This document shows, in pieces, positions 1 to 60,205 of a DNA stretch of 60,205 nt. Position 1 is the stretch's first letter. Each line of letters starts with the position of its first letter. A program made the position numbers and the translations under genes. Origin of the DNA: Chiloscyllium plagiosum (lineage: Eukaryota); NCBI RefSeq assembly GCF_004010195.1, contig NC_057755.1:11565868-11626072 (forward strand). Direction: 5' to 3'. The notes beneath the pieces are model-generated. The model was not told the DNA's origin, did not search any database, and saw only the letters and a list, made by a program, of their open reading frames with translations.

Positions 1-258
1 GGCATAGCTTTAAATTAAGGGGGGGTAGGTATAGGACAGATGTTAGGGGTAGGTTCTTTACTCAGCGAGTCGTGAGTTCATGGAATGCCCTGCCAGTAGC
101 AGTGGTGGACTCTCCCTCATTATGGGCATTTAAGCGGGCATTGGATAGGCATATGGAGGATAGTGGGCTAGTGTAGTTTAGGTGGGCTTGGATCGGCGCA
201 ACATCGAGGGCCGAAGGGCCTGTACTGCGCTGTATTCTTCTATGTTCTATGTTCTATG
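1..258 (+). mobile_element. CR1/HER1-type LINE 3' end (ORF2 C-terminus, 3' UTR, (TTCTATG)n tail)
   Basis: Encodes ...FFTQRVVSSWNALP..., followed by the GGGCCGAAGGGCCTGT 3' motif and a TTCTATG repeat tail at ~238-258. Confidence 0.9.
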
Positions 259-2100
259 TACATAAGGTGGAGGAAGCAAGGGACTTGCTCAGCTCTAGAG
301 GATGACAGGCAGGCAAGGAAGGAGCTCAAAAATGGTCTGAGGAGAGCCAGGAGAGGACACGAAAAAGGCTTGGCAGGAATGATTAGGGAGAATCCAAAGG
401 CATTTTACACGTATGTGAGGAATAAGAGAATGATCAAAGAAATAGTAGGGCCGATCAGGGATAGCATAGGGAAATTGTGTATAGAGTCTGAGGAGGTAGG
501 GGAGCCCTAAATGAGTTTTTTTCCTTCTGTCTTTACTAAAGAAAAGGACCTTGTAGTAAATGAAACCATTGTGGAGCAGGTCAGCATGCTGGAACGGATA
601 GAGATTGAGGAGCTGATGTGCTGAAAAATTTGGCAAACATTAAGTCGCCAGGGCCAGATCAGATTTGTCCTCAGCTGCTTTGGGAAACGAGAAATGTGAT
701 TGCTTCACCACTTGCAAAGATCTTTGCATCCTCGCTCTCCACCAGAGTCGTACCTGAGGACTGGAGGGAGGCAAATGTAATTCCTCTCTTCAAAAAAGGA
801 AATAGGTAAATCCTCGGCAATTACAGACCAGTCAGTCTCACGTCTGTCGTCTGCAAGGTGTAAGAAAGAATTCTGAGGAATATGATTTATGACCATCTGG
901 AAGAGCATGGCTTGATTAAATGCAGTCAGCATGGCTTTGTGAGGGGCAGGTCATGCCTCACAAACCTTATTGAGTTCTTTGTGGATGTTACTAGACAAGG
1001 TGATGAGGGTCGAGCGGTGGATGTGATGTATGTGGACTTCAGTAAGGCAGTTGATAAGATTCCCCATGATAGGCTCATTCAGAAGGTCAAGAGGAATGGG
1101 ATACAGGGAAATTGAGCTGTGTGGATACAAAATTGGCTGTTCGAAAGAAACTGCGAGTGGTAGTGGAAGGAAAGTATTCTGCCTGGAAGTATTCTGTTCT
1201 TCGGCCTCTACTCTTTGTAAGTTTTATAAATGACTTGGATGAGGAGATTGAAGGATGGGTTAGCAAGTTTGCAGACGGCACAAACGTTGGAGGTGTCATT
1301 GACAGTATAGAGGACTGTTGTAGGCTGCAGCGTGACATTGACAGGATGTAGAGATGGGCTGAGAGGTGGTAGATGGTGTTCAACCTGGATAAATGCGAGG
1401 TGATGCATTTTAGAAGGTCGAACTTGAAAGTTGAGTACAGGATTAAAGGCAGGAGGAACAACGGGATCTTGGTGTGCAGGTACATAGATCCATTAAAATT
1501 GCCACCCAAGTGGACAGGATTGTTAAGAAAGCATATGGGGGATTGAGTTTAAGAGACGTGAGATCTTGTTGCATCTCTATAAAACTTTGGTTAGACTGCA
1601 CTTGGAATACTGTATCCAGTTCAGGTCATCCTAATGTAGGAAAGATGTGTATGCTTTGGAGAGGGTTCAGAGGAGGTTTACCAGGATGCTGCCTGGAATG
1701 GAGGGCTTATCTTACTGAACTCGGACTTTTCCTTTGAAAAAGAAGGAAGAGAGGGAACCTAATTGAGGTGTACAAGATAATGAGAGACAATTGATAGTCA
1801 GAGACTTTTTCCCAGTGCAGAAATTGTTAACATGTTAACATTTAAACTGTTTCGCAGAAAGTATGGAGGGGATGTCAGAGGCGGGTTCTTTACACAGAGA
1901 TTTGTGAGAGCATGGAATGCGCTGCCAACAGCAGTTGTGGAAGCCAGGTCATTGTGGATATTTAAGAGACCGCTGGACATGCATATGGTCACAGAAATTT
2001 GAGGGTGCATACATTAGGTTTACCTTACATGAGGATCAATGGTCGGCACAACATCACGGGCTGAAGGACCTGTTCTGTGCTGTACTGTTCTATGTTCTAT
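256..2100 (+). mobile_element. Decayed 5'-truncated CR1 LINE (RT region of ORF2 to 3' tail)
   Basis: Frameshifted peptides KSPGPD, VPEDWREANVIPLFKKG, QHGFVRGRSCLTNL, YVDFSKA, SKFADGT; ends in GGGCTGAAGGACCTGT...TTCTATGTTCTAT. Confidence 0.92.
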
Positions 2101-2310
2101 TATATGGTGGGAAGAGGTGTTATCCAGCTAGCTGTGGAAATCCGTGGTTTTGTAAAAAATGTCAGGGTCAAGTCGGTCGTCATTAATTGAGATTGAGGGG
2201 GGAGGGTTGTGTCAGAGTGTGTCCAGGTGAATTTAAGGTCGGGGTGGAATGTGTTGGTGAAGTTGATGAATTGCTCAAACTCCTCGTGGGGACATGAGGT
2301 GGGCCCCATG
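2101..2310 (-). mobile_element. Penelope-like RT fragment, inverted relative to the adjacent PLE
   Basis: Peptide HEEFEQFINFTNTFHPDLKFT matches the + strand peptide HEEVEQFINFINAFHPDLKFT at ~3370-3430. Confidence 0.85.
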
Positions 2311-2329
2311 CATCAATAAATGTAATACT

Positions 2330-4705
2330 CGCCGTGACATCGAACACTTCTTCCGCCGCCTCAACCTCTGAGCTTACCTTTACAATAAGGACTCCCGCCC
2401 TCGTTCCTCAGATCCCTTCACCCGCCTCCAACTCACTCTATCCACCTGGACACGCCATGCTGGCCTATTACCAACACTCGATCTCTTCATTTCCAACTGC
2501 TGCCGAGACATTAACCGCCAAAACTGTCTACCCTCCTCACCCACTCCAACCTTTCACCCTCTCAACGCGCAGCCCTCCACTCTCTCTGCTCAATTCCTAA
2601 ACTCACCATCCAGCCAGCAGATAAACAGGGTACAGTGGTAGTTTGGCGCACTGACCTCTTCACCACTGAAGCCAGACGCCAACTCGAAGACACATCTACC
2701 TACTTCCCCCGGACCATGACATCACCCCCATCACCAAACTATTATCTCGCAGACCATACAAGACCTCATCACCTCGGGAGATCTCCCACGCACGGCTTCC
2801 ATCATCATAGCCCGGGAACCCTGCACCACCCGATTCTACCTTCTTCCCAAGATCCACAAGCCTGACCACCCTGGTTTACCCATTGTCTCAGCATGCTCCT
2901 GCCATACCGAAGTCATGTCATCCTACCCCGACACTGTCTTATCTCCCCTAGTCCAGGAACTCCACACATACTTTCGAGATACAACCCACGCCCTCCACCT
3001 CCCACCTCATTTCCCGGGCCAGCAACGCCTCATCTGCATCATGGATATCCAATCCCTCTACTCCTCTATCCGCCATGACCAGGGCCTCCAAGCCCTCCGT
3101 TTCTTCCCCGCTCGGCGTCCCCAACAGTACCCTTCCACTGACACTCTCATTTGTTTGGCTGAACTGGTCCTCACCCTTAACAATTTCTCCTTCGAATACT
3201 CCCACTTCCTCCGGACCAAAGAGGTAGCCATGGGCGTCCGTATGGGCCCCAGCCATGCCTGTCTCTTTGTTGGCTATGTAGAACACTCTATCTTCCGTAG
3301 TTACACCGGCACCACACCCCACCTCTTCCTCCGCTCCATCAATGACTTCATCGGCGCCATCTTGTGCTCCCATGAGGAGGTTGAGCAATTCATCAACTTC
3401 ATCAACGCATTCCACCCCGACCTCAAATTCACCAGGACCATCTCTGACATCTCCCTCCCCTTCCTGGGCCTCTCCATTTCCATTAATGACGACTGACTTG
3501 ACAACTGACTTTTTTAAAAAGCGCAACGACTCCCACAGGTACCTGGATTACACCTCTTCCCACCATACCTCCTGCCAAACTTCCATCCCGTATTCCCAAT
3601 TCCTCCGCCTCCACCACCTTTAGAGACCATAATTTCCCTTCCCAGGTGGTTAAAGATGCACTGCAATGTATCTCATCCACACCCCGCATCTCCGCCCTCG
3701 AACCCCACCCTTCTAACCATAAAAAGGACAGAACTTCCGGTGCACACCTTCCACCCTACCAACCGTCGAATAAACCGCATCATCCACTGATATTTCTTCT
3801 ACCTCCAACCGGATTCCACCACCAGCGAAATATTTCCCTCTCCTCCCCTTTACACTTTCCACAAAGACTGTTCCCTCCGTGACCACCTGGTCAGGTCCAC
3901 GCCCCACCCACCCCAAAAACCCACCCTCCCTTTCTGACACCTACGCCTGTCACTGCAGTAATTGCAAATCCTCCACCCACACCTCCTCCCTCACCTCCAT
4001 CCAAGATGCCAAAAGAGCCTTCCATTCCCATCAAACTTTTACATGCACATCTACCAATATAATTTATTGTATCCTTTGCTCCTGCTGCGACCTCCTCTAC
4101 ATTGGGGCGACTGGACGCCTCCTCGCAGAGCGCTTTAGGGAACATCTCCGGGATACTTGCACCAATGAACCCCACCGCCCTGTGGCCCAACATTTCAACT
4201 ACCCCTTCCCACTCTGCCGAGGGCATGTAGGACCTGGGCCTCCTTCACCGCCACTCCCTTACCAGGAAGAACACCTCATCTTCCTCCTTGGAACACTTCA
4301 ACCCCAGGGCATCAATGTGGACTTCACCAGTTTCCTAATTTCCCCACCCCCACTTTAGACCGGTTCTGACATTCCAGCTCAGCACCATCCCCATGACCTG
4401 TCCTACCTGCCTATCATCCATTCCACCTATCCACTCCCGCTCCTCTCCGAACTATCATCTTCATCCCCACCCCAATTCACCCACTGTTCTCTTTCCTGCC
4501 TTCCCCCACAATCCTCTCTGACCTATCATTTCCATCCCCACCCCCATTCACCTATTGTTCTCTATGCTACTTTCTCCCCACTCCTGCCACCCTCTCATTT
4601 ATCTCTCCACCCTGCAGTCTTCCTACCTCTATTCCTGATGAATGGCTTTTGCCCGAAACCTCGAATATGCCTGATCTCTGTACCTTTCCAGTACCACTCT
4701 AATCC
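2330..4705 (+). mobile_element. Penelope-like element (RT + GIY-YIG endonuclease + 3' pLTR), decayed
   Basis: RT motifs MDIQSLYSSI, LTLNNFSF, AMGVRMGPS, RSINDF; GIY-YIG region NIIYCILCSCCDLLYIGATGRLLAERFREH; C-rich 3' UTR ending in a hammerhead-like core. Confidence 0.9.
4635..4664 (+). ncRNA. Degenerate PLE-type minimal hammerhead ribozyme core
   Basis: CTGATGA-A-TGGC-TTTT-GCCC-GAAA-C, with substitutions in stem II and stem III. Confidence 0.6.
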
Positions 4706-5785
4706 ATTGCCAGGGATTTCCCTATAACCCTTCTTGAAAAGAGGAACATCCACCCTCTTCCAATCCTCTGGTACGACTCCTGTGGCGAATGAGTTCGCAA
4801 ATATCCTCGCCAGCGGCTCAGCAACCTCCTCTCTCGCTTCCTAGAGCAGCCTAGGATAAATCTTTTCTGGCCCTGGAGGCTTATCAATCTTAATGTTTTG
4901 TAAAATTTATAGCACATCAACTTCATCAATCCTGATCTGGTCAAGACTGCATCCCAGCTCCTCTAAGTTTTCATTTACAACAAGTTCCCTCTCCTTGGTA
5001 AAAACCGAAGCGAAAATCTCATTTAGGGCTTCCCGTATCTGCTCAGATTTCACGCACAAGTTCCCTATGGAGAAGGTAGGGCTGATTCCTGATCAGCCCT
5101 ACCTTCTCCATGATCATTCTCTTATTCCTCACATATAAGTAAAATGTCTTTGGGTTGTCCCTAATCCTTCTTGCCAAGCCTTTTTCATGCCCCCTCCTGG
5201 CTCTCCTTAGTCCAATTCTGAGCTCCTTTCTAGCTAGCCTGTAATCCTCTAAAGCTGTGCTCGATCCTTGCTTCCTCCACCTTACGTAAGCTGCTTCCAT
5301 CCTTTTGACGAGAAGTTCCTCTGTTCTCGTCATCCAAGGTTCCTTAACTTTATCCTTTCGTCCCTGTCTCAGAGGAACAAATTTGTGCATCACTCGCAAC
5401 AACAGCTCCTTAATAGTCTCCACATGTCTGCTATGCCCTTTCTGTGGAACAATTGCTCCCAGTCTGTACTTCTCAACTCCTGTCTGATAGCGTCATAATT
5501 TCCTTTTCCCCAATTAAATATCTTCCCTTGGTAACTGCTCCTTTCACTCTCCTCGGCTGTGTTAAATGTGAGGCAGAAAGTAAGGTCTGCAGATGCTGGA
5601 GATCAAAGTTGAAACTTTATTGCTGGACACTTTCACCAAAGTGCTCTCCCACTGCGAGATCTGACACCTGTCCTGGCTCGTTGCAGAGCACCAAATCCAA
5701 AATCCAAATCCCCTCGTCGGTCTGTCCACATACTCAGTTAGGAAACCCTCCTGAACATACCTGATAAAAACGGCTTCATCCAAAC
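4705..5785 (-). mobile_element. CR1 LINE ORF2 fragments (EN-RT linker), with a small PLE terminal fragment at ~5575-5628
   Basis: Peptides VQEGFLTEYVDRPTRG and KEPWMT...LRRARRGHEK. Confidence 0.85.
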
Positions 5786-6179
5786 TGAAGGAACAGTTTA
5801 AAATACTCAACAAAAGAAAATTTAATTGAACCAGATAAAACTTCAGCAAGAAATTTCCGCCCGTCCCTCACTCAGGACAAAATACTTTATGTTAGATTAT
5901 GAGGCTGGGAAAATCACCAGAAGAATTAATAATTCTGAAGAGAGAGGGTGTATTAGCAGAGTTAAAGCGATTGCAAATTGTCTCCTAGCAGGAGAAGGAC
6001 AGTGGGCAGGGGGATCATTGTGAGGATTTAGTGAGATGATAGGAACGGGGAGCATTGAAGGTTCTGGAGGTGCTGAGCATGTCACAGAGAGTGGTCAGGA
6101 CCTGAACGGTGTTACAAAGCCATTGCGAATTGCTGCACCTGGAGGTGTTTGCAGATGTAGGGAGGGACACAGATAGTTT

Positions 6180-6400
6180 TATTTATCCATTAATCCATGA
6201 GATGTAGTGTCACTGATTGGGCCAGTACTTTTTGTCCCACTCCTAATTGCGCAGAGGGCATCTCAGAGTCAGCCATGTTGCTGTGGGTCTCGAGTCACAT
6301 GTAGACCAGACAAGGTTAGAATATCAGATGTCAATGCTTAACGGAGGTAAGTGAACCAGATGAGTTCTTCCTACTGATAGAAATGATTTTATGGTGGCCT
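6180..6400 (-). mobile_element. Old shark SINE/LINE 3' tail fragment
   Basis: Motif ...CCTAATTGCGCAGAGGGCA...GCTGTGGGTCTCGAGTCACATGTAG...; start loosely resembles the 29210 region; family recognised from memory only. Confidence 0.45.
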
Positions 6401-7890
6401 CACCAAAGTCTTGTCCAGCTACAACTAGACATCCCAACCGATATTCACAATGCTCTGACCAATGAAGGCAAGCGGCCCAAACGCCTACTTTACCAGCGTG
6501 GCTACCTGTGACACTATTGTCAAAGAAATGTGTACCTGCACTCCGTGGTGTCTGACTGACAACGCTACCCATGTCCCGAATATTAACTGTAAAAGACCCG
6601 CTCTGGTTGGTCTTACCAAAATTTAACACCTCACATTTATTTACTTCAACTCCATTCTATTTCACAGCCCACTATTCCAATAATACTGTTAATCCTGTTG
6701 TAAAATAGATAACCTTCACTGCCCACTATATCACCAATTTCAGTGTCACCAAAAAAAACACGTACTTACCAGCAAACCAATACTCCCATTCAAACCATTT
6801 ATCCAAATGAAAAACAATAGTGGACCGACTACACGGCTGGCCACATGCCTCCATCAGAAAAAAAACAAAATATCTCTCACCACCTCTGTCTCCTACCATC
6901 AAGGCAATTTCATATCCAGTTGACCAACTCTTCCTGGATGCCGTATCGTTTTACATTCTTCTCATCATATTACGCAGTCTACCATAGAACATAGAATAAT
7001 ACAGCACATGTCTTTCAGCCCTTGATTTCTGGCCAATGTTTTACCCTGCTCTAAGATTAAACCAGCCTACATACCCTTCATTTTATTATCTCTCAAATGC
7101 CTATCCATGTGTTATTACATTTACCTGATATATCTGACTCTTCTATCACCGCTACCAGTGCATTCCATGCGCCCATCACTCTGTGTAAAGAACCTACCTC
7201 TGAAAACTCTCCTTAACCTTCTCCAATCACCATAAAATTATGCGTCCTTGTGATAGCCATTTATACCATAGGAGAAAGGTCTCTGGCCATTCACTCCATC
7301 TATGCCACTCATCATCTAGTTCACCTCTATTCAGTTGTCACTCAGCCATCTTCACTCCAACGAGAAAAGCCTTCGCTCCCACAATTGTCTTCATGAGACA
7401 TGATCTGGAGTTCAGGCAGCATCCTGACAGGTCTCCTCTGTACCCTCTCTGGACAGTGAGGACTCAAGGATAATCATCAAAGACACAGCAATCTCTTCCC
7501 TCGCTTCCTGTAGTAACCTTGGAAATATCTCGTCTGGCCCACGGGAGTGAGGTAATATTACGTTTATCAAAATTTTCAGCACATCCTCCTCCTTAACATC
7601 AACCTCTTCATGTATATCAGCTTGTTTCAGACTGTCCTCTAAAATGACAATATCCCTCTTGGTAGTGAATACTGAAGCAAAATATTCATTCAGGACCTAC
7701 GCTATCTCTTTCGACCCCAGGCACAAGTTCTTTCCACTATTCCTGATCGGCCCTACCTTCACTCTGGCCATCCTCACATAAGTGTGGAACGCCTTACGTT
7801 TTTCCTTTATCCTATGCACTAAAGCTTTTTCATGCCCTAATCTAGCTCTTCTAAACCCATTCTTCAGTTCCTTAATGGCTACCTTCATAG
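6400..7890 (-). mobile_element. Several nested CR1 fragments, including a 3' end at ~6980-7450
   Basis: CATAGAACATAGAA tail at ~6983; peptide LKNGFRRARLGHEKAL. Confidence 0.75.
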
Positions 7891-7984
7891 AATCCATATA
7901 ATGTGGAATCAGGGCATTTGGCCCAACAAGTCCACACTAACACTCTGAAGAGAAATCCAAACCAGACCCATTCCCCGAACAGAG

Positions 7985-8185
7985 TCTAGATTAGAGTGGT
8001 GCTGGAAAAGCACAGCAGGTCAGGGAGTATCCGAGGAGCAGGAAAATAGACGTTTCAGGCAAAACCCCTTCATCAGGAATAGAGGCAGGAAGCCTCCAGA
8101 GTGGAGAGATAAATGCAGGTGGGGGGTGGAGCTGCGGGAGAAGGTTGCCAAGAGAAAAATAGGTGAATGGGGTGTGGATAGAGGT
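7985..8185 (-). mobile_element. PLE 3' terminus with hammerhead core (8049-8076), next to an HE1 3' fragment (~7900-7975)
   Basis: Reverse complement reads CTGATGA-AGGGG-TTTT-GCCT-GAAACGTC; same family as the 4620-4705 terminus. Confidence 0.8.
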
Positions 8186-8339
8186 GTCATTTACTGTATC
8201 CCGGCCGATCCCGGGAATGGAAGATTTTCTAATGAGCAGTGGTGGAGTAGATGGAGTTCAAACGACTTTCAGTAGAGAAGAACTAGAGAGAAATTTAATG
8301 AGATATTCTGAGGGGGAGATTGACAGGGTAGGTGCTGTG

Positions 8340-9540
8340 AAGTTAGGAATAGGCCCACCAGAGCTGGGCTGAGCATAATGGCAGTATAAACTAATATCAT
8401 CTGTCTGCATATGGTCCAATCCCTCTATTCTCTGCCTGTTCATGTTTCTGTATAAATAACTCTTCAAAACTTTGCTCACGTTTCTGATTCCATCCGCTCA
8501 GTGTATAAAAAAAGATTTGCATCACACACCTCGTTTAAAGTTTATCTTTCTTATCTTAAAACTATGCACTCTAGTATTTGAGCTTTGCTCATTGGAAAAT
8601 AAATTCCGACGATCCACATTATATATGCCTCTCCTAATTTATATTCATGTACCTGGTCGCCTGTCAGCATCTGGCACTCTCGCAAAGCAATCCAACTTTA
8701 TCCCTTTTGCCATTATACCTAACACACACGTAAAACACTGATAAAGTTCTGACTAACCTCTATGTCACCCTTTCCAAATCCTCTTCATCCTTCCCATTGT
8801 GTGGCGATGAGAATTGCACACAGTACTTCCAAATGTGGCCAATAAAAGTTTCATACAATTTCAACATCACATGCAAACGTCGATACTCAATGTTGTGGTT
8901 TATGAATGTAAGTGATCCGTTTGCTTTCTTTCCCATCTTATCCATTTCTGTTGCCTTTTTCAGGGAGTTACGGCTTTGCACCAAGATTTTTGTGAATATC
9001 AATGTCCCTCACCATCCTAACTTTCTTCTTGCATTTGACATCCTAAAGTCTGTCATCTCTCACGTGTCCAGATGAAACTCCATTTGCCATTTCTCCCTCC
9101 ATCTTTCTCGCTGAACCACATCTTGCTACAACCATTAATATCCTTCCTCATTATCCCCAACTCCACCAATTTACTTGTCGTCGTCAAAACTTATCTTTGC
9201 CACTTCATTTGGATTCCCTTGAGTGAGAATCTGTAACCAAGTGATATAAAATCACAGGAAGGGCTCGCCCATTCAAGATGGAGAGGACGAGGAATGTCTT
9301 GACTCAAAGGGTAGTGAATCAGTGGGAATTCCTGACTGCAAAGGGCTGTCGAGGCATTGTCATTAATTATATTTACAGCAGAGAAGATCAGATTTTAGTT
9401 AATCCAGGAAACAAGTGATTTGTGGAAAAGGCGGGAAAGAAGAGTTGGGGATTACCGGATTAGCCATGATCTCATTGAAGGGCAGAGCATACTCAGTGTG
9501 CCAAATGGCCTAACTATCTTCTTACAACTCATGGTTTTAA
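8340..9540. mobile_element. Old CR1 3' fragments (minus ~8340-9185; plus ~9250-9540)
   Basis: Peptide MLKLYETFIGHIWKYCVQFSSP; degenerate FFTQRVV-like segment and 3' UTR motif. Confidence 0.7.
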
Positions 9541-10199
9541 CTCAAACTCAGTTTATGCTGTATAACATTATGGGTCTCTGCTTAGAAAACTCATGTAAAA
9601 CGAGATTTTTAGACATTTGTTATTATACAACATTTGATCTGAAGGTCCTGTACTGCGCTATAACATTTTATGTTCTACGTTCTATTCCGGTGGAGGGTCC
9701 TTGACATGCTATTACAGAAACCATCTCGTATACAATCCAGGATTCCAGCCATTGCAGGACTGATACTCATTAATTATCCAGTCGGAATAGAGATGACTGT
9801 CACACACAGTTACTGTACTGCCCTTGCTGCAAGTGCATTCAATGTCCTGATTGTAACCATATTTACATTACAATTACTGTTTGTTCCTATAAAAGTATTC
9901 CTACTAATAATTGCTACTGCTTGCTTATACTCAGCTGAACCCAAATAGACTGCAAAGGTTAATCTTCGGATCCACGTGGCTGTCTCAATAATGCATTAAA
10001 CTCATCCAACTTTCCCATCCTAAACTCATTGTAATTTCTGGATAATAACGGTCAGAAAGCAGAATTGCAAGGACTGTTTAAGTCCTCTTTACTGCATAAC
10101 ATTGTTAGACACTGCATTCGACAGGGAAATATTGGAATTTGTAACAAAGGCGCTGGGAGAATTGTGAGGGGATTTAATGTTCCTGTCTCATCATCTCAT

Positions 10200-12080
10200 T
10201 TACGTTGGGTCACAGACGAGGTTGACACATCCCACTCTGAGGGTGAGTCTGTAGGTGGCAGGACAGACCCATGTGGGTTCCACAGACTCTGTTACACTTG
10301 GGATAAAAGGTGGCCGTTGGAAGGGGTGGATGGGGCATTGGGATTGTAGCGCGCTCCTTGTACTGTTTTCTCTTGGATTCCACATTTTCCCCACAGCAAG
10401 TCCCGTTGCGCTTGACACCTTCCGAATGCCCACCCTCCACTTTAGATGGTCTTGGTCCAGCAATTCCCAGGAGTCGGTGGGAATGCTGTGCTTTGCCAGT
10501 GAAATCTTGGAGGTATCTCTGAAGCATCTCCTCTAACCATCGCTTGCCATTTCAGAGCTGGAAGTAGAGTGCCAGCTTGGGCAGTCTCGTATCGGTAATG
10601 GAGATGACGTGACCAGCCCATCACAGGTGATCAGGTGGGGTTAGTGCCACAATGCTGGGGATGTTGGCCTGGTGGAGGAGCTGGTGTCTCTGTGCCTGTC
10701 TTCCTAGCGGATTCACAGAATCTTGCATAGGCAGCATTGTTGGGACTGCTCCAGCACCTTGCATTTCCTGCTGCAGACAGTTCATGTCCCAGAACCATAC
10801 AGGGGAGTGGAAACTACCACGGGTTGGTGTTGGATCTCATGCTGTTGCAATTGAACACGCTTACACTCAGATAACAGAAGGCTTTGCTAGCACACTGGAG
10901 GAATTGCTGGATCACTTCCTCAATATCTGCTTTGGTCAACAGAACACTTCCGAAGGATTGGAAGGTCCAAGGTCTCCCCGTGAACCTTGATTATCGGGGA
11001 TACTCTCTGTAATGTCAGGCCTGGTTGGTGGAGGGCTTTCATCTCGTGGATGTTCAGGGTGAGACTCGTGTTCTTCTATGTCCCTGTAAATGTGCTGACA
11101 GTGGTCTGGAGTATGTCCTCTGATATTGTGCACACACAGACACCATCTGCATACTAGAGCTCAATGACACTGAGTTGGGGTGAGTTTGGTTTGGGTTTGC
11201 TGGAGCTGAAGGTTGATTATTTTCCATCTGGCTCTGTAGGTTAGGCTCTTTCCAGCTGGCAGCTTGTTGTGGTGAGGTGAATCAGTGCAGCGAGGTAGGT
11301 CAGCAACAGTGTTAGAGCAAGAAAACAACCCTGCTTTCAGCAGTCCAAATGGGGAATTCCTCACTGGGGGAGCCATTTATTATTCCCATGATTTCCATGT
11401 CATCGTGGAACAGTCGAAGGATGGGAAAGAGCCTTATGGTGTAGCCAAAGCAGAGAAGGACGATTCATAGTGTTTCTTTGGTGACGGGGTGAAAGGACTT
11501 TTTAAGGGCGAAGGCGGCCATGTACATGGGCAGGCTCTCTTCACTGTATTTCTCCTGCAGCTGTTACATGGTAAAAATCATTAATGTTCTGCCCCTCTGT
11601 GGCTGGAAGCCAAGTGCGATTCCGGAGGAGTTGCTCAATCTCATGGACGAGATGGGTGAACAGGATCTTGGCGATGAATTTTCCAATGGTCGACAGCAGT
11701 GAGATTCCTCTGAACTTACCACAGTTGAACATGTTCCTTTTCTTGAAAATGTTCACGATTGTAACATCTCAGAGTTCTCCTGGGATGTTCTCCCCCTTCC
11801 AGGTCAGGCAGTCAGGAGAGTTTCACTGGGAGCTCTGTGCCTCCGCACTTCAATACCTGCTCCAGCAGCTAGTTGTTCTTGAGTTGGCAGACGGCCTTCT
11901 CTACTTTGTGTGGGGCTGGGGCATTGCTGAGCCATGGTGTGTAGCGTGCTGTGGAATTAGTCAAGGCCGCTCGTATCGATCACAGTGAGGGAGTCTCTGA
12001 AGTGCATTCCCCAGCATTGTTTGATGGCTTATTTGTCTACATAAGAGTGACTCTCTCCTTAGCGAGCAGTGGCCTTGTTT
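10200..12080 (-). mobile_element. RTE-clade LINE remnant
   Basis: NIFKKRNMFNCGKFRGISLLSTIGKFIAKIL (RTE-type RGISLLS motif) plus a decayed C-terminal region. Confidence 0.75.
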
Positions 12081-12469
12081 GTTTGGGTGATAAGATGGAA
12101 TTCAAATGGATCATGAAGTTTTATACTAACCACTCCAAGCACACTTCACAATCTAAAATTAGAAAAAAAAAGCAAATTATATGTGTATCAGAGGAGTGCT
12201 ACCCAAGGATAACAGGGCAAACATACTGAAATGCATGGCTATAAACTAACAGCAAAAGATATTCAACAAAAAGACATTTCATTGACACAGACAAAACTTT
12301 AGCAAGAAAGGTCATTCAGTGGCTCACACAGTCCTTTATGATCATGTTAAAAGAGGGATCAAAGACAATCAATAAACACTCACAATTCTGAAGACTGCTT
12401 TTTTTTAAGAAACTGATCAATGGCTGCCAAAATGTTGAAGCATATGCTAAGAGTCGAGCAAGGATTCTC

Positions 12470-13810
12470 CATTTAAGAAAAGTAGTAAGGAAAAGCCAGG
12501 GTGTTATAGACCCGTAATCCTGACATTGGTGTATCGGTGGTGGCCAAGCTTTTGGAGGGAATCCTGAGGAACATGATTTACATGCATTTGGAAGGGCAAA
12601 TGCTGATTAGCGATAGTCAGCATGACCTTGTGCATGGGAAATCATGTATCATGAATTTGAGTGAGTTTTTGAAGAAGTAACAAAAATTATTTATTAGGGT
12701 AGGGCAGTAGACGTGATCTATATGGACTTCAGTAAGGCGGTTGATAATGTCCCTCATGGCAGACTGATCAGCAAGGTTAGATCTCATGGAATACAGGAAG
12801 AACTAACAATTTGAATACATAACTAGGTCGAAGTTAGAGGACAGAAACATATGGTGGAGGGTTGCTTTACAGACTGGAGATCTGTGACCAGTGGTGTCCC
12901 AAAAGGATCAGTGCTGTTTCCTCTACGTTTTGTCATTTGCATAACTTATTTGGGTGTGAATATGGGAGTTAGAAATAGTAAGTTTGCAGGTGACACCAAC
13001 AGAGAAGAAACTTACTTCAGAGCAAAAAGGGATCTTGGTCAAACAGGCCAATGAGGATATGTGCGAGGTGCTTCATTTTGGAAAAGCGAATTCGAGCATG
13101 ACTTATATGCTTTATATTAAGGTCCTGGGGAATGTTGCTGAACAAACAGACCTTGGAATGTAGGTTCCTAATTTATTGAGAGGAGAGTCTTATTTAGATG
13201 GGTTAGTGAAGAAGGCATTTGGTATGCATTTCTTTATTGGTCAGAGCATTGAGTATAGGAGTTATGAGGTCATGTTGAGCTGTACAGGACATTGATTCGC
13301 CCATTTTTTGAATAAAGTGTTCAATTCTGATCTCCTTTCTATCGGAATGATGTTCTTAAACATGAAAGGCTCGGAAAAGATTTACAAGAATGTTGCCAGG
13401 GTTGGAGGATTTGAGCTGTAGGGAAACTCTAAATATGGTGTTTTCCCTGGAGGGTTGGAGGCTGCGGGATGACAGAATAGTGGTTTATAACATCATGCTG
13501 GAAATGGACGAGTTCTTTTTCTGGGGTGGGTGAGTTGAGAACTAGAGGAAATAGATTTAGGGTGGGGGAAAAATATAAAAGACATCCAAGGGGTAACTTT
13601 GTCATCAAAGGGTGATGTGTTTATGGAATGAGCTGCCAGAAGAAGTAATAGATGCTGGTAAAATTGCAGCATGTAAAAGGCATCTGGATGGATATATGGA
13701 TACAAAGGTTTTGGAGGGATATGGGTGCGGTGCTGGCAAATAGGACTGGATTATGTTGGGATATCTGGTCAGCATGGACAAGTTGGATCACAAACATCTC
13801 TATCTATGTG
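12470..13810 (+). mobile_element. CR1 LINE RT-to-3' end fragment
   Basis: VEGCFTDWRSVTSGVPKGSVL, SKFAGDT, and an HER1-like 3' UTR. Confidence 0.85.
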
Positions 13811-14149
13811 ACATCCTTCAGCCTCACAATCCTTTGGATCTCTGGAAACTCCTCCTGCCTCACAATACTTCTGCCGCCTTCAGTCTCATATTCTCCCATC
13901 TGCATACTGTTGTCCAGAGTCATAACCTTGCAATTCTCTAATTTCCTCCAACGTCCCAAAACTATGAGATATATGCTTTCATCTCATAACAACCATAAGT
14001 GAATGCCCACTTTTTATTTTGCGACTTGATGGTGGCACTTTTAGCTTCCTCGACCCCGAGCTCCAGAATCTGCTTCTGAACAGCTCCATCTCTACCTCAC
14101 TGTTACCTCACTTTCACTTAGATGAAGAAGGACATCACCATGGTCATTC

Positions 14150-14610
14150 CTACGCCACCATTTCTCCCTTTCAAACAATCACTAAACTGTAAATAGTCCA
14201 TCGTTCGCAGCAAACTGTCCAGACTTCAGGACAACATCGACAACAACACCACACAACCCTGTCACAGCAACCTCTGTAAGTCATGTCAGATCATCGACGT
14301 TGACACTAACATTGCTCGTGGGAATACCACTCACCATGTGCACAGCAGATACTCACGTGGCTCGGCCAACATGTCTATCTCATATGCTGCAGGCAAGGAT
14401 GCCAGATTATGGTACATTGGCGAGACCATGCAGGCACTACAACAATGGATGAATGGACGGAGTACAACATTCGCCAGACAGAGATGTTCCCTCCCAAATG
14501 GACGACACTCCAGTGGTCATTTCAGCCACCGATCATCATGTAAGCGTCCTCCAAGGTGGGCTTTGAGATATACAACAATGCAGAATCACTGAGCAAAACA
14601 TGACCACTTT
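14150..14610 (+). mobile_element. Penelope-like GIY-YIG fragment (second PLE family)
   Basis: ARLWYIGETMQALQQWMNG; homologous to 45930-46550. Confidence 0.75.
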
Positions 14611-15808
14611 GGCCTGAATGCTCATCTTTTTACATATAAACAAAATAGCTTCTCAACACCCTATATATCTCTGTACCAAACAAGTCTGATCAGAGCCGAG
14701 TGTGTCTTATTACTCCTCTCAAAAGAAATAAGGACACAGTAACTTTGAGAAAAGCAACAGCTTTTGGAAAAAATAATGACCAGCTTTATTGCATCTCCCC
14801 ACTTTGGAAAATGAACCATCAATACCAAAATATGGCTTCATTTTTAACCCTTCAAAAACCCAGTTTTTAATCTAAACATACATGTACGCTATACTAACCA
14901 CAAACATGTGAAAATGCACAACCACATGCAAATTCAGTCCGCAGCACTCCTGCCAATTTCATTGCCATGACCTGCCACATGCACAATTGCCAAACTGAAT
15001 GGTTGCAACAACAACCTCTATCAAAACAATCTGACATTTTCCAACAAATGTCAATAGGTCATTATCAGTGGATACGATTGTTTTAGATGCATTGCTGGCA
15101 ACATAAACTCTGAAATGTTGTAAGGCCATCACCAACCTTAAAGACTCCCTCTCCACCGTTGAATATTTCTGTTGTTGAACATGCAGCATCCCGGAAAAAT
15201 AACCGATGAGTCCTTATCATCCACCTGCAGGAGCACTGCACCAACAACCGCATCACTGGTATTGATAACTACCTTGAAAGGCTTTGTGCAATCAGGTGTG
15301 GCTAATACTGCGGCATCGGTTAACTCAGGTTTTAGGCTGTCAAGTGCCTTTTGACGGTCTGCTGTCCACTAAAAGATCCTGACCTTTGTTAAACAATTCA
15401 TTGAGTGGCGTAGCCACACTGCTCAAGTTCAGCACAAACCTTCGATAAAATCCATTCAGAACCAGAAAACGTATTACTGGTTGTTTAGTCAATGGTGTGG
15501 GAAAATCACCAATTATTTTCATTTCTGTATCCGGTGGAGCCATTTGTCCATGTCCAAGGATATGGCCCAAGAAGGTGACTTGGACATTGGCAAATACAAT
15601 TTTAGCTATGTTTGCTATCAAGCCTGCCTTATATAGTCGATCAAAGAAGTCTGATAAATGCTGTGGATGTTCCATACATGAGTGACTAAAAATCATTAGG
15701 TCATCCATATACACCACACAGTCAGGTCATCCGGCAAAGACCTTCTTCGTCAGTCTCTGAGAAGTGACTGGCGCATTTTTCGTACCAAGTGGAATGACTT
15801 TGAACTGA

Positions 15809-15892
15809 TATAGGGTGGAGTGGTGCTGGAAAAGCACAGCAGGTCAGGCAGCATCCGAGTAGCAGGGTAATCGACATTTCAGTCAAAAGCCC
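15809..15892 (-). mobile_element. Short PLE terminal insertion in the Gypsy RT, with 9-bp TSD
   Basis: TTGAACTGA at 15800-15808 and 15893-15901; insert is the GTGGTGCTGGAAAAGCACAGCAGG terminus. Confidence 0.8.
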
Positions 15893-15982
15893 TTGAACTG
15901 AAATCGTCCATTTGGCGTTACAAAGGTCAAAATTGCTTTTGCTCTCTCAGACAGATGTACTTGCCAGTAGCCCCTCTGCAAG

Positions 15983-16288
15983 TGGGCAGCATGCCGGCTC
16001 AGTGGTTAGCATCTCTGCCTCACGGTAACAGCATCCCAGGTTCGATTCCCCCTTGAGCGACTGTCTGTGTGGAGTTTGCACATTCTTCCCTTGTTTGTGC
16101 GGGTTTCCTCCGGTTGCTCTGGTTCCCTCCTACCATCCAAAGATGTGCAGGTCAGGTGAATTGCCCGTGGTGCTCAGTGCATTACTCAGAGGGAAGTGTG
16201 TTTGGGTTGGTTACTCTTTGGAGGGTTGGTGTCGGCAGGTTGGGCCGAAGGGCCTGTTTCCGCACTATAGGGAATCTAGTCAAGTCTA
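15983..16288 (+). mobile_element. HE1-type tRNA-derived V-SINE
   Basis: A box GGCTCAGTGG, B box GGTTCGATTCC, V-domain GTGTGGAGTTTGCAC, CR1-like tail GGGCCGAAGGGCCTGTTTCC. Confidence 0.88.
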
Positions 16289-19200
16289 AATGTAAGTTGC
16301 TTGTCCCACTTTTTCGACACTGTCCTCCAACTGTGGAATTAGATATACATCAGTTTATGCAACGACGTTGAATTTGAGATAGTCCACACGTGACCGTTCG
16401 GTACTATCTGGCTTTGGCACCGTGACTGTAGGTGAGTTCTACTCACTGTAACCCACTTCCATCATGTACTGGACCATGTGCTCTATCTCCTTCTGAAATT
16501 GTGCCCCATTTAGAATGTTATGCCAATAAGGATTCTGCTTAATCTGAAAAGCATCTCCTGTCTGCACATCTTGCACAATTAGATTTGTACTTCCCAATTT
16601 ATTTTCCCATATCTCCCCATGTGATAGCAATAACTCTTTCAGGTCATTTCGATTTTCCTTTGGAAGGCAACTCAATAAATTATCTCAATTTTTGACAATC
16701 TTTCCATTATCCAGTTTAATTTGAGGATGTCTCATCCGGAATCCTCTGAACGTGTTTCTTCCTTCTGTGCAGTGATCATTAATACCTTCTCCTATTGCTT
16801 TCCTTTCCTATCAAGATACCTTTTGAGTTGATTCACCTGAAACACTCTGTGACATTTCATCCTCTCAGGAGTCCTATTCAAGTAGTTCACCTCACTCAAT
16901 TTCCTCTCGATTTCATAAGGTCCACTAAACTTTGCTTTTAACGATTCACCTGTTACTGGAAGTAACACCAGTACCTTATCCCTAATTGCAAAATTGTGAA
17001 TTTGTGATTTCCGTTTCCTCTTTCATTGCATGCTGCGATACTTTTAAATGTTGTCTAAGTAACTCTCCAGCTCTATGTAATAAGTCTCCAAAATTTGGCA
17101 CATCGTCCAAATGGATGGTATCTGGATTCTGACCTATTATTTTCTCTTTAATCAATTTTAATGGTCCTCTTACTTCATGCCCCAGCATTAATTCAAATGG
17201 ACTGAACATGTTTGATTCATTCAGTGCATCTCTGATCGCAACAAAATACAAACAGAATTCCCTTACCCCAATCATCTGCATAATTATGACAATAAGTCCT
17301 CAACATAATGTTTGATGCCATCTCTGTAGTGCTTCCTGCGAGTCTGGATAGTACGTAGTAGATTTGAATTGCTTTATTCTCAAGTTATCCATAACCTTGT
17401 CGAATGCATTGCGTGTGAAGTTTGATCCTTGATCTGACTGGATTGCTATTGTTACTCCGTATCGAGTAAAAACATTAAGTAATTCTTCTACAAACCTTTA
17501 AGCTGTGATGTTGTGTAATGGGATACCCGCTGGAAATCGAATTAACACATCCATTATTGTTATTAAATATTGTTCCCACTTTTTGTTTGAGGTAGGGGAC
17601 TTATACAATCAATCAAGACTCTTGGGAAAGGTTCCTCAAATACTGGAATAGGTATTAAAGTTATAGGTTTTATTACTGCCTCTAGTTTTCCGATTAGCTA
17701 CATGAATGATACATCTGGCAGAATTCAACTACATCTTTGTGTACTCCAGGCCAGTAAAAAAAGATCTCTCTGTTTTTTGGCCTGTGTTTTCCTCACCCAT
17801 AAATGACCTCCAGGTTCTGGCTCATGCGCCACTGGGAGCAATTTCTTTCTATAGAGGACTGCCAAAACATTTTAATGAATCTTTGCCCGTGTCTCATCTG
17901 CTTGAATGTATTAAGGTCTCAGTTTCCTCACTAAGACAAAATTGTTAAGCAATAACACTAAGGGATGCTTTCACTTTCTTTCTCTGTAAATGCCTTTGAT
18001 ATAATTATTTCACATTCTCTTTTTTCTGCTGTAATTCAATCAGCTTAGCCGAGCTAACAATGATTGCATGCTTACCTATTTGATACTGCTCTGTGCTACT
18101 TATCTGATCAAACAAGTTCTCGCATAACGCTCTGTTAGCTTCCTTATCTGTGTCGTTTGATCCGTCCTGCTTCAACCTGTGCCTCTGTGACCTTGTTATC
18201 ACACAGTCAGGGAAAATTCCTATAAAAAACACATTCTTCATGTCTTCAGTTGCCTTCGTCCACATTTTAAACGAGACTAGGAAGCATAAGCATTTGGTGA
18301 GAGATTGTCTAGTACTCCTAATACAAATTCTACACTCCTTCTCTGGACTCTCTAGCCTCACTTTACACAACTGAGGACTTTTTGTCTCACATGAATTCCT
18401 GTTACTATTACCTTTTCTAGCAATAGTCTCTGAGGAGTATTTATCTCCTCATCCTTCAGCATTATAGACTGAAAGGATCCTGTGTCCCTTAATGTTGTAA
18501 CCTTCTTACTTACTGCTCCTGGCCTATGTGAATAAACTTTACACTTGCATGTATATTTTTTAAGCAGATCTGACATTTCCTCCTTAATCAACCTCTGATT
18601 GTCGTGTGCACGCTGAGGCAGTAGTCTAATTTCCTTTGTGCTTTTTGTTACATATCCAACAGATGTTCCTACCTCTGGCTTTCTCCTTGCCCACCAACAC
18701 CGTGATTTCGAGTGGCCCGCTTTATTATAATTGAAACTTCGGAGATTTATAACTTCTTTGTCCCTTCAAGTTTCTTTTCTGTTGTGTGGTAAGTTATCCT
18801 TATGATTTTCAACGAGCTATATCTTTCCCTTTCCATGTGAGCATTTCTCTTTCCTGCAATTTATATTCTGAAATTGATTATGGAAGCCAAACAGAGTTTT
18901 ATGACCCACCGCATAATCATCAGCTACTTCAGCTGCTAAACTTGTTGTTTTAACTCTCTGCTCTTCTACATGAGTTGGCACTAATTCAAGCAGTGAATTT
19001 TTGAATTCCTCTCAGAGGATATCATAGCTCGAGTTTTAAAATTCTGAACCATCTGTTGAAAGTATTCTGTTTGATCCTTTCAAACTCAATGTAGATTTGA
19101 CCTGTGTCCCTCCTCAGATTCCTGAAACGTTGTATACAGGCTTCTGGTACAAGCTCATGTGCACTTAAAATGGCGTTTTCACCTCCTCATACTCCCCAGA

Positions 19201-19869
19201 TATCTCCTATGACAGTGATGCGAAGACCCCACTAACCCTCCCCACAAACTTCGTTTCGATCAAAAGATCCAAATTGCCACTGACCACACTCCACTTTTTT
19301 AACCCACCTTTTCAAATGAGATGAAAAAAGGCTTCCACATCCACCTCATCAAATTTAGGCAATGCTTGAAGATACTTCAACAGTTTCTCATTAGGCTTCT
19401 CACTACCGGGGGCTTGCTCCTCCTTCCTCTCTTGCTCGTTCCTACCCTCAGCCATTACCTCCAGCCTTTTAAGCTGATGCTAATTTTATGTGTCAGTTTT
19501 TGAAGTTCCAAAGCTCTCTTGTTTTATTTCTCAGCTGTCTCTTTATCCCTCTCTTCTTCTTTTCACTATAGTTCAAACTGTTCCATTTTTGCTGCCCTTT
19601 ATGTCTCGCCTCTAACTTAAGTTGCCTCAGTTGCAGTCGAATTCTTGTCATATCCATGGATTCTGATGTTTTCTCCAGCAAGTGTTTATGCTGAGCTACT
19701 GCTGTAATGATCTCTCCTTTCGTCACTGAAGCAGGCAATCACAATTGCAGCTTCTCTGCTAATTCGTGCAGCTTGGTTATATTCACCTTTTGCAAACCTT
19801 CCAAAGTCACCCCATCCACTTCCAGAAAACGTTTGGTGACTGGAAGTGCCATTACTATCCCAACCTTTG

Positions 19870-19990
19870 AAGAGAAAATGAGGTCTGCAGATGCTGGAGA
19901 TCAGAGATGGAAATGTGTTGCTGGAGAAGCGCAGCAGGTCAGGCAGCATCTAGGGAACAGGAGAATCGACGTTTCGGGCATTAGCCCTTC
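19870..19990 (-). mobile_element. PLE 3' terminus truncated inside its hammerhead core
   Basis: Reverse complement reads GAAGGGC-TAAT-GCCC-GAAACGTCGATTCTCC...CAGCATCTGCAGACCTC; the CTGANGA box is replaced by foreign DNA. Confidence 0.85.
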
Positions 19991-21675
19991 CTGCATTTGC
20001 CTTGTTAAATCTACTAGAATTTTATTAGTTTCTGTTAGATCCTCCCTCGTTCTTCTAAATCCCAGTGAATGTCCTTCTAACCAATCCTTTCTGTCAGAAT
20101 GCATCAGTCCTGCCATCACAGTAATCAGTCTGGTAAACCTTTGTTGTACAGCCTCCATAACCATAATATCCTCCCTCAGGTAAGGATTCCAGAACTGTAT
20201 ACAATACTCCAGGTGTTGTCTCACAAAGCTCCAGTCCAATTTGACAATAGAACATTACAGCGCGCGTGGCACAGGGCCTTATGGCCCTTGATCTTGCACC
20301 GACCTGTGAAACCAACCTGAAACCCATCTAACTTGCACTGTTCAATTATCACCCATATTTTGATCCAATGACCATTTAAATGCCGTTAATGTTGGCAAGT
20401 CTACTACTGTTGCAGGCAAGAAAGTATACAATTGTTGCACGCCCGTACTACCGTCTCAATAACGAAACTAACTCTGACATTTGTCCTACATCAATCACCC
20501 TCAATTTAAAGCTGTGTCCCCTCATGCTAGCCATCATCATGCGAGGAAAAAAGACTTTCACTATCCACCCTATCGAAACCTCTGACTTCCTTACACATCT
20601 CTATTAAGTCACCACTTAACCTTCTCTCTAGCGAAAACAGCCTCAAGTCCCTCAGACTTTCCTTATAAGACATTCTTTCCATACCAGGCAACATCCTAGT
20701 AAATCTCTGCACCCTTTCCAACGTTTCCAAATTCTTCTTGTATTATGGTGACCAGAACTATATGCAATACTCCAAATAATGTCGCACCAGAGTTTAATAC
20801 AATTGCCAGATGACCTCATGACTCTGAAACGTAATCCTATATCAATAAAACCTAACATACCATACCATCTTATCAAACTTCGTGGCAACGTTCAGGGATT
20901 ATATACATGGACACTGAGATCACTCAGCACTTCCAAGCATCTTACCATCTTACTCTGCATTCCTGTTTCTCCTTCCTAAGTGAATCATCTCACATTTTTC
21001 CGCATTAAACTATATTTGCTACTGATCATCCCAGTTCTGCTGCTTCTACATGGGTCTCTGTACCCTGCAACATCCAACAGCACTGCTCACAACTCCACTG
21101 ACCTTCGTGTCATCAGCAGATTTAAGAAACCGTCCTTCTATGCCGTTATCCAGGTCATTTATAAACATGGCAAATAGCAGTGGATCCAAAACAGATCCTT
21201 GCAGTACACCACTAGGATATGAACTCCAGGTTGAACATTTCCTATCAACCACCACCCTCTCTCTTCTTTCAGATAGCCAATTACTGATCCAAGCTGCTAA
21301 ACCACCCTCAATCCAAGACCTCGGTATTTCCTGCAAGAGCCTACAGTGGGGAACCTTATGAAACGCTTTACTGAAATTCGTATACACCACATCAACAGCT
21401 TTACCGTCATCCACTTGTTCGGTTACCTTCTCAAAGAAAGCAATAAGGTTTGTGAGGCACAATCTATGCTAAAAAAAAACATGCTGACTATCCCTAATCA
21501 AATTATTCTTTCTAGATGCATATACATCCTATCTCTTTTCATTCTTCTCGGCACTTTGCGCACAACCAAATAAGGCTCAGTGATCTATAATTCCCCATAA
21601 TCTATTTTCCCCTTTTTTGAACAAGAGGACAATATTTGATACCTATAGTTTTCTGCCCGCCACTGTAGCCAAATT
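19986..21675 (-). repeat. Left arm of a near-identical inverted duplication (CR1-derived DNA) of 23914-25294
   Basis: Matching ORF translations on opposite strands (20094-20327 vs 24953-25186; 20380-20607 vs 24673-24900); only two point differences seen by eye. Confidence 0.92.
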
Positions 21676-21745
21676 TAACCTTTGTCTACCCAAACACGCC
21701 AACAACCGACATAAAGACATTAGCACATGCCACTCGCTGTTTAAA

Positions 21746-21764
21746 ATCCCGTGACGAGCCCCCA
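21746..21764 (-). promoter_or_regulatory. tRNA-Pro primer-binding site of the Gmr1-like element
   Basis: Minus strand TGGGGGCTCGTCACGGGAT versus canonical TGGGGGCTCGTCCGGGAT (1-nt insertion), 3 nt after the LTR-terminal CA. Confidence 0.85.
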
Positions 21765-22759
21765 GTCTGTTATGGACTAGGTCGGACCACTCAAAACATT
21801 CCTAAGGAGGCCGCCAAGTCCATAACATTACAATTTGTTTCGGTAAGTGTACAGAGAAAATTAGCCACAGTGAGTTAGCGATGTTGACTACAAGTTTCTA
21901 AAACAAACAAGAATTTATTCACAAAATTATGCAATGAAACACAAAGAACAGAATAACGAACTCTTACAGAACTCAGTCCATCCAAACCAGAATTAATTAG
22001 CTGCTCTGGATACACACAACTGTCCCAATAAGCAAACCTCTCTGAAAAACAGTACAAATGGAACATATGCTTATAAGTTGAAGTCAAAAGGTCTGAAGAA
22101 GGGAGAGAGAGAGAGAGTTTGTTTCCACACAGCTTATCATGCTAGTCCAGACATGTAGTTTGTCTCCAGCACCACCTTTTTTTTTGCATGAATCCTTCTG
22201 CCTCAGTTAATCGGGTATTAGGTCATCTCTTCACTTGCCATTCAGCTGTTGACAATTTACTGTCACGGTCTGATATTTGTGATTACGCAGATGGAGTTAT
22301 TATTCAGCCTGAGTATAGTCCGCTCACACGATTAGTATGATGTTTCAATCTCTCTGCCAATAAATTCTGTGCCTGTGCGCTTCTCCTCACTTCACCTGAC
22401 GACGGATCAACCTGAAACCTAAAACCCTGGTGCCGTGTGACTTCTGAGGTTGTAAAATCCACCCTCACAAAGAACAGCTTTTATCCAGCCAGTCTGAGTT
22501 TCGGGTCCGGGCTCAGTTTGGGGGTTGCACTGTGCGAAACATCATTGGTTACAATACTGCAAAAGGGCCGTGTTCTTTTTTTTGTCTTCAGTTTTGCCAA
22601 ATTGGCCGATCTGCTTTTGGCAAAAGGAAAACCTGTTGGGAATTCTTGAATTAATGGACCAGTGGTGTCACTGTCGCGAGCATGGCACACGTACTGAAAG
22701 CAAAGCTTCGTGTTTCGGGATGTTTAGCAACAAAATCCGGCTTTAAATGAATTCTGAAT

Positions 22760-25520
22760 TTGGATTATTGCAGAGTTTCAGACATCACGGGAAGCGGGGA
22801 CAAAAAGGGATTGGAGACAGCGCTGAACATATTGATGGGAATGGGACTGTGTATGAGGAATTTCAGCAATGGCGGTAGGTTAGAAAGTTTTGACAGTTAT
22901 CAATGTAGAACAGAAGGCTGAAAGCTGGTCTGATTGAAGCTTTCCAAGTCATGAGGGGTCTAAACAGTGGACATGAGGGAAAGGATGGAGAGGTATTATT
23001 CAGAGATGTAAGGTCATTAAGTAAATAAATAAGTGAGATGAGTAAGGTCGTTTTCACACAGGGAGTGGCGCGTGTCTGTAAATCACAGTCTCATTGTGAC
23101 AGAACGGCAGCTTCAATCGAATTATTGAAAAAACAACAATTAGACGGTTATGTTAAAAGTAACAATGTGCAGAGTTACAGGGAGAAGGCAAGAGAATAAC
23201 ACTAGAAGAGACACGCATTTCCTCACTGTAAAGAGCCAGCTATGATGGTGAAACAGTTGATAAATGGTATATAAAACACATACGATTTTATTAAGTGTTT
23301 TCATCGAGTTAAGTCTATGTCAATTCTTTTTTTTCTTTTGATTATATTTTAACTGTGGTGTAAGAATAAAACATGATTTACATTAATCTGCACAAATGTT
23401 TGGGAGGAAAACGGAGCTGGTCTATTTTTAGTTTACAAACGACACAAATTTCAATGGAGTTGCGGACAGTAAGGAGAATTGTCAGAGGATACAGCAGGAC
23501 TTCGTTCGTTTGGAGGTATGGGCAGAAAATTGCAACGGAGGTTAACGCAGGCAATTGTGACTATATGTGTTTTGGAAGGGCAAGTACTAGTGGAACTGAT
23601 ACAGTGAATGGCAGAACCCTTCGGAGTATAGAGATCTCGATGTGATTTCCACAGATCTCTGAAGAGAGTAGCACAGGTAGATATCATTTTCTTTTTTAAA
23701 AAAAACAAGGCCTATGGCATGCTTGCCTTCACTTACAGGGGCATTGAAGATTAGGATGGATATGTCAAGCTGCAGTTTTATAGAACTTTAATTATGCAAC
23801 ACTTGGAATATTGCATACTGTTCTGGTCACCAGAGGATTTGGTTGTTTCAGAGAGGTTACAGAAAAGACTTACCAGGATGTTGCCTGGAATGGGGCAGGT
23901 TAGCTGTGAATACAATTTGGCTACAGTGGCGGGCAGAAAACTATAGGTATCAAATATTGTCCTCTTGTTCAAAAAATGGGAAAATAGATTATGGGGAATT
24001 ATAGATCACTGAGCCTTATTTGGTTGTGCGCAAAGTGCCGAGAAGAATGAAAAGAGATAGGATGTATATGCATCTAGAAAGAATAATTTGATTAGGGATA
24101 GTCAGCATGTTTTTTTTTAGCATAGATCGTGCCTCACAAACCTTATTGCTTTCTTTGAGAAGGTAACCGAACAAGTGGATGACGGTAAAGCTGTTGATGT
24201 GGTGTATACGAATTTCAGTAAAGCGTTTCATAAGGTTCCCNNNNNNNNNNNNNNNNNNNNNNNNNNNNNNNNNNNNNNNNNNNNNNNNNNNNNNNNNNNN
24301 NNNNNNNNNNNNNNNNNNNNNNNNNNNNNNNNNNNNNNNNNNNNNNNNNNNNNNNNNNNNNNNNNNNNNNNNNNNNNNNNNNNNNNNNNNNNNNNNNNNN
24401 NNNNNNNNNNNNNNNNNNNNNNNNNNNNNNNNNNNNNNNNNNNNNNNNNNNNNNNNNNNNNNNNNNNNNNNNNNNNNNNNNNNNNNNNNNNNNNNNNNNN
24501 NNNNNNNNNNNNNNNNNNNNNNNNNNNNNNNNNNNNNNNNNNNNNNNNNNNNNNNNNNNNNNNNNNNNNNNNNNNNNNNNNNNNNNNNNNNNNNNNNNNN
24601 NNNNNNNNNNNNNNNNNNNNNNNNNNNNNNNNNNNNNNNNNNNNNNNNNNNNNNNNAAGGTTAAGTGGTGACTTAATAGAGATGTGTAAGGAAGTCAGAG
24701 GTTTCGATAGGGTGGATAGTGAAAGTCTTTTTTCCTCGCATGATGATGGCTAGCATGAGGGGACACAGCTTTAAATTGAGGGTGATTGATGTAGGACAAA
24801 TGTCAGAGTTAGTTTCGTTATTGAGACGGTAGTACGGGCGTGCAACAATTGTATACTTTCTTGCCTGCAACAGTAGTAGACTTGCCAACATTAACGGCAT
24901 TTAAATGGTCATTGGATCAAAATATGGGTGATAATTGAACAGTGCAAGTTAGATGGGTTTCAGGTTGGTTTCACAGGTCGGTGCAAGATCAAGGGCCATA
25001 AGGCCCTGTGCCACGCGCGCTGTAATGTTCTATTGTCAAATTGGACTGGAGCTTTGTGAGACAACACCTGGAGTATTGTATACAGTTCTGGAATCCTTAC
25101 CTGAGGGAGGATATTATGGTTATGGAGGCTGTACAACAAAGGTTTACCAGACTGATTACTGTGATGGCAGGACTGATGCATTCTGACAGAAAGGATTGGT
25201 TAGAAGGACATTCACTGGGATTTAGAAGAACGAGGGAGGATCTAACAGAAACTAATAAAATTCTAGTAGATTTAACAAGGCAAATGCAGGAAGGATGTCC
25301 TCAAAGAACAGAGAGTCGAGAACCAGAGTGTCAGAAATTAAGGTGGTCCATTTCAGACTGAAAGGAGGAAAATTTATTTCAGAGAGTGGGGACCCTGTGA
25401 AATTCATTGGCGCAGAAAGCAATTAAAGCCAAAGCATTGAATGTTTCCAAGAAAAGAAATATACGATTCTGAGGGCTAATGGGATCAAAGAGTATACATC
25501 TGAAGTGGGAACACAGTACT
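22760..25520 (+). mobile_element. Tandem/nested CR1 3' fragments; contains the right arm (23914-25294) of the inverted duplication
   Basis: HLEYCI(L/Q)FW and AVDVVYTNFSKAF motifs; CR1 3' tail ends ~25033 and an older CR1 continues to ~25520. Confidence 0.8.
24241..24656. other. Assembly gap (416 N)
   Basis: Run of N. Confidence 1.
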
Positions 25521-26029
25521 GCATAGGCCATCTCCTGAGGCCCTACAATACCCGTCTATTTTGGTCCTTGAGGGGTGCCATTACCTCTCGAATTATTGTT
25601 TTTCCTTCAAAGTACTTAGAGTACCTGTTTGATTCACACTAATCTGTGCCAAACTATCTTTTTGCCCTCCTGATTTCCTTATTCATTGAACTCATGAATT
25701 CCCTGCTTACCTTCAAGGATGCACTTGATCCCAAATTCCTTTCACATCTCAGCCACGCCTCCTTCTTCTTTTTCTGGTCAAAGATTCAATAACTCTTGTC
25801 ATCCAGGGTTCGCTATTACTGACAACCTTACCTTTCACTGTCAAAGGAACATGTAGAACTTGAACCGCAGCTATCTCACTTTTAAAGGCTTCGCACTTGC
25901 TGGGAGCCCCGGTGCCATATAACATAGAATATTACAGCACAGTACATGCACCAAAAGAGAAATGCTGGAAAATCTCAGCATGTCTGGCAGCATCTGTAAG
26001 GAGAGAAAAGAGCTAACGTTTCGAGTCTA

Positions 26030-27000
26030 ACTGTACGAGACATTGGTTAGGTCAAATCTGCAATACTGCCTGCAATTATGGTCTCTCTGCTATACGAATC
26101 TGCTTTGAAACTTAAAAAGTTCAGAAAAATTGAACATTTGCAAGGACGTTGCCAAGGTTATTTGTCTCAATTAAGACGCCTCTCTACCTTTTTCTCCTGA
26201 ACAAAAACAACCTCAATGCCCTCAATATTTCCTCGTACTATCTTCCCTCCATATTGAGCAACCCTAGTAAATCTCCTCTGAATCCTTTCCAAAACTTTCA
26301 CAAGTAACTAGAACTGTACACAATACTTCAAGTGCAGCCACTCCAATGTTTTGTACAGCTGCAGTACGATCTCATGGTTCCGAAACTCGATTCCTCTACT
26401 CATAAAACTAACACATCCTATGCCTTCTTAACAGCCCTATCAAACTGGGTGGCAACTTTTCAGGATCTATGGACATCGACAACAAGATATCACTGCTCAT
26501 CAGCATTACCAAGAGTCTTACCATTCGCCCATGAATCTGCATTCCTGTTACTCCTTCCAAAGTAAATCACCTCACACTTTTCGGAATTAAACTCTATTTG
26601 CCCTCTCACAGCCCAGCTCTGCAGCTTATGTATGTCCCTCTATAACTTACAACATCCTTCAGCGCTATCCACAATGATACCGAACTTAGTGTCGTCCGGA
26701 AATTGACTAAGCCTCCCTTCTACCCCCTCTTCTAGGTCGTTTATAAAAATGACAAACAGCAGTGATACTAAAATAGATACTTGCAGTATACCACTAGAAG
26801 TCCAGGAAAACCATTTCCCGTCAACCACGACCCTCTGTCTTTTAGCTAGTCAATTTCTGATGCAAACCTCTAAATCGCCCTCATTCCCATGCTTCCATAT
26901 TTTGTGCAGTAGCCTACCAGGGGGATCATTATCAAACACCTTACTGAAATCCATGGCTTTACCCACATCTACTTGTTTGGTTAACCTTCTCAACAAAATA
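26030..27000. mobile_element. CR1 fragments (plus ~26030-26160, minus ~26160-27000); PLE terminal fragment at ~25950-26030
   Basis: LLFVIFINDLEEGVEGRLSQFPDDTKFG on the minus strand. Confidence 0.75.
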
Positions 27001-27367
27001 CGACACTCCCTTTCCTGAGGAATGTCTGCAGAGATAAACGGTTCATATTAACTGGCAAAAAAAAATCTCTTTCGCTGGTGATTATTCAAACCAGCAGAAA
27101 GTTTTCCCGAAATTTCGATTGGCTATAATTTTACTCGGGTTCCTGTTATCAGAATATGTGAAATTGTGCCTTCATGTTAAGAGCAGTTACTCTCACTTCT
27201 ACTCTGACTTCCACTCTTTTGAAATAAGTTTGTATTGAAGTCAAGAGCTGATTTAACCTATCGGGAGACTGAATGAAACTGACGAGGTTAGATTGAGCAC
27301 TTCCTCCCCTCAAAAGCTGGAGAGGTGCATGTGCAACAGGCAGATTGGTGTCGATACAGTGAAATAT

Positions 27368-27770
27368 ATGTTTCCCTTTTATTGTTTCCTGATCATCTGC
27401 TACATACACGCCCCTTCCCCGGGTTCCCTCGCAGCCCGATCAGCTGTGGTGCTGGAGAGCCTCTCTTGTTGAGTAATGAGTTATGGAGACACCCACCTAG
27501 AGTACATTATCTGGCCCTTCCACCCTCCATGCTGTGTTTAAATAGAGAAAAAGTGGTAATGCGCAGCAGGTTTCTTGGCCTGGTTTTAACCTGGTGCCAC
27601 GAGACATGATTGGATCCAGAATCAATGCTGAGCACTATATTGATGATAGAAGAGGGAACTGCGCCCTCTCCGTGGCTCTCTCCTGGCAGTAAGACAGGAG
27701 CAAACAGAAAGGGTTGTGATGTTGCGTGGCTCACAGTCTTCCTCAAATAATCCTGCTTCACAACTTCTGA
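27368..27770 (+). pseudogene. Possible decayed Ig V-set-like pseudogene (speculative)
   Basis: Hydrophobic leader MFPFYCFLIIC, LSC-x14-W, then in a shifted frame RGNCALSV...KGL*CCVA; several stops. Confidence 0.25.
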
Positions 27771-29209
27771 GTGATGCCTAATTACTTAGCGAGAAATACA
27801 CAGCAGGTCAGTTATATATTTTTTACAATAAAGAGTCATCACGACTTTAAAATAAACTCAACATTATTGTTTTTCAGTGAAAGATAATTGAAGTGAACAA
27901 TAATTAAATTGCCAAGTGCGCACCTACTTATTACACAATTCTGTGACTATAGTAAACAGCTGATTCATGTTCAGATCAGTGAACATCTTGCAGTAAGAAA
28001 ATCTTTTGAAAACGGCTGTGTGAAAGCATGAATTCGGATACAGTGCAGTTCGGGCTCACCATTCCCTCTAAAACACTTGCCATCTCCTAAATTCATCGAG
28101 AGAGATTCCAAACTAGACCAGTGCCAGACTCTGAGGAATTCAATAAAATGGAAATATATCGTTGACCAGAACAAAAGTATGCCTACATTAGCTCGTTTCA
28201 AATTTTAAGGCCTTGTTCAACCCATTGTTAAATGTTCAAAGAATCCCTCACAACAGAGCAGTTAGAGACATCCCTGAACAACAAGGAAGTGTATGCGGCA
28301 GGACCAACACAGTCGCACATTTCTGGTCCAAGTGATGTTTAACATTCATGCAAGTGGCCTGCCAACAATCGTGTCTCAGAAGGTCACTTCTGCTGATGAT
28401 TAGTTTCTCACCTAAGCTCTGAAATTTGCACCATTGACTAGTTGCTGAATAAAGGTTAAAAGCCTGAGAAACGTCTGTCGCATATGATGGCTTATATTGA
28501 CTGCTCAGAAGTCATACCCAGTATGTTTCAGTGCCACAATATCAGCATCCAAACAGAATTTTGCATTTACTTTGATGATCAATGTAATCACAGACGAACA
28601 TCCGTTTACATAGAAATTTATATGTAAATATTTTCCACGTTGTTCTAACCATTAACAACAATACTCACACTGAATGTTAGACATCCTTCGGTAATTCCCA
28701 TGTTTTGATTGTCCAATATGGACTAATCGATTTATTTATTTTGAGTAAAATTATGACGAGAATGTAATGATAACAATGCACAAAACACAATAAGGAACTT
28801 TGAACCGACGAATCTGGTTGTTACATCCAAGATCAAAATGTTCTTCACAGCAAGGACTTTGAAAATGTCCAATTATTTTTCCCTTGTACGAATATCTTTT
28901 GCTAATATTCACACATAATCAATTTCTTGTCAACACTATAACTGTGTCTAAATGTTTTACTGTCCAGATACTATTACGTTTCAAATTATTCTGCCTTATT
29001 TATTATTGTGTAAATTGGTATGTGAATGACGGGTCTGAGTGATGTTAGGTATGCAGTCCACGCCTCTGAAAGACAGGCGAGTTGTTTCAAACAGCAAATC
29101 CCTTCATCTTTTTACAACAGGCAAGGTACCAATTGGACCCAACCAGCCTGAACTCACAAAACACAAAACTCAATGTCGAACCTGAGCGATGTTTGCACAA
29201 TATTTTGAA

Positions 29210-29560
29210 TTTTAATTCATTTATGGGATGTAGGCGTTGCTAGTTAGGCTCTTTTCTTCGTTTCCATCAAGAAGGTGTTGGTGAATTGCCATCTTTAGCA
29301 GATTTGTTCTGTATACTAAAGGAAGATTTGCAATGTGATTAGGAAAGATGTTCAAACAGTGACACTGAATGAAAGGCGTCATATTTCAAAATCAGGATAG
29401 TGAGTGGTTTGGAACTGAAGTTGAACATGGTGGTGTTCCCATGTATCAGCTGCCCTTGTACTTCCAGATGGCCATGAGTTTGTAAGATGCTGTGAAAGGA
29501 GCGTTGGTGCATTTCTGCAGAGAACCTTGTAGACGTTACATAGTGCTGCCAGTATCGTCA
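29210..29560 (-). mobile_element. Old non-LTR (CR1/L2-group) LINE 3' end
   Basis: C-terminal peptide VYKVLCRNAPTLLSQHL...TRAADTWEHHH followed by a 3' UTR. Confidence 0.6.
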
Positions 29561-30944
29561 GATGAGGGGTGAAGCTGCACTCAGCCAGACAAATGGGACA
29601 GATATAGCAAAGCGTTGGATGCAAATTAATTGTCAAACTAAACTGTCCCCATCATCACTCCGATGCAGGGGCAGTAGGAGTTTCCATATAGAATAAAGCC
29701 TAGCCTGCAACATCCCTTTTCAAATATCCAGGCCATGTTCAGCACGATAGCAGATATTCACTAAATCACCGACAGCACTGTCCCCATCAACCACTGAAGG
29801 GCAGGTACTGCACGGGATTACACACAGAGTAATGGTCCCATTTCAGGAGCACTTTTCAAATTTCCAGGCGACAATCAGCATATTGTTTAAATCAGGTCCA
29901 ATTTATCGTCATTAAACTTCAAAGGATAGGTACTGTACAGGATATGATACAAATTAAATCACCATTTAAACTGCCCTCTCTCAAACATTTCCAGGGCAAG
30001 TTAATCACAACATTGCATACAGATTAACATTCAGTCTACCCTGTCCTCATCAAATGCTGAAGGACAGTTGTAACATGAGGGTTACGTAAAGAATAAATCT
30101 CATTCGGCCCTGCCCCCATCAAATACTCCTAGGACAGGGACCCATGATGATGGATACAGAATAAACCTCTCTCAAACCTATCCCCATCAAACCATCTCAG
30201 GACAGCTTTAGGACGGGGTTAGAAACAAATTAAAGCCGCATTTGTACTGTTCTCTGCCAAGATTCCCAGGTTGCAGATGGTATAATTTAGATACAGAGTA
30301 AATCTCATCTTTCAACACAAAAATTAAATTTCAAGTAAACTTCCTTCTTGACTGTGCCCCATCAAACACTCCAGAACTGGTACAGCGAGGGTTTAAATAC
30401 TGTGCAAAGTCTCTCTGCACTAGCCCCTTTTAAATTCCCAGGCCATATTCAACATGGGGTTAGACATTCATTAAATTATGGCACACACCATCTCCATCAA
30501 ACATTCCCAGGAAAGGTACAGCACAGTTAGATACAGAAGAAATCTCCCTCTACTCTTTTAAGGTGAATATTGCACTCTGCACCCTCCGCCCCCCTTCCCC
30601 CATTAAACACTCACACAGTAGAGACAGCAAGGTGTCAGGCACAGTGTGGTGCGCTCTCTATTTTTATGAACTGAAAGTAAAATTAAAATAAAGTTCTGTC
30701 TATGTTGGCTCCATCAAAAATAAAACCCAGCATAGGAACATGGTAGGGTTAGATACAAAGTAAAAGCTCGCACTATTCTCTTAAGCAGAAAGAAATGCCT
30801 CTCTACAATATCTTCAGCTAATTCGACCATGATTGGTGTATCACTTTGTTAGATACAGAGTAACGACCACTATGCACTGTGCCCATCAGCCACTCCCAGG
30901 AGAGCTACGGAACAGCATAAAGATCACTCGTTTTTAAAACAATA

Positions 30945-31110
30945 AACTGAAAAATCAAAACATCAGAATAAAAATTGGTATTGTGAGAAAATCTCATCAG
31001 GTCTGGCAACATTTGTGGAGTAAAAACAGAGTAAACGTTTCAGGTCCAGTGACCCTTCTTCAGACAGTTAACTCAGTTTTCTCTCTATCCGTGCTGAAAG
31101 ATCTCTCTCG
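30945..31110 (-). mobile_element. PLE terminus with hammerhead core (31034-31063) inserted in the array
   Basis: Reverse complement reads CTGAAGA-A-GGGTC-ACTG-GACCT-GAAACGTT. Confidence 0.7.
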
Positions 31111-31717
31111 TCTGACCCCATCCTACACTCCAGAACAGGTACCACAGCAGGTTACATGCAGACTAAAGTTCGTTCTGCACTGGCCCTTGTTGAATACACA
31201 GGCCAGGTGAAGCATGGAATTCTATATTGGTTAATTCGTCGCTACACTAACCCCAACAAACTCTCCTAGGACAGATACAGAATGAGGTTAGATATGAAAT
31301 AGTCATCATCAGATGCAACCATTTGTCAAATACACAAGCCATGATCAACATGGTAGATATTGATTAAATCAGACCCAACACTGTTTTCATCGAACAATCT
31401 CTGGAAAGCCACAGTACAGTGTTATATAAAAACCCTGCACTGCCCCTGTCAAACACCGAATAACAGTACAACATGGGGTTAGATGCAGAGTTAAACTGCA
31501 CTGTTCCCTGCAATCACTTCTGGACAGGTACAACAGGGGGTTAGAACACCCCTTACATGAATCGTTTGAAATATCCAGACCATGTTCAGCTTCGAGCCTT
31601 TTAAATTGAAAGTAAACAATCTCTACTCATTTAATCTGAAATTAAAACTGTTTTTACACTAGTAAAGAGAGAATAAAGTTCTGTTGACAGAGTCCCTTAT
31701 CAAATGATTCATGGACA

Positions 31718-31953
31718 TTGTTGTGGTTCTGTTCGCCGAGCTGGGAATTTGTGTTGCAGACGTTTCGTCCCCTGTCTAGGTGACATCCTCAGTGCTTGGG
31801 AGCCTCCTGTGAAGCGCTTCTGTGATCTTTCTTCCGGAGGAAAGATCACAGAAGCGCTTCACAGGAGGCTCCCAAGCACTGAGGATGTCACCTAGACAGG
31901 GGACAAAACGTCTGCAACACAAATTCCCAGCTCGGCGAACAGAACCACAACAA
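31718..31953. repeat. 236-bp zero-spacer palindrome of two inverted hammerhead-bearing PLE termini (insert 31719-31990, 12-bp TSD)
   Basis: 118-bp arms centred on 31835/31836 with 2 mismatches; ATTCATGGACAT at 31707-31718 and 31991-32002. Confidence 0.95.
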
Positions 31954-34509
31954 CGAGCATCTGAGCTACAGATCTTTTCACAAACATTGAATTCATGGAC
32001 ATATGCAGCACAAAGTTCGATACAAATTAAAACTCGCGAGGACAGGTAAGATACACGTTTGGACACAGACTAAATGTTTATTTATACTATTGTCCGTCAG
32101 ATACTCTCGAGACAATTACAGTATGGGGTTTGAGTCAGAGTGAAATCCTTATCAAGTTTCCATATTCAACATGGGATTATACATTCATCAAATCATTCCA
32201 CAACTCCATCTGCGTCAACTGCTGAAGGAGAAGTATAGCACAGGGTTAGATGCAAATTAATGCATCCGTCTATACAGTCCCCATCAAATAATGGCACGAA
32301 AGATTCATCAAGGGACTCGATATAAATTGAAGTTTATCTGCACTGGCCACAACAATCATTTTCAGGACAACAACTAGAGGGGCTTAGCATCAAACTGAAA
32401 TTCCACCTGCACTGATTCTCCTCAAATATACACTTTTTTGAGCAGACATTGAACATTGAATAAAATACCCCTCAGGCACTCCCAGTGCAGGGACAGCAAA
32501 AGGTTAGATACACAGTACAGCTTCACCTACACTGTCTCAATCCAGGACTGAAAGATATATGCAGCATAGAGTTAGACACAGAATAAAGCTCGCTCAGACT
32601 GTGTCTTTTTCGAATTCCCAGGCTGCGTTCAGCATTCATTTAGGTGTTGATTAAATCAGCAGCCAAAACTTCCCCAATAAAATCACCTCAAACAGGTATA
32701 GCTTTGAGTTATAAACAAGGTAAAGCTCTTCCTATACAATACAGGCACTTTACAAATTCCCAGACCGTGGGGTTAGATAATCATTAAAACCCGCCACTCC
32801 CACACCCCAAAACACAATAACCCATTGTCTCCATCAAACAGTCCCAGGACAATTACAGCACAGAGTTACAGACAGACTAAATCTCCCTCTTATCTGTGCT
32901 CCACCAGAATGTCTTAGGTACAGATGGGGTTAGGTGTGCAGTCGATCGCACACAGTGTTTGTGTTCCCTGTCCGTGTTGTCAATTCAGTTAAGTATTGAT
33001 TATATTTCTGCCCCAGACTGCTCCAATCAAACTATCACAGGAAACGTCTAGCCTGTGGTTAGTTGCAAATTAAATCTACATCTAAACACACTTCCACCAA
33101 CACCCCAGGGCAAGGATAGCACAGCGTTAGATACAGAATAAAGAACACTGCACTGGAACCATCAAACACTCCCAGGCCCTGTATATCGTGGGTTTAGATA
33201 CAAAATGACTCTTCATCTCTTCTGTCCACATAAAACACACACTCTAAGGACAAGGTTAAAAGGCAGACGACAAGAGGTTATAGCCCAACAGACTTATTTG
33301 AAATTACAGATGTTTATCAGTTGATCTCCATTTCGTTCTGAAAGCTTCTGATTTCAAATAAACCTGTTGAAATATAACTTGTTGTTGTGTGACTTCTGAC
33401 ATTATTCTTCCCAGTCCAAAACCGGCACCACAGTATCGTCAATCATACGACAGGCACTGAATATTGTTAGAGACATGTTAAATTTTCCTCTGCACTGAAC
33501 CCATGAAACAATCCCAAGACAGGTGCAACACAGTATTAGAAACAAAATAAAACTAACTGTGTACTGTCCCCATCAAATACACCTAGGCAGTTACAGAGCA
33601 GGTTTAGATACAGAATAAACTTCCCACTGCACTGTCCTGATCAAATAGGCAGGATAGGATTTGATGTTGACTTAATCACACCCCACACTGTCCAATCAAA
33701 CTCTCCTAGGACACATCCTGTGCAGGTTATTTACAAATTATAATTTAATTTTCACTGCCCTCCATCAAACACTCCAGGAGTATTAGATACAGTACATTTT
33801 AGAGGTCAGTTGATACTGTACCCAGCAAATCTCCTAGTACAGCGTAACGTACTGTAACTGTCCCAATCAAAATCTTCAGAACACATATCACACGCGGTTA
33901 GTTCGACAGGAAAGCTCCACGTGCAACATTTTATCAACTATACAGGCCATGTTCAGCACAGTGTTACTTATTTATTAAATCACCTTGTTTTTCTGTTTTA
34001 AACAAAAGTGCACAAAAAACTCTTTATACTGAAAATGAAACTGCCATTTTCTCTTAAATGTAAAGTAAAGCTCATTCATCACTGTACCATCAAAGCATCT
34101 CAGAACAGGTACAGCACAGGTTAGAGACAAAATTAAGCTACCACTCAAGGGTATTCAATCAAACTCTCCCAGTGCAGGGACAGCAGAATTATAGGTCCAT
34201 AATAATCATTCTGCCCTCTCCCCATAAACACTGAGCAATGGGGACAGCACAGCTTTCGTTATGAATAAAAGTTCCATCTAGTCTCTCCGATGGAATCAAT
34301 CTCCAGTCAGGGACAGCACGGGGTTAGATAGAGTGTAATTCTCCCACTATGCTGTCAAAGAACAAACGAAGAACAGACAGTTCAGCACAGGAACAGGCCG
34401 TGCAGCCACAAAGATCGCCCTAACGTTTGATGCCTTTCTAAATTAAAATTATTTTACCATGACACAATCCCTAACTCTATACTCAATCTATTCATGTATC
34501 TGTCACGAT

Positions 34510-34808
34510 GAACTAGAGGGCATAGGTTTAGGGTGAGAGGGGAAAGATATAAAAGAGACCTAAGGGACAACTTTTTCACGCAGAGGATGGTACGTATATG
34601 GAATGAGCTGCCAGATGATGTGGTGGAGGCTGGTACAATTGCAACATTTAAGAGGCATTTGGATGGCTATATGAATAGGAAGGGTTTGGAGGGATATGGG
34701 CCTGGTGCTGACAGATGGGACTAGATTGGGTTGGGATATCTGGTCGGCATGGACGGGTTGGACAGAAGGGTCTATTTTCATGCTGTGCATCTCTATGACT
34801 CTATGACT
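34510..34808 (+). mobile_element. Young HER1/CR1 3' end
   Basis: RGERYKRDLRDNFFTQRMVRIWNELP; tail CTCTATGACTCTATGACT. Confidence 0.9.
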
Positions 34809-34889
34809 GTTAAATATAGTTATTGCATCTGCTTTCATCACTTCCTTTACCAGCAATTTCCAGGCACTTTTTTAAATACACTGCAAATG

Positions 34890-35720
34890 ATATTTCTACC
34901 ATGGGAAATGGACTCCATCTATCCAGGCCTCTCATAATTTTATAAACCCCTATCGACACACACACAGCCTCCGAATTTCAAGTGAAAACAGACAATTTTG
35001 TTCAGTTTCTCCTCATGGATACGACCGTCCAAACCCAGGCAACATCCTAGTAAACTCTTAGTACACCCTCTATAAAGTCTCAAAATCCTCCTCGTGGTGT
35101 GGTGACTGGTAATGTAGGTGAACAGAAGTTCAACAGAGATGCAACACGACTTGCCATTTTTCATACTGTATGCCTGAATCGATAGTGAACAACATGCCTC
35201 CAGCATCTTGATCACATTATCCACTTGTTTTGCCACTTTCAGGGAACTGTGGACCTGTAACCCAAATGGATCCCTCTGTATGTTACTGTTACTAATAGTT
35301 CGTCCAATTACTGTGCAGTTCTGTCCTGAATTAGACCTTACAAAATGCATCACTTTGCTATTGTCCATATTAAATTCCATCTGCACTTCTCTGACATCTC
35401 CAGCCAATCTCCCCCCTGCTGCATAATCTGGCAATCCACGTCACGATCCACAGCTCCCCCAAACATTGTGATGTCCACAAATTTACTAATTGGATCACCT
35501 GCATTCTCGTCCAAAGAACAGCAGTCCCAACACTGAGCTCTCCGGCACGCCACTGATCTGCTGTCAGATAACCATCCTACCAGCATTATTCTACCTTCTA
35601 AGACCAAGTGAGTTCTGTGTACGTCTTCACAACTTACCACAGATCCCATTTGAATTCACATTCTATCTCAGCCATAAGGAATATTGTAAATGATCTTGTT
35701 AAATTCCATATAGACAACAT
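34890..35720 (-). mobile_element. Old CR1 RT fragment
   Basis: ISKFVDITMFGG and QMEFNMDNSKVMHF motifs. Confidence 0.75.
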
Positions 35721-35734
35721 GAAGCCCCCAGTGC

Positions 35735-38575
35735 TTGGATATAGTGGTTCTGGAATATTGTTCCTCCCCAGACATTGAATACCTTACAGTAAAATGCCGT
35801 CCTTACCAACTACCGTTAAAGTTTACCTCCACCATCCTGAGAGCAGTTTACATACCAACCCATGTGCATGTGAAGAATGCCTTAGACATTATTCACGCCA
35901 CCACAAACACTCCCCGAGATTCTATTCATCATTGTTGATTACTTCAACCAGACTAACCTCGAGGACGATACCAAAATACCTCCTGCATATCTGTTGCTGC
36001 ATCCGATGATCAAACATTCTGGACCAGTGCAACACAGCTATCAAAATGTCTACGGCTTCATTGCCCGCCCACACTTTGGAAATGTTGAGCTGGTGAGCTG
36101 CGCTCCACCTCCCAATTTACAAACATAAACTGAAATGTGAAGATTCTTCACAAAAGGCAGTACGATGCTGGTCTGAGTCTGTGGAAGACCGTCTCCAGGA
36201 CTGTTTGAATTCGGTGGACTATCCGTGTTCAAGTACTCAGTAACGAATCAGGACGAGTATGGCACCACCGTTATGGCTTTCCTTAGCAAATTCCTGGAGG
36301 ACAGTGTACCAAAGAAGACAATCTGAGTGTTCCCCAACCGTAACCTAGAATGAACGAGGAAATCTTTTCCTCACTGAAGACCAGACGGCAGCATTCAAGT
36401 CAGATGACGCAGATCAATACAAGATATCCAGGTATTAACTCTGCAAAGCCTTCAGAGAAGCCAAGTGGCAGGACTGCACCAAGTTACTAACCCAAACTAC
36501 CCATGCAACACCAGTCACCTGTGTCAAGGCGTAAACAACGTAACATGATATAAAATGCTTCAGAGCAAAATAGCAAACAAACACACATCGACCCGCTGTG
36601 CTGAGTGCTTTCTATATTCTGTTTGAGCAGAATTCCAGCTGTACGGTGACACACGCCCATCAGCCCTGATCAATTTGACACCACTGCAGATGTCAGTTCG
36701 TTCTTCCTGGGAGTCAGCCCAAGGAGATGGGCCCAGATGGTGCTCTCAGCCAACACTCAGATCCTGTGTGGATCGACTGGAGGAGAAGTTCACCGACATC
36801 ATCAACCTCTACCTCCAATGAGCTGAAATCCAATGAGCTAAAAAAAAACACTACCATCACCGTAAGTAAGAAAGCGCAAGCAACGTACCATAATCAATAT
36901 AATCCAGCAAATTTGACCTCCATGGTCATAAGTGCTTCTAGAGGCTGGTGATGGCCCACCTCAAGTCTTGCCTCCCAGCATTCTTCAATCCCTTACAATA
37001 TGCCTAACGTTGTAACAGGCCTACAGTTAATGTCACATCCTGAGGCCAGCATTCATCCCTGGATCACCTGGGCAACAATGACGCCTTCGTCAGAGTCATG
37101 TTCATCGATTACAGGTCTGCCTTCAACACCATTATCCCCTCCAGACTGATCTCAAAAGTCCGTATCCTTGGCCTACGCTCTACGCTCTGCAACCTGATCC
37201 TCACATTTCTAACCCACAGACCACAATCAGTGAAGCTAGACAAATGCACTTCCTTCACAATAGCACTAAACATTGGACCCTCTCAAGAATGTGTTCTCAG
37301 CCCCCACTGTACTTACTGAGCATCCAGAACTGTGTTGCCAAATTCCGAACAAACGCCGTCTACAAGATTGCTGATGACACCGTACAGTACGATGGATATG
37401 AAACAATGACAAATCAGAGTAGAGAACGGCAATGCAGGTTTGGTAAGGTGATGCAATGATAAGAATCTCTCTATCCATATCAGCAAAGCTAAGAAACTGA
37501 TCATTGACTTCAGAAAGAAAGGAGGAAAACATGCCCTCATCAACATCAGCAGAACTGGGGTTACGAGGGTGAAGAGTATCAAGTTCCTCGAAGTGACAAT
37601 AACCAACAAACTGTCCTGGACCTGCCACGCAGATGCAACGGTCAAGAGGGCACAACAATGGCTCTTCTTCCTAAGATTGTTCAACGAATTTAGTGTGTCC
37701 ACAAAGACCCTCTCCAAATTTTACAGATGTACGAATAGAAAGCTACTGTCTGGGTGTACAACGGTCTGATTAGATTTAGATTAGATTACTTTACAGTGTG
37801 GAAACAGGCCCTTCGGCCCAACAAGTCCACACCGACCCGCCGAAGCGCAACCCACCCAGACCCATTCCCCGACATTTACCCCTGCACCTAACACTACGGG
37901 CAATTTAGCATGGCCAATTCACCTGACCTGCACATTTTTGGACTGTGGGAGGAAACCGGAATACCCGAAGGAAACCCACGCAGACAAGGGGAGAATGTGC
38001 AAACTCCAGACAGTCAGTCACCTGAGGCAGGAATTGAACCCGGGTCTCTGGCGCTGTGAGGCAGCAGTGCTAACCACTGTGCCACCGTGCCGCCCACCAT
38101 ATCTGCCTGATATGGCAACTGCTCTGCCCAGAATTGTAAGAAACTACAGAACGTGGTCTGCACCACCAAGACCATAACAGAAGCCAACCTCCCATCCATA
38201 GGCTCCATTTACATGGCTCGTTGCCACGGAATGGCTGCCGAAATCATCAAATACCCACTGCGACAAGGTAATGCTCTCCTACAACCTCTTCATTCAGGCA
38301 TAAGATACAGAAGCCTGAACAAATGCACCAGTAGATGCAGGAACAGATTTTTCCTGGCCACTATTAGACTGATGAATGGACTGTCTGAATCAAATAATGC
38401 TGACTTTATTAATGTTGATCTTCCTCGCAAAATCTCTCTGCGATATAACTTGTATGCCTCTGCCCAATATTTTCCACCCTATGATTTGCAAGTCCTTCAT
38501 TACTATAATCTGCCTGCACTGCTTGTAAACAGGCTTTTCACTGTACTGAGGTACACGTGACAAAAAAATCAAATT
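35735..38575 (+). mobile_element. Rex1/Babar-type LINE remnant
   Basis: EYLTVKCRPYQLP...AVYIP; FIDYRSAFNTIIPSRLISK; KIADDTV; FFLRLF; 3' end CTTTTCACTGTAC...GTGACAA. Confidence 0.8.
37768..38095 (-). mobile_element. Full-length young HE1 SINE inserted in the Rex1-like LINE
   Basis: Reverse complement runs from GGGCGGCACGGTGGCACAGTGG through GGGTTCAATTCC to an (AATCT)n tail. Confidence 0.93.
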
Positions 38576-38579
38576 TTCT

Positions 38580-39790
38580 TTTAGACAAGTCGAGCTACCA
38601 CTGATCCTTCTGGCATACTGCTGTTCATACTCCAGCGAGAAAGCAGCCCTCCACCACGATCCTGTTACCCATCTTCCAACTAAATTTGTACACAAATAGC
38701 TCGCTCTCCTGAGAAGGCTCATGATCTAAACCTTACAAACCACTTTAATATGTGGAGTCTTGTTGAACGTCTTACTGAAGTCCATGTGCACTACGTCCAC
38801 CATCTTGCTTCATCAATCCTTTTCGTCACTTTTTCAAAAACGAAGCTTAATCAGTTTTGTGCGGCATTGTTTTCCACATATGGAGCCATATTGACGATCT
38901 CGAATCAGTCCTTGCCTTTTCCAAATGCATCAAAATCATGTCCTTCATCCTCTCCAAGAATTCAGCATCTTTTGACATCAGGCTCGCATGGCCTTTCCTT
39001 GTCACTTCCTTAAATAATAGCACCACATACGCCACCGTCTGTCTACTGGCACATCACCCAAGACGATCCCAGATACAAATATTTCAGCAAGTGGCCCAGC
39101 AAGCTCATCAGTAATATCCTACAAAGGTCAAATGTACGTATTATGACGTCCTAAAGAATTTATTTACCTTTTGCATTTTGAAACATGCTTCATAATATGG
39201 ACATTTTTCAAGATATCATTATTTATGTCTCCAAGTTCTCTACCTTCCATAATTGTTCTCCACTGTAAACACTTATGCAAAATAATTGTTCAGTATTTCA
39301 TCCATCTCCAGTGATTGCACACACAGGCAGCCTTGCTGATTTATTCTCCATCCAGTTACTTTTTTGCCTCTTAATGTATTTGTAGAATCTTTTGTATCTA
39401 ATTCACAAAGATAGCTTATGTCTACTTTCGGCCCTTCTGTGTTTTATCAAACTGCGCTTGTGCTCATCAACAGGCTTACTCGATGCCTGATATCTGTACT
39501 ACCATATGCATCCTTCTTTTTCTTGATCAGAGCCTAAATTTATCCAGCCTTCCAGCATTCTTAACAGCTGCCACTGTTGCCCTTTTCACGAACTGAACAT
39601 ACTGTTGTGCACTCTTGTAACCTCATTGTTGAAGGCGTCCCACTTTTCAGACATCTTTTTACCTGTGAATAGCCTCAAGCAATCAGTTTCCTGGAGTGTT
39701 TGCCTGAAATGTTCAAAATTGGCCGAAATGAATTTAGAACTTTGACACTTGCAGCAAGTTTTCTTCTTCATAAGTACTTTAAAACCAATA
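38580..39790 (-). mobile_element. Very decayed CR1 ORF2 fragment
   Basis: Remnants AYVVLLFKE and ILMHLEK; degenerate VDVVHMDFSK. Confidence 0.6.
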
Positions 39791-39795
39791 GATAC

Positions 39796-39990
39796 TGTGT
39801 AATAGGCTCTGGTGGCTGAATGACCTCCACCTGTTCCTGTGTAACAGACTCAAGAGCCTTAATGACCTCCTCCTGTTCCTGTCTAACAGACGTGAGAGGT
39901 TTAATATCTGCTTCACGTTCCTGTGTAACAGGTTCAAAGGGTTGAATGCCCTCTTCCTGTCCCTCTAAAACAGGCCTGAGACACTAAATG
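39796..39990 (+). repeat. Degenerate 42-bp tandem repeat (~4.5 copies) resembling a CR1 3'-terminal motif
   Basis: AA(C/T)AG anchors at 39801, 39843, 39885, 39927, 39969; approximate unit AACAGGCTCGAGGGGCTGAATGACCTCCTCCTGTTCCTGTGT. Confidence 0.85.
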
Positions 39991-40080
39991 AAAGCATCCC
40001 GTGGATTATTAGCAGCGATTAAACTGCACCTGATGGGGTCCACTCCCTTCTCAGTTACAGAAACACAAACAACACAATAT

Positions 40081-40141
40081 TGAACCCGGGTCTCTGGCGC
40101 TGTGAGGCAGCAGTGCTAACCACTGTGCCACCGTGCCGCCC
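40081..40141 (-). mobile_element. HE1 SINE tRNA-derived head only
   Basis: Matches 38035-38095. Confidence 0.85.
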
Positions 40142-40311
40142 ATAAATAAAGATTAAAACATTGGTAGATTTATGTTCTGTGCCTCAGTCGCATTCATGTA
40201 TTTCATTGAGACCGAGTAAATGTTCCCCTTAATTGTGATATGAAAAGCAATGTCAGGAAGGGGTTAACTGAACCTGTTTGTTCGGTGACTCTAATGTTAG
40301 TCTCCACTAAT

Positions 40312-40318
40312 TATAAAA
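40312..40318 (+). promoter_or_regulatory. Candidate TATA box of the GPCR gene
   Basis: TATAAAA about 150 nt upstream of ATG 40465. Confidence 0.35.
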
Positions 40319-40464
40319 AATCCCGGTGGAGACTTTTCATCTTTTAATGAAGAATGTGCTCTATTCTCTATGTTATTCCACAGAATGAGCAAAACTAACA
40401 GGGATCAACAGCTTCACAGTTGGGAGAGGAGAATTTGAGAACGTTCAACTGGGACGTTTGAACA

Positions 40465-40645
40465 ATGGATCAGAATCGACGAACATTAGACTGGAATATA
40501 ACAACAATGGATAGGGGTTTATCCTATTATATTTGGTATCTTTCTGCATATTATGATCGATTGGCATTATCGGACCGGATCCAACATGCACTTTACATTG
40601 TTCAGTGTGTTTATTATCCTATCCTGGCTATCGTTGGTGTCCCTG
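40465..40645 (+). CDS. Exon 1 of a GPR139/GPR142-like class A GPCR (N-terminus + start of TM1)
   Basis: MDQNRRTLDWNITTM...VYYPILAIVGVP, then G|GTAAGT donor (phase 1); N-glycosylation sequon NIT. Confidence 0.88.
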
Positions 40646-41489
40646 GTAAGTGTCAGTGTCCAGTTATTATTTCCAACAAAAACGCGTAACTGTATCAGTG
40701 TTATTTTCATTTACTCTACAGTTCTTTCAATATGCTGTTCCAACTGAGACTCTGAACCAATTATTCATTCTGTAAGTAACTACCAATTGCATCAGTAAGT
40801 GTGTTTGTTTACTCTTTCCGCTTTGCTTCTGGCAGTGTTCCTCGTGTGTCTCCATGTTCACCTATTCAATTTCTAGTGTGAAGAATGACTCACAGTAGCA
40901 CTCCACCTGTTATATAAATATTTGGAACATGGATGTCACTGCTTTCTGTTCTGGTTGCAAACTGTATTCCCTTCCTTTGACTACATTCCATCCCTGATCA
41001 ATATCTGTGGCTGAAGCAGACAAATTATACCTGTCATGGGCCCATTTCTGACAGCATAACCTGACCATTCCTAATTGTAATTACTGACACCTCCAGAATG
41101 CACTTCACTGACTCATCACTTCTGGTATTTCAAACTTGAGCCAAAGATGCCAATAATCTGCTGCTGACACTCCCAGCTTCAAATCAGAGGCGATAAATCT
41201 GATTCAACACCCCACATCTCGTATGTGAACTCATACCAACATCCCATGAAACATCCCTCAGTCTTTGTCTGCCGATTACCCAAACTGTTGCGAGATGTTA
41301 GTGTTCAAACTGGTTTCCTCCATGCATGTTTACTCTCAACCAATGATTTTCACATACACTCACACACACCACACATTCCAGACTCTACATCAGAACTTTT
41401 TTTTTGGTTCCATATCTCCAGAATCAGCAGCTGTTTACTTTATTTTAGATAGTCATGGTATTTTACACAGTGCAGAATTAATGGACGAC

Positions 41490-42600
41490 TTAATCTGTGA
41501 AGCGGGGAGGATGTGAGGGCAGAACTGCAGGAAATGGGTCAGTCAGAGCTGAAGGTTCTCTCTAACACAGTTTGGGGTTGTAGTTCTTGTTTTACAGAAC
41601 AGTAGATCAAGTCGGAGGTATAGTATCATCTGAATAAATGTGGCGGAGAGTCAGATACTGTGAGATGTAATCATGTGTTCAAGTGTTCACTCACACAGGG
41701 AAGGTCAGATTTGAAGGATGAAACAAAGAAACAGAATCGAAATTGCGGCTATTGAATTTCACCTTGTGTACAGGTGGATGTGAATATACATTCAGGCGAA
41801 GGTTAATGGATAAGCAGAGAGAAAGCAGAGGGTTGAAGACATATCAGCCACATTCGAATCACAGAATAGTATCAATGGGCCAAATGAGTGAATCTGCTTC
41901 TGTAACTTCACGTCTCAGTTATGGTGGTAAATATTTAAACAACTGTTTCACTACTCTCACCAAAACTTTATTCTCCTCAAAAACAAAGGCCTTATAGAGA
42001 ACATGAATTTGCTGTAGTTCACAAAGACAATCAAGCAATGTATCCAATCACAAACTGAAGCTTAAAAAGTGAACGAGACCACAGCTAGACGGTTCATAAT
42101 TGCTTTAAAGAAGAGATCTCTGATTTATTACAGAGATTGGAGAAGTATTTAATTTTCTCAGAGTGTTGTGAATCTTTGAAACTCTCTTGCCCAGAGAGAG
42201 TTGAGGTAGAGACCTTGAACATTATTACAGTACAGAAAGATCGATTCATGAATAAGAATGGAGTCAATGGTTATCGAGACAGAGGAAGAAGTATAGAGTT
42301 CATGACAGAATCAGGTCAGCCATAATCATATTGAATGTTGAGTCAGTGACTTATCATAATCACCTCCTACCTTCGCTTACTTATCACCACTCCATCTACC
42401 TTTCCACGAGCTCACACCCTCATTTATCTCTCAGTCCCTTTCCCCCTCCCATTCCTGATGAAGAGTTATGCTCGAAACTTTAACTCTCTTGCTCCTCAGA
42501 TGCTACCTGAACTGCTGTACGCTTCCCATTTCCACACTTCATTGACTCTGACGTCTCCTGCATCTGCAGTCCTCACTATTTCCTTGGAGGGCTGATTGGT
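41490..42600 (+). mobile_element. Intronic old CR1 fragment (~41490-42340) and PLE terminus with hammerhead core (42455-42477)
   Basis: Degenerate CR1 3' region; CTGATGA-A-GAG-TTATG-CTC-GAAAC followed by the GCTCCTCAGATGCT terminus. Confidence 0.65.
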
Positions 42601-43327
42601 CAGCTGATGAACCTTAATTCCTGTGATTGTACAAACCGACTCTAATCCTCCTCTTAGCTAATCTTAGTGTTGTTAGAAACATGGTTAGCTGGTTGTTTTG
42701 TACTTTGGAGATGACATGATGAACGGAAGGGCCTTTGTCTGCATGACTTTATGACTCTATAACATTCTCTTAACAACTGAAATCACTTGTGAACATTCGG
42801 ACGTCAGTTAACTAAAAAAGATAAGATCCCGAGGGAAGAGATTCCGTTGCAGAAGGAGACACTGTTTAGAAGTGGTTTCAGATAACTGAAAGGGCGAATA
42901 TGTTTTCCCTGCTTTTGCAGTTCTTCACGACAGAAGATTGACCACTACTCAGACTCAAAGTCCAACCTCTTTGCCTTCAAGGAACCGCGATAAAATCCTT
43001 CAGGACAGCAAATTCTTCACCTTCCGTATTAAGGACGGTAACGACATGACCTGCATCTGCTATTGAGTGACTGAGTGTGTGGGAATTTTCGAGAAACCAT
43101 CTGGTTCTAATGGATGTGTGCTTATGTGTTTGCAGAGGGACGGTTTCTTGCATTTTGCGTCATATTTTTGTCATTAATTATGAATTTATCATTTGTCATT
43201 TCAGCTCAATGAATCTCAAAGTTTGAAAATCTCAAGAGATGCTCAATAAAACTGATAATGTTGCCTCCAGGCATAATTTGTTTAAAGTTAAAAATCAGCA
43301 TAAAATGTTTGTTTTTCTTCTCCACAG

Positions 43328-44235
43328 TTAATGTAGTGACGATCTTCGTCCTGCTTTATAAAGATTGTGGATTGTCTCTATGTGTCAGTCGTTACCTGGT
43401 GGCTATGGCAGTGGCGGATTTACTGGTCACTATCCTCGACCTGATATTGAGACACATTCGCAGTGTATATTGGGAACAGTTCTATTTCCTGAAGTACATC
43501 CCCGTGTGTAATATCCACGCCGTCCTGCTTTATGTAGCCACTGACTGTTCTGTCTGGTTTACCGTCACTTTCACCTTTGATCGATTTGTGGCTATTTGTT
43601 GCCAAAAGCTGAAAAGTAAATACTGCTGTGAGAAAATAGCAGCTGTGGTACTGGGAACAGTGACTGTGCTCAGCTGTTTAAAGAACATCTTCTGGTATTT
43701 TATGCTTTCAGGTCAGTATTTACTTGGTAATAACCCCTGGTTTTGTCACATAACAAACGATGTTCTATTATCTCATGTCTGGGCCACAATTGAGTTCCTC
43801 CACCACATTCTCAACCCAGCTCTCCCATTTCTCCTGATTCTACTGCTAAATATTTTCACAGTCAGACACATTTTACTGACTAGCAGAGCCCGCATGAGAC
43901 TCCAGACATACACCAATGGTAACTGTCAGTGCGACACAGAAATGCAACATCGAAAAAAATCCATCACTTTACTGTTCGTGGTCTCGGCCAATTTCATCCT
44001 GTTATGGTCAACGTTTATGGTATTTTCCATTTGTTCCCGGTTGAGGTATATTGGGTTTGAGTCTATTTCTCTAGATTACTTTGTGCGCGAATTAGGGTAC
44101 ATGCTGCAGCTCCTCAGCTGCTGCACAAACACTGCAATTTATGCTGTCACTCAGACTAAGTTCAGACAGCAGCTGAAGAAAGTGCTGAAATATCCCTTAA
44201 CCCACGTTTACTATTCCATCAAATTTATTCATTAA
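43328..44235 (+). CDS. Exon 2 of the GPR139/GPR142-like orphan GPCR (rest of TM1 to TM7); spliced protein 362 aa
   Basis: Acceptor TTTTCTTCTCCACAG|TT is phase-compatible with exon 1 and gives GVPVN; TM2 YLVAMAVADLL; TM3 Cys and TFDRFVAIC; ECL2 Cys; TM6 NFILLW; TM7 CCTNTAIY; no internal stops. Confidence 0.93.
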
Positions 44236-44440
44236 TCAATCCATCAAGGATTCTTTGAATTCAATTCTAACGTTTCAACAATGAAGAAGCTCTTTGTTAT
44301 GGTAATAGACTGAGAGTGGTGCTGGTTTGTCGAAACTTATCGCAAAGTGGGTTATCGGGTCTTATTTCAATGTTTCTCTCAACCTGGGGACAATGAGAAA
44401 AGAAATCATTCTACTGATTGTATCACTTCAATTTGTAAAT

Positions 44441-44459
44441 AATAAAAATGCTGAATAAA
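44441..44459 (+). terminator. Candidate polyadenylation signals of the GPCR gene
   Basis: Two AATAAA (44441-44446, 44454-44459) about 200 nt after the stop codon. Confidence 0.5.
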
Positions 44460-44649
44460 GAGTGAAAAGCAGCAGAGTGAACTATGAGGCTGTTTGTCTT
44501 TGTGTTGAGAAGTTGAGTTACAGACACACAGACACGGCCCCAATTTCTGTTCCACACGAAAGGGGAGATGACCGGGCCTGGGCACAGGAGTTGGATTTAA
44601 ATCACTCTGTCCATGCGTTCAACTCTGGGTCAGCCACTCCCATCTGCTC

Positions 44650-45500
44650 TCAGCAGAATTTATCTCTCTACCTTGTTCCCTCCCCCTCCATATCTCCCTC
44701 CCACTTTCACGTTGTCCCTGTATCTCCTATCTCCTCCCTTCTTTGTCTCTCTTTTTCACTGTCCATTTCTTCATCGCGCCCTCTCCATCTTGTACACTCT
44801 CTAGCTCCCAATCTCCTTCTCTCACTTCACATACCGGCTTTCGATACTGTCCATTGCTGGGAGAACGCATTGCAGATCGGTGCACTGTTTTACTTCTCTC
44901 TGTCCCTCTCTTCCTCCCAGTCTCTCTCTGTCTCTCGACACATCTCTTTTCCTGTCACTGTCTCCTTTTCCTCTACCAGCCTTTGTCTCTCTATTTCTCG
45001 ATTACTTCCCTCTCTCTTTCTTCATTTCTCACTCTTTCTGTCACCCATCATCCTCTCACTAAACTTCTGTCCCCATCCCTCTGTGCCGGTCCCCCTCTCT
45101 GCCATCTCTTCTCATATCTGTAGCCGTTTTATATCTTTCTCTTTTGCTTCTCTTTTCCTCTCGGTTTACCTCGCTGTCTAGACCCCTCTTCCCATCTTCG
45201 TCCGCCTCTCTCTTTCCACTCTCTTTGAGAGAGAGAGAGAGAGAGAGTCTGCATATGAATAAGTTAATGTGATTGCACATGAGAGAGTGTATTTTTGCAT
45301 ATATGTTCAAGCTTGGCAAAGTGTGCGTAAATATGATGAGGCGTAAGCTATTGAGATGATACGTGCATGGGTGAGAGTGGAGTGTGCATGTGTGTGTGTA
45401 TGAGAAAATGTCCGTGTGACTGTGTGAGTAGCTAAGTGCGTGTGTGTGCATTTGTGCTTGTGGGTGTGCACGTGTTTATATGTGTGAGAGAATGGAGAGT
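44650..45500. repeat. CT-rich low-complexity tract, (GA)n and degenerate (GT)n microsatellites
   Basis: Seen directly in base composition. Confidence 0.9.
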
Positions 45501-45504
45501 GTAG

Positions 45505-46550
45505 TGGGGTCACCTGTAGTGTGACATGAGCCCAAGGTCCCGGTTGAAAACAGCATCATGGGTACCAAACTTGGCAATCAGCCTCTGCTCGGTCACTTTG
45601 TGACTGTCCAGAATATCGTCCTGGAGGATGGTCACACGAAAATCCGAGGCCAAATATCCCGGACAGATGGGGTATTCCCCAACTCGGATGGAACACCATG
45701 TCTGGTAATTGTTCTGCAGTGTTCATTCATCCATTGTCGCAGTGTATGCTTGGTCTGGCAATGTGCCATTCCTTTGGGCAACTTCGCCTGCAGCACAACA
45801 TAGGCTGCAACCAATAGGGTACACGTTGTGCGCAGTACTTTCCGGGAGACTAAAATCTTTCATCTCCTGGAAAGTACTGCGCAACGACGTGTACCCTATC
45901 GGTTGCAGCCAATGTTTGTATCCGAAGGATGCAATTCGTTGTGAGATACTTCCCAGCAGCCGAGAAAAAACTACACCATGTTCTTCGCAGCCTGCAACAA
46001 TGTATCAATGAGGATAAGCATATTGCCAACACCTTCTCTATGCCTCCACTTTCTGCCTATAAACAACCACCAAACCTGAATCAAGTCAGTGCTTGCAGTA
46101 AACTGTCCAGCCGTAGGACCAACATCAACAAAAAACCCTACAATACTGTCATGGCATCCACTGCAAGATGTGTCAGAGTGTCTAACGGATGCCCCCATTA
46201 TACCAGCCACCATATACACGGCAGTTACTCATGTGACTCGGCCAACGTAGTCTGTCTCATATGCTCAAAGGATGCCCTGAGGCATGATATATTGGTGAGA
46301 TGGAGGAGACGCTACGGCAACGGATGAAAGGACACTGCACAACAATCACAGACAGGTGTGCTCCCTCTTTGTAGGGGAACACTTGAACAATATGGAACTT
46401 TCAGCTTTGGATCTTCTGATGACCATCCTCCAGACGGACTTTGGGACAGGCAATAGTGCGAAAAGCAGAGGCTGATAGCCACATTTAATGCCCATGACGA
46501 TGGCCTCAATTGTGACCTTAGGTTCATGTCATACTACAGGTGACCCCACT
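45505..46550. mobile_element. Penelope-like insertion with an inverted pair of 3' ends (minus 45505-45795; plus 45930-46550) around a central hairpin
   Basis: Outer ends GGGGTCACCTGTAGT and ACTACAGGTGACCCC are reverse complements; peptide FVVRYFPAAEK...AYKQPPNL; GIY-YIG remnants. Confidence 0.8.
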
Positions 46551-46603
46551 GTGCTATACAAACTCTCTCTCTTTCAATCTCTCTCTTTCTCTGTCTCTCC
46601 GTC

Positions 46604-47103
46604 NNNNNNNNNNNNNNNNNNNNNNNNNNNNNNNNNNNNNNNNNNNNNNNNNNNNNNNNNNNNNNNNNNNNNNNNNNNNNNNNNNNNNNNNNNNNNNNNN
46701 NNNNNNNNNNNNNNNNNNNNNNNNNNNNNNNNNNNNNNNNNNNNNNNNNNNNNNNNNNNNNNNNNNNNNNNNNNNNNNNNNNNNNNNNNNNNNNNNNNNN
46801 NNNNNNNNNNNNNNNNNNNNNNNNNNNNNNNNNNNNNNNNNNNNNNNNNNNNNNNNNNNNNNNNNNNNNNNNNNNNNNNNNNNNNNNNNNNNNNNNNNNN
46901 NNNNNNNNNNNNNNNNNNNNNNNNNNNNNNNNNNNNNNNNNNNNNNNNNNNNNNNNNNNNNNNNNNNNNNNNNNNNNNNNNNNNNNNNNNNNNNNNNNNN
47001 NNNNNNNNNNNNNNNNNNNNNNNNNNNNNNNNNNNNNNNNNNNNNNNNNNNNNNNNNNNNNNNNNNNNNNNNNNNNNNNNNNNNNNNNNNNNNNNNNNNN
47101 NNN
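46604..47103. other. Assembly gap (500 N)
   Basis: Run of N. Confidence 1.
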
Positions 47104-47830
47104 CACGGCCCCTCTACTGGCCTTGTGTGCCTTCTTCAGGATTCTTTTGTGCTCATATCAAACAATTTTTCACAAAATGTTCCACATTCACTTTCATTCC
47201 TGGCCACCAATATATTTCCTTCAATCTCTCCTAACCTTTTCCAAACTTTGGTATCTATCTTTATCTTGAGACCAAAAATCATCTGATTCCTTTCTCCATC
47301 TGGTGCTGCGAATGTCAATTCACACAGTACCACATCCTCTTTTATGGTATGCCTTCCATTCCTTTTATTCCTCTGACTCTTTCCCTTCCAATGCTTCTTG
47401 TAATTCTTTATCCTTTCTTTGTTCTCCTGCTAGATCATTTGTGGCCAATTCTTTCTCTTTCTGCACTCTTATTTCCTTGATTTGCAGCAGCCATTCTTCT
47501 CCAGCTATTACCCCTCATTTGGCTAATTCATCTGCCTTTCTATTTCCCTCTGGTGATAACTTAGATAAGCATTTACTTTCAGCATTCCATGTTCCTTCCC
47601 TTTTGCCATTTCAAAGATGTACATCAGCAATGGGGCGGACAGTCAGACTTTCTTATCTGCTGACACAAAGCCTCTCACCTCCCCTATTGTCATTAAGGGT
47701 AACTATTCTGTCAGAGTGTTGCACATGTACATGCTATCTGAATAAATAGCAGAGCCTGGGGGAATTATCTCGGTAGCTCACTATATATGCCACTGCTGCC
47801 AACTCAGTGCTTGAGCTCTCATGGCCTTTG

Positions 47831-48661
47831 TCAAGATTAGAGTGGTGCTGGAAAAGCACAGGCCAGGCAGCATCCGAGGAGCAGAACAATTGACGTTTCG
47901 GGCAGGAGCATTTCATCAGGGAGCTTCCGGGGTGGAGAGATAAATGTGAGGGGGGTGGGGCTGGATAGAAGGCAGCTAAGAGTGAAATAGGTGGATGGAG
48001 GTGGGAATGAAGGTGATAGGTCGGTGAAGTGGGTGGAGTGGATAGGTGGGAAGGAACATTGGCAGGTAGGACAGGTCATGAGGATGGTGCTGAGCTGGAA
48101 GGTAGGAACTGGGGTAAGGTAGGAGGAGGGGAAATGAGGAAACTAGCAAAGTCCACATTGATGCCCTGGGGTTGAAGTGTTCCGAGGCAGAAGATGAGGT
48201 GTTCTTCCTCCAGTGTCAGGTAGTGAGGGAGTGGCGATCGAGGAGGCCCAGTACCTGCATGTCCTTGGCAAAGTGAGAGGGGAAGTTGAAATGTTCGGCC
48301 ATGGGGCAGTGGGGTTGATTGGTGTGGGTGTCCCGGAGATGTTCCCTAAAGCGCTCTGCGAGAAGGCATCCAGTCTCTCCAATGTAAAGGAGACCACATG
48401 GGAAATAATAAATGAAACCCTCCTCTCTGACCTATCGTCTTTATCCCCCTATTCCATTCTTCGCTACCTTCTCCCCTGCCCCACCCCCCTCTCATTTACC
48501 TCTCTACCCTGGAGGCTCACAGCCTCATTCCTGATGAAGGGCTCCTGCCCAAAACATTGATTTCCCTGTTCCTCAGATGCTGCCTGACCTGCTGTGCTTT
48601 TCCAGCACCACTCTAATCTTGACTCTGATCTCCAGCATCTGCAGTCCTCACTTTTGCCTCA
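47831..48661. mobile_element. PLE insertion (minus 3' portion 47831-48400 + inverted pLTR 48415-48661), 13-bp TSD
   Basis: CTCATGG(C/T)CTTTG at 47818-47830 and 48662-48674; hammerhead cores at 47892-47919 (-) and 48531-48554 (+). Confidence 0.88.
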
Positions 48662-49094
48662 CTCATGGTCTTTGGCAGCTTGAGAATTCTGCTATCCAAT
48701 TCTCGTCCTTGCTCATCTTCCATATAGGTACCATAACCAGTTCTCTGTTCTTCATGGAGATGGAGATGAAGAGCCATCAACGGACAGTTGTCAGGGTGAT
48801 TTGGCATTCCCATGTTGTTCTTCTATTTTTGTCTTTATCTGTCTCTTGTGATAGACATTCTTTGTATTCTCTTTACCAGCATTCCCTATGTTTTGTTTTG
48901 ATACAAATGGAATCTTGGGATCATTTACTAGCACCACTTGGCGCTCATGGAGTGTCCACTCACATGGTACTACTTTTAACCCTTTATACCTCTAAGTGTC
49001 TCCCTTGTAATAATAGTGTGGAGCAATTCTGTTCATGCATCAGTCCATCCAGCAGAATCTGAATAGGTGTATCTTCCATCAAAATTCTCAAGAG

Positions 49095-49490
49095 ATTCAT
49101 AGAGTCATAAAGATGTCCAGCATGGAAATAGACCTTTCTGTCCAACCTGTCCACGCTGGCCAGATATCCCAACTCAATCTAGTCCCACCTGCCAGCACCC
49201 AGCCCATATCCTTCCAAGCCCTTCCTATTCATTTACCCATCCAAATGCCTCTTAAATGTTGCAATTGTACCAGCCTCCACCATATCCTCTGGCAGCTCAT
49301 TCCATACTCGTACCACCCTCGGCATGAAAAAGTTGCCCCTTAGGTCTCTTTTATATCTTTCCGCTCTCACCCTAAACCTGTGCCCTCTAGTTCTGGACTC
49401 CCCGATCCCAGGGAAAAGACTTTGTCTATTTATCCTATCCATGCCCCTCATAATTTTGTAAACCTCTGTAAGGTCACTCCTCAGCCTCCA
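49095..49490 (-). mobile_element. Young HER1/CR1 3' end
   Basis: RTRGHRFRVRAERYKRDLRGNFF; tail CATAGAGTCATA. Confidence 0.9.
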
Positions 49491-50716
49491 ACTGGTCTAT
49501 ATCTTTCATTTCTCCATGCTTTGATCTCGAAAAGGTGCCATTCATCCTTCCTGAGACTTCTCAAGGGCCGAAGGGCCAAAGGGCCTGTACCACACTGTAA
49601 TGTTCTATGTCCCAAGCTCCTACCATTTTCCTTAACAACCATGCCTCTATATGTGTGTTGTTGGAGGAGTCAAGCATGTCACACGCCTTTTGTGACTGTC
49701 CTGTCCTGTGGGGCACCAGTATAGAGACCCATCAATTGTCAAAAGCTGCAGCCAAATTTCACCAACGTAGCCCTGAACCATTTGCACTCTGCAAGATTAG
49801 CCACAACCTTTCAGCAAACAAGTTGGGTGCTGCCCTGTCCTCTGTCTACATTTATTCAGGGTTTCCACTGGGTCCCCTTTATTCACTCCCCTGTCCATCA
49901 GTCCAGTTCCTTTAGAACATTTAACATAGAACATGGAACATCATCCAACTTGAGCCCTTCAGCCCTCAATGTTATGCCCACCTGTGGAACCAATCTGAAG
50001 CCCATCTATCCAATGACAATTTAAATACCCTTAAAATTGACGATTCCACTACTGTTGTAGGCACTGTATTCCATTGCCCTAATGTTGTCTCTGAATAAAG
50101 AAACTACCTCTGACACATGACCTATATCATTTTAAAGCTATAACTGATCTAATGTTCCTCCTCCTACATTTTGTGGCTCGGGCCAAGCTGAATGCATGGT
50201 GAGATGGAAGCACATCATTTTTCCTTTTTTTCTCCTCCTCGTTATCTAACCCTTGTATGGGTCGGTTGGAACAGCACCCAGGGGTAGTCTCCCTGTACTG
50301 TTGCTATATCTCTTAGTTGTTGATCGTAAAACATATAATGTCAGGTGGTTGCTGTTGTCTCCTAGTGATCAGGGGGCCACTGGGACAGTGGACATTTCTC
50401 CTGCTCCTCCCCTCAGAGGGGGACCACAATCCCCTGCATCTACCTCTCCATATTTGGCCACATCACCAGTGAGCCCTCACAGTCAATGTTCCTCCCATCC
50501 CTCTCAAAGGGTGGGGTTGCAAATGCACATATCATCCCTCTTCATGCAGAAATCTGACACTGCAACTTCCTTATCTGTTTCATACCTTTTGTATGATTAT
50601 CTGAGTTCCCCTTTTGCTCCTGTGCTGACTTACCGACTACATTCATAGCTATATCCAAATTGCTACATGAGATCTTTAACTCTTCTATCAGCTTGTGAAC
50701 CCTTTCAGTTTCCTCT

Positions 50717-51557
50717 TGTTACGAAGCTGGGTCGAATGATAGAGAATTGAAAAGCAGAGCGCGGTCACTTTAGGGGAGAAAGTACTTTTCTGAATTGAGA
50801 GATGTGACAGCACATGTGTCTGTGACTTGTTGACAGGTGCAAATATAGTGAGAATTGATTATATGCAACCATCAGCTTGGAGTTGTGTTTTGATGTTAAG
50901 ATAACTAGATTTGAATTTAACCAATTACCTTAAATTATGCCCAGGATACCAAAAACCAATTTAATTTAAATTTGATTGTATTGACAACATCAGACCAATG
51001 AGAGGGTACGAGTCTAGGGGCTTTAAAAGGAAGAGCATTCTGAAAATCAGTCAGACCTAACTGCCCATCAAACATGAGAGCACATTTCATCTGAAAGGGC
51101 TGTCAAAGCAATCTCAGCGAGCAACAGCTATTAAAGGTACCAAGATAATTTATAAAAATACTCACCCTAAAAAGTAAGAAGGCCCAGAGAGAAAACAGCA
51201 GATTGGGAGGATGGAAGAAAGCAGATTCTGGAGACTAGGAAGGAAAACAGCAAAAGAGACTGTATGGACTTTGAGAGATTAGGTTAACTTAATGTTTAAT
51301 AATTGTGTAATTGGAGCAGCATATGAATAGAGTTGGGGTCAGATAGTGATTAGCAAAGAAAAAGGGGGCTCGGGTTTATTAATAGTTTTTATTTAGTGTT
51401 CACTGTTAGTGTTTGGGAAATAAATTGTTATTTTTTTCTTTAAACAGTGGAAATCGGGGTATTCTTTCATTCACTCACATTTTTAACAGATTATGAGGGG
51501 AGGGGAGCTTATCTGGGTGTTTTAGTTTTAATTAGCAGAGGTATTTGATCTCTTACA
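50717..51557 (+). mobile_element. Solo LTR (841 bp, TG...CA, 4-bp TSD CTCT)
   Basis: Starts TGTTACG and ends CTTACA; CTCT at 50713-50716 and 51558-51561; AATAAA at 51419-51424. Confidence 0.75.
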
Positions 51558-51727
51558 CTCTTCACTTTACTCCTTTTTGCTTATCAAGTTCTTACACTGC
51601 ATCATATGCGTGACGTCTTCACCTCTCTGGCTTTGTAATTCCTGACCTTCTCAGTCAGTCTCTCTCTTTATCTCTTATTTAAGCTCAGCTTCCTCTGTTT
51701 GCAACTTCAACTTTTGCTGCTGCTTTC

Positions 51728-54700
51728 AGAACATAGAACATAGAACAGAATACTACAGCACAGTACAGGCCCTTCAGCCCACAATGTTGGTCTAAGCACT
51801 TATCTTAATCAAAGACCAACTTACCTACACACCCCTCAATTTACTGTCCCCCATGTGCTTGTCCAGCAGTTGCTTAAATATCCCTACTATCTCTAACTCT
51901 ACTACCACTGCATTCATTCCATGGCAGTGCATTCCATGCACTCACCACTCTCTGCGTAAAGAACCTGCCTCTGACGTCTGCCCTATACCTTGCTCCAATT
52001 ACCTTTAAATTATGACCCCTTGTGACAGCCATTTCTGTCCTTGGGAAAAGTGTGTGGCTATTTACTCTATCTATACCTCTCATTAGTTTGTACACCTCTA
52101 TCAAGTCACCTCTCTTCATTTTCTCCAGTGTGAAAAGCCTTAGCTCACTCAACCTGTCTTCATAAGACAAGCCCTCCAATCCAGGCAGCATCCTGGTAAA
52201 TCTCCTCTGCCCCCTGTCTAAAGCATCTACATCCTTCCTATAATGAAGCGACTGGAACTGGATGCAATATTCCAAGTGTGGTCTAACCAGCGCTTTATAG
52301 AGCTGCAGCAAAGCCTCGCAGCTCTTAAACTCAATTCCCCTGTTAATGAAAGCCCATATGAAAACATCATATGCCTTCTTAACAACCCAATCAATTTGGG
52401 TGGCAACTTTTTGGGATCTATGTACGTGGACCCCAAGATCCCACTGTTCCTCCACACTGCCAAGAATCCTGTCTTTAACCGTGTTTTCAGCATTCAAATT
52501 CGACTTTGCAAAATGAATCACTTTACATTTATCCAGGTTGAACTCCATCTGCCACTTCTCAGCCCAGCTCTGCATTTTGTCTGTCTTGTTGTAGTCTGCA
52601 AATGCCCTTGACACTATCTACAACACCATCAACGTTCGCGTCATTGGCAAACTTAATAACCCATCTTCTGCTTCTTCATCCAAGTCATTTATAAAAACTG
52701 CAAAGAGCAGAGTCCCAAGAGCAGATCCCTGTAGGACATCACTGGTCACTGACTTCCAAGCGGAATACTTTCCATCCACTATCACTTGCTGTCTTCTTTT
52801 AGCCAGCCAATTCTGTATCCAGACAGCCAAATTTCCCTGTATTCCCTACCTCCTGACTTTCTGAATGAGCCTGCCATGGGAAACCTTATCCAATGCCTTC
52901 CTGGAATCATATACACCACATCCACTTCGTCAGTCTGTCTCATCACATCCACAAAGAACTCAATAAGACTGGTGAGTCATGACCTGCCCCTCACAAAGCC
53001 ATATTAACTATCTTTAATCAATTTATGTTTTTCCAAATAGTTACAAATCCTATTTCTTAGAATGCTTTCCAGTACCTTACTTACCACAAACATAAGATTG
53101 ACTGGTCTGTAATTCTCAGGAATTTCCCTATTCCCTTTCTTTAACAGAGGAATAACATTCACCTCTCTCTAATCATCTGGTACTACTCCTGTGGAGAGCA
53201 AGGATGCAAAGATTATTGCCAGAGGCACAACAATCTCATTCCTTGCTTCCCATAGTAACCCTGGATATATCTGGTCCAGCCCTGGGGACTTATCTACCTT
53301 GATGCATCCCAGAATTTCCAGCACATCCACTTCCATATCATCAATCTGTTCAAGCAATTAACCTGGTCCACGGTGTTCTCTCTCTTTGGTGAATACTGAA
53401 GCAAAAAACTCATTTGAGCCTCCACTACCTCTTCAGAGTCCAGTCACTATCCCTGATTGGCCCAACATTCTCCTTGATCTCTCTCTTATTCTTCACGTAG
53501 GTGTCCAATGCCTTTGGGTTTTCCCTAACCCTTCTCACCAAGACTTTCTCGTGCCCCCTCCCAGCTCTCCGCAGTCCAGTTTTGAATTCTTTCCTAGCTA
53601 CCCTGTAATCCTCTAAAGCTGTGTCAGATCCTTGTTTCCTCAACCTTAAGTAAGCTTCCTTCTTTTTCTTGACTAGAAGCCCCTCTTCTTCTCTTGTCAT
53701 CTAAGGCTCCTTCACCTTGCCATTCCTTGCCTGTCTCAGTGGGACAAAGTTATCCAACACTCGCAACAGGTGCTCCTTAAACAGCCTCCACATTTCTGTT
53801 GTGCATTTCCAGTAGAACAATTGTTTCCAATTTACACTCCACAGCTCCTGTCTAATACCAGTATAATTTCCACTGCCCCAGTTAAATACCTGCCCATACT
53901 GTCTGTTCCTTTCTCTCTCCATGGCTGTGATAAAGGTGAGGCAGTTGTGGTCACTGTCACCGAACGCTGTCCCACTGAGAGATCTGACACGTGGCCTGGC
54001 TCATTGCCTCATACCAAATTCAATATGCCTCCCCCAGTTGGTCTATCTACATATTGAGTCAGGAATCCTTCCTGGACACACCTGACAAAAATCGCTAAGG
54101 CAGTTCCAATCAATATTGGGTAAGTTGAAGTCATCCATAACAACAACTCTGTTCCATCTGCACCTTTCCAAGATCTGCTGTCCAAACACTTCTTCCATCT
54201 GTGTGTGTGTGTGGGAGGGGGAATGGTTGTATATAGAAAATTCCCAATAAAGTGACTGCTCCTTTCCTGTTACTCACTTCCACCCATACTGACTCAGTGG
54301 ACAAACCCTCCTTAACAACCTTCATTTCTGCACCTCTGATGCGTACTCTAATTAGCAATTCTAATCCCCCTCCTCTTTTATCCCCCTCCCTGATATAAGG
54401 ATCTAAACCCTGGAACATCCAACAACTGTTCCTGCCCTGGTGAAATCCATGTCTCTGTTGTGGCCACCACATCATAGTTCCAAGTACTGATCCATGCTCA
54501 AAGTTCATCACACTTATTCCTAACACTTCTTGCATTGAAACAGAAACACTGTAACCCATCCCTTTGCCCTATCAAAGCTGTAACAATAACTTATATGTTA
54601 ATAGATGCAGAAAGAGGGATGGAAAGGGAATCCTTTCTTGACAGACTCTCTGCAATTTATTCCTGTCTGTTCAACAACTACTCTCTCATCTGATCTGTCG

Positions 54701-55380
54701 CTCTGGTTTCCATCACCCTGCCAAACTAGTTTAAAGCCTCCCCAAGTGCTCCAGCAAATCTCCCGCACAGGATCTTGGTGTCCCTCCAGTTTCCATCCAA
54801 GACTTCCTTCATGTACAGGTCCCACCGTCCCCAGAAAGTACCCCAATGATCCACGTATCTGAAGCCCTCCCTTCTGCACCAGCCACGTATTTAGCTGCAC
54901 TCGATCCCTGCTCCTCACCTCACTAGCATGTGGCACTGGTTTTCTTTGTCCTGCTTTTTAGCTTCCAACCTAACTCCCTGAAATCACGTTTTAGATCCTC
55001 ATCCCTTTTCCTAGCTAGGTCATTGGTGCCAAAGTGCAACACAACTTCTAGCTGCTCACCCTCCCCCTTCAGAATCTTGTAGACTCGATCAGAACATCTG
55101 GCACCTGGGAGGCAACATACCTTCTGGGACACCCATTCGCTACCACAGTATCTCCTGTCAGTTCCTCTAACCAGTGTGTCTCCTACCGCTAATGGTTTTC
55201 TATTCTCTCCCTTTTCCTTCTGAACCACAGAGCCAGGCTCAGTGCCAGAGACCTGGCCACAATGGCTTTCTCCTGGTAGGTCATCCCCTGCAACAATATC
55301 CAAAACATTATACTTATTATTCAGGGGAACAGCCACAGGGGATCCCTGCACTATCTTCCTGTTCCCTTTCTATCCCCTTT
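51728..55380 (-). mobile_element. Near full-length decayed CR1 LINE (ORF1 with SGNH/esterase domain, ORF2 EN + RT, 3' tail)
   Basis: ORF1 AVGDTLVRG, CLPGAR, LHFGTNDL; endonuclease GGGLELL and ESVWVEV; RT and C-terminus RPHLEYCIQF, FFTQRVVSAWNALP; (TTCTATG)n tail. Confidence 0.92.
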
Positions 55381-55829
55381 TCTGAAGCCTTCTAACAGCT
55401 ACAGCTTTCTGCACTTTCTCAAAATACCTTTTTCCCATTACACCTTTAGCCATACTCCAGAAAGTATCCCCATGTGTTTGCATTCCTGACTGCATCGGTC
55501 ATTTGTCAGCCATGTAATGTTCAAGAAATTCTTTCAAATCAGAGTCCACCGGACCTACCATCCTCTGTTAGTGCTAACTTTTTTATTGTGTCCGCTGTTT
55601 TCTTTTTGTCGTTCTCAAACCAAATTTCCACCTCCTCCTTTCGAGCACTCACTTAATCCTGGGCCTAACATGGGGCAACTGCTCTCTTGATTTCAGGCTC
55701 AGGCAAGGTCTTGGAAAATTCAGAGATTACCCAGTCAGAGTGACTTAAAGTTACTACTTGTTGCCTATCACCAGGGAAGCCAAAATTATGTTGCCTATCT
55801 CTGAGAGGCAATAGTTCATACATACCGTG

Positions 55830-56148
55830 GGGCGGCACGGTGGCACAGTGGTTAGCACTGTTGCCTCACAGCGCCAGAGACCCGGGTTCAATTCCCGCCT
55901 CAGGCGACTGACTGTGTGGAGTTTGCACGTTCTCCCCGTGTCTGCATGGGTTTCCTCCGGGTGCTCCGGTTTCCTCCCACCATCCAAAGATGTGCAGGGT
56001 CAGGAGAATTGGCCATACTAAATTGCCCGTAGTGTTAGGTAAGGGGTAAATGTAGGGGTATGGGTGGGTTTCGCTTCGGCGGGTCGGTGTGGACTTGTTG
56101 GGCCGAAGGGCCTGTTTCCACACTGTAAGTAATCTAATCTAATCTAAT
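55830..56148 (+). mobile_element. Full-length young HE1 SINE
   Basis: A and B boxes, V-domain, CR1-like tail and (AATCT)n end. Confidence 0.93.
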
Positions 56149-56664
56149 ATGTGAAGATACAGCGAAGACAGTTAGTGCTCTATCAAACCACAATTAATTT
56201 ATTAAGTACTTTAGCAAATAACACACACTTTTAACTACTGAAAATATCTCAATCACTGTCTTTCACTATCCTGATTTCTGTAACTAAACCCAAGTGTTAT
56301 TACCCAGTAGAATTCACAGGTAGCCAAGCTAAAACTCTGTTCGATGTTTTCACCACACCTCCTGACAACAGGGCACCTTTTGCACAATGCTAATCTTCCA
56401 AGTGTTATTAAACAAAGGGATTTCTTTAGGTTCTTTATGCAGAAGTCTCTGTGCCGAGAATGTGCCTTATTTGGAACTATGCATGCATGTGACTAATCCT
56501 GAATGTTTTGTCCAAATGCATGTTTTATTTGGACTTATCTGTGGATGTGAGCAATCCTAAATGTTTTGTCCAAATGTATGCCTTAACTGGTAGAGACAGC
56601 AATTCCTGATTTCCTCTTGACTCCCAGCCTGACACAGTGGGATCCCATAATGGACTCCTGTGGG

Positions 56665-57030
56665 AAAACATCCCCAGTCTGTTCAGCCTTTCCCTATAGC
56701 TCAAATCCTCCAACCCTGGCAACATCCTTGTAAATCTTTTCTGAACCCTTTCAAGTTTCACAACATCTTTCTGATAGGAAGGAGACCAGAATTGCACGCA
56801 GTATTCGAATAGTGGCCTAACCAATGTCCTGTACAGCCATAACATGACCTCCCAACTCCTGTACTCAATACTCTGACCAATAAAGGAGAGCATACCAAAT
56901 GCCTTCTTCATTATCTTATCTACCCGCGAATCCACTTTCAAGGAGTTATGAACCTGCACTCTAAGATCTCTTTGTTCAGCAACACTCCCTAGAACCTTAC
57001 CATTAAGTGTGTTAGTCCTGCTAAGATTTG
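56665..57030 (-). mobile_element. CR1/HER1 ORF2 C-terminal fragment
   Basis: LYRTLVRPLFEYCVQFWSP...FTRMLPGLE. Confidence 0.88.
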
Positions 57031-57564
57031 CTAAAGACTACCCTACCTTGTCCTCATAACTCCACATTTGCAAGCTTGACTAACTCAGTGTAATTCCATT
57101 CACATAACTGCCTATTGTTAAGCTTCTCATCAGTTCCTATCAGTCCCTGTTATCTTCAGCCATATCCAATATAGACTCACACAGACCTAGGGTTTTAGTT
57201 TTGCTTTCAGTTGAGGTGTAGAGTTGGCTGTTGAAGACAACTGATGCAGCTGTTATTCTGCTACTGCAAAACTGCATGAGTTCTCTCTTTTCTGCCAGAT
57301 AGTTTATTTTGGTGTTCCTGTCTCCTGGACTAAAGAAGTGATAGCATGAGGAAAATCTGTTTTGCTGTATTTGCCTTTGCTATGAATATGTTTATGAGAT
57401 GCTGCTATACAGAGGAACCTAGATTATCCAAACGACATGGGCAGGATATATTTTGTCGGGAGCACTTAAAATGCCTGGACACAGTGGGTATGGACCATAC
57501 AGAGATAAATGAGATAAGTGTAATTTGTTGTTTGTTCATTGACATTGGCATAGTGGGCTGAAGG

Positions 57565-57750
57565 AAAAAGTGAGGACTGCAGATGCTGGAGACCAGAGTT
57601 GAAAAATGTGGTGCTGAAAAACACAGCAGGCTATGCAGCATCTGAGGAGCAGGAGAATCGACGTTTCGGGCATAAGCCCTTCTTCAGGAATTCTTCACGA
57701 TTCTCCTGCTCCTCGGATGCTGCCTGGCCTGCTGTGTTTTTCCAGCACCA
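57565..57750. mobile_element. Short PLE insertion with inverted partial pLTR, intact hammerhead core (57660-57687, minus) and 16-bp TSD
   Basis: CATAGTGGGCTGAAGG at 57549-57564 and 57751-57766; reverse complement reads CTGAAGA-A-GGGC-TTAT-GCCC-GAAACGTC. Confidence 0.9.
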
Positions 57751-58204
57751 CATAGTGGGCTGAAGGGCCTATTTCAATGCAGTTTATCTCTATGACCCTA
57801 AAGCCATTTCTTCCTACTCTCTGCTGGTTAATAAACCAGTTCTGAATCCATGCTAATGTGTTACTCCTGTAGATCACCAGTTCCACTAGTTACCCTTCTT
57901 ATGAAGACTACTTCCTTGAAAAAGATAATAAACTAATTTAAAACATCATTTTCATAAAATCATGTTGTCTCTGCCAGATCAGATCATATTTTCGAGGTAT
58001 CCTTCTACAACTTCCTTAGTAGAGGATAGAAACATCTTCCATTTGACAGTTGTAAGGTTAACTGAACTGCAGTTTACTGCTTTCTGCCCCCCTCCATTAT
58101 TGAATGAAGCTGTTATAATTGCTATTTTCCAATTAACCAGGACTCTTTCAGATTCGATAGCTGTGGTACAAGTTTGGTGTGTACGTTCCCAATATTAGAA
58201 TATA

Positions 58205-58412
58205 TAAAGGTTACCATTGTCCTGGAGAGTTATCAGGCTACTCTGTCTCATTATAGAGAGGTAACTGGTGATGGTTTATCCTAAAGGTCACTATGGCTCA
58301 GGTGAGTGGAGAAGTTGAGAAAGTGACTTTACTCAGCCAGTACAGGAATTGATTTAGTGCCATTGGCATCACATGTATTGTAAGCTCGACATCCAGCCAA
58401 CTGAGTTCACCG
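58205..58412 (-). mobile_element. Old tRNA-derived SINE (family distinct from HE1)
   Basis: Minus-strand head GGTGAACTCAGTTGG...TCAATTCCTGTACTGGCTG with degenerate A and B boxes. Confidence 0.55.
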
Positions 58413-58939
58413 ATCTCAGTTAGAACATATACTGGGTTTCAAAAACATTAGCTTTGAGGCACTTTCTGATGTCCAATTGTAATGAAAAGAATCAACCATA
58501 TGCGAATATTTATTTGCTATTTCATTCTAACCAATATCTAAACCGACCATTTTGGTCTGGAGCAAATTCTAATGTGTGTCAAATGCAGCAATGCAATTGT
58601 CTGCACAGATCCTGAAACAATTGTAACAAAATAGAATTTACAGGGTTGGAGGACAAATAAGGGCATTGTGCTGATAATGATATCTTGAATTTTTTCTTCA
58701 ATTAAAAACAAGTTGACATTGATTGAATATACGTTATGCAGAATAGGAGAGTTGTCATCAGGAAAATCATGGAACTGTTATTAATAATCATTGTGATGTA
58801 ACCCAGTGTGTTTGTTTCAAAGATATCCTAATTGTTTCTCTGGGGTTTACAACTGCTTTAATAAGAAATCCTTCGAACATTACAAAGGTTTTAGAAAATA
58901 ATCAACATTCTAGTTGGGGACCAAAAGTACAGATTCAAA

Positions 58940-59009
58940 ATGCATGGACAAGTGACAGGCATAGTGTATGCAATTTATTATCCTGTCCTGGCAGTTATTG
59001 GCGTGCCAG
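58940..59009 (+). CDS. Exon 1 of a second GPR139-like GPCR paralogue (exon 2 expected beyond the window)
   Basis: MHGQVTGIVYAIYYPVLAVIGVP then G|GTAAGA phase-1 donor; same YYPxLAxxGVP motif and intron position as 40465-40645. Confidence 0.8.
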
Positions 59010-59419
59010 GTAAGATTTTGTGATAAATTAAATGTTGTGAAAAAACTCATAGCATTGTTTGAATTGTCTCTCTGGCTCTGAAAAATTCCCTGTGCTTTAT
59101 TCCCTCTGCTTTGATAATAGTAATTTGATCTGCACTGTCAACTTTCTGATATTTGCCTGACGCAATGCCGTATACATGTCTAAAAAAAATTCCATCCCAG
59201 AAGAATTAATAGAATGCATTTTTTGTCAATCATAATTAATTTGAAGTGGCAATTGTGTCTGGATGCACAGTGCTACCATAGGGTTATTAGTATTCCTGAA
59301 TGTCATGTTTCAATATACGTTGATAAAGTTCTAGCATGGTCTGGTAAATGTCACACAAGTACCAATCAATGGCTGTCTCCAATAAGAAATGATATAACCA
59401 ATACGTCCTTGACATGGCT

Positions 59420-59735
59420 GTGTTTGATTTGCTTGGGTTGTTTTCTTTCGAGCAGAGCCTGAGAAGAGACCTGATTGTGATGTATGAGATTAAGAAAGTT
59501 ATGGACATAACTTTCATTGAAGGGTCAATAACAAGCAGGCATAATTTTAAGGCAAAGGTTCAAAGCAGATTTTAAAAATATGTTTTTCACCCAGAGGGTG
59601 CTTGGGATCTGGAATGCACTGCCTAGGAGGGCAGTTGAAGCAGGAAGTATCACAACAGTTAAAAAAGACATGGATGAGCACTTGAAACTTCATAAAATTC
59701 AAGGCTATGGGCCAAGTACTAGAAAGTGAGATGAT
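59420..59735 (+). mobile_element. Old CR1 3' end in the paralogue's intron
   Basis: TTTTTCACCCAGAGGGTG...TGGAATGCACTGCCT motif. Confidence 0.75.
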
Positions 59736-59934
59736 ACAGATATAATTCTGTATAATTCTATGAAAGATTAAAATTTTGGGAGTAGCCATTCACCAGAAAC
59801 TTAACTGACTCAGCCATGAAAATAAAATGGTTACAAGATCTAGTCAAAGGTTAAGAAATCTGTAGTAGTTCTGACTTACCAAAAGTTTATCTGTCTAACT
59901 GCAAAATGTATAGCTGGCTTTCTGGATTAAAGAT

Positions 59935-60205
59935 TTTCTTTTGTTCGTTCTCTCTTTCTGTCTTTCTTTCTTTCTCTCTTTCCTTCTGTATTTGTTTCTT
60001 TCATTCTTTCTCTCTTTCATTCTTTCTCTTTTCCTTTCTCTTCATTGCACATTTTCTTTCTTTTACTTTCTCTCTTCCTCTCTCTCTTTCTTCCTCTCTC
60101 TCTCTCTTTCTTCCTCTTTCTCTTTCTCCTTCCTCTTTCTCTCTCTTTTTCTTTTGTGCTCTCTGTCCTTCGTTCTTTGTTTCCTTCCCTTCTTTCTTTC
60201 TTTCT
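59935..60205. repeat. CT-rich simple repeat
   Basis: Polypyrimidine tract running to the window end. Confidence 0.95.

What the first reader, a model, noticed from the sequence alone, without database searches (positions are those of the whole stretch)
19862..25294. Penelope 3' end fused by microhomology to a 1.7-kb inverted copy of neighbouring DNA, inside one TSD
Seen: the block 19870-21676 is flanked by an 8-bp direct repeat AACCTTTG (19862-19869 and 21677-21684), and removing it restores the short Gypsy leader between the PBS (21746) and the gag ATG (19852). The block is ~116 nt of PLE 3' end, broken inside the hammerhead, joined to a near-identical inverted copy of 23914-25294. The junction GAAGG (19986-19990, minus) occurs both in the PLE core (CTGAAGAAGGGC in the 57660 copy) and in the donor (CAGGAAGG, ending 25294). 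The copied segment spans a CR1 tail plus part of an older CR1 that continues only at the right-hand locus, so it is a locus copy and the right arm is the donor. Inference: PLE target-primed reverse transcription switched template onto local DNA or a local transcript about 2-5 kb away, so PLE integration itself could generate kilobase inverted duplications next to an expanding gene cluster.
Basis: partly seen in the sequence, partly recalled or inferred. Interest (0 to 1): 0.75.

Follow-up and report, generated by a model that had tools for sequence, protein, structure and literature searches.

The report
Penelope insertion carrying inverted neighbour copy
A short jumping-gene fragment landed in a shark-like genome and, apparently while its landing site was being sealed, a 1.7-kb stretch of DNA from 2-4 kb away was copied in backwards beside it; this kind of accident is known for human LINE-1 elements, where such local copies are mostly far shorter.

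Summary
The structure is as described. An 8-bp direct repeat encloses 121 nt of a Penelope-like (PLE) 3' end, a 1,690-nt inverted copy of 23914-25294, and one untemplated base.

Public contigs from 4 samples support it. They bridge the right junction in 3 of 4 runs, and arm depth is 1.3-1.9 times flank depth, which fits two copies rather than a family. The PLE-to-copy junction is not bridged in the listed pieces.

One integration event is likely (about 0.8). The donor lies inverted on the side of the second target end. That matches fold-back inverted duplications at LINE-1 insertions (PMC11702581 Fig. S9C; PMC10191854).

The published LINE-1 copies I read are mostly under 250 bp and close to the site. 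PLE capture of host DNA is published (PMC3846280), but not as a local inverted copy in my searches. Unchecked notes of this scan report three shorter local captures at PLEs on other DNA of this genome. No gene was copied, and the window shows no gene cluster.

The parts
19862..19869 (+). Left copy of the 8-bp target-site duplication (side primed on the PLE 3' end)
19870..19990 (-). 3' end of a hammerhead-bearing Penelope-like terminal repeat, 121 nt including the 5 shared bases; 75-84% identical to 6 other copies in the window
   Evidence: family contigs go loose before 19872 (37 contigs in X14) and behind 19990 (40-52 contigs per run)
19968..19990 (-). Remainder of the minimal hammerhead: stem II hairpin, GAAA and presumptive GUC site; the first 5 nt of the CUGANGA core are missing
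   Evidence: motif read against PMC4209133 passages; no Rfam hammerhead hit
19986..19990 (-). Junction J1: 5-nt microhomology GAAGG shared by PLE and donor end (8 nt if the source was the inverted-pair form seen in contigs)
   Evidence: loose ends behind 19993 in 13 contigs of X1 and 7 of X2
19986..21675 (-). 1,690-nt inverted copy of the donor (three decayed CR1-type LINE pieces; the CR1 label is recalled, Pfam gives RVT_1 at 21049-21468)
   Evidence: contig depth 1.3-1.9 times flank
21676..21676 (+). Junction J2: one base matching neither donor nor left target copy; no microhomology
   Evidence: bridged by contigs in X13, X14, X2
21677..21684 (+). Right copy of the target-site duplication (second, reciprocal target end)
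21746..21764 (-). PBS-like motif of the host LTR retrotransposon (tRNA-Pro identity recalled, not tested)
19850..19852 (-). Putative gag start codon of the host LTR retrotransposon
   Evidence: roughly collinear with L007; direct alignment failed
15343..19852 (-). Decayed body of the host LTR retrotransposon, many stops and frameshifts; integrase (17303-17497) upstream of RT (15343-15726), the Gmr1-like order (name recalled)
   Evidence: the rve hit is below Pfam's cut-off
23914..25294 (+). Donor locus (right arm), with a 416-N gap at 24241-24656
23394..23947 (+). Old LINE piece running across the donor's left edge (right limit approximate)
   Evidence: blastn 23394-23919 vs 52690-52150, 59.6%; tblastx 23854-23928 vs 13366-13440
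25032..25495 (+). Old LINE piece running across the donor's right edge
   Evidence: translations and tblastx (25032-25190 and 25355-25495); continuity across 25294 itself read by eye from frame-shifting ORF2 motifs

Best explanation
One PLE integration event made the whole block. (1) The PLE endonuclease cut both strands 8 nt apart (inferred from the TSD). (2) The plus-strand end primed reverse transcription of about 120-135 nt of PLE RNA, through the uncut hammerhead (the sequence is shown; the RNA step is inferred). (3) The other, minus-strand end primed synthesis on minus-strand sequence of its own flank at 23914, 2.2 kb away. The template was either resected single-stranded DNA folding back or a nascent transcript. 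Synthesis ran 1,690 nt away from the cut (inferred). (4) That strand was displaced and annealed to the cDNA end through GAAGG/CCTTC, trimming the cDNA inside the hammerhead core; fill-in gave TSD, PLE, inverted copy, TSD. It is a passive accident with no sign of function. A single event: about 0.8. This particular route: 0.45.
For: TSD edges meet two independently set ends: the family's 3' terminus (loose ends before 19872) and the copy's end; chance about 0.002. Three other PLE insertions in the window carry TSDs of 9, 12 and 16 bp, and two of them have an inverted second arm. The donor is on the second-end side and inverted, the one layout of four that fold-back predicts, as in PMC11702581 Fig. 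S9C caption and PMC10191854 section 11. A purified PLE protein cuts and extends both strands, starts on RNA without homology to the cut DNA, and uses uncleaved RNA (PMC11167929). Family contigs share about 9 nt beyond the break and then diverge (consensus agreement 0.52-0.55), so the cDNA may have been a near-complete stub. Both loci look real: J2 bridged in 3 of 4 runs; one X1 contig ends exactly at 21675 and one leaves the reference exactly at 19986 with 139 foreign letters; arm-to-flank depth 1.85, 1.84, 1.51, 1.32.
Against: J2 has no microhomology, whereas two LINE-1 fold-back cases had 14 and 6 bp. The DNA route needs about 3.9 kb of exposed strand, and no RNA data were obtained. J1 and the left TSD are not bridged in the 32 listed of 94,839 pieces. 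Contig depth is, by the tool's own warning, no copy number, and in X14 arm and flank depths overlap. No empty allele was seen. It is a single case, and side-plus-orientation has a 1-in-4 chance under the rival.
Confidence: 0.45

Rival explanations
1. One reading: the cDNA 3' end (CCTTC) left the PLE RNA at the foot of hammerhead stem II, paired with GAAGG on plus-strand donor RNA or DNA, ran 1,690 nt to 23914, added one base and was end-joined to the second target end.
For: The 5-nt match sits exactly where a switch needs it, and J2 is blunt plus one base, as after run-off. LINE sense and PLE sense point the same way in the insert. Precedents: co-inserted local pre-mRNA (PMC10191854) and an SDSA-like cDNA switch (10.1101/2024.08.27.596794). 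The 15.8-kb copy breaks at nearly the same motif.
Against: It does not predict the donor's side. Resection at the second end would remove the plus strand it needs as DNA template. No plus-strand transcript is shown, and 23914 is no known RNA end.
Confidence: 0.35
2. Two steps: an ordinary PLE stub with its TSD came first; a later break at its 5' edge was repaired with a locally templated inverted copy (replication-slippage type), independent of PLE proteins.
For: Inverted duplications with 1-15 bp microhomology are the commonest inversion class in humans (277 events, median 284 bp; PMC12350158 passages). PLE ends are very abundant here. The relative ages of PLE piece and copy could not be measured.
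Against: The later break would have to fall within roughly 10-15 nt of the stub's 5' end and spare the TSD to within one base.
Confidence: 0.1
3. Assembly artefact: the left arm, or its joint to the PLE, is mis-assembled around the N gap.
For: N gap inside the right arm; 100% identity over 638 nt may come from gap-filling with shared reads; J1 unbridged in the listed pieces.
Against: J2 is bridged in three samples from two studies, depth is raised along both ends and the middle of the arm, and a mis-join would not create a TSD at both edges. One of the samples could be the assembly's own source; that is not known.
Confidence: 0.07
4. The PLE-LINE composite is a dispersed multi-copy element and the nearby donor is a coincidence or its source locus.
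For: An unchecked note (e1-7858329) reports such a family elsewhere in this genome. PLE-framed host DNA is mobile in rotifers (PMC3846280).
Against: Contigs over the composite's own internal joints have only 1.3-1.9 times flank depth. The donor has no PLE at 25295. No look-alike in the scan's index.
Confidence: 0.03

Closest known systems
LINE-1 insertions with fold-back inverted duplication of DNA 5' of the target (PMC11702581 Fig. S9C caption, supplement part 3 read; PMC10191854 section 11 read)
   Same: Truncated retroelement 3' end plus an inverted copy of flank DNA from the second-end side, inside a TSD, donor left intact.
   Different: Here a PLE, germline and shared by several individuals. 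The copy is 1,690 nt from 2.2-3.9 kb away, against 52-220 bp in 4 colon insertions and about 0.1 kb in the S9C case (size read from figure text, ambiguous). A 916-bp event in S9A is an inversion, not a duplication. No self-annealing homology here.
LINE-1 templated insertions (10.1101/2024.08.27.596794, passages read; its supplements not seen)
   Same: Local genomic template copied into a retroelement during integration; 22 instances in a set of 3,598 insertions.
   Different: Those templates are typically under 250 bp and within 15 bp of the site.
LINE-1 co-insertion of local pre-mRNA and two-template insertions (PMC10191854; PMC11702581 section 7; PMC13174262 passages)
   Same: One TSD around two templates joined by microhomology; switch or twin-priming models.
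   Different: An RNA template is not shown here, and no host gene is known over the donor.
PLE capture of host DNA in the rotifer Adineta vaga (PMC3846280, parts 1-4 of 5 read)
   Same: PLE termini and an 8-bp TSD around non-PLE DNA of kilobase size; inverted 5' segments are usual.
   Different: There the cargo lies between two terminal repeats or as a spacer inside mobile copies, and no local source is described. Here there is one broken terminus and a one-off inverted copy of the neighbourhood.
Ordinary PLE insertions with an inverted 5'-truncated arm (PMC8557442 passages; window copies at 31.7 and 57.6 kb)
   Same: TSD, 3' end, turn near the hammerhead, inverted second arm.
   Different: The second arm is host DNA instead of PLE sequence.

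Membership tests
Endonuclease-positive Penelope-like element insertion | Target-site duplication | tested here: met
   8 bp, chance about 0.002; 9, 12, 16 bp at three other window copies. No empty site seen.
Endonuclease-positive Penelope-like element insertion | Terminal repeat with minimal hammerhead motif | tested here: met
   Partial motif here; full CTGANGA-stem II-GAAA in 5 of the 6 other aligned copies; stem II folds. Rfam gave no hammerhead hit.
Endonuclease-positive Penelope-like element insertion | Link of this terminus to a PLE RT plus GIY-YIG ORF | tested here: inconclusive
   No ORF in the fragment; candidate ORF pieces at 14197-14589 and 45854-46324 gave no Pfam hit. The PLE assignment rests on motif, TSD and layout.
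Endonuclease-positive Penelope-like element insertion | Insertion begins at the family 3' terminus | tested here: met
   37 contigs of X14 go loose before 19872, 2 nt from the TSD (this row is listed for one run only); alignment.
Fold-back inverted duplication at a TPRT site (LINE-1 type) | Copy from the second-end side, inverted, donor intact, inside the TSD | tested here: met
Fold-back inverted duplication at a TPRT site (LINE-1 type) | Self-annealing homology at the priming end | tested here: not met
   0 nt plus one extra base at J2
Fold-back inverted duplication at a TPRT site (LINE-1 type) | LINE-1 hallmarks (poly-A tail, L1 sequence) | tested here: not met
   No poly-A tail; the element is PLE-type. 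It works like these events but is not a member.
RT template-switch chimera | Second template is an RNA transcribed on the matching strand | not tested
PLE-mobilised host cargo (Adineta type) | Cargo framed by two terminal repeats or present as dispersed copies | tested here: not met
   One terminus only; depth fits about two copies
LINE 3' transduction | Insert ends in the LINE's own tail and carries downstream flank only | tested here: not met
   The copy includes flank on both sides of the younger LINE and ends in a PLE terminus

The most novel reading that the evidence does not exclude
PLE integration in this shark lineage routinely uses the second target end, or the stalled cDNA, to copy neighbouring sequence, up to kilobases long and kilobases away. 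With very many PLE landings this would be a steady germline source of local inverted duplications, able to copy exons or regulatory DNA and to seed invertible segments. The side and orientation of the donors would then reveal the unresolved second-strand step of PLE transposition.
Probability: 0.35. Interest if true: 0.62.

Novelty: new variant of a known kind. Interest (0 to 1): 0.4.

Why it matters
How PLEs finish integration and build their inverted ends is stated to be unresolved (PMC8557442 passages, PMC11167929). An insertion whose second arm is host DNA marks the template, because source, side and strand can be read off. A genome-wide count of such events would separate fold-back, twin-priming and template-switch models. 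It also shows that a PLE landing can leave two near-identical 1.7-kb inverted repeats around 2.2 kb, a substrate for later inversion. This single case copied only dead repeats, so its direct biological effect is probably nil.

Tried and rejected
Whole-genome searches: no genome is held, so the scan for other copies and other events could not be run.

Empty site: no joint skipping the block among the 15 of 101 joints listed. At 21708 the only counted depth in X1, X2 and X14 equals that of the J2-crossing contig; X13 has a second contig there. Contigs show presence, not absence.

Ageing the event: table 3 lists no differences inside the PLE piece but seems uninformative at that depth. Arm identity may be inflated by gap-filling. 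Differences at 21659, 20782, 20890 and 20899 cannot be assigned to arm or allele.

Relatives of the LTR element: the RT query found nothing; the integrase query gave 53 loci at 29-59%, too distant for a nucleotide empty-site test; gag N-terminus BLASTP gave no hit. No second LTR was found in the window.

Rfam and ARAGORN gave nothing relevant. A scan at 93% identity or more found no second local capture beside a PLE in the window. Gene cluster: rejected for this window.

Literature: eight searches showed no PLE case of a local inverted kilobase copy. The library lacks most subscription papers, most hits were seen as listings only, and unseen supplements of the tumour preprint (10.1101/2024.08.27.596794) may hold longer LINE-1 cases.
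Full report
Observation. AACCTTTG stands at 19862-19869 and 21677-21684, enclosing 1,807 nt. These are 121 nt of a hammerhead-bearing terminal repeat on the minus strand (19870-19990), a 1,690-nt inverted copy (19986-21675) overlapping it by 5 nt, and one extra base (21676). The comparable parts match the right arm at 638 of 638 and 325 of 327; 725 nt face a 416-N gap. A direct repeat of 8 or more with edges within 3 nt arose in 45 of 20,000 random pairs. A junction match of 5 or more has probability 0.005-0.006.

The target. The block sits in a decayed LTR retrotransposon with integrase upstream of RT (the name Gmr1 is recalled). Four of 16 checked relatives (of 53 fetched) carry the same PBS-like motif 2,639-3,045 nt before the integrase match. 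The window gives 2,452 without the block and 4,267 with it, so the block is a later insertion in the leader. The gag start is only roughly collinear and failed direct alignment.

The donor. Both ends of the copied segment cut through old LINE pieces that continue only at the right locus: 23394-23919 aligns across 23913/23914, and ORF2-like motifs continue past 25294 (the latter partly by eye). There is no PLE at the donor's end. The right arm is therefore the source. The copy is a slice of the locus, not a LINE retrocopy or transduction.

Is it real? No genome was available. I laid contigs of four samples from two studies on 18900-23913. The right junction is bridged by 31 or more letters on both sides in X13, X14 and X2. 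In X1 the crossing contig has only 29 letters in the arm, and another ends exactly at 21675. An X1 contig fits from exactly 19986 and has 139 other letters before it; these are not shown, and I infer they are the donor's flank (expected depth 25.1, seen 26). Median arm-to-flank depth is 1.85, 1.84, 1.51 and 1.32, and all arm pieces exceed all flank pieces in 3 of 4 runs. The tool warns that depth is no copy number, and only 32 of 94,839 pieces are listed. This fits two copies and argues against a single copy or a large family. The PLE-to-copy junction and the left TSD are not bridged in what was listed. No empty allele appeared among 15 of 101 listed joints. One sample may be the assembly's own source.

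PLE context. Three other insertions in the window have TSDs: 9 bp (15.8 kb), 12 bp (31.7 kb) and 16 bp (57.6 kb). The latter two have inverted second arms, and the first breaks at nearly the same hammerhead position. In each run 40-52 family contigs continue past 19990 with TTCAGGAAT and then disagree. In X1 and X2, 13 and 7 contigs match to 19993 and turn into an inverted arm. The foot of the hammerhead is thus a common turning or ending zone, which earlier notes of the scan also report (unchecked). The fragment reads through the presumptive cut site, so ribozyme cleavage did not set the break. This agrees with uncleaved RNA being the main substrate in vitro (PMC11167929, parts 1-2 of 4 read).

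Mechanism. A single event is likely (about 0.8), because a later event would have to hit a window of some 10-15 nt and spare the TSD. Two routes give the same product. In the second-end route the minus-strand target end primes at 23914 on minus-strand template and copies away from the cut; its product anneals to the cDNA through GAAGG. This explains side and orientation and mirrors how the family builds inverted arms. It also matches the LINE-1 case in PMC11702581 Fig. S9C. Against it, there is no homology at the priming point, though this RT class starts without homology in vitro. This explains both junctions but not the side, and it needs a transcript or strand not shown. I give 0.45 and 0.35; later repair 0.10, mis-assembly 0.07, dispersed composite 0.03.

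Comparison. It works like LINE-1 local templated and fold-back insertions: 52-220 bp in 4 colon insertions plus one pre-mRNA co-insertion (PMC10191854); 22 cases typically under 250 bp and within 15 bp (10.1101/2024.08.27.596794); six cases in cultured cells (PMC11702581). It is not a member of that class, since the element differs and self-annealing homology is absent. PLE capture of 0.9-1.5 kb host spacers, and of a gene inside an 8-bp TSD, is published for a rotifer (PMC3846280), between terminal repeats and without a local source. PMC2912911, PMC4209133, PMC8557442, PMC12350158 and PMC13174262 were seen as passages, and 10.64898/2026.07.22.740005 as part 1 of 5. Eight searches found no PLE case like this one, within a library that lacks most subscription papers. 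Unchecked notes on other pieces of this genome describe local captures at PLEs from 0.7-1.3 kb away, two of them 85 and 143 bp long.

Verdict. Real in all likelihood, and a new variant of a known kind: unusually long and distant, in a different element class, but one case, with no gene copied and no cluster in view. Interest 0.4. If a genome-wide scan shows the process to be routine with a fixed geometry, 0.62 (probability 0.35).

Noticed in passing
window 31707-32002: Near-perfect 236-bp palindrome (98%) of a second hammerhead-bearing PLE family inside a 12-bp TSD, with a one-sided extension of about 35 nt.
   Followed up: partly
window 57549-57766: PLE 3' end plus a short inverted arm inside a 16-bp TSD; the turn lies just upstream of the hammerhead core.
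   Followed up: partly
window 15800-15901: 84-nt PLE stub in the RT region of the same LTR retrotransposon, 9-bp TSD, broken at AAGGG within 1 nt of the focal break.
   Followed up: partly
window 45797-45916: 120-bp hairpin (86%) in a region similar to 14150-14493; possibly the inverted junction of a longer PLE, beside the second N gap (46604-47103).
   Followed up: no
window 43213-44235: Open 340-codon 7TM receptor frame (Pfam 7tm_1, E 4e-16); resembles GPR139-like receptors of cartilaginous fishes (recalled); no paralogue in the window.
   Followed up: partly
window 38033-38096 and 40079-40142: 64 bp identical in direct orientation 2 kb apart, and 98% to 55830-55892; looks like a SINE piece (label recalled), so it may be a young family end rather than a local copy.
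   Followed up: partly
window about 29600-34400: Decayed tandem array of short units with a recurring CCCATCAAACACTCCCAGGACAGG-like motif (70-84% between units).
   Followed up: no
window 21752 and 22528: Contigs show a 1-nt shorter PBS-like motif in X13 and X14, and an 8-nt insertion behind 22528 in all four runs, relative to the assembly.
   Followed up: no
window 21676-23913: The 2,238-nt spacer between the near-identical arms holds the LTR and PBS of the host element and could invert by recombination; its orientation in individuals was not tested.
   Followed up: no
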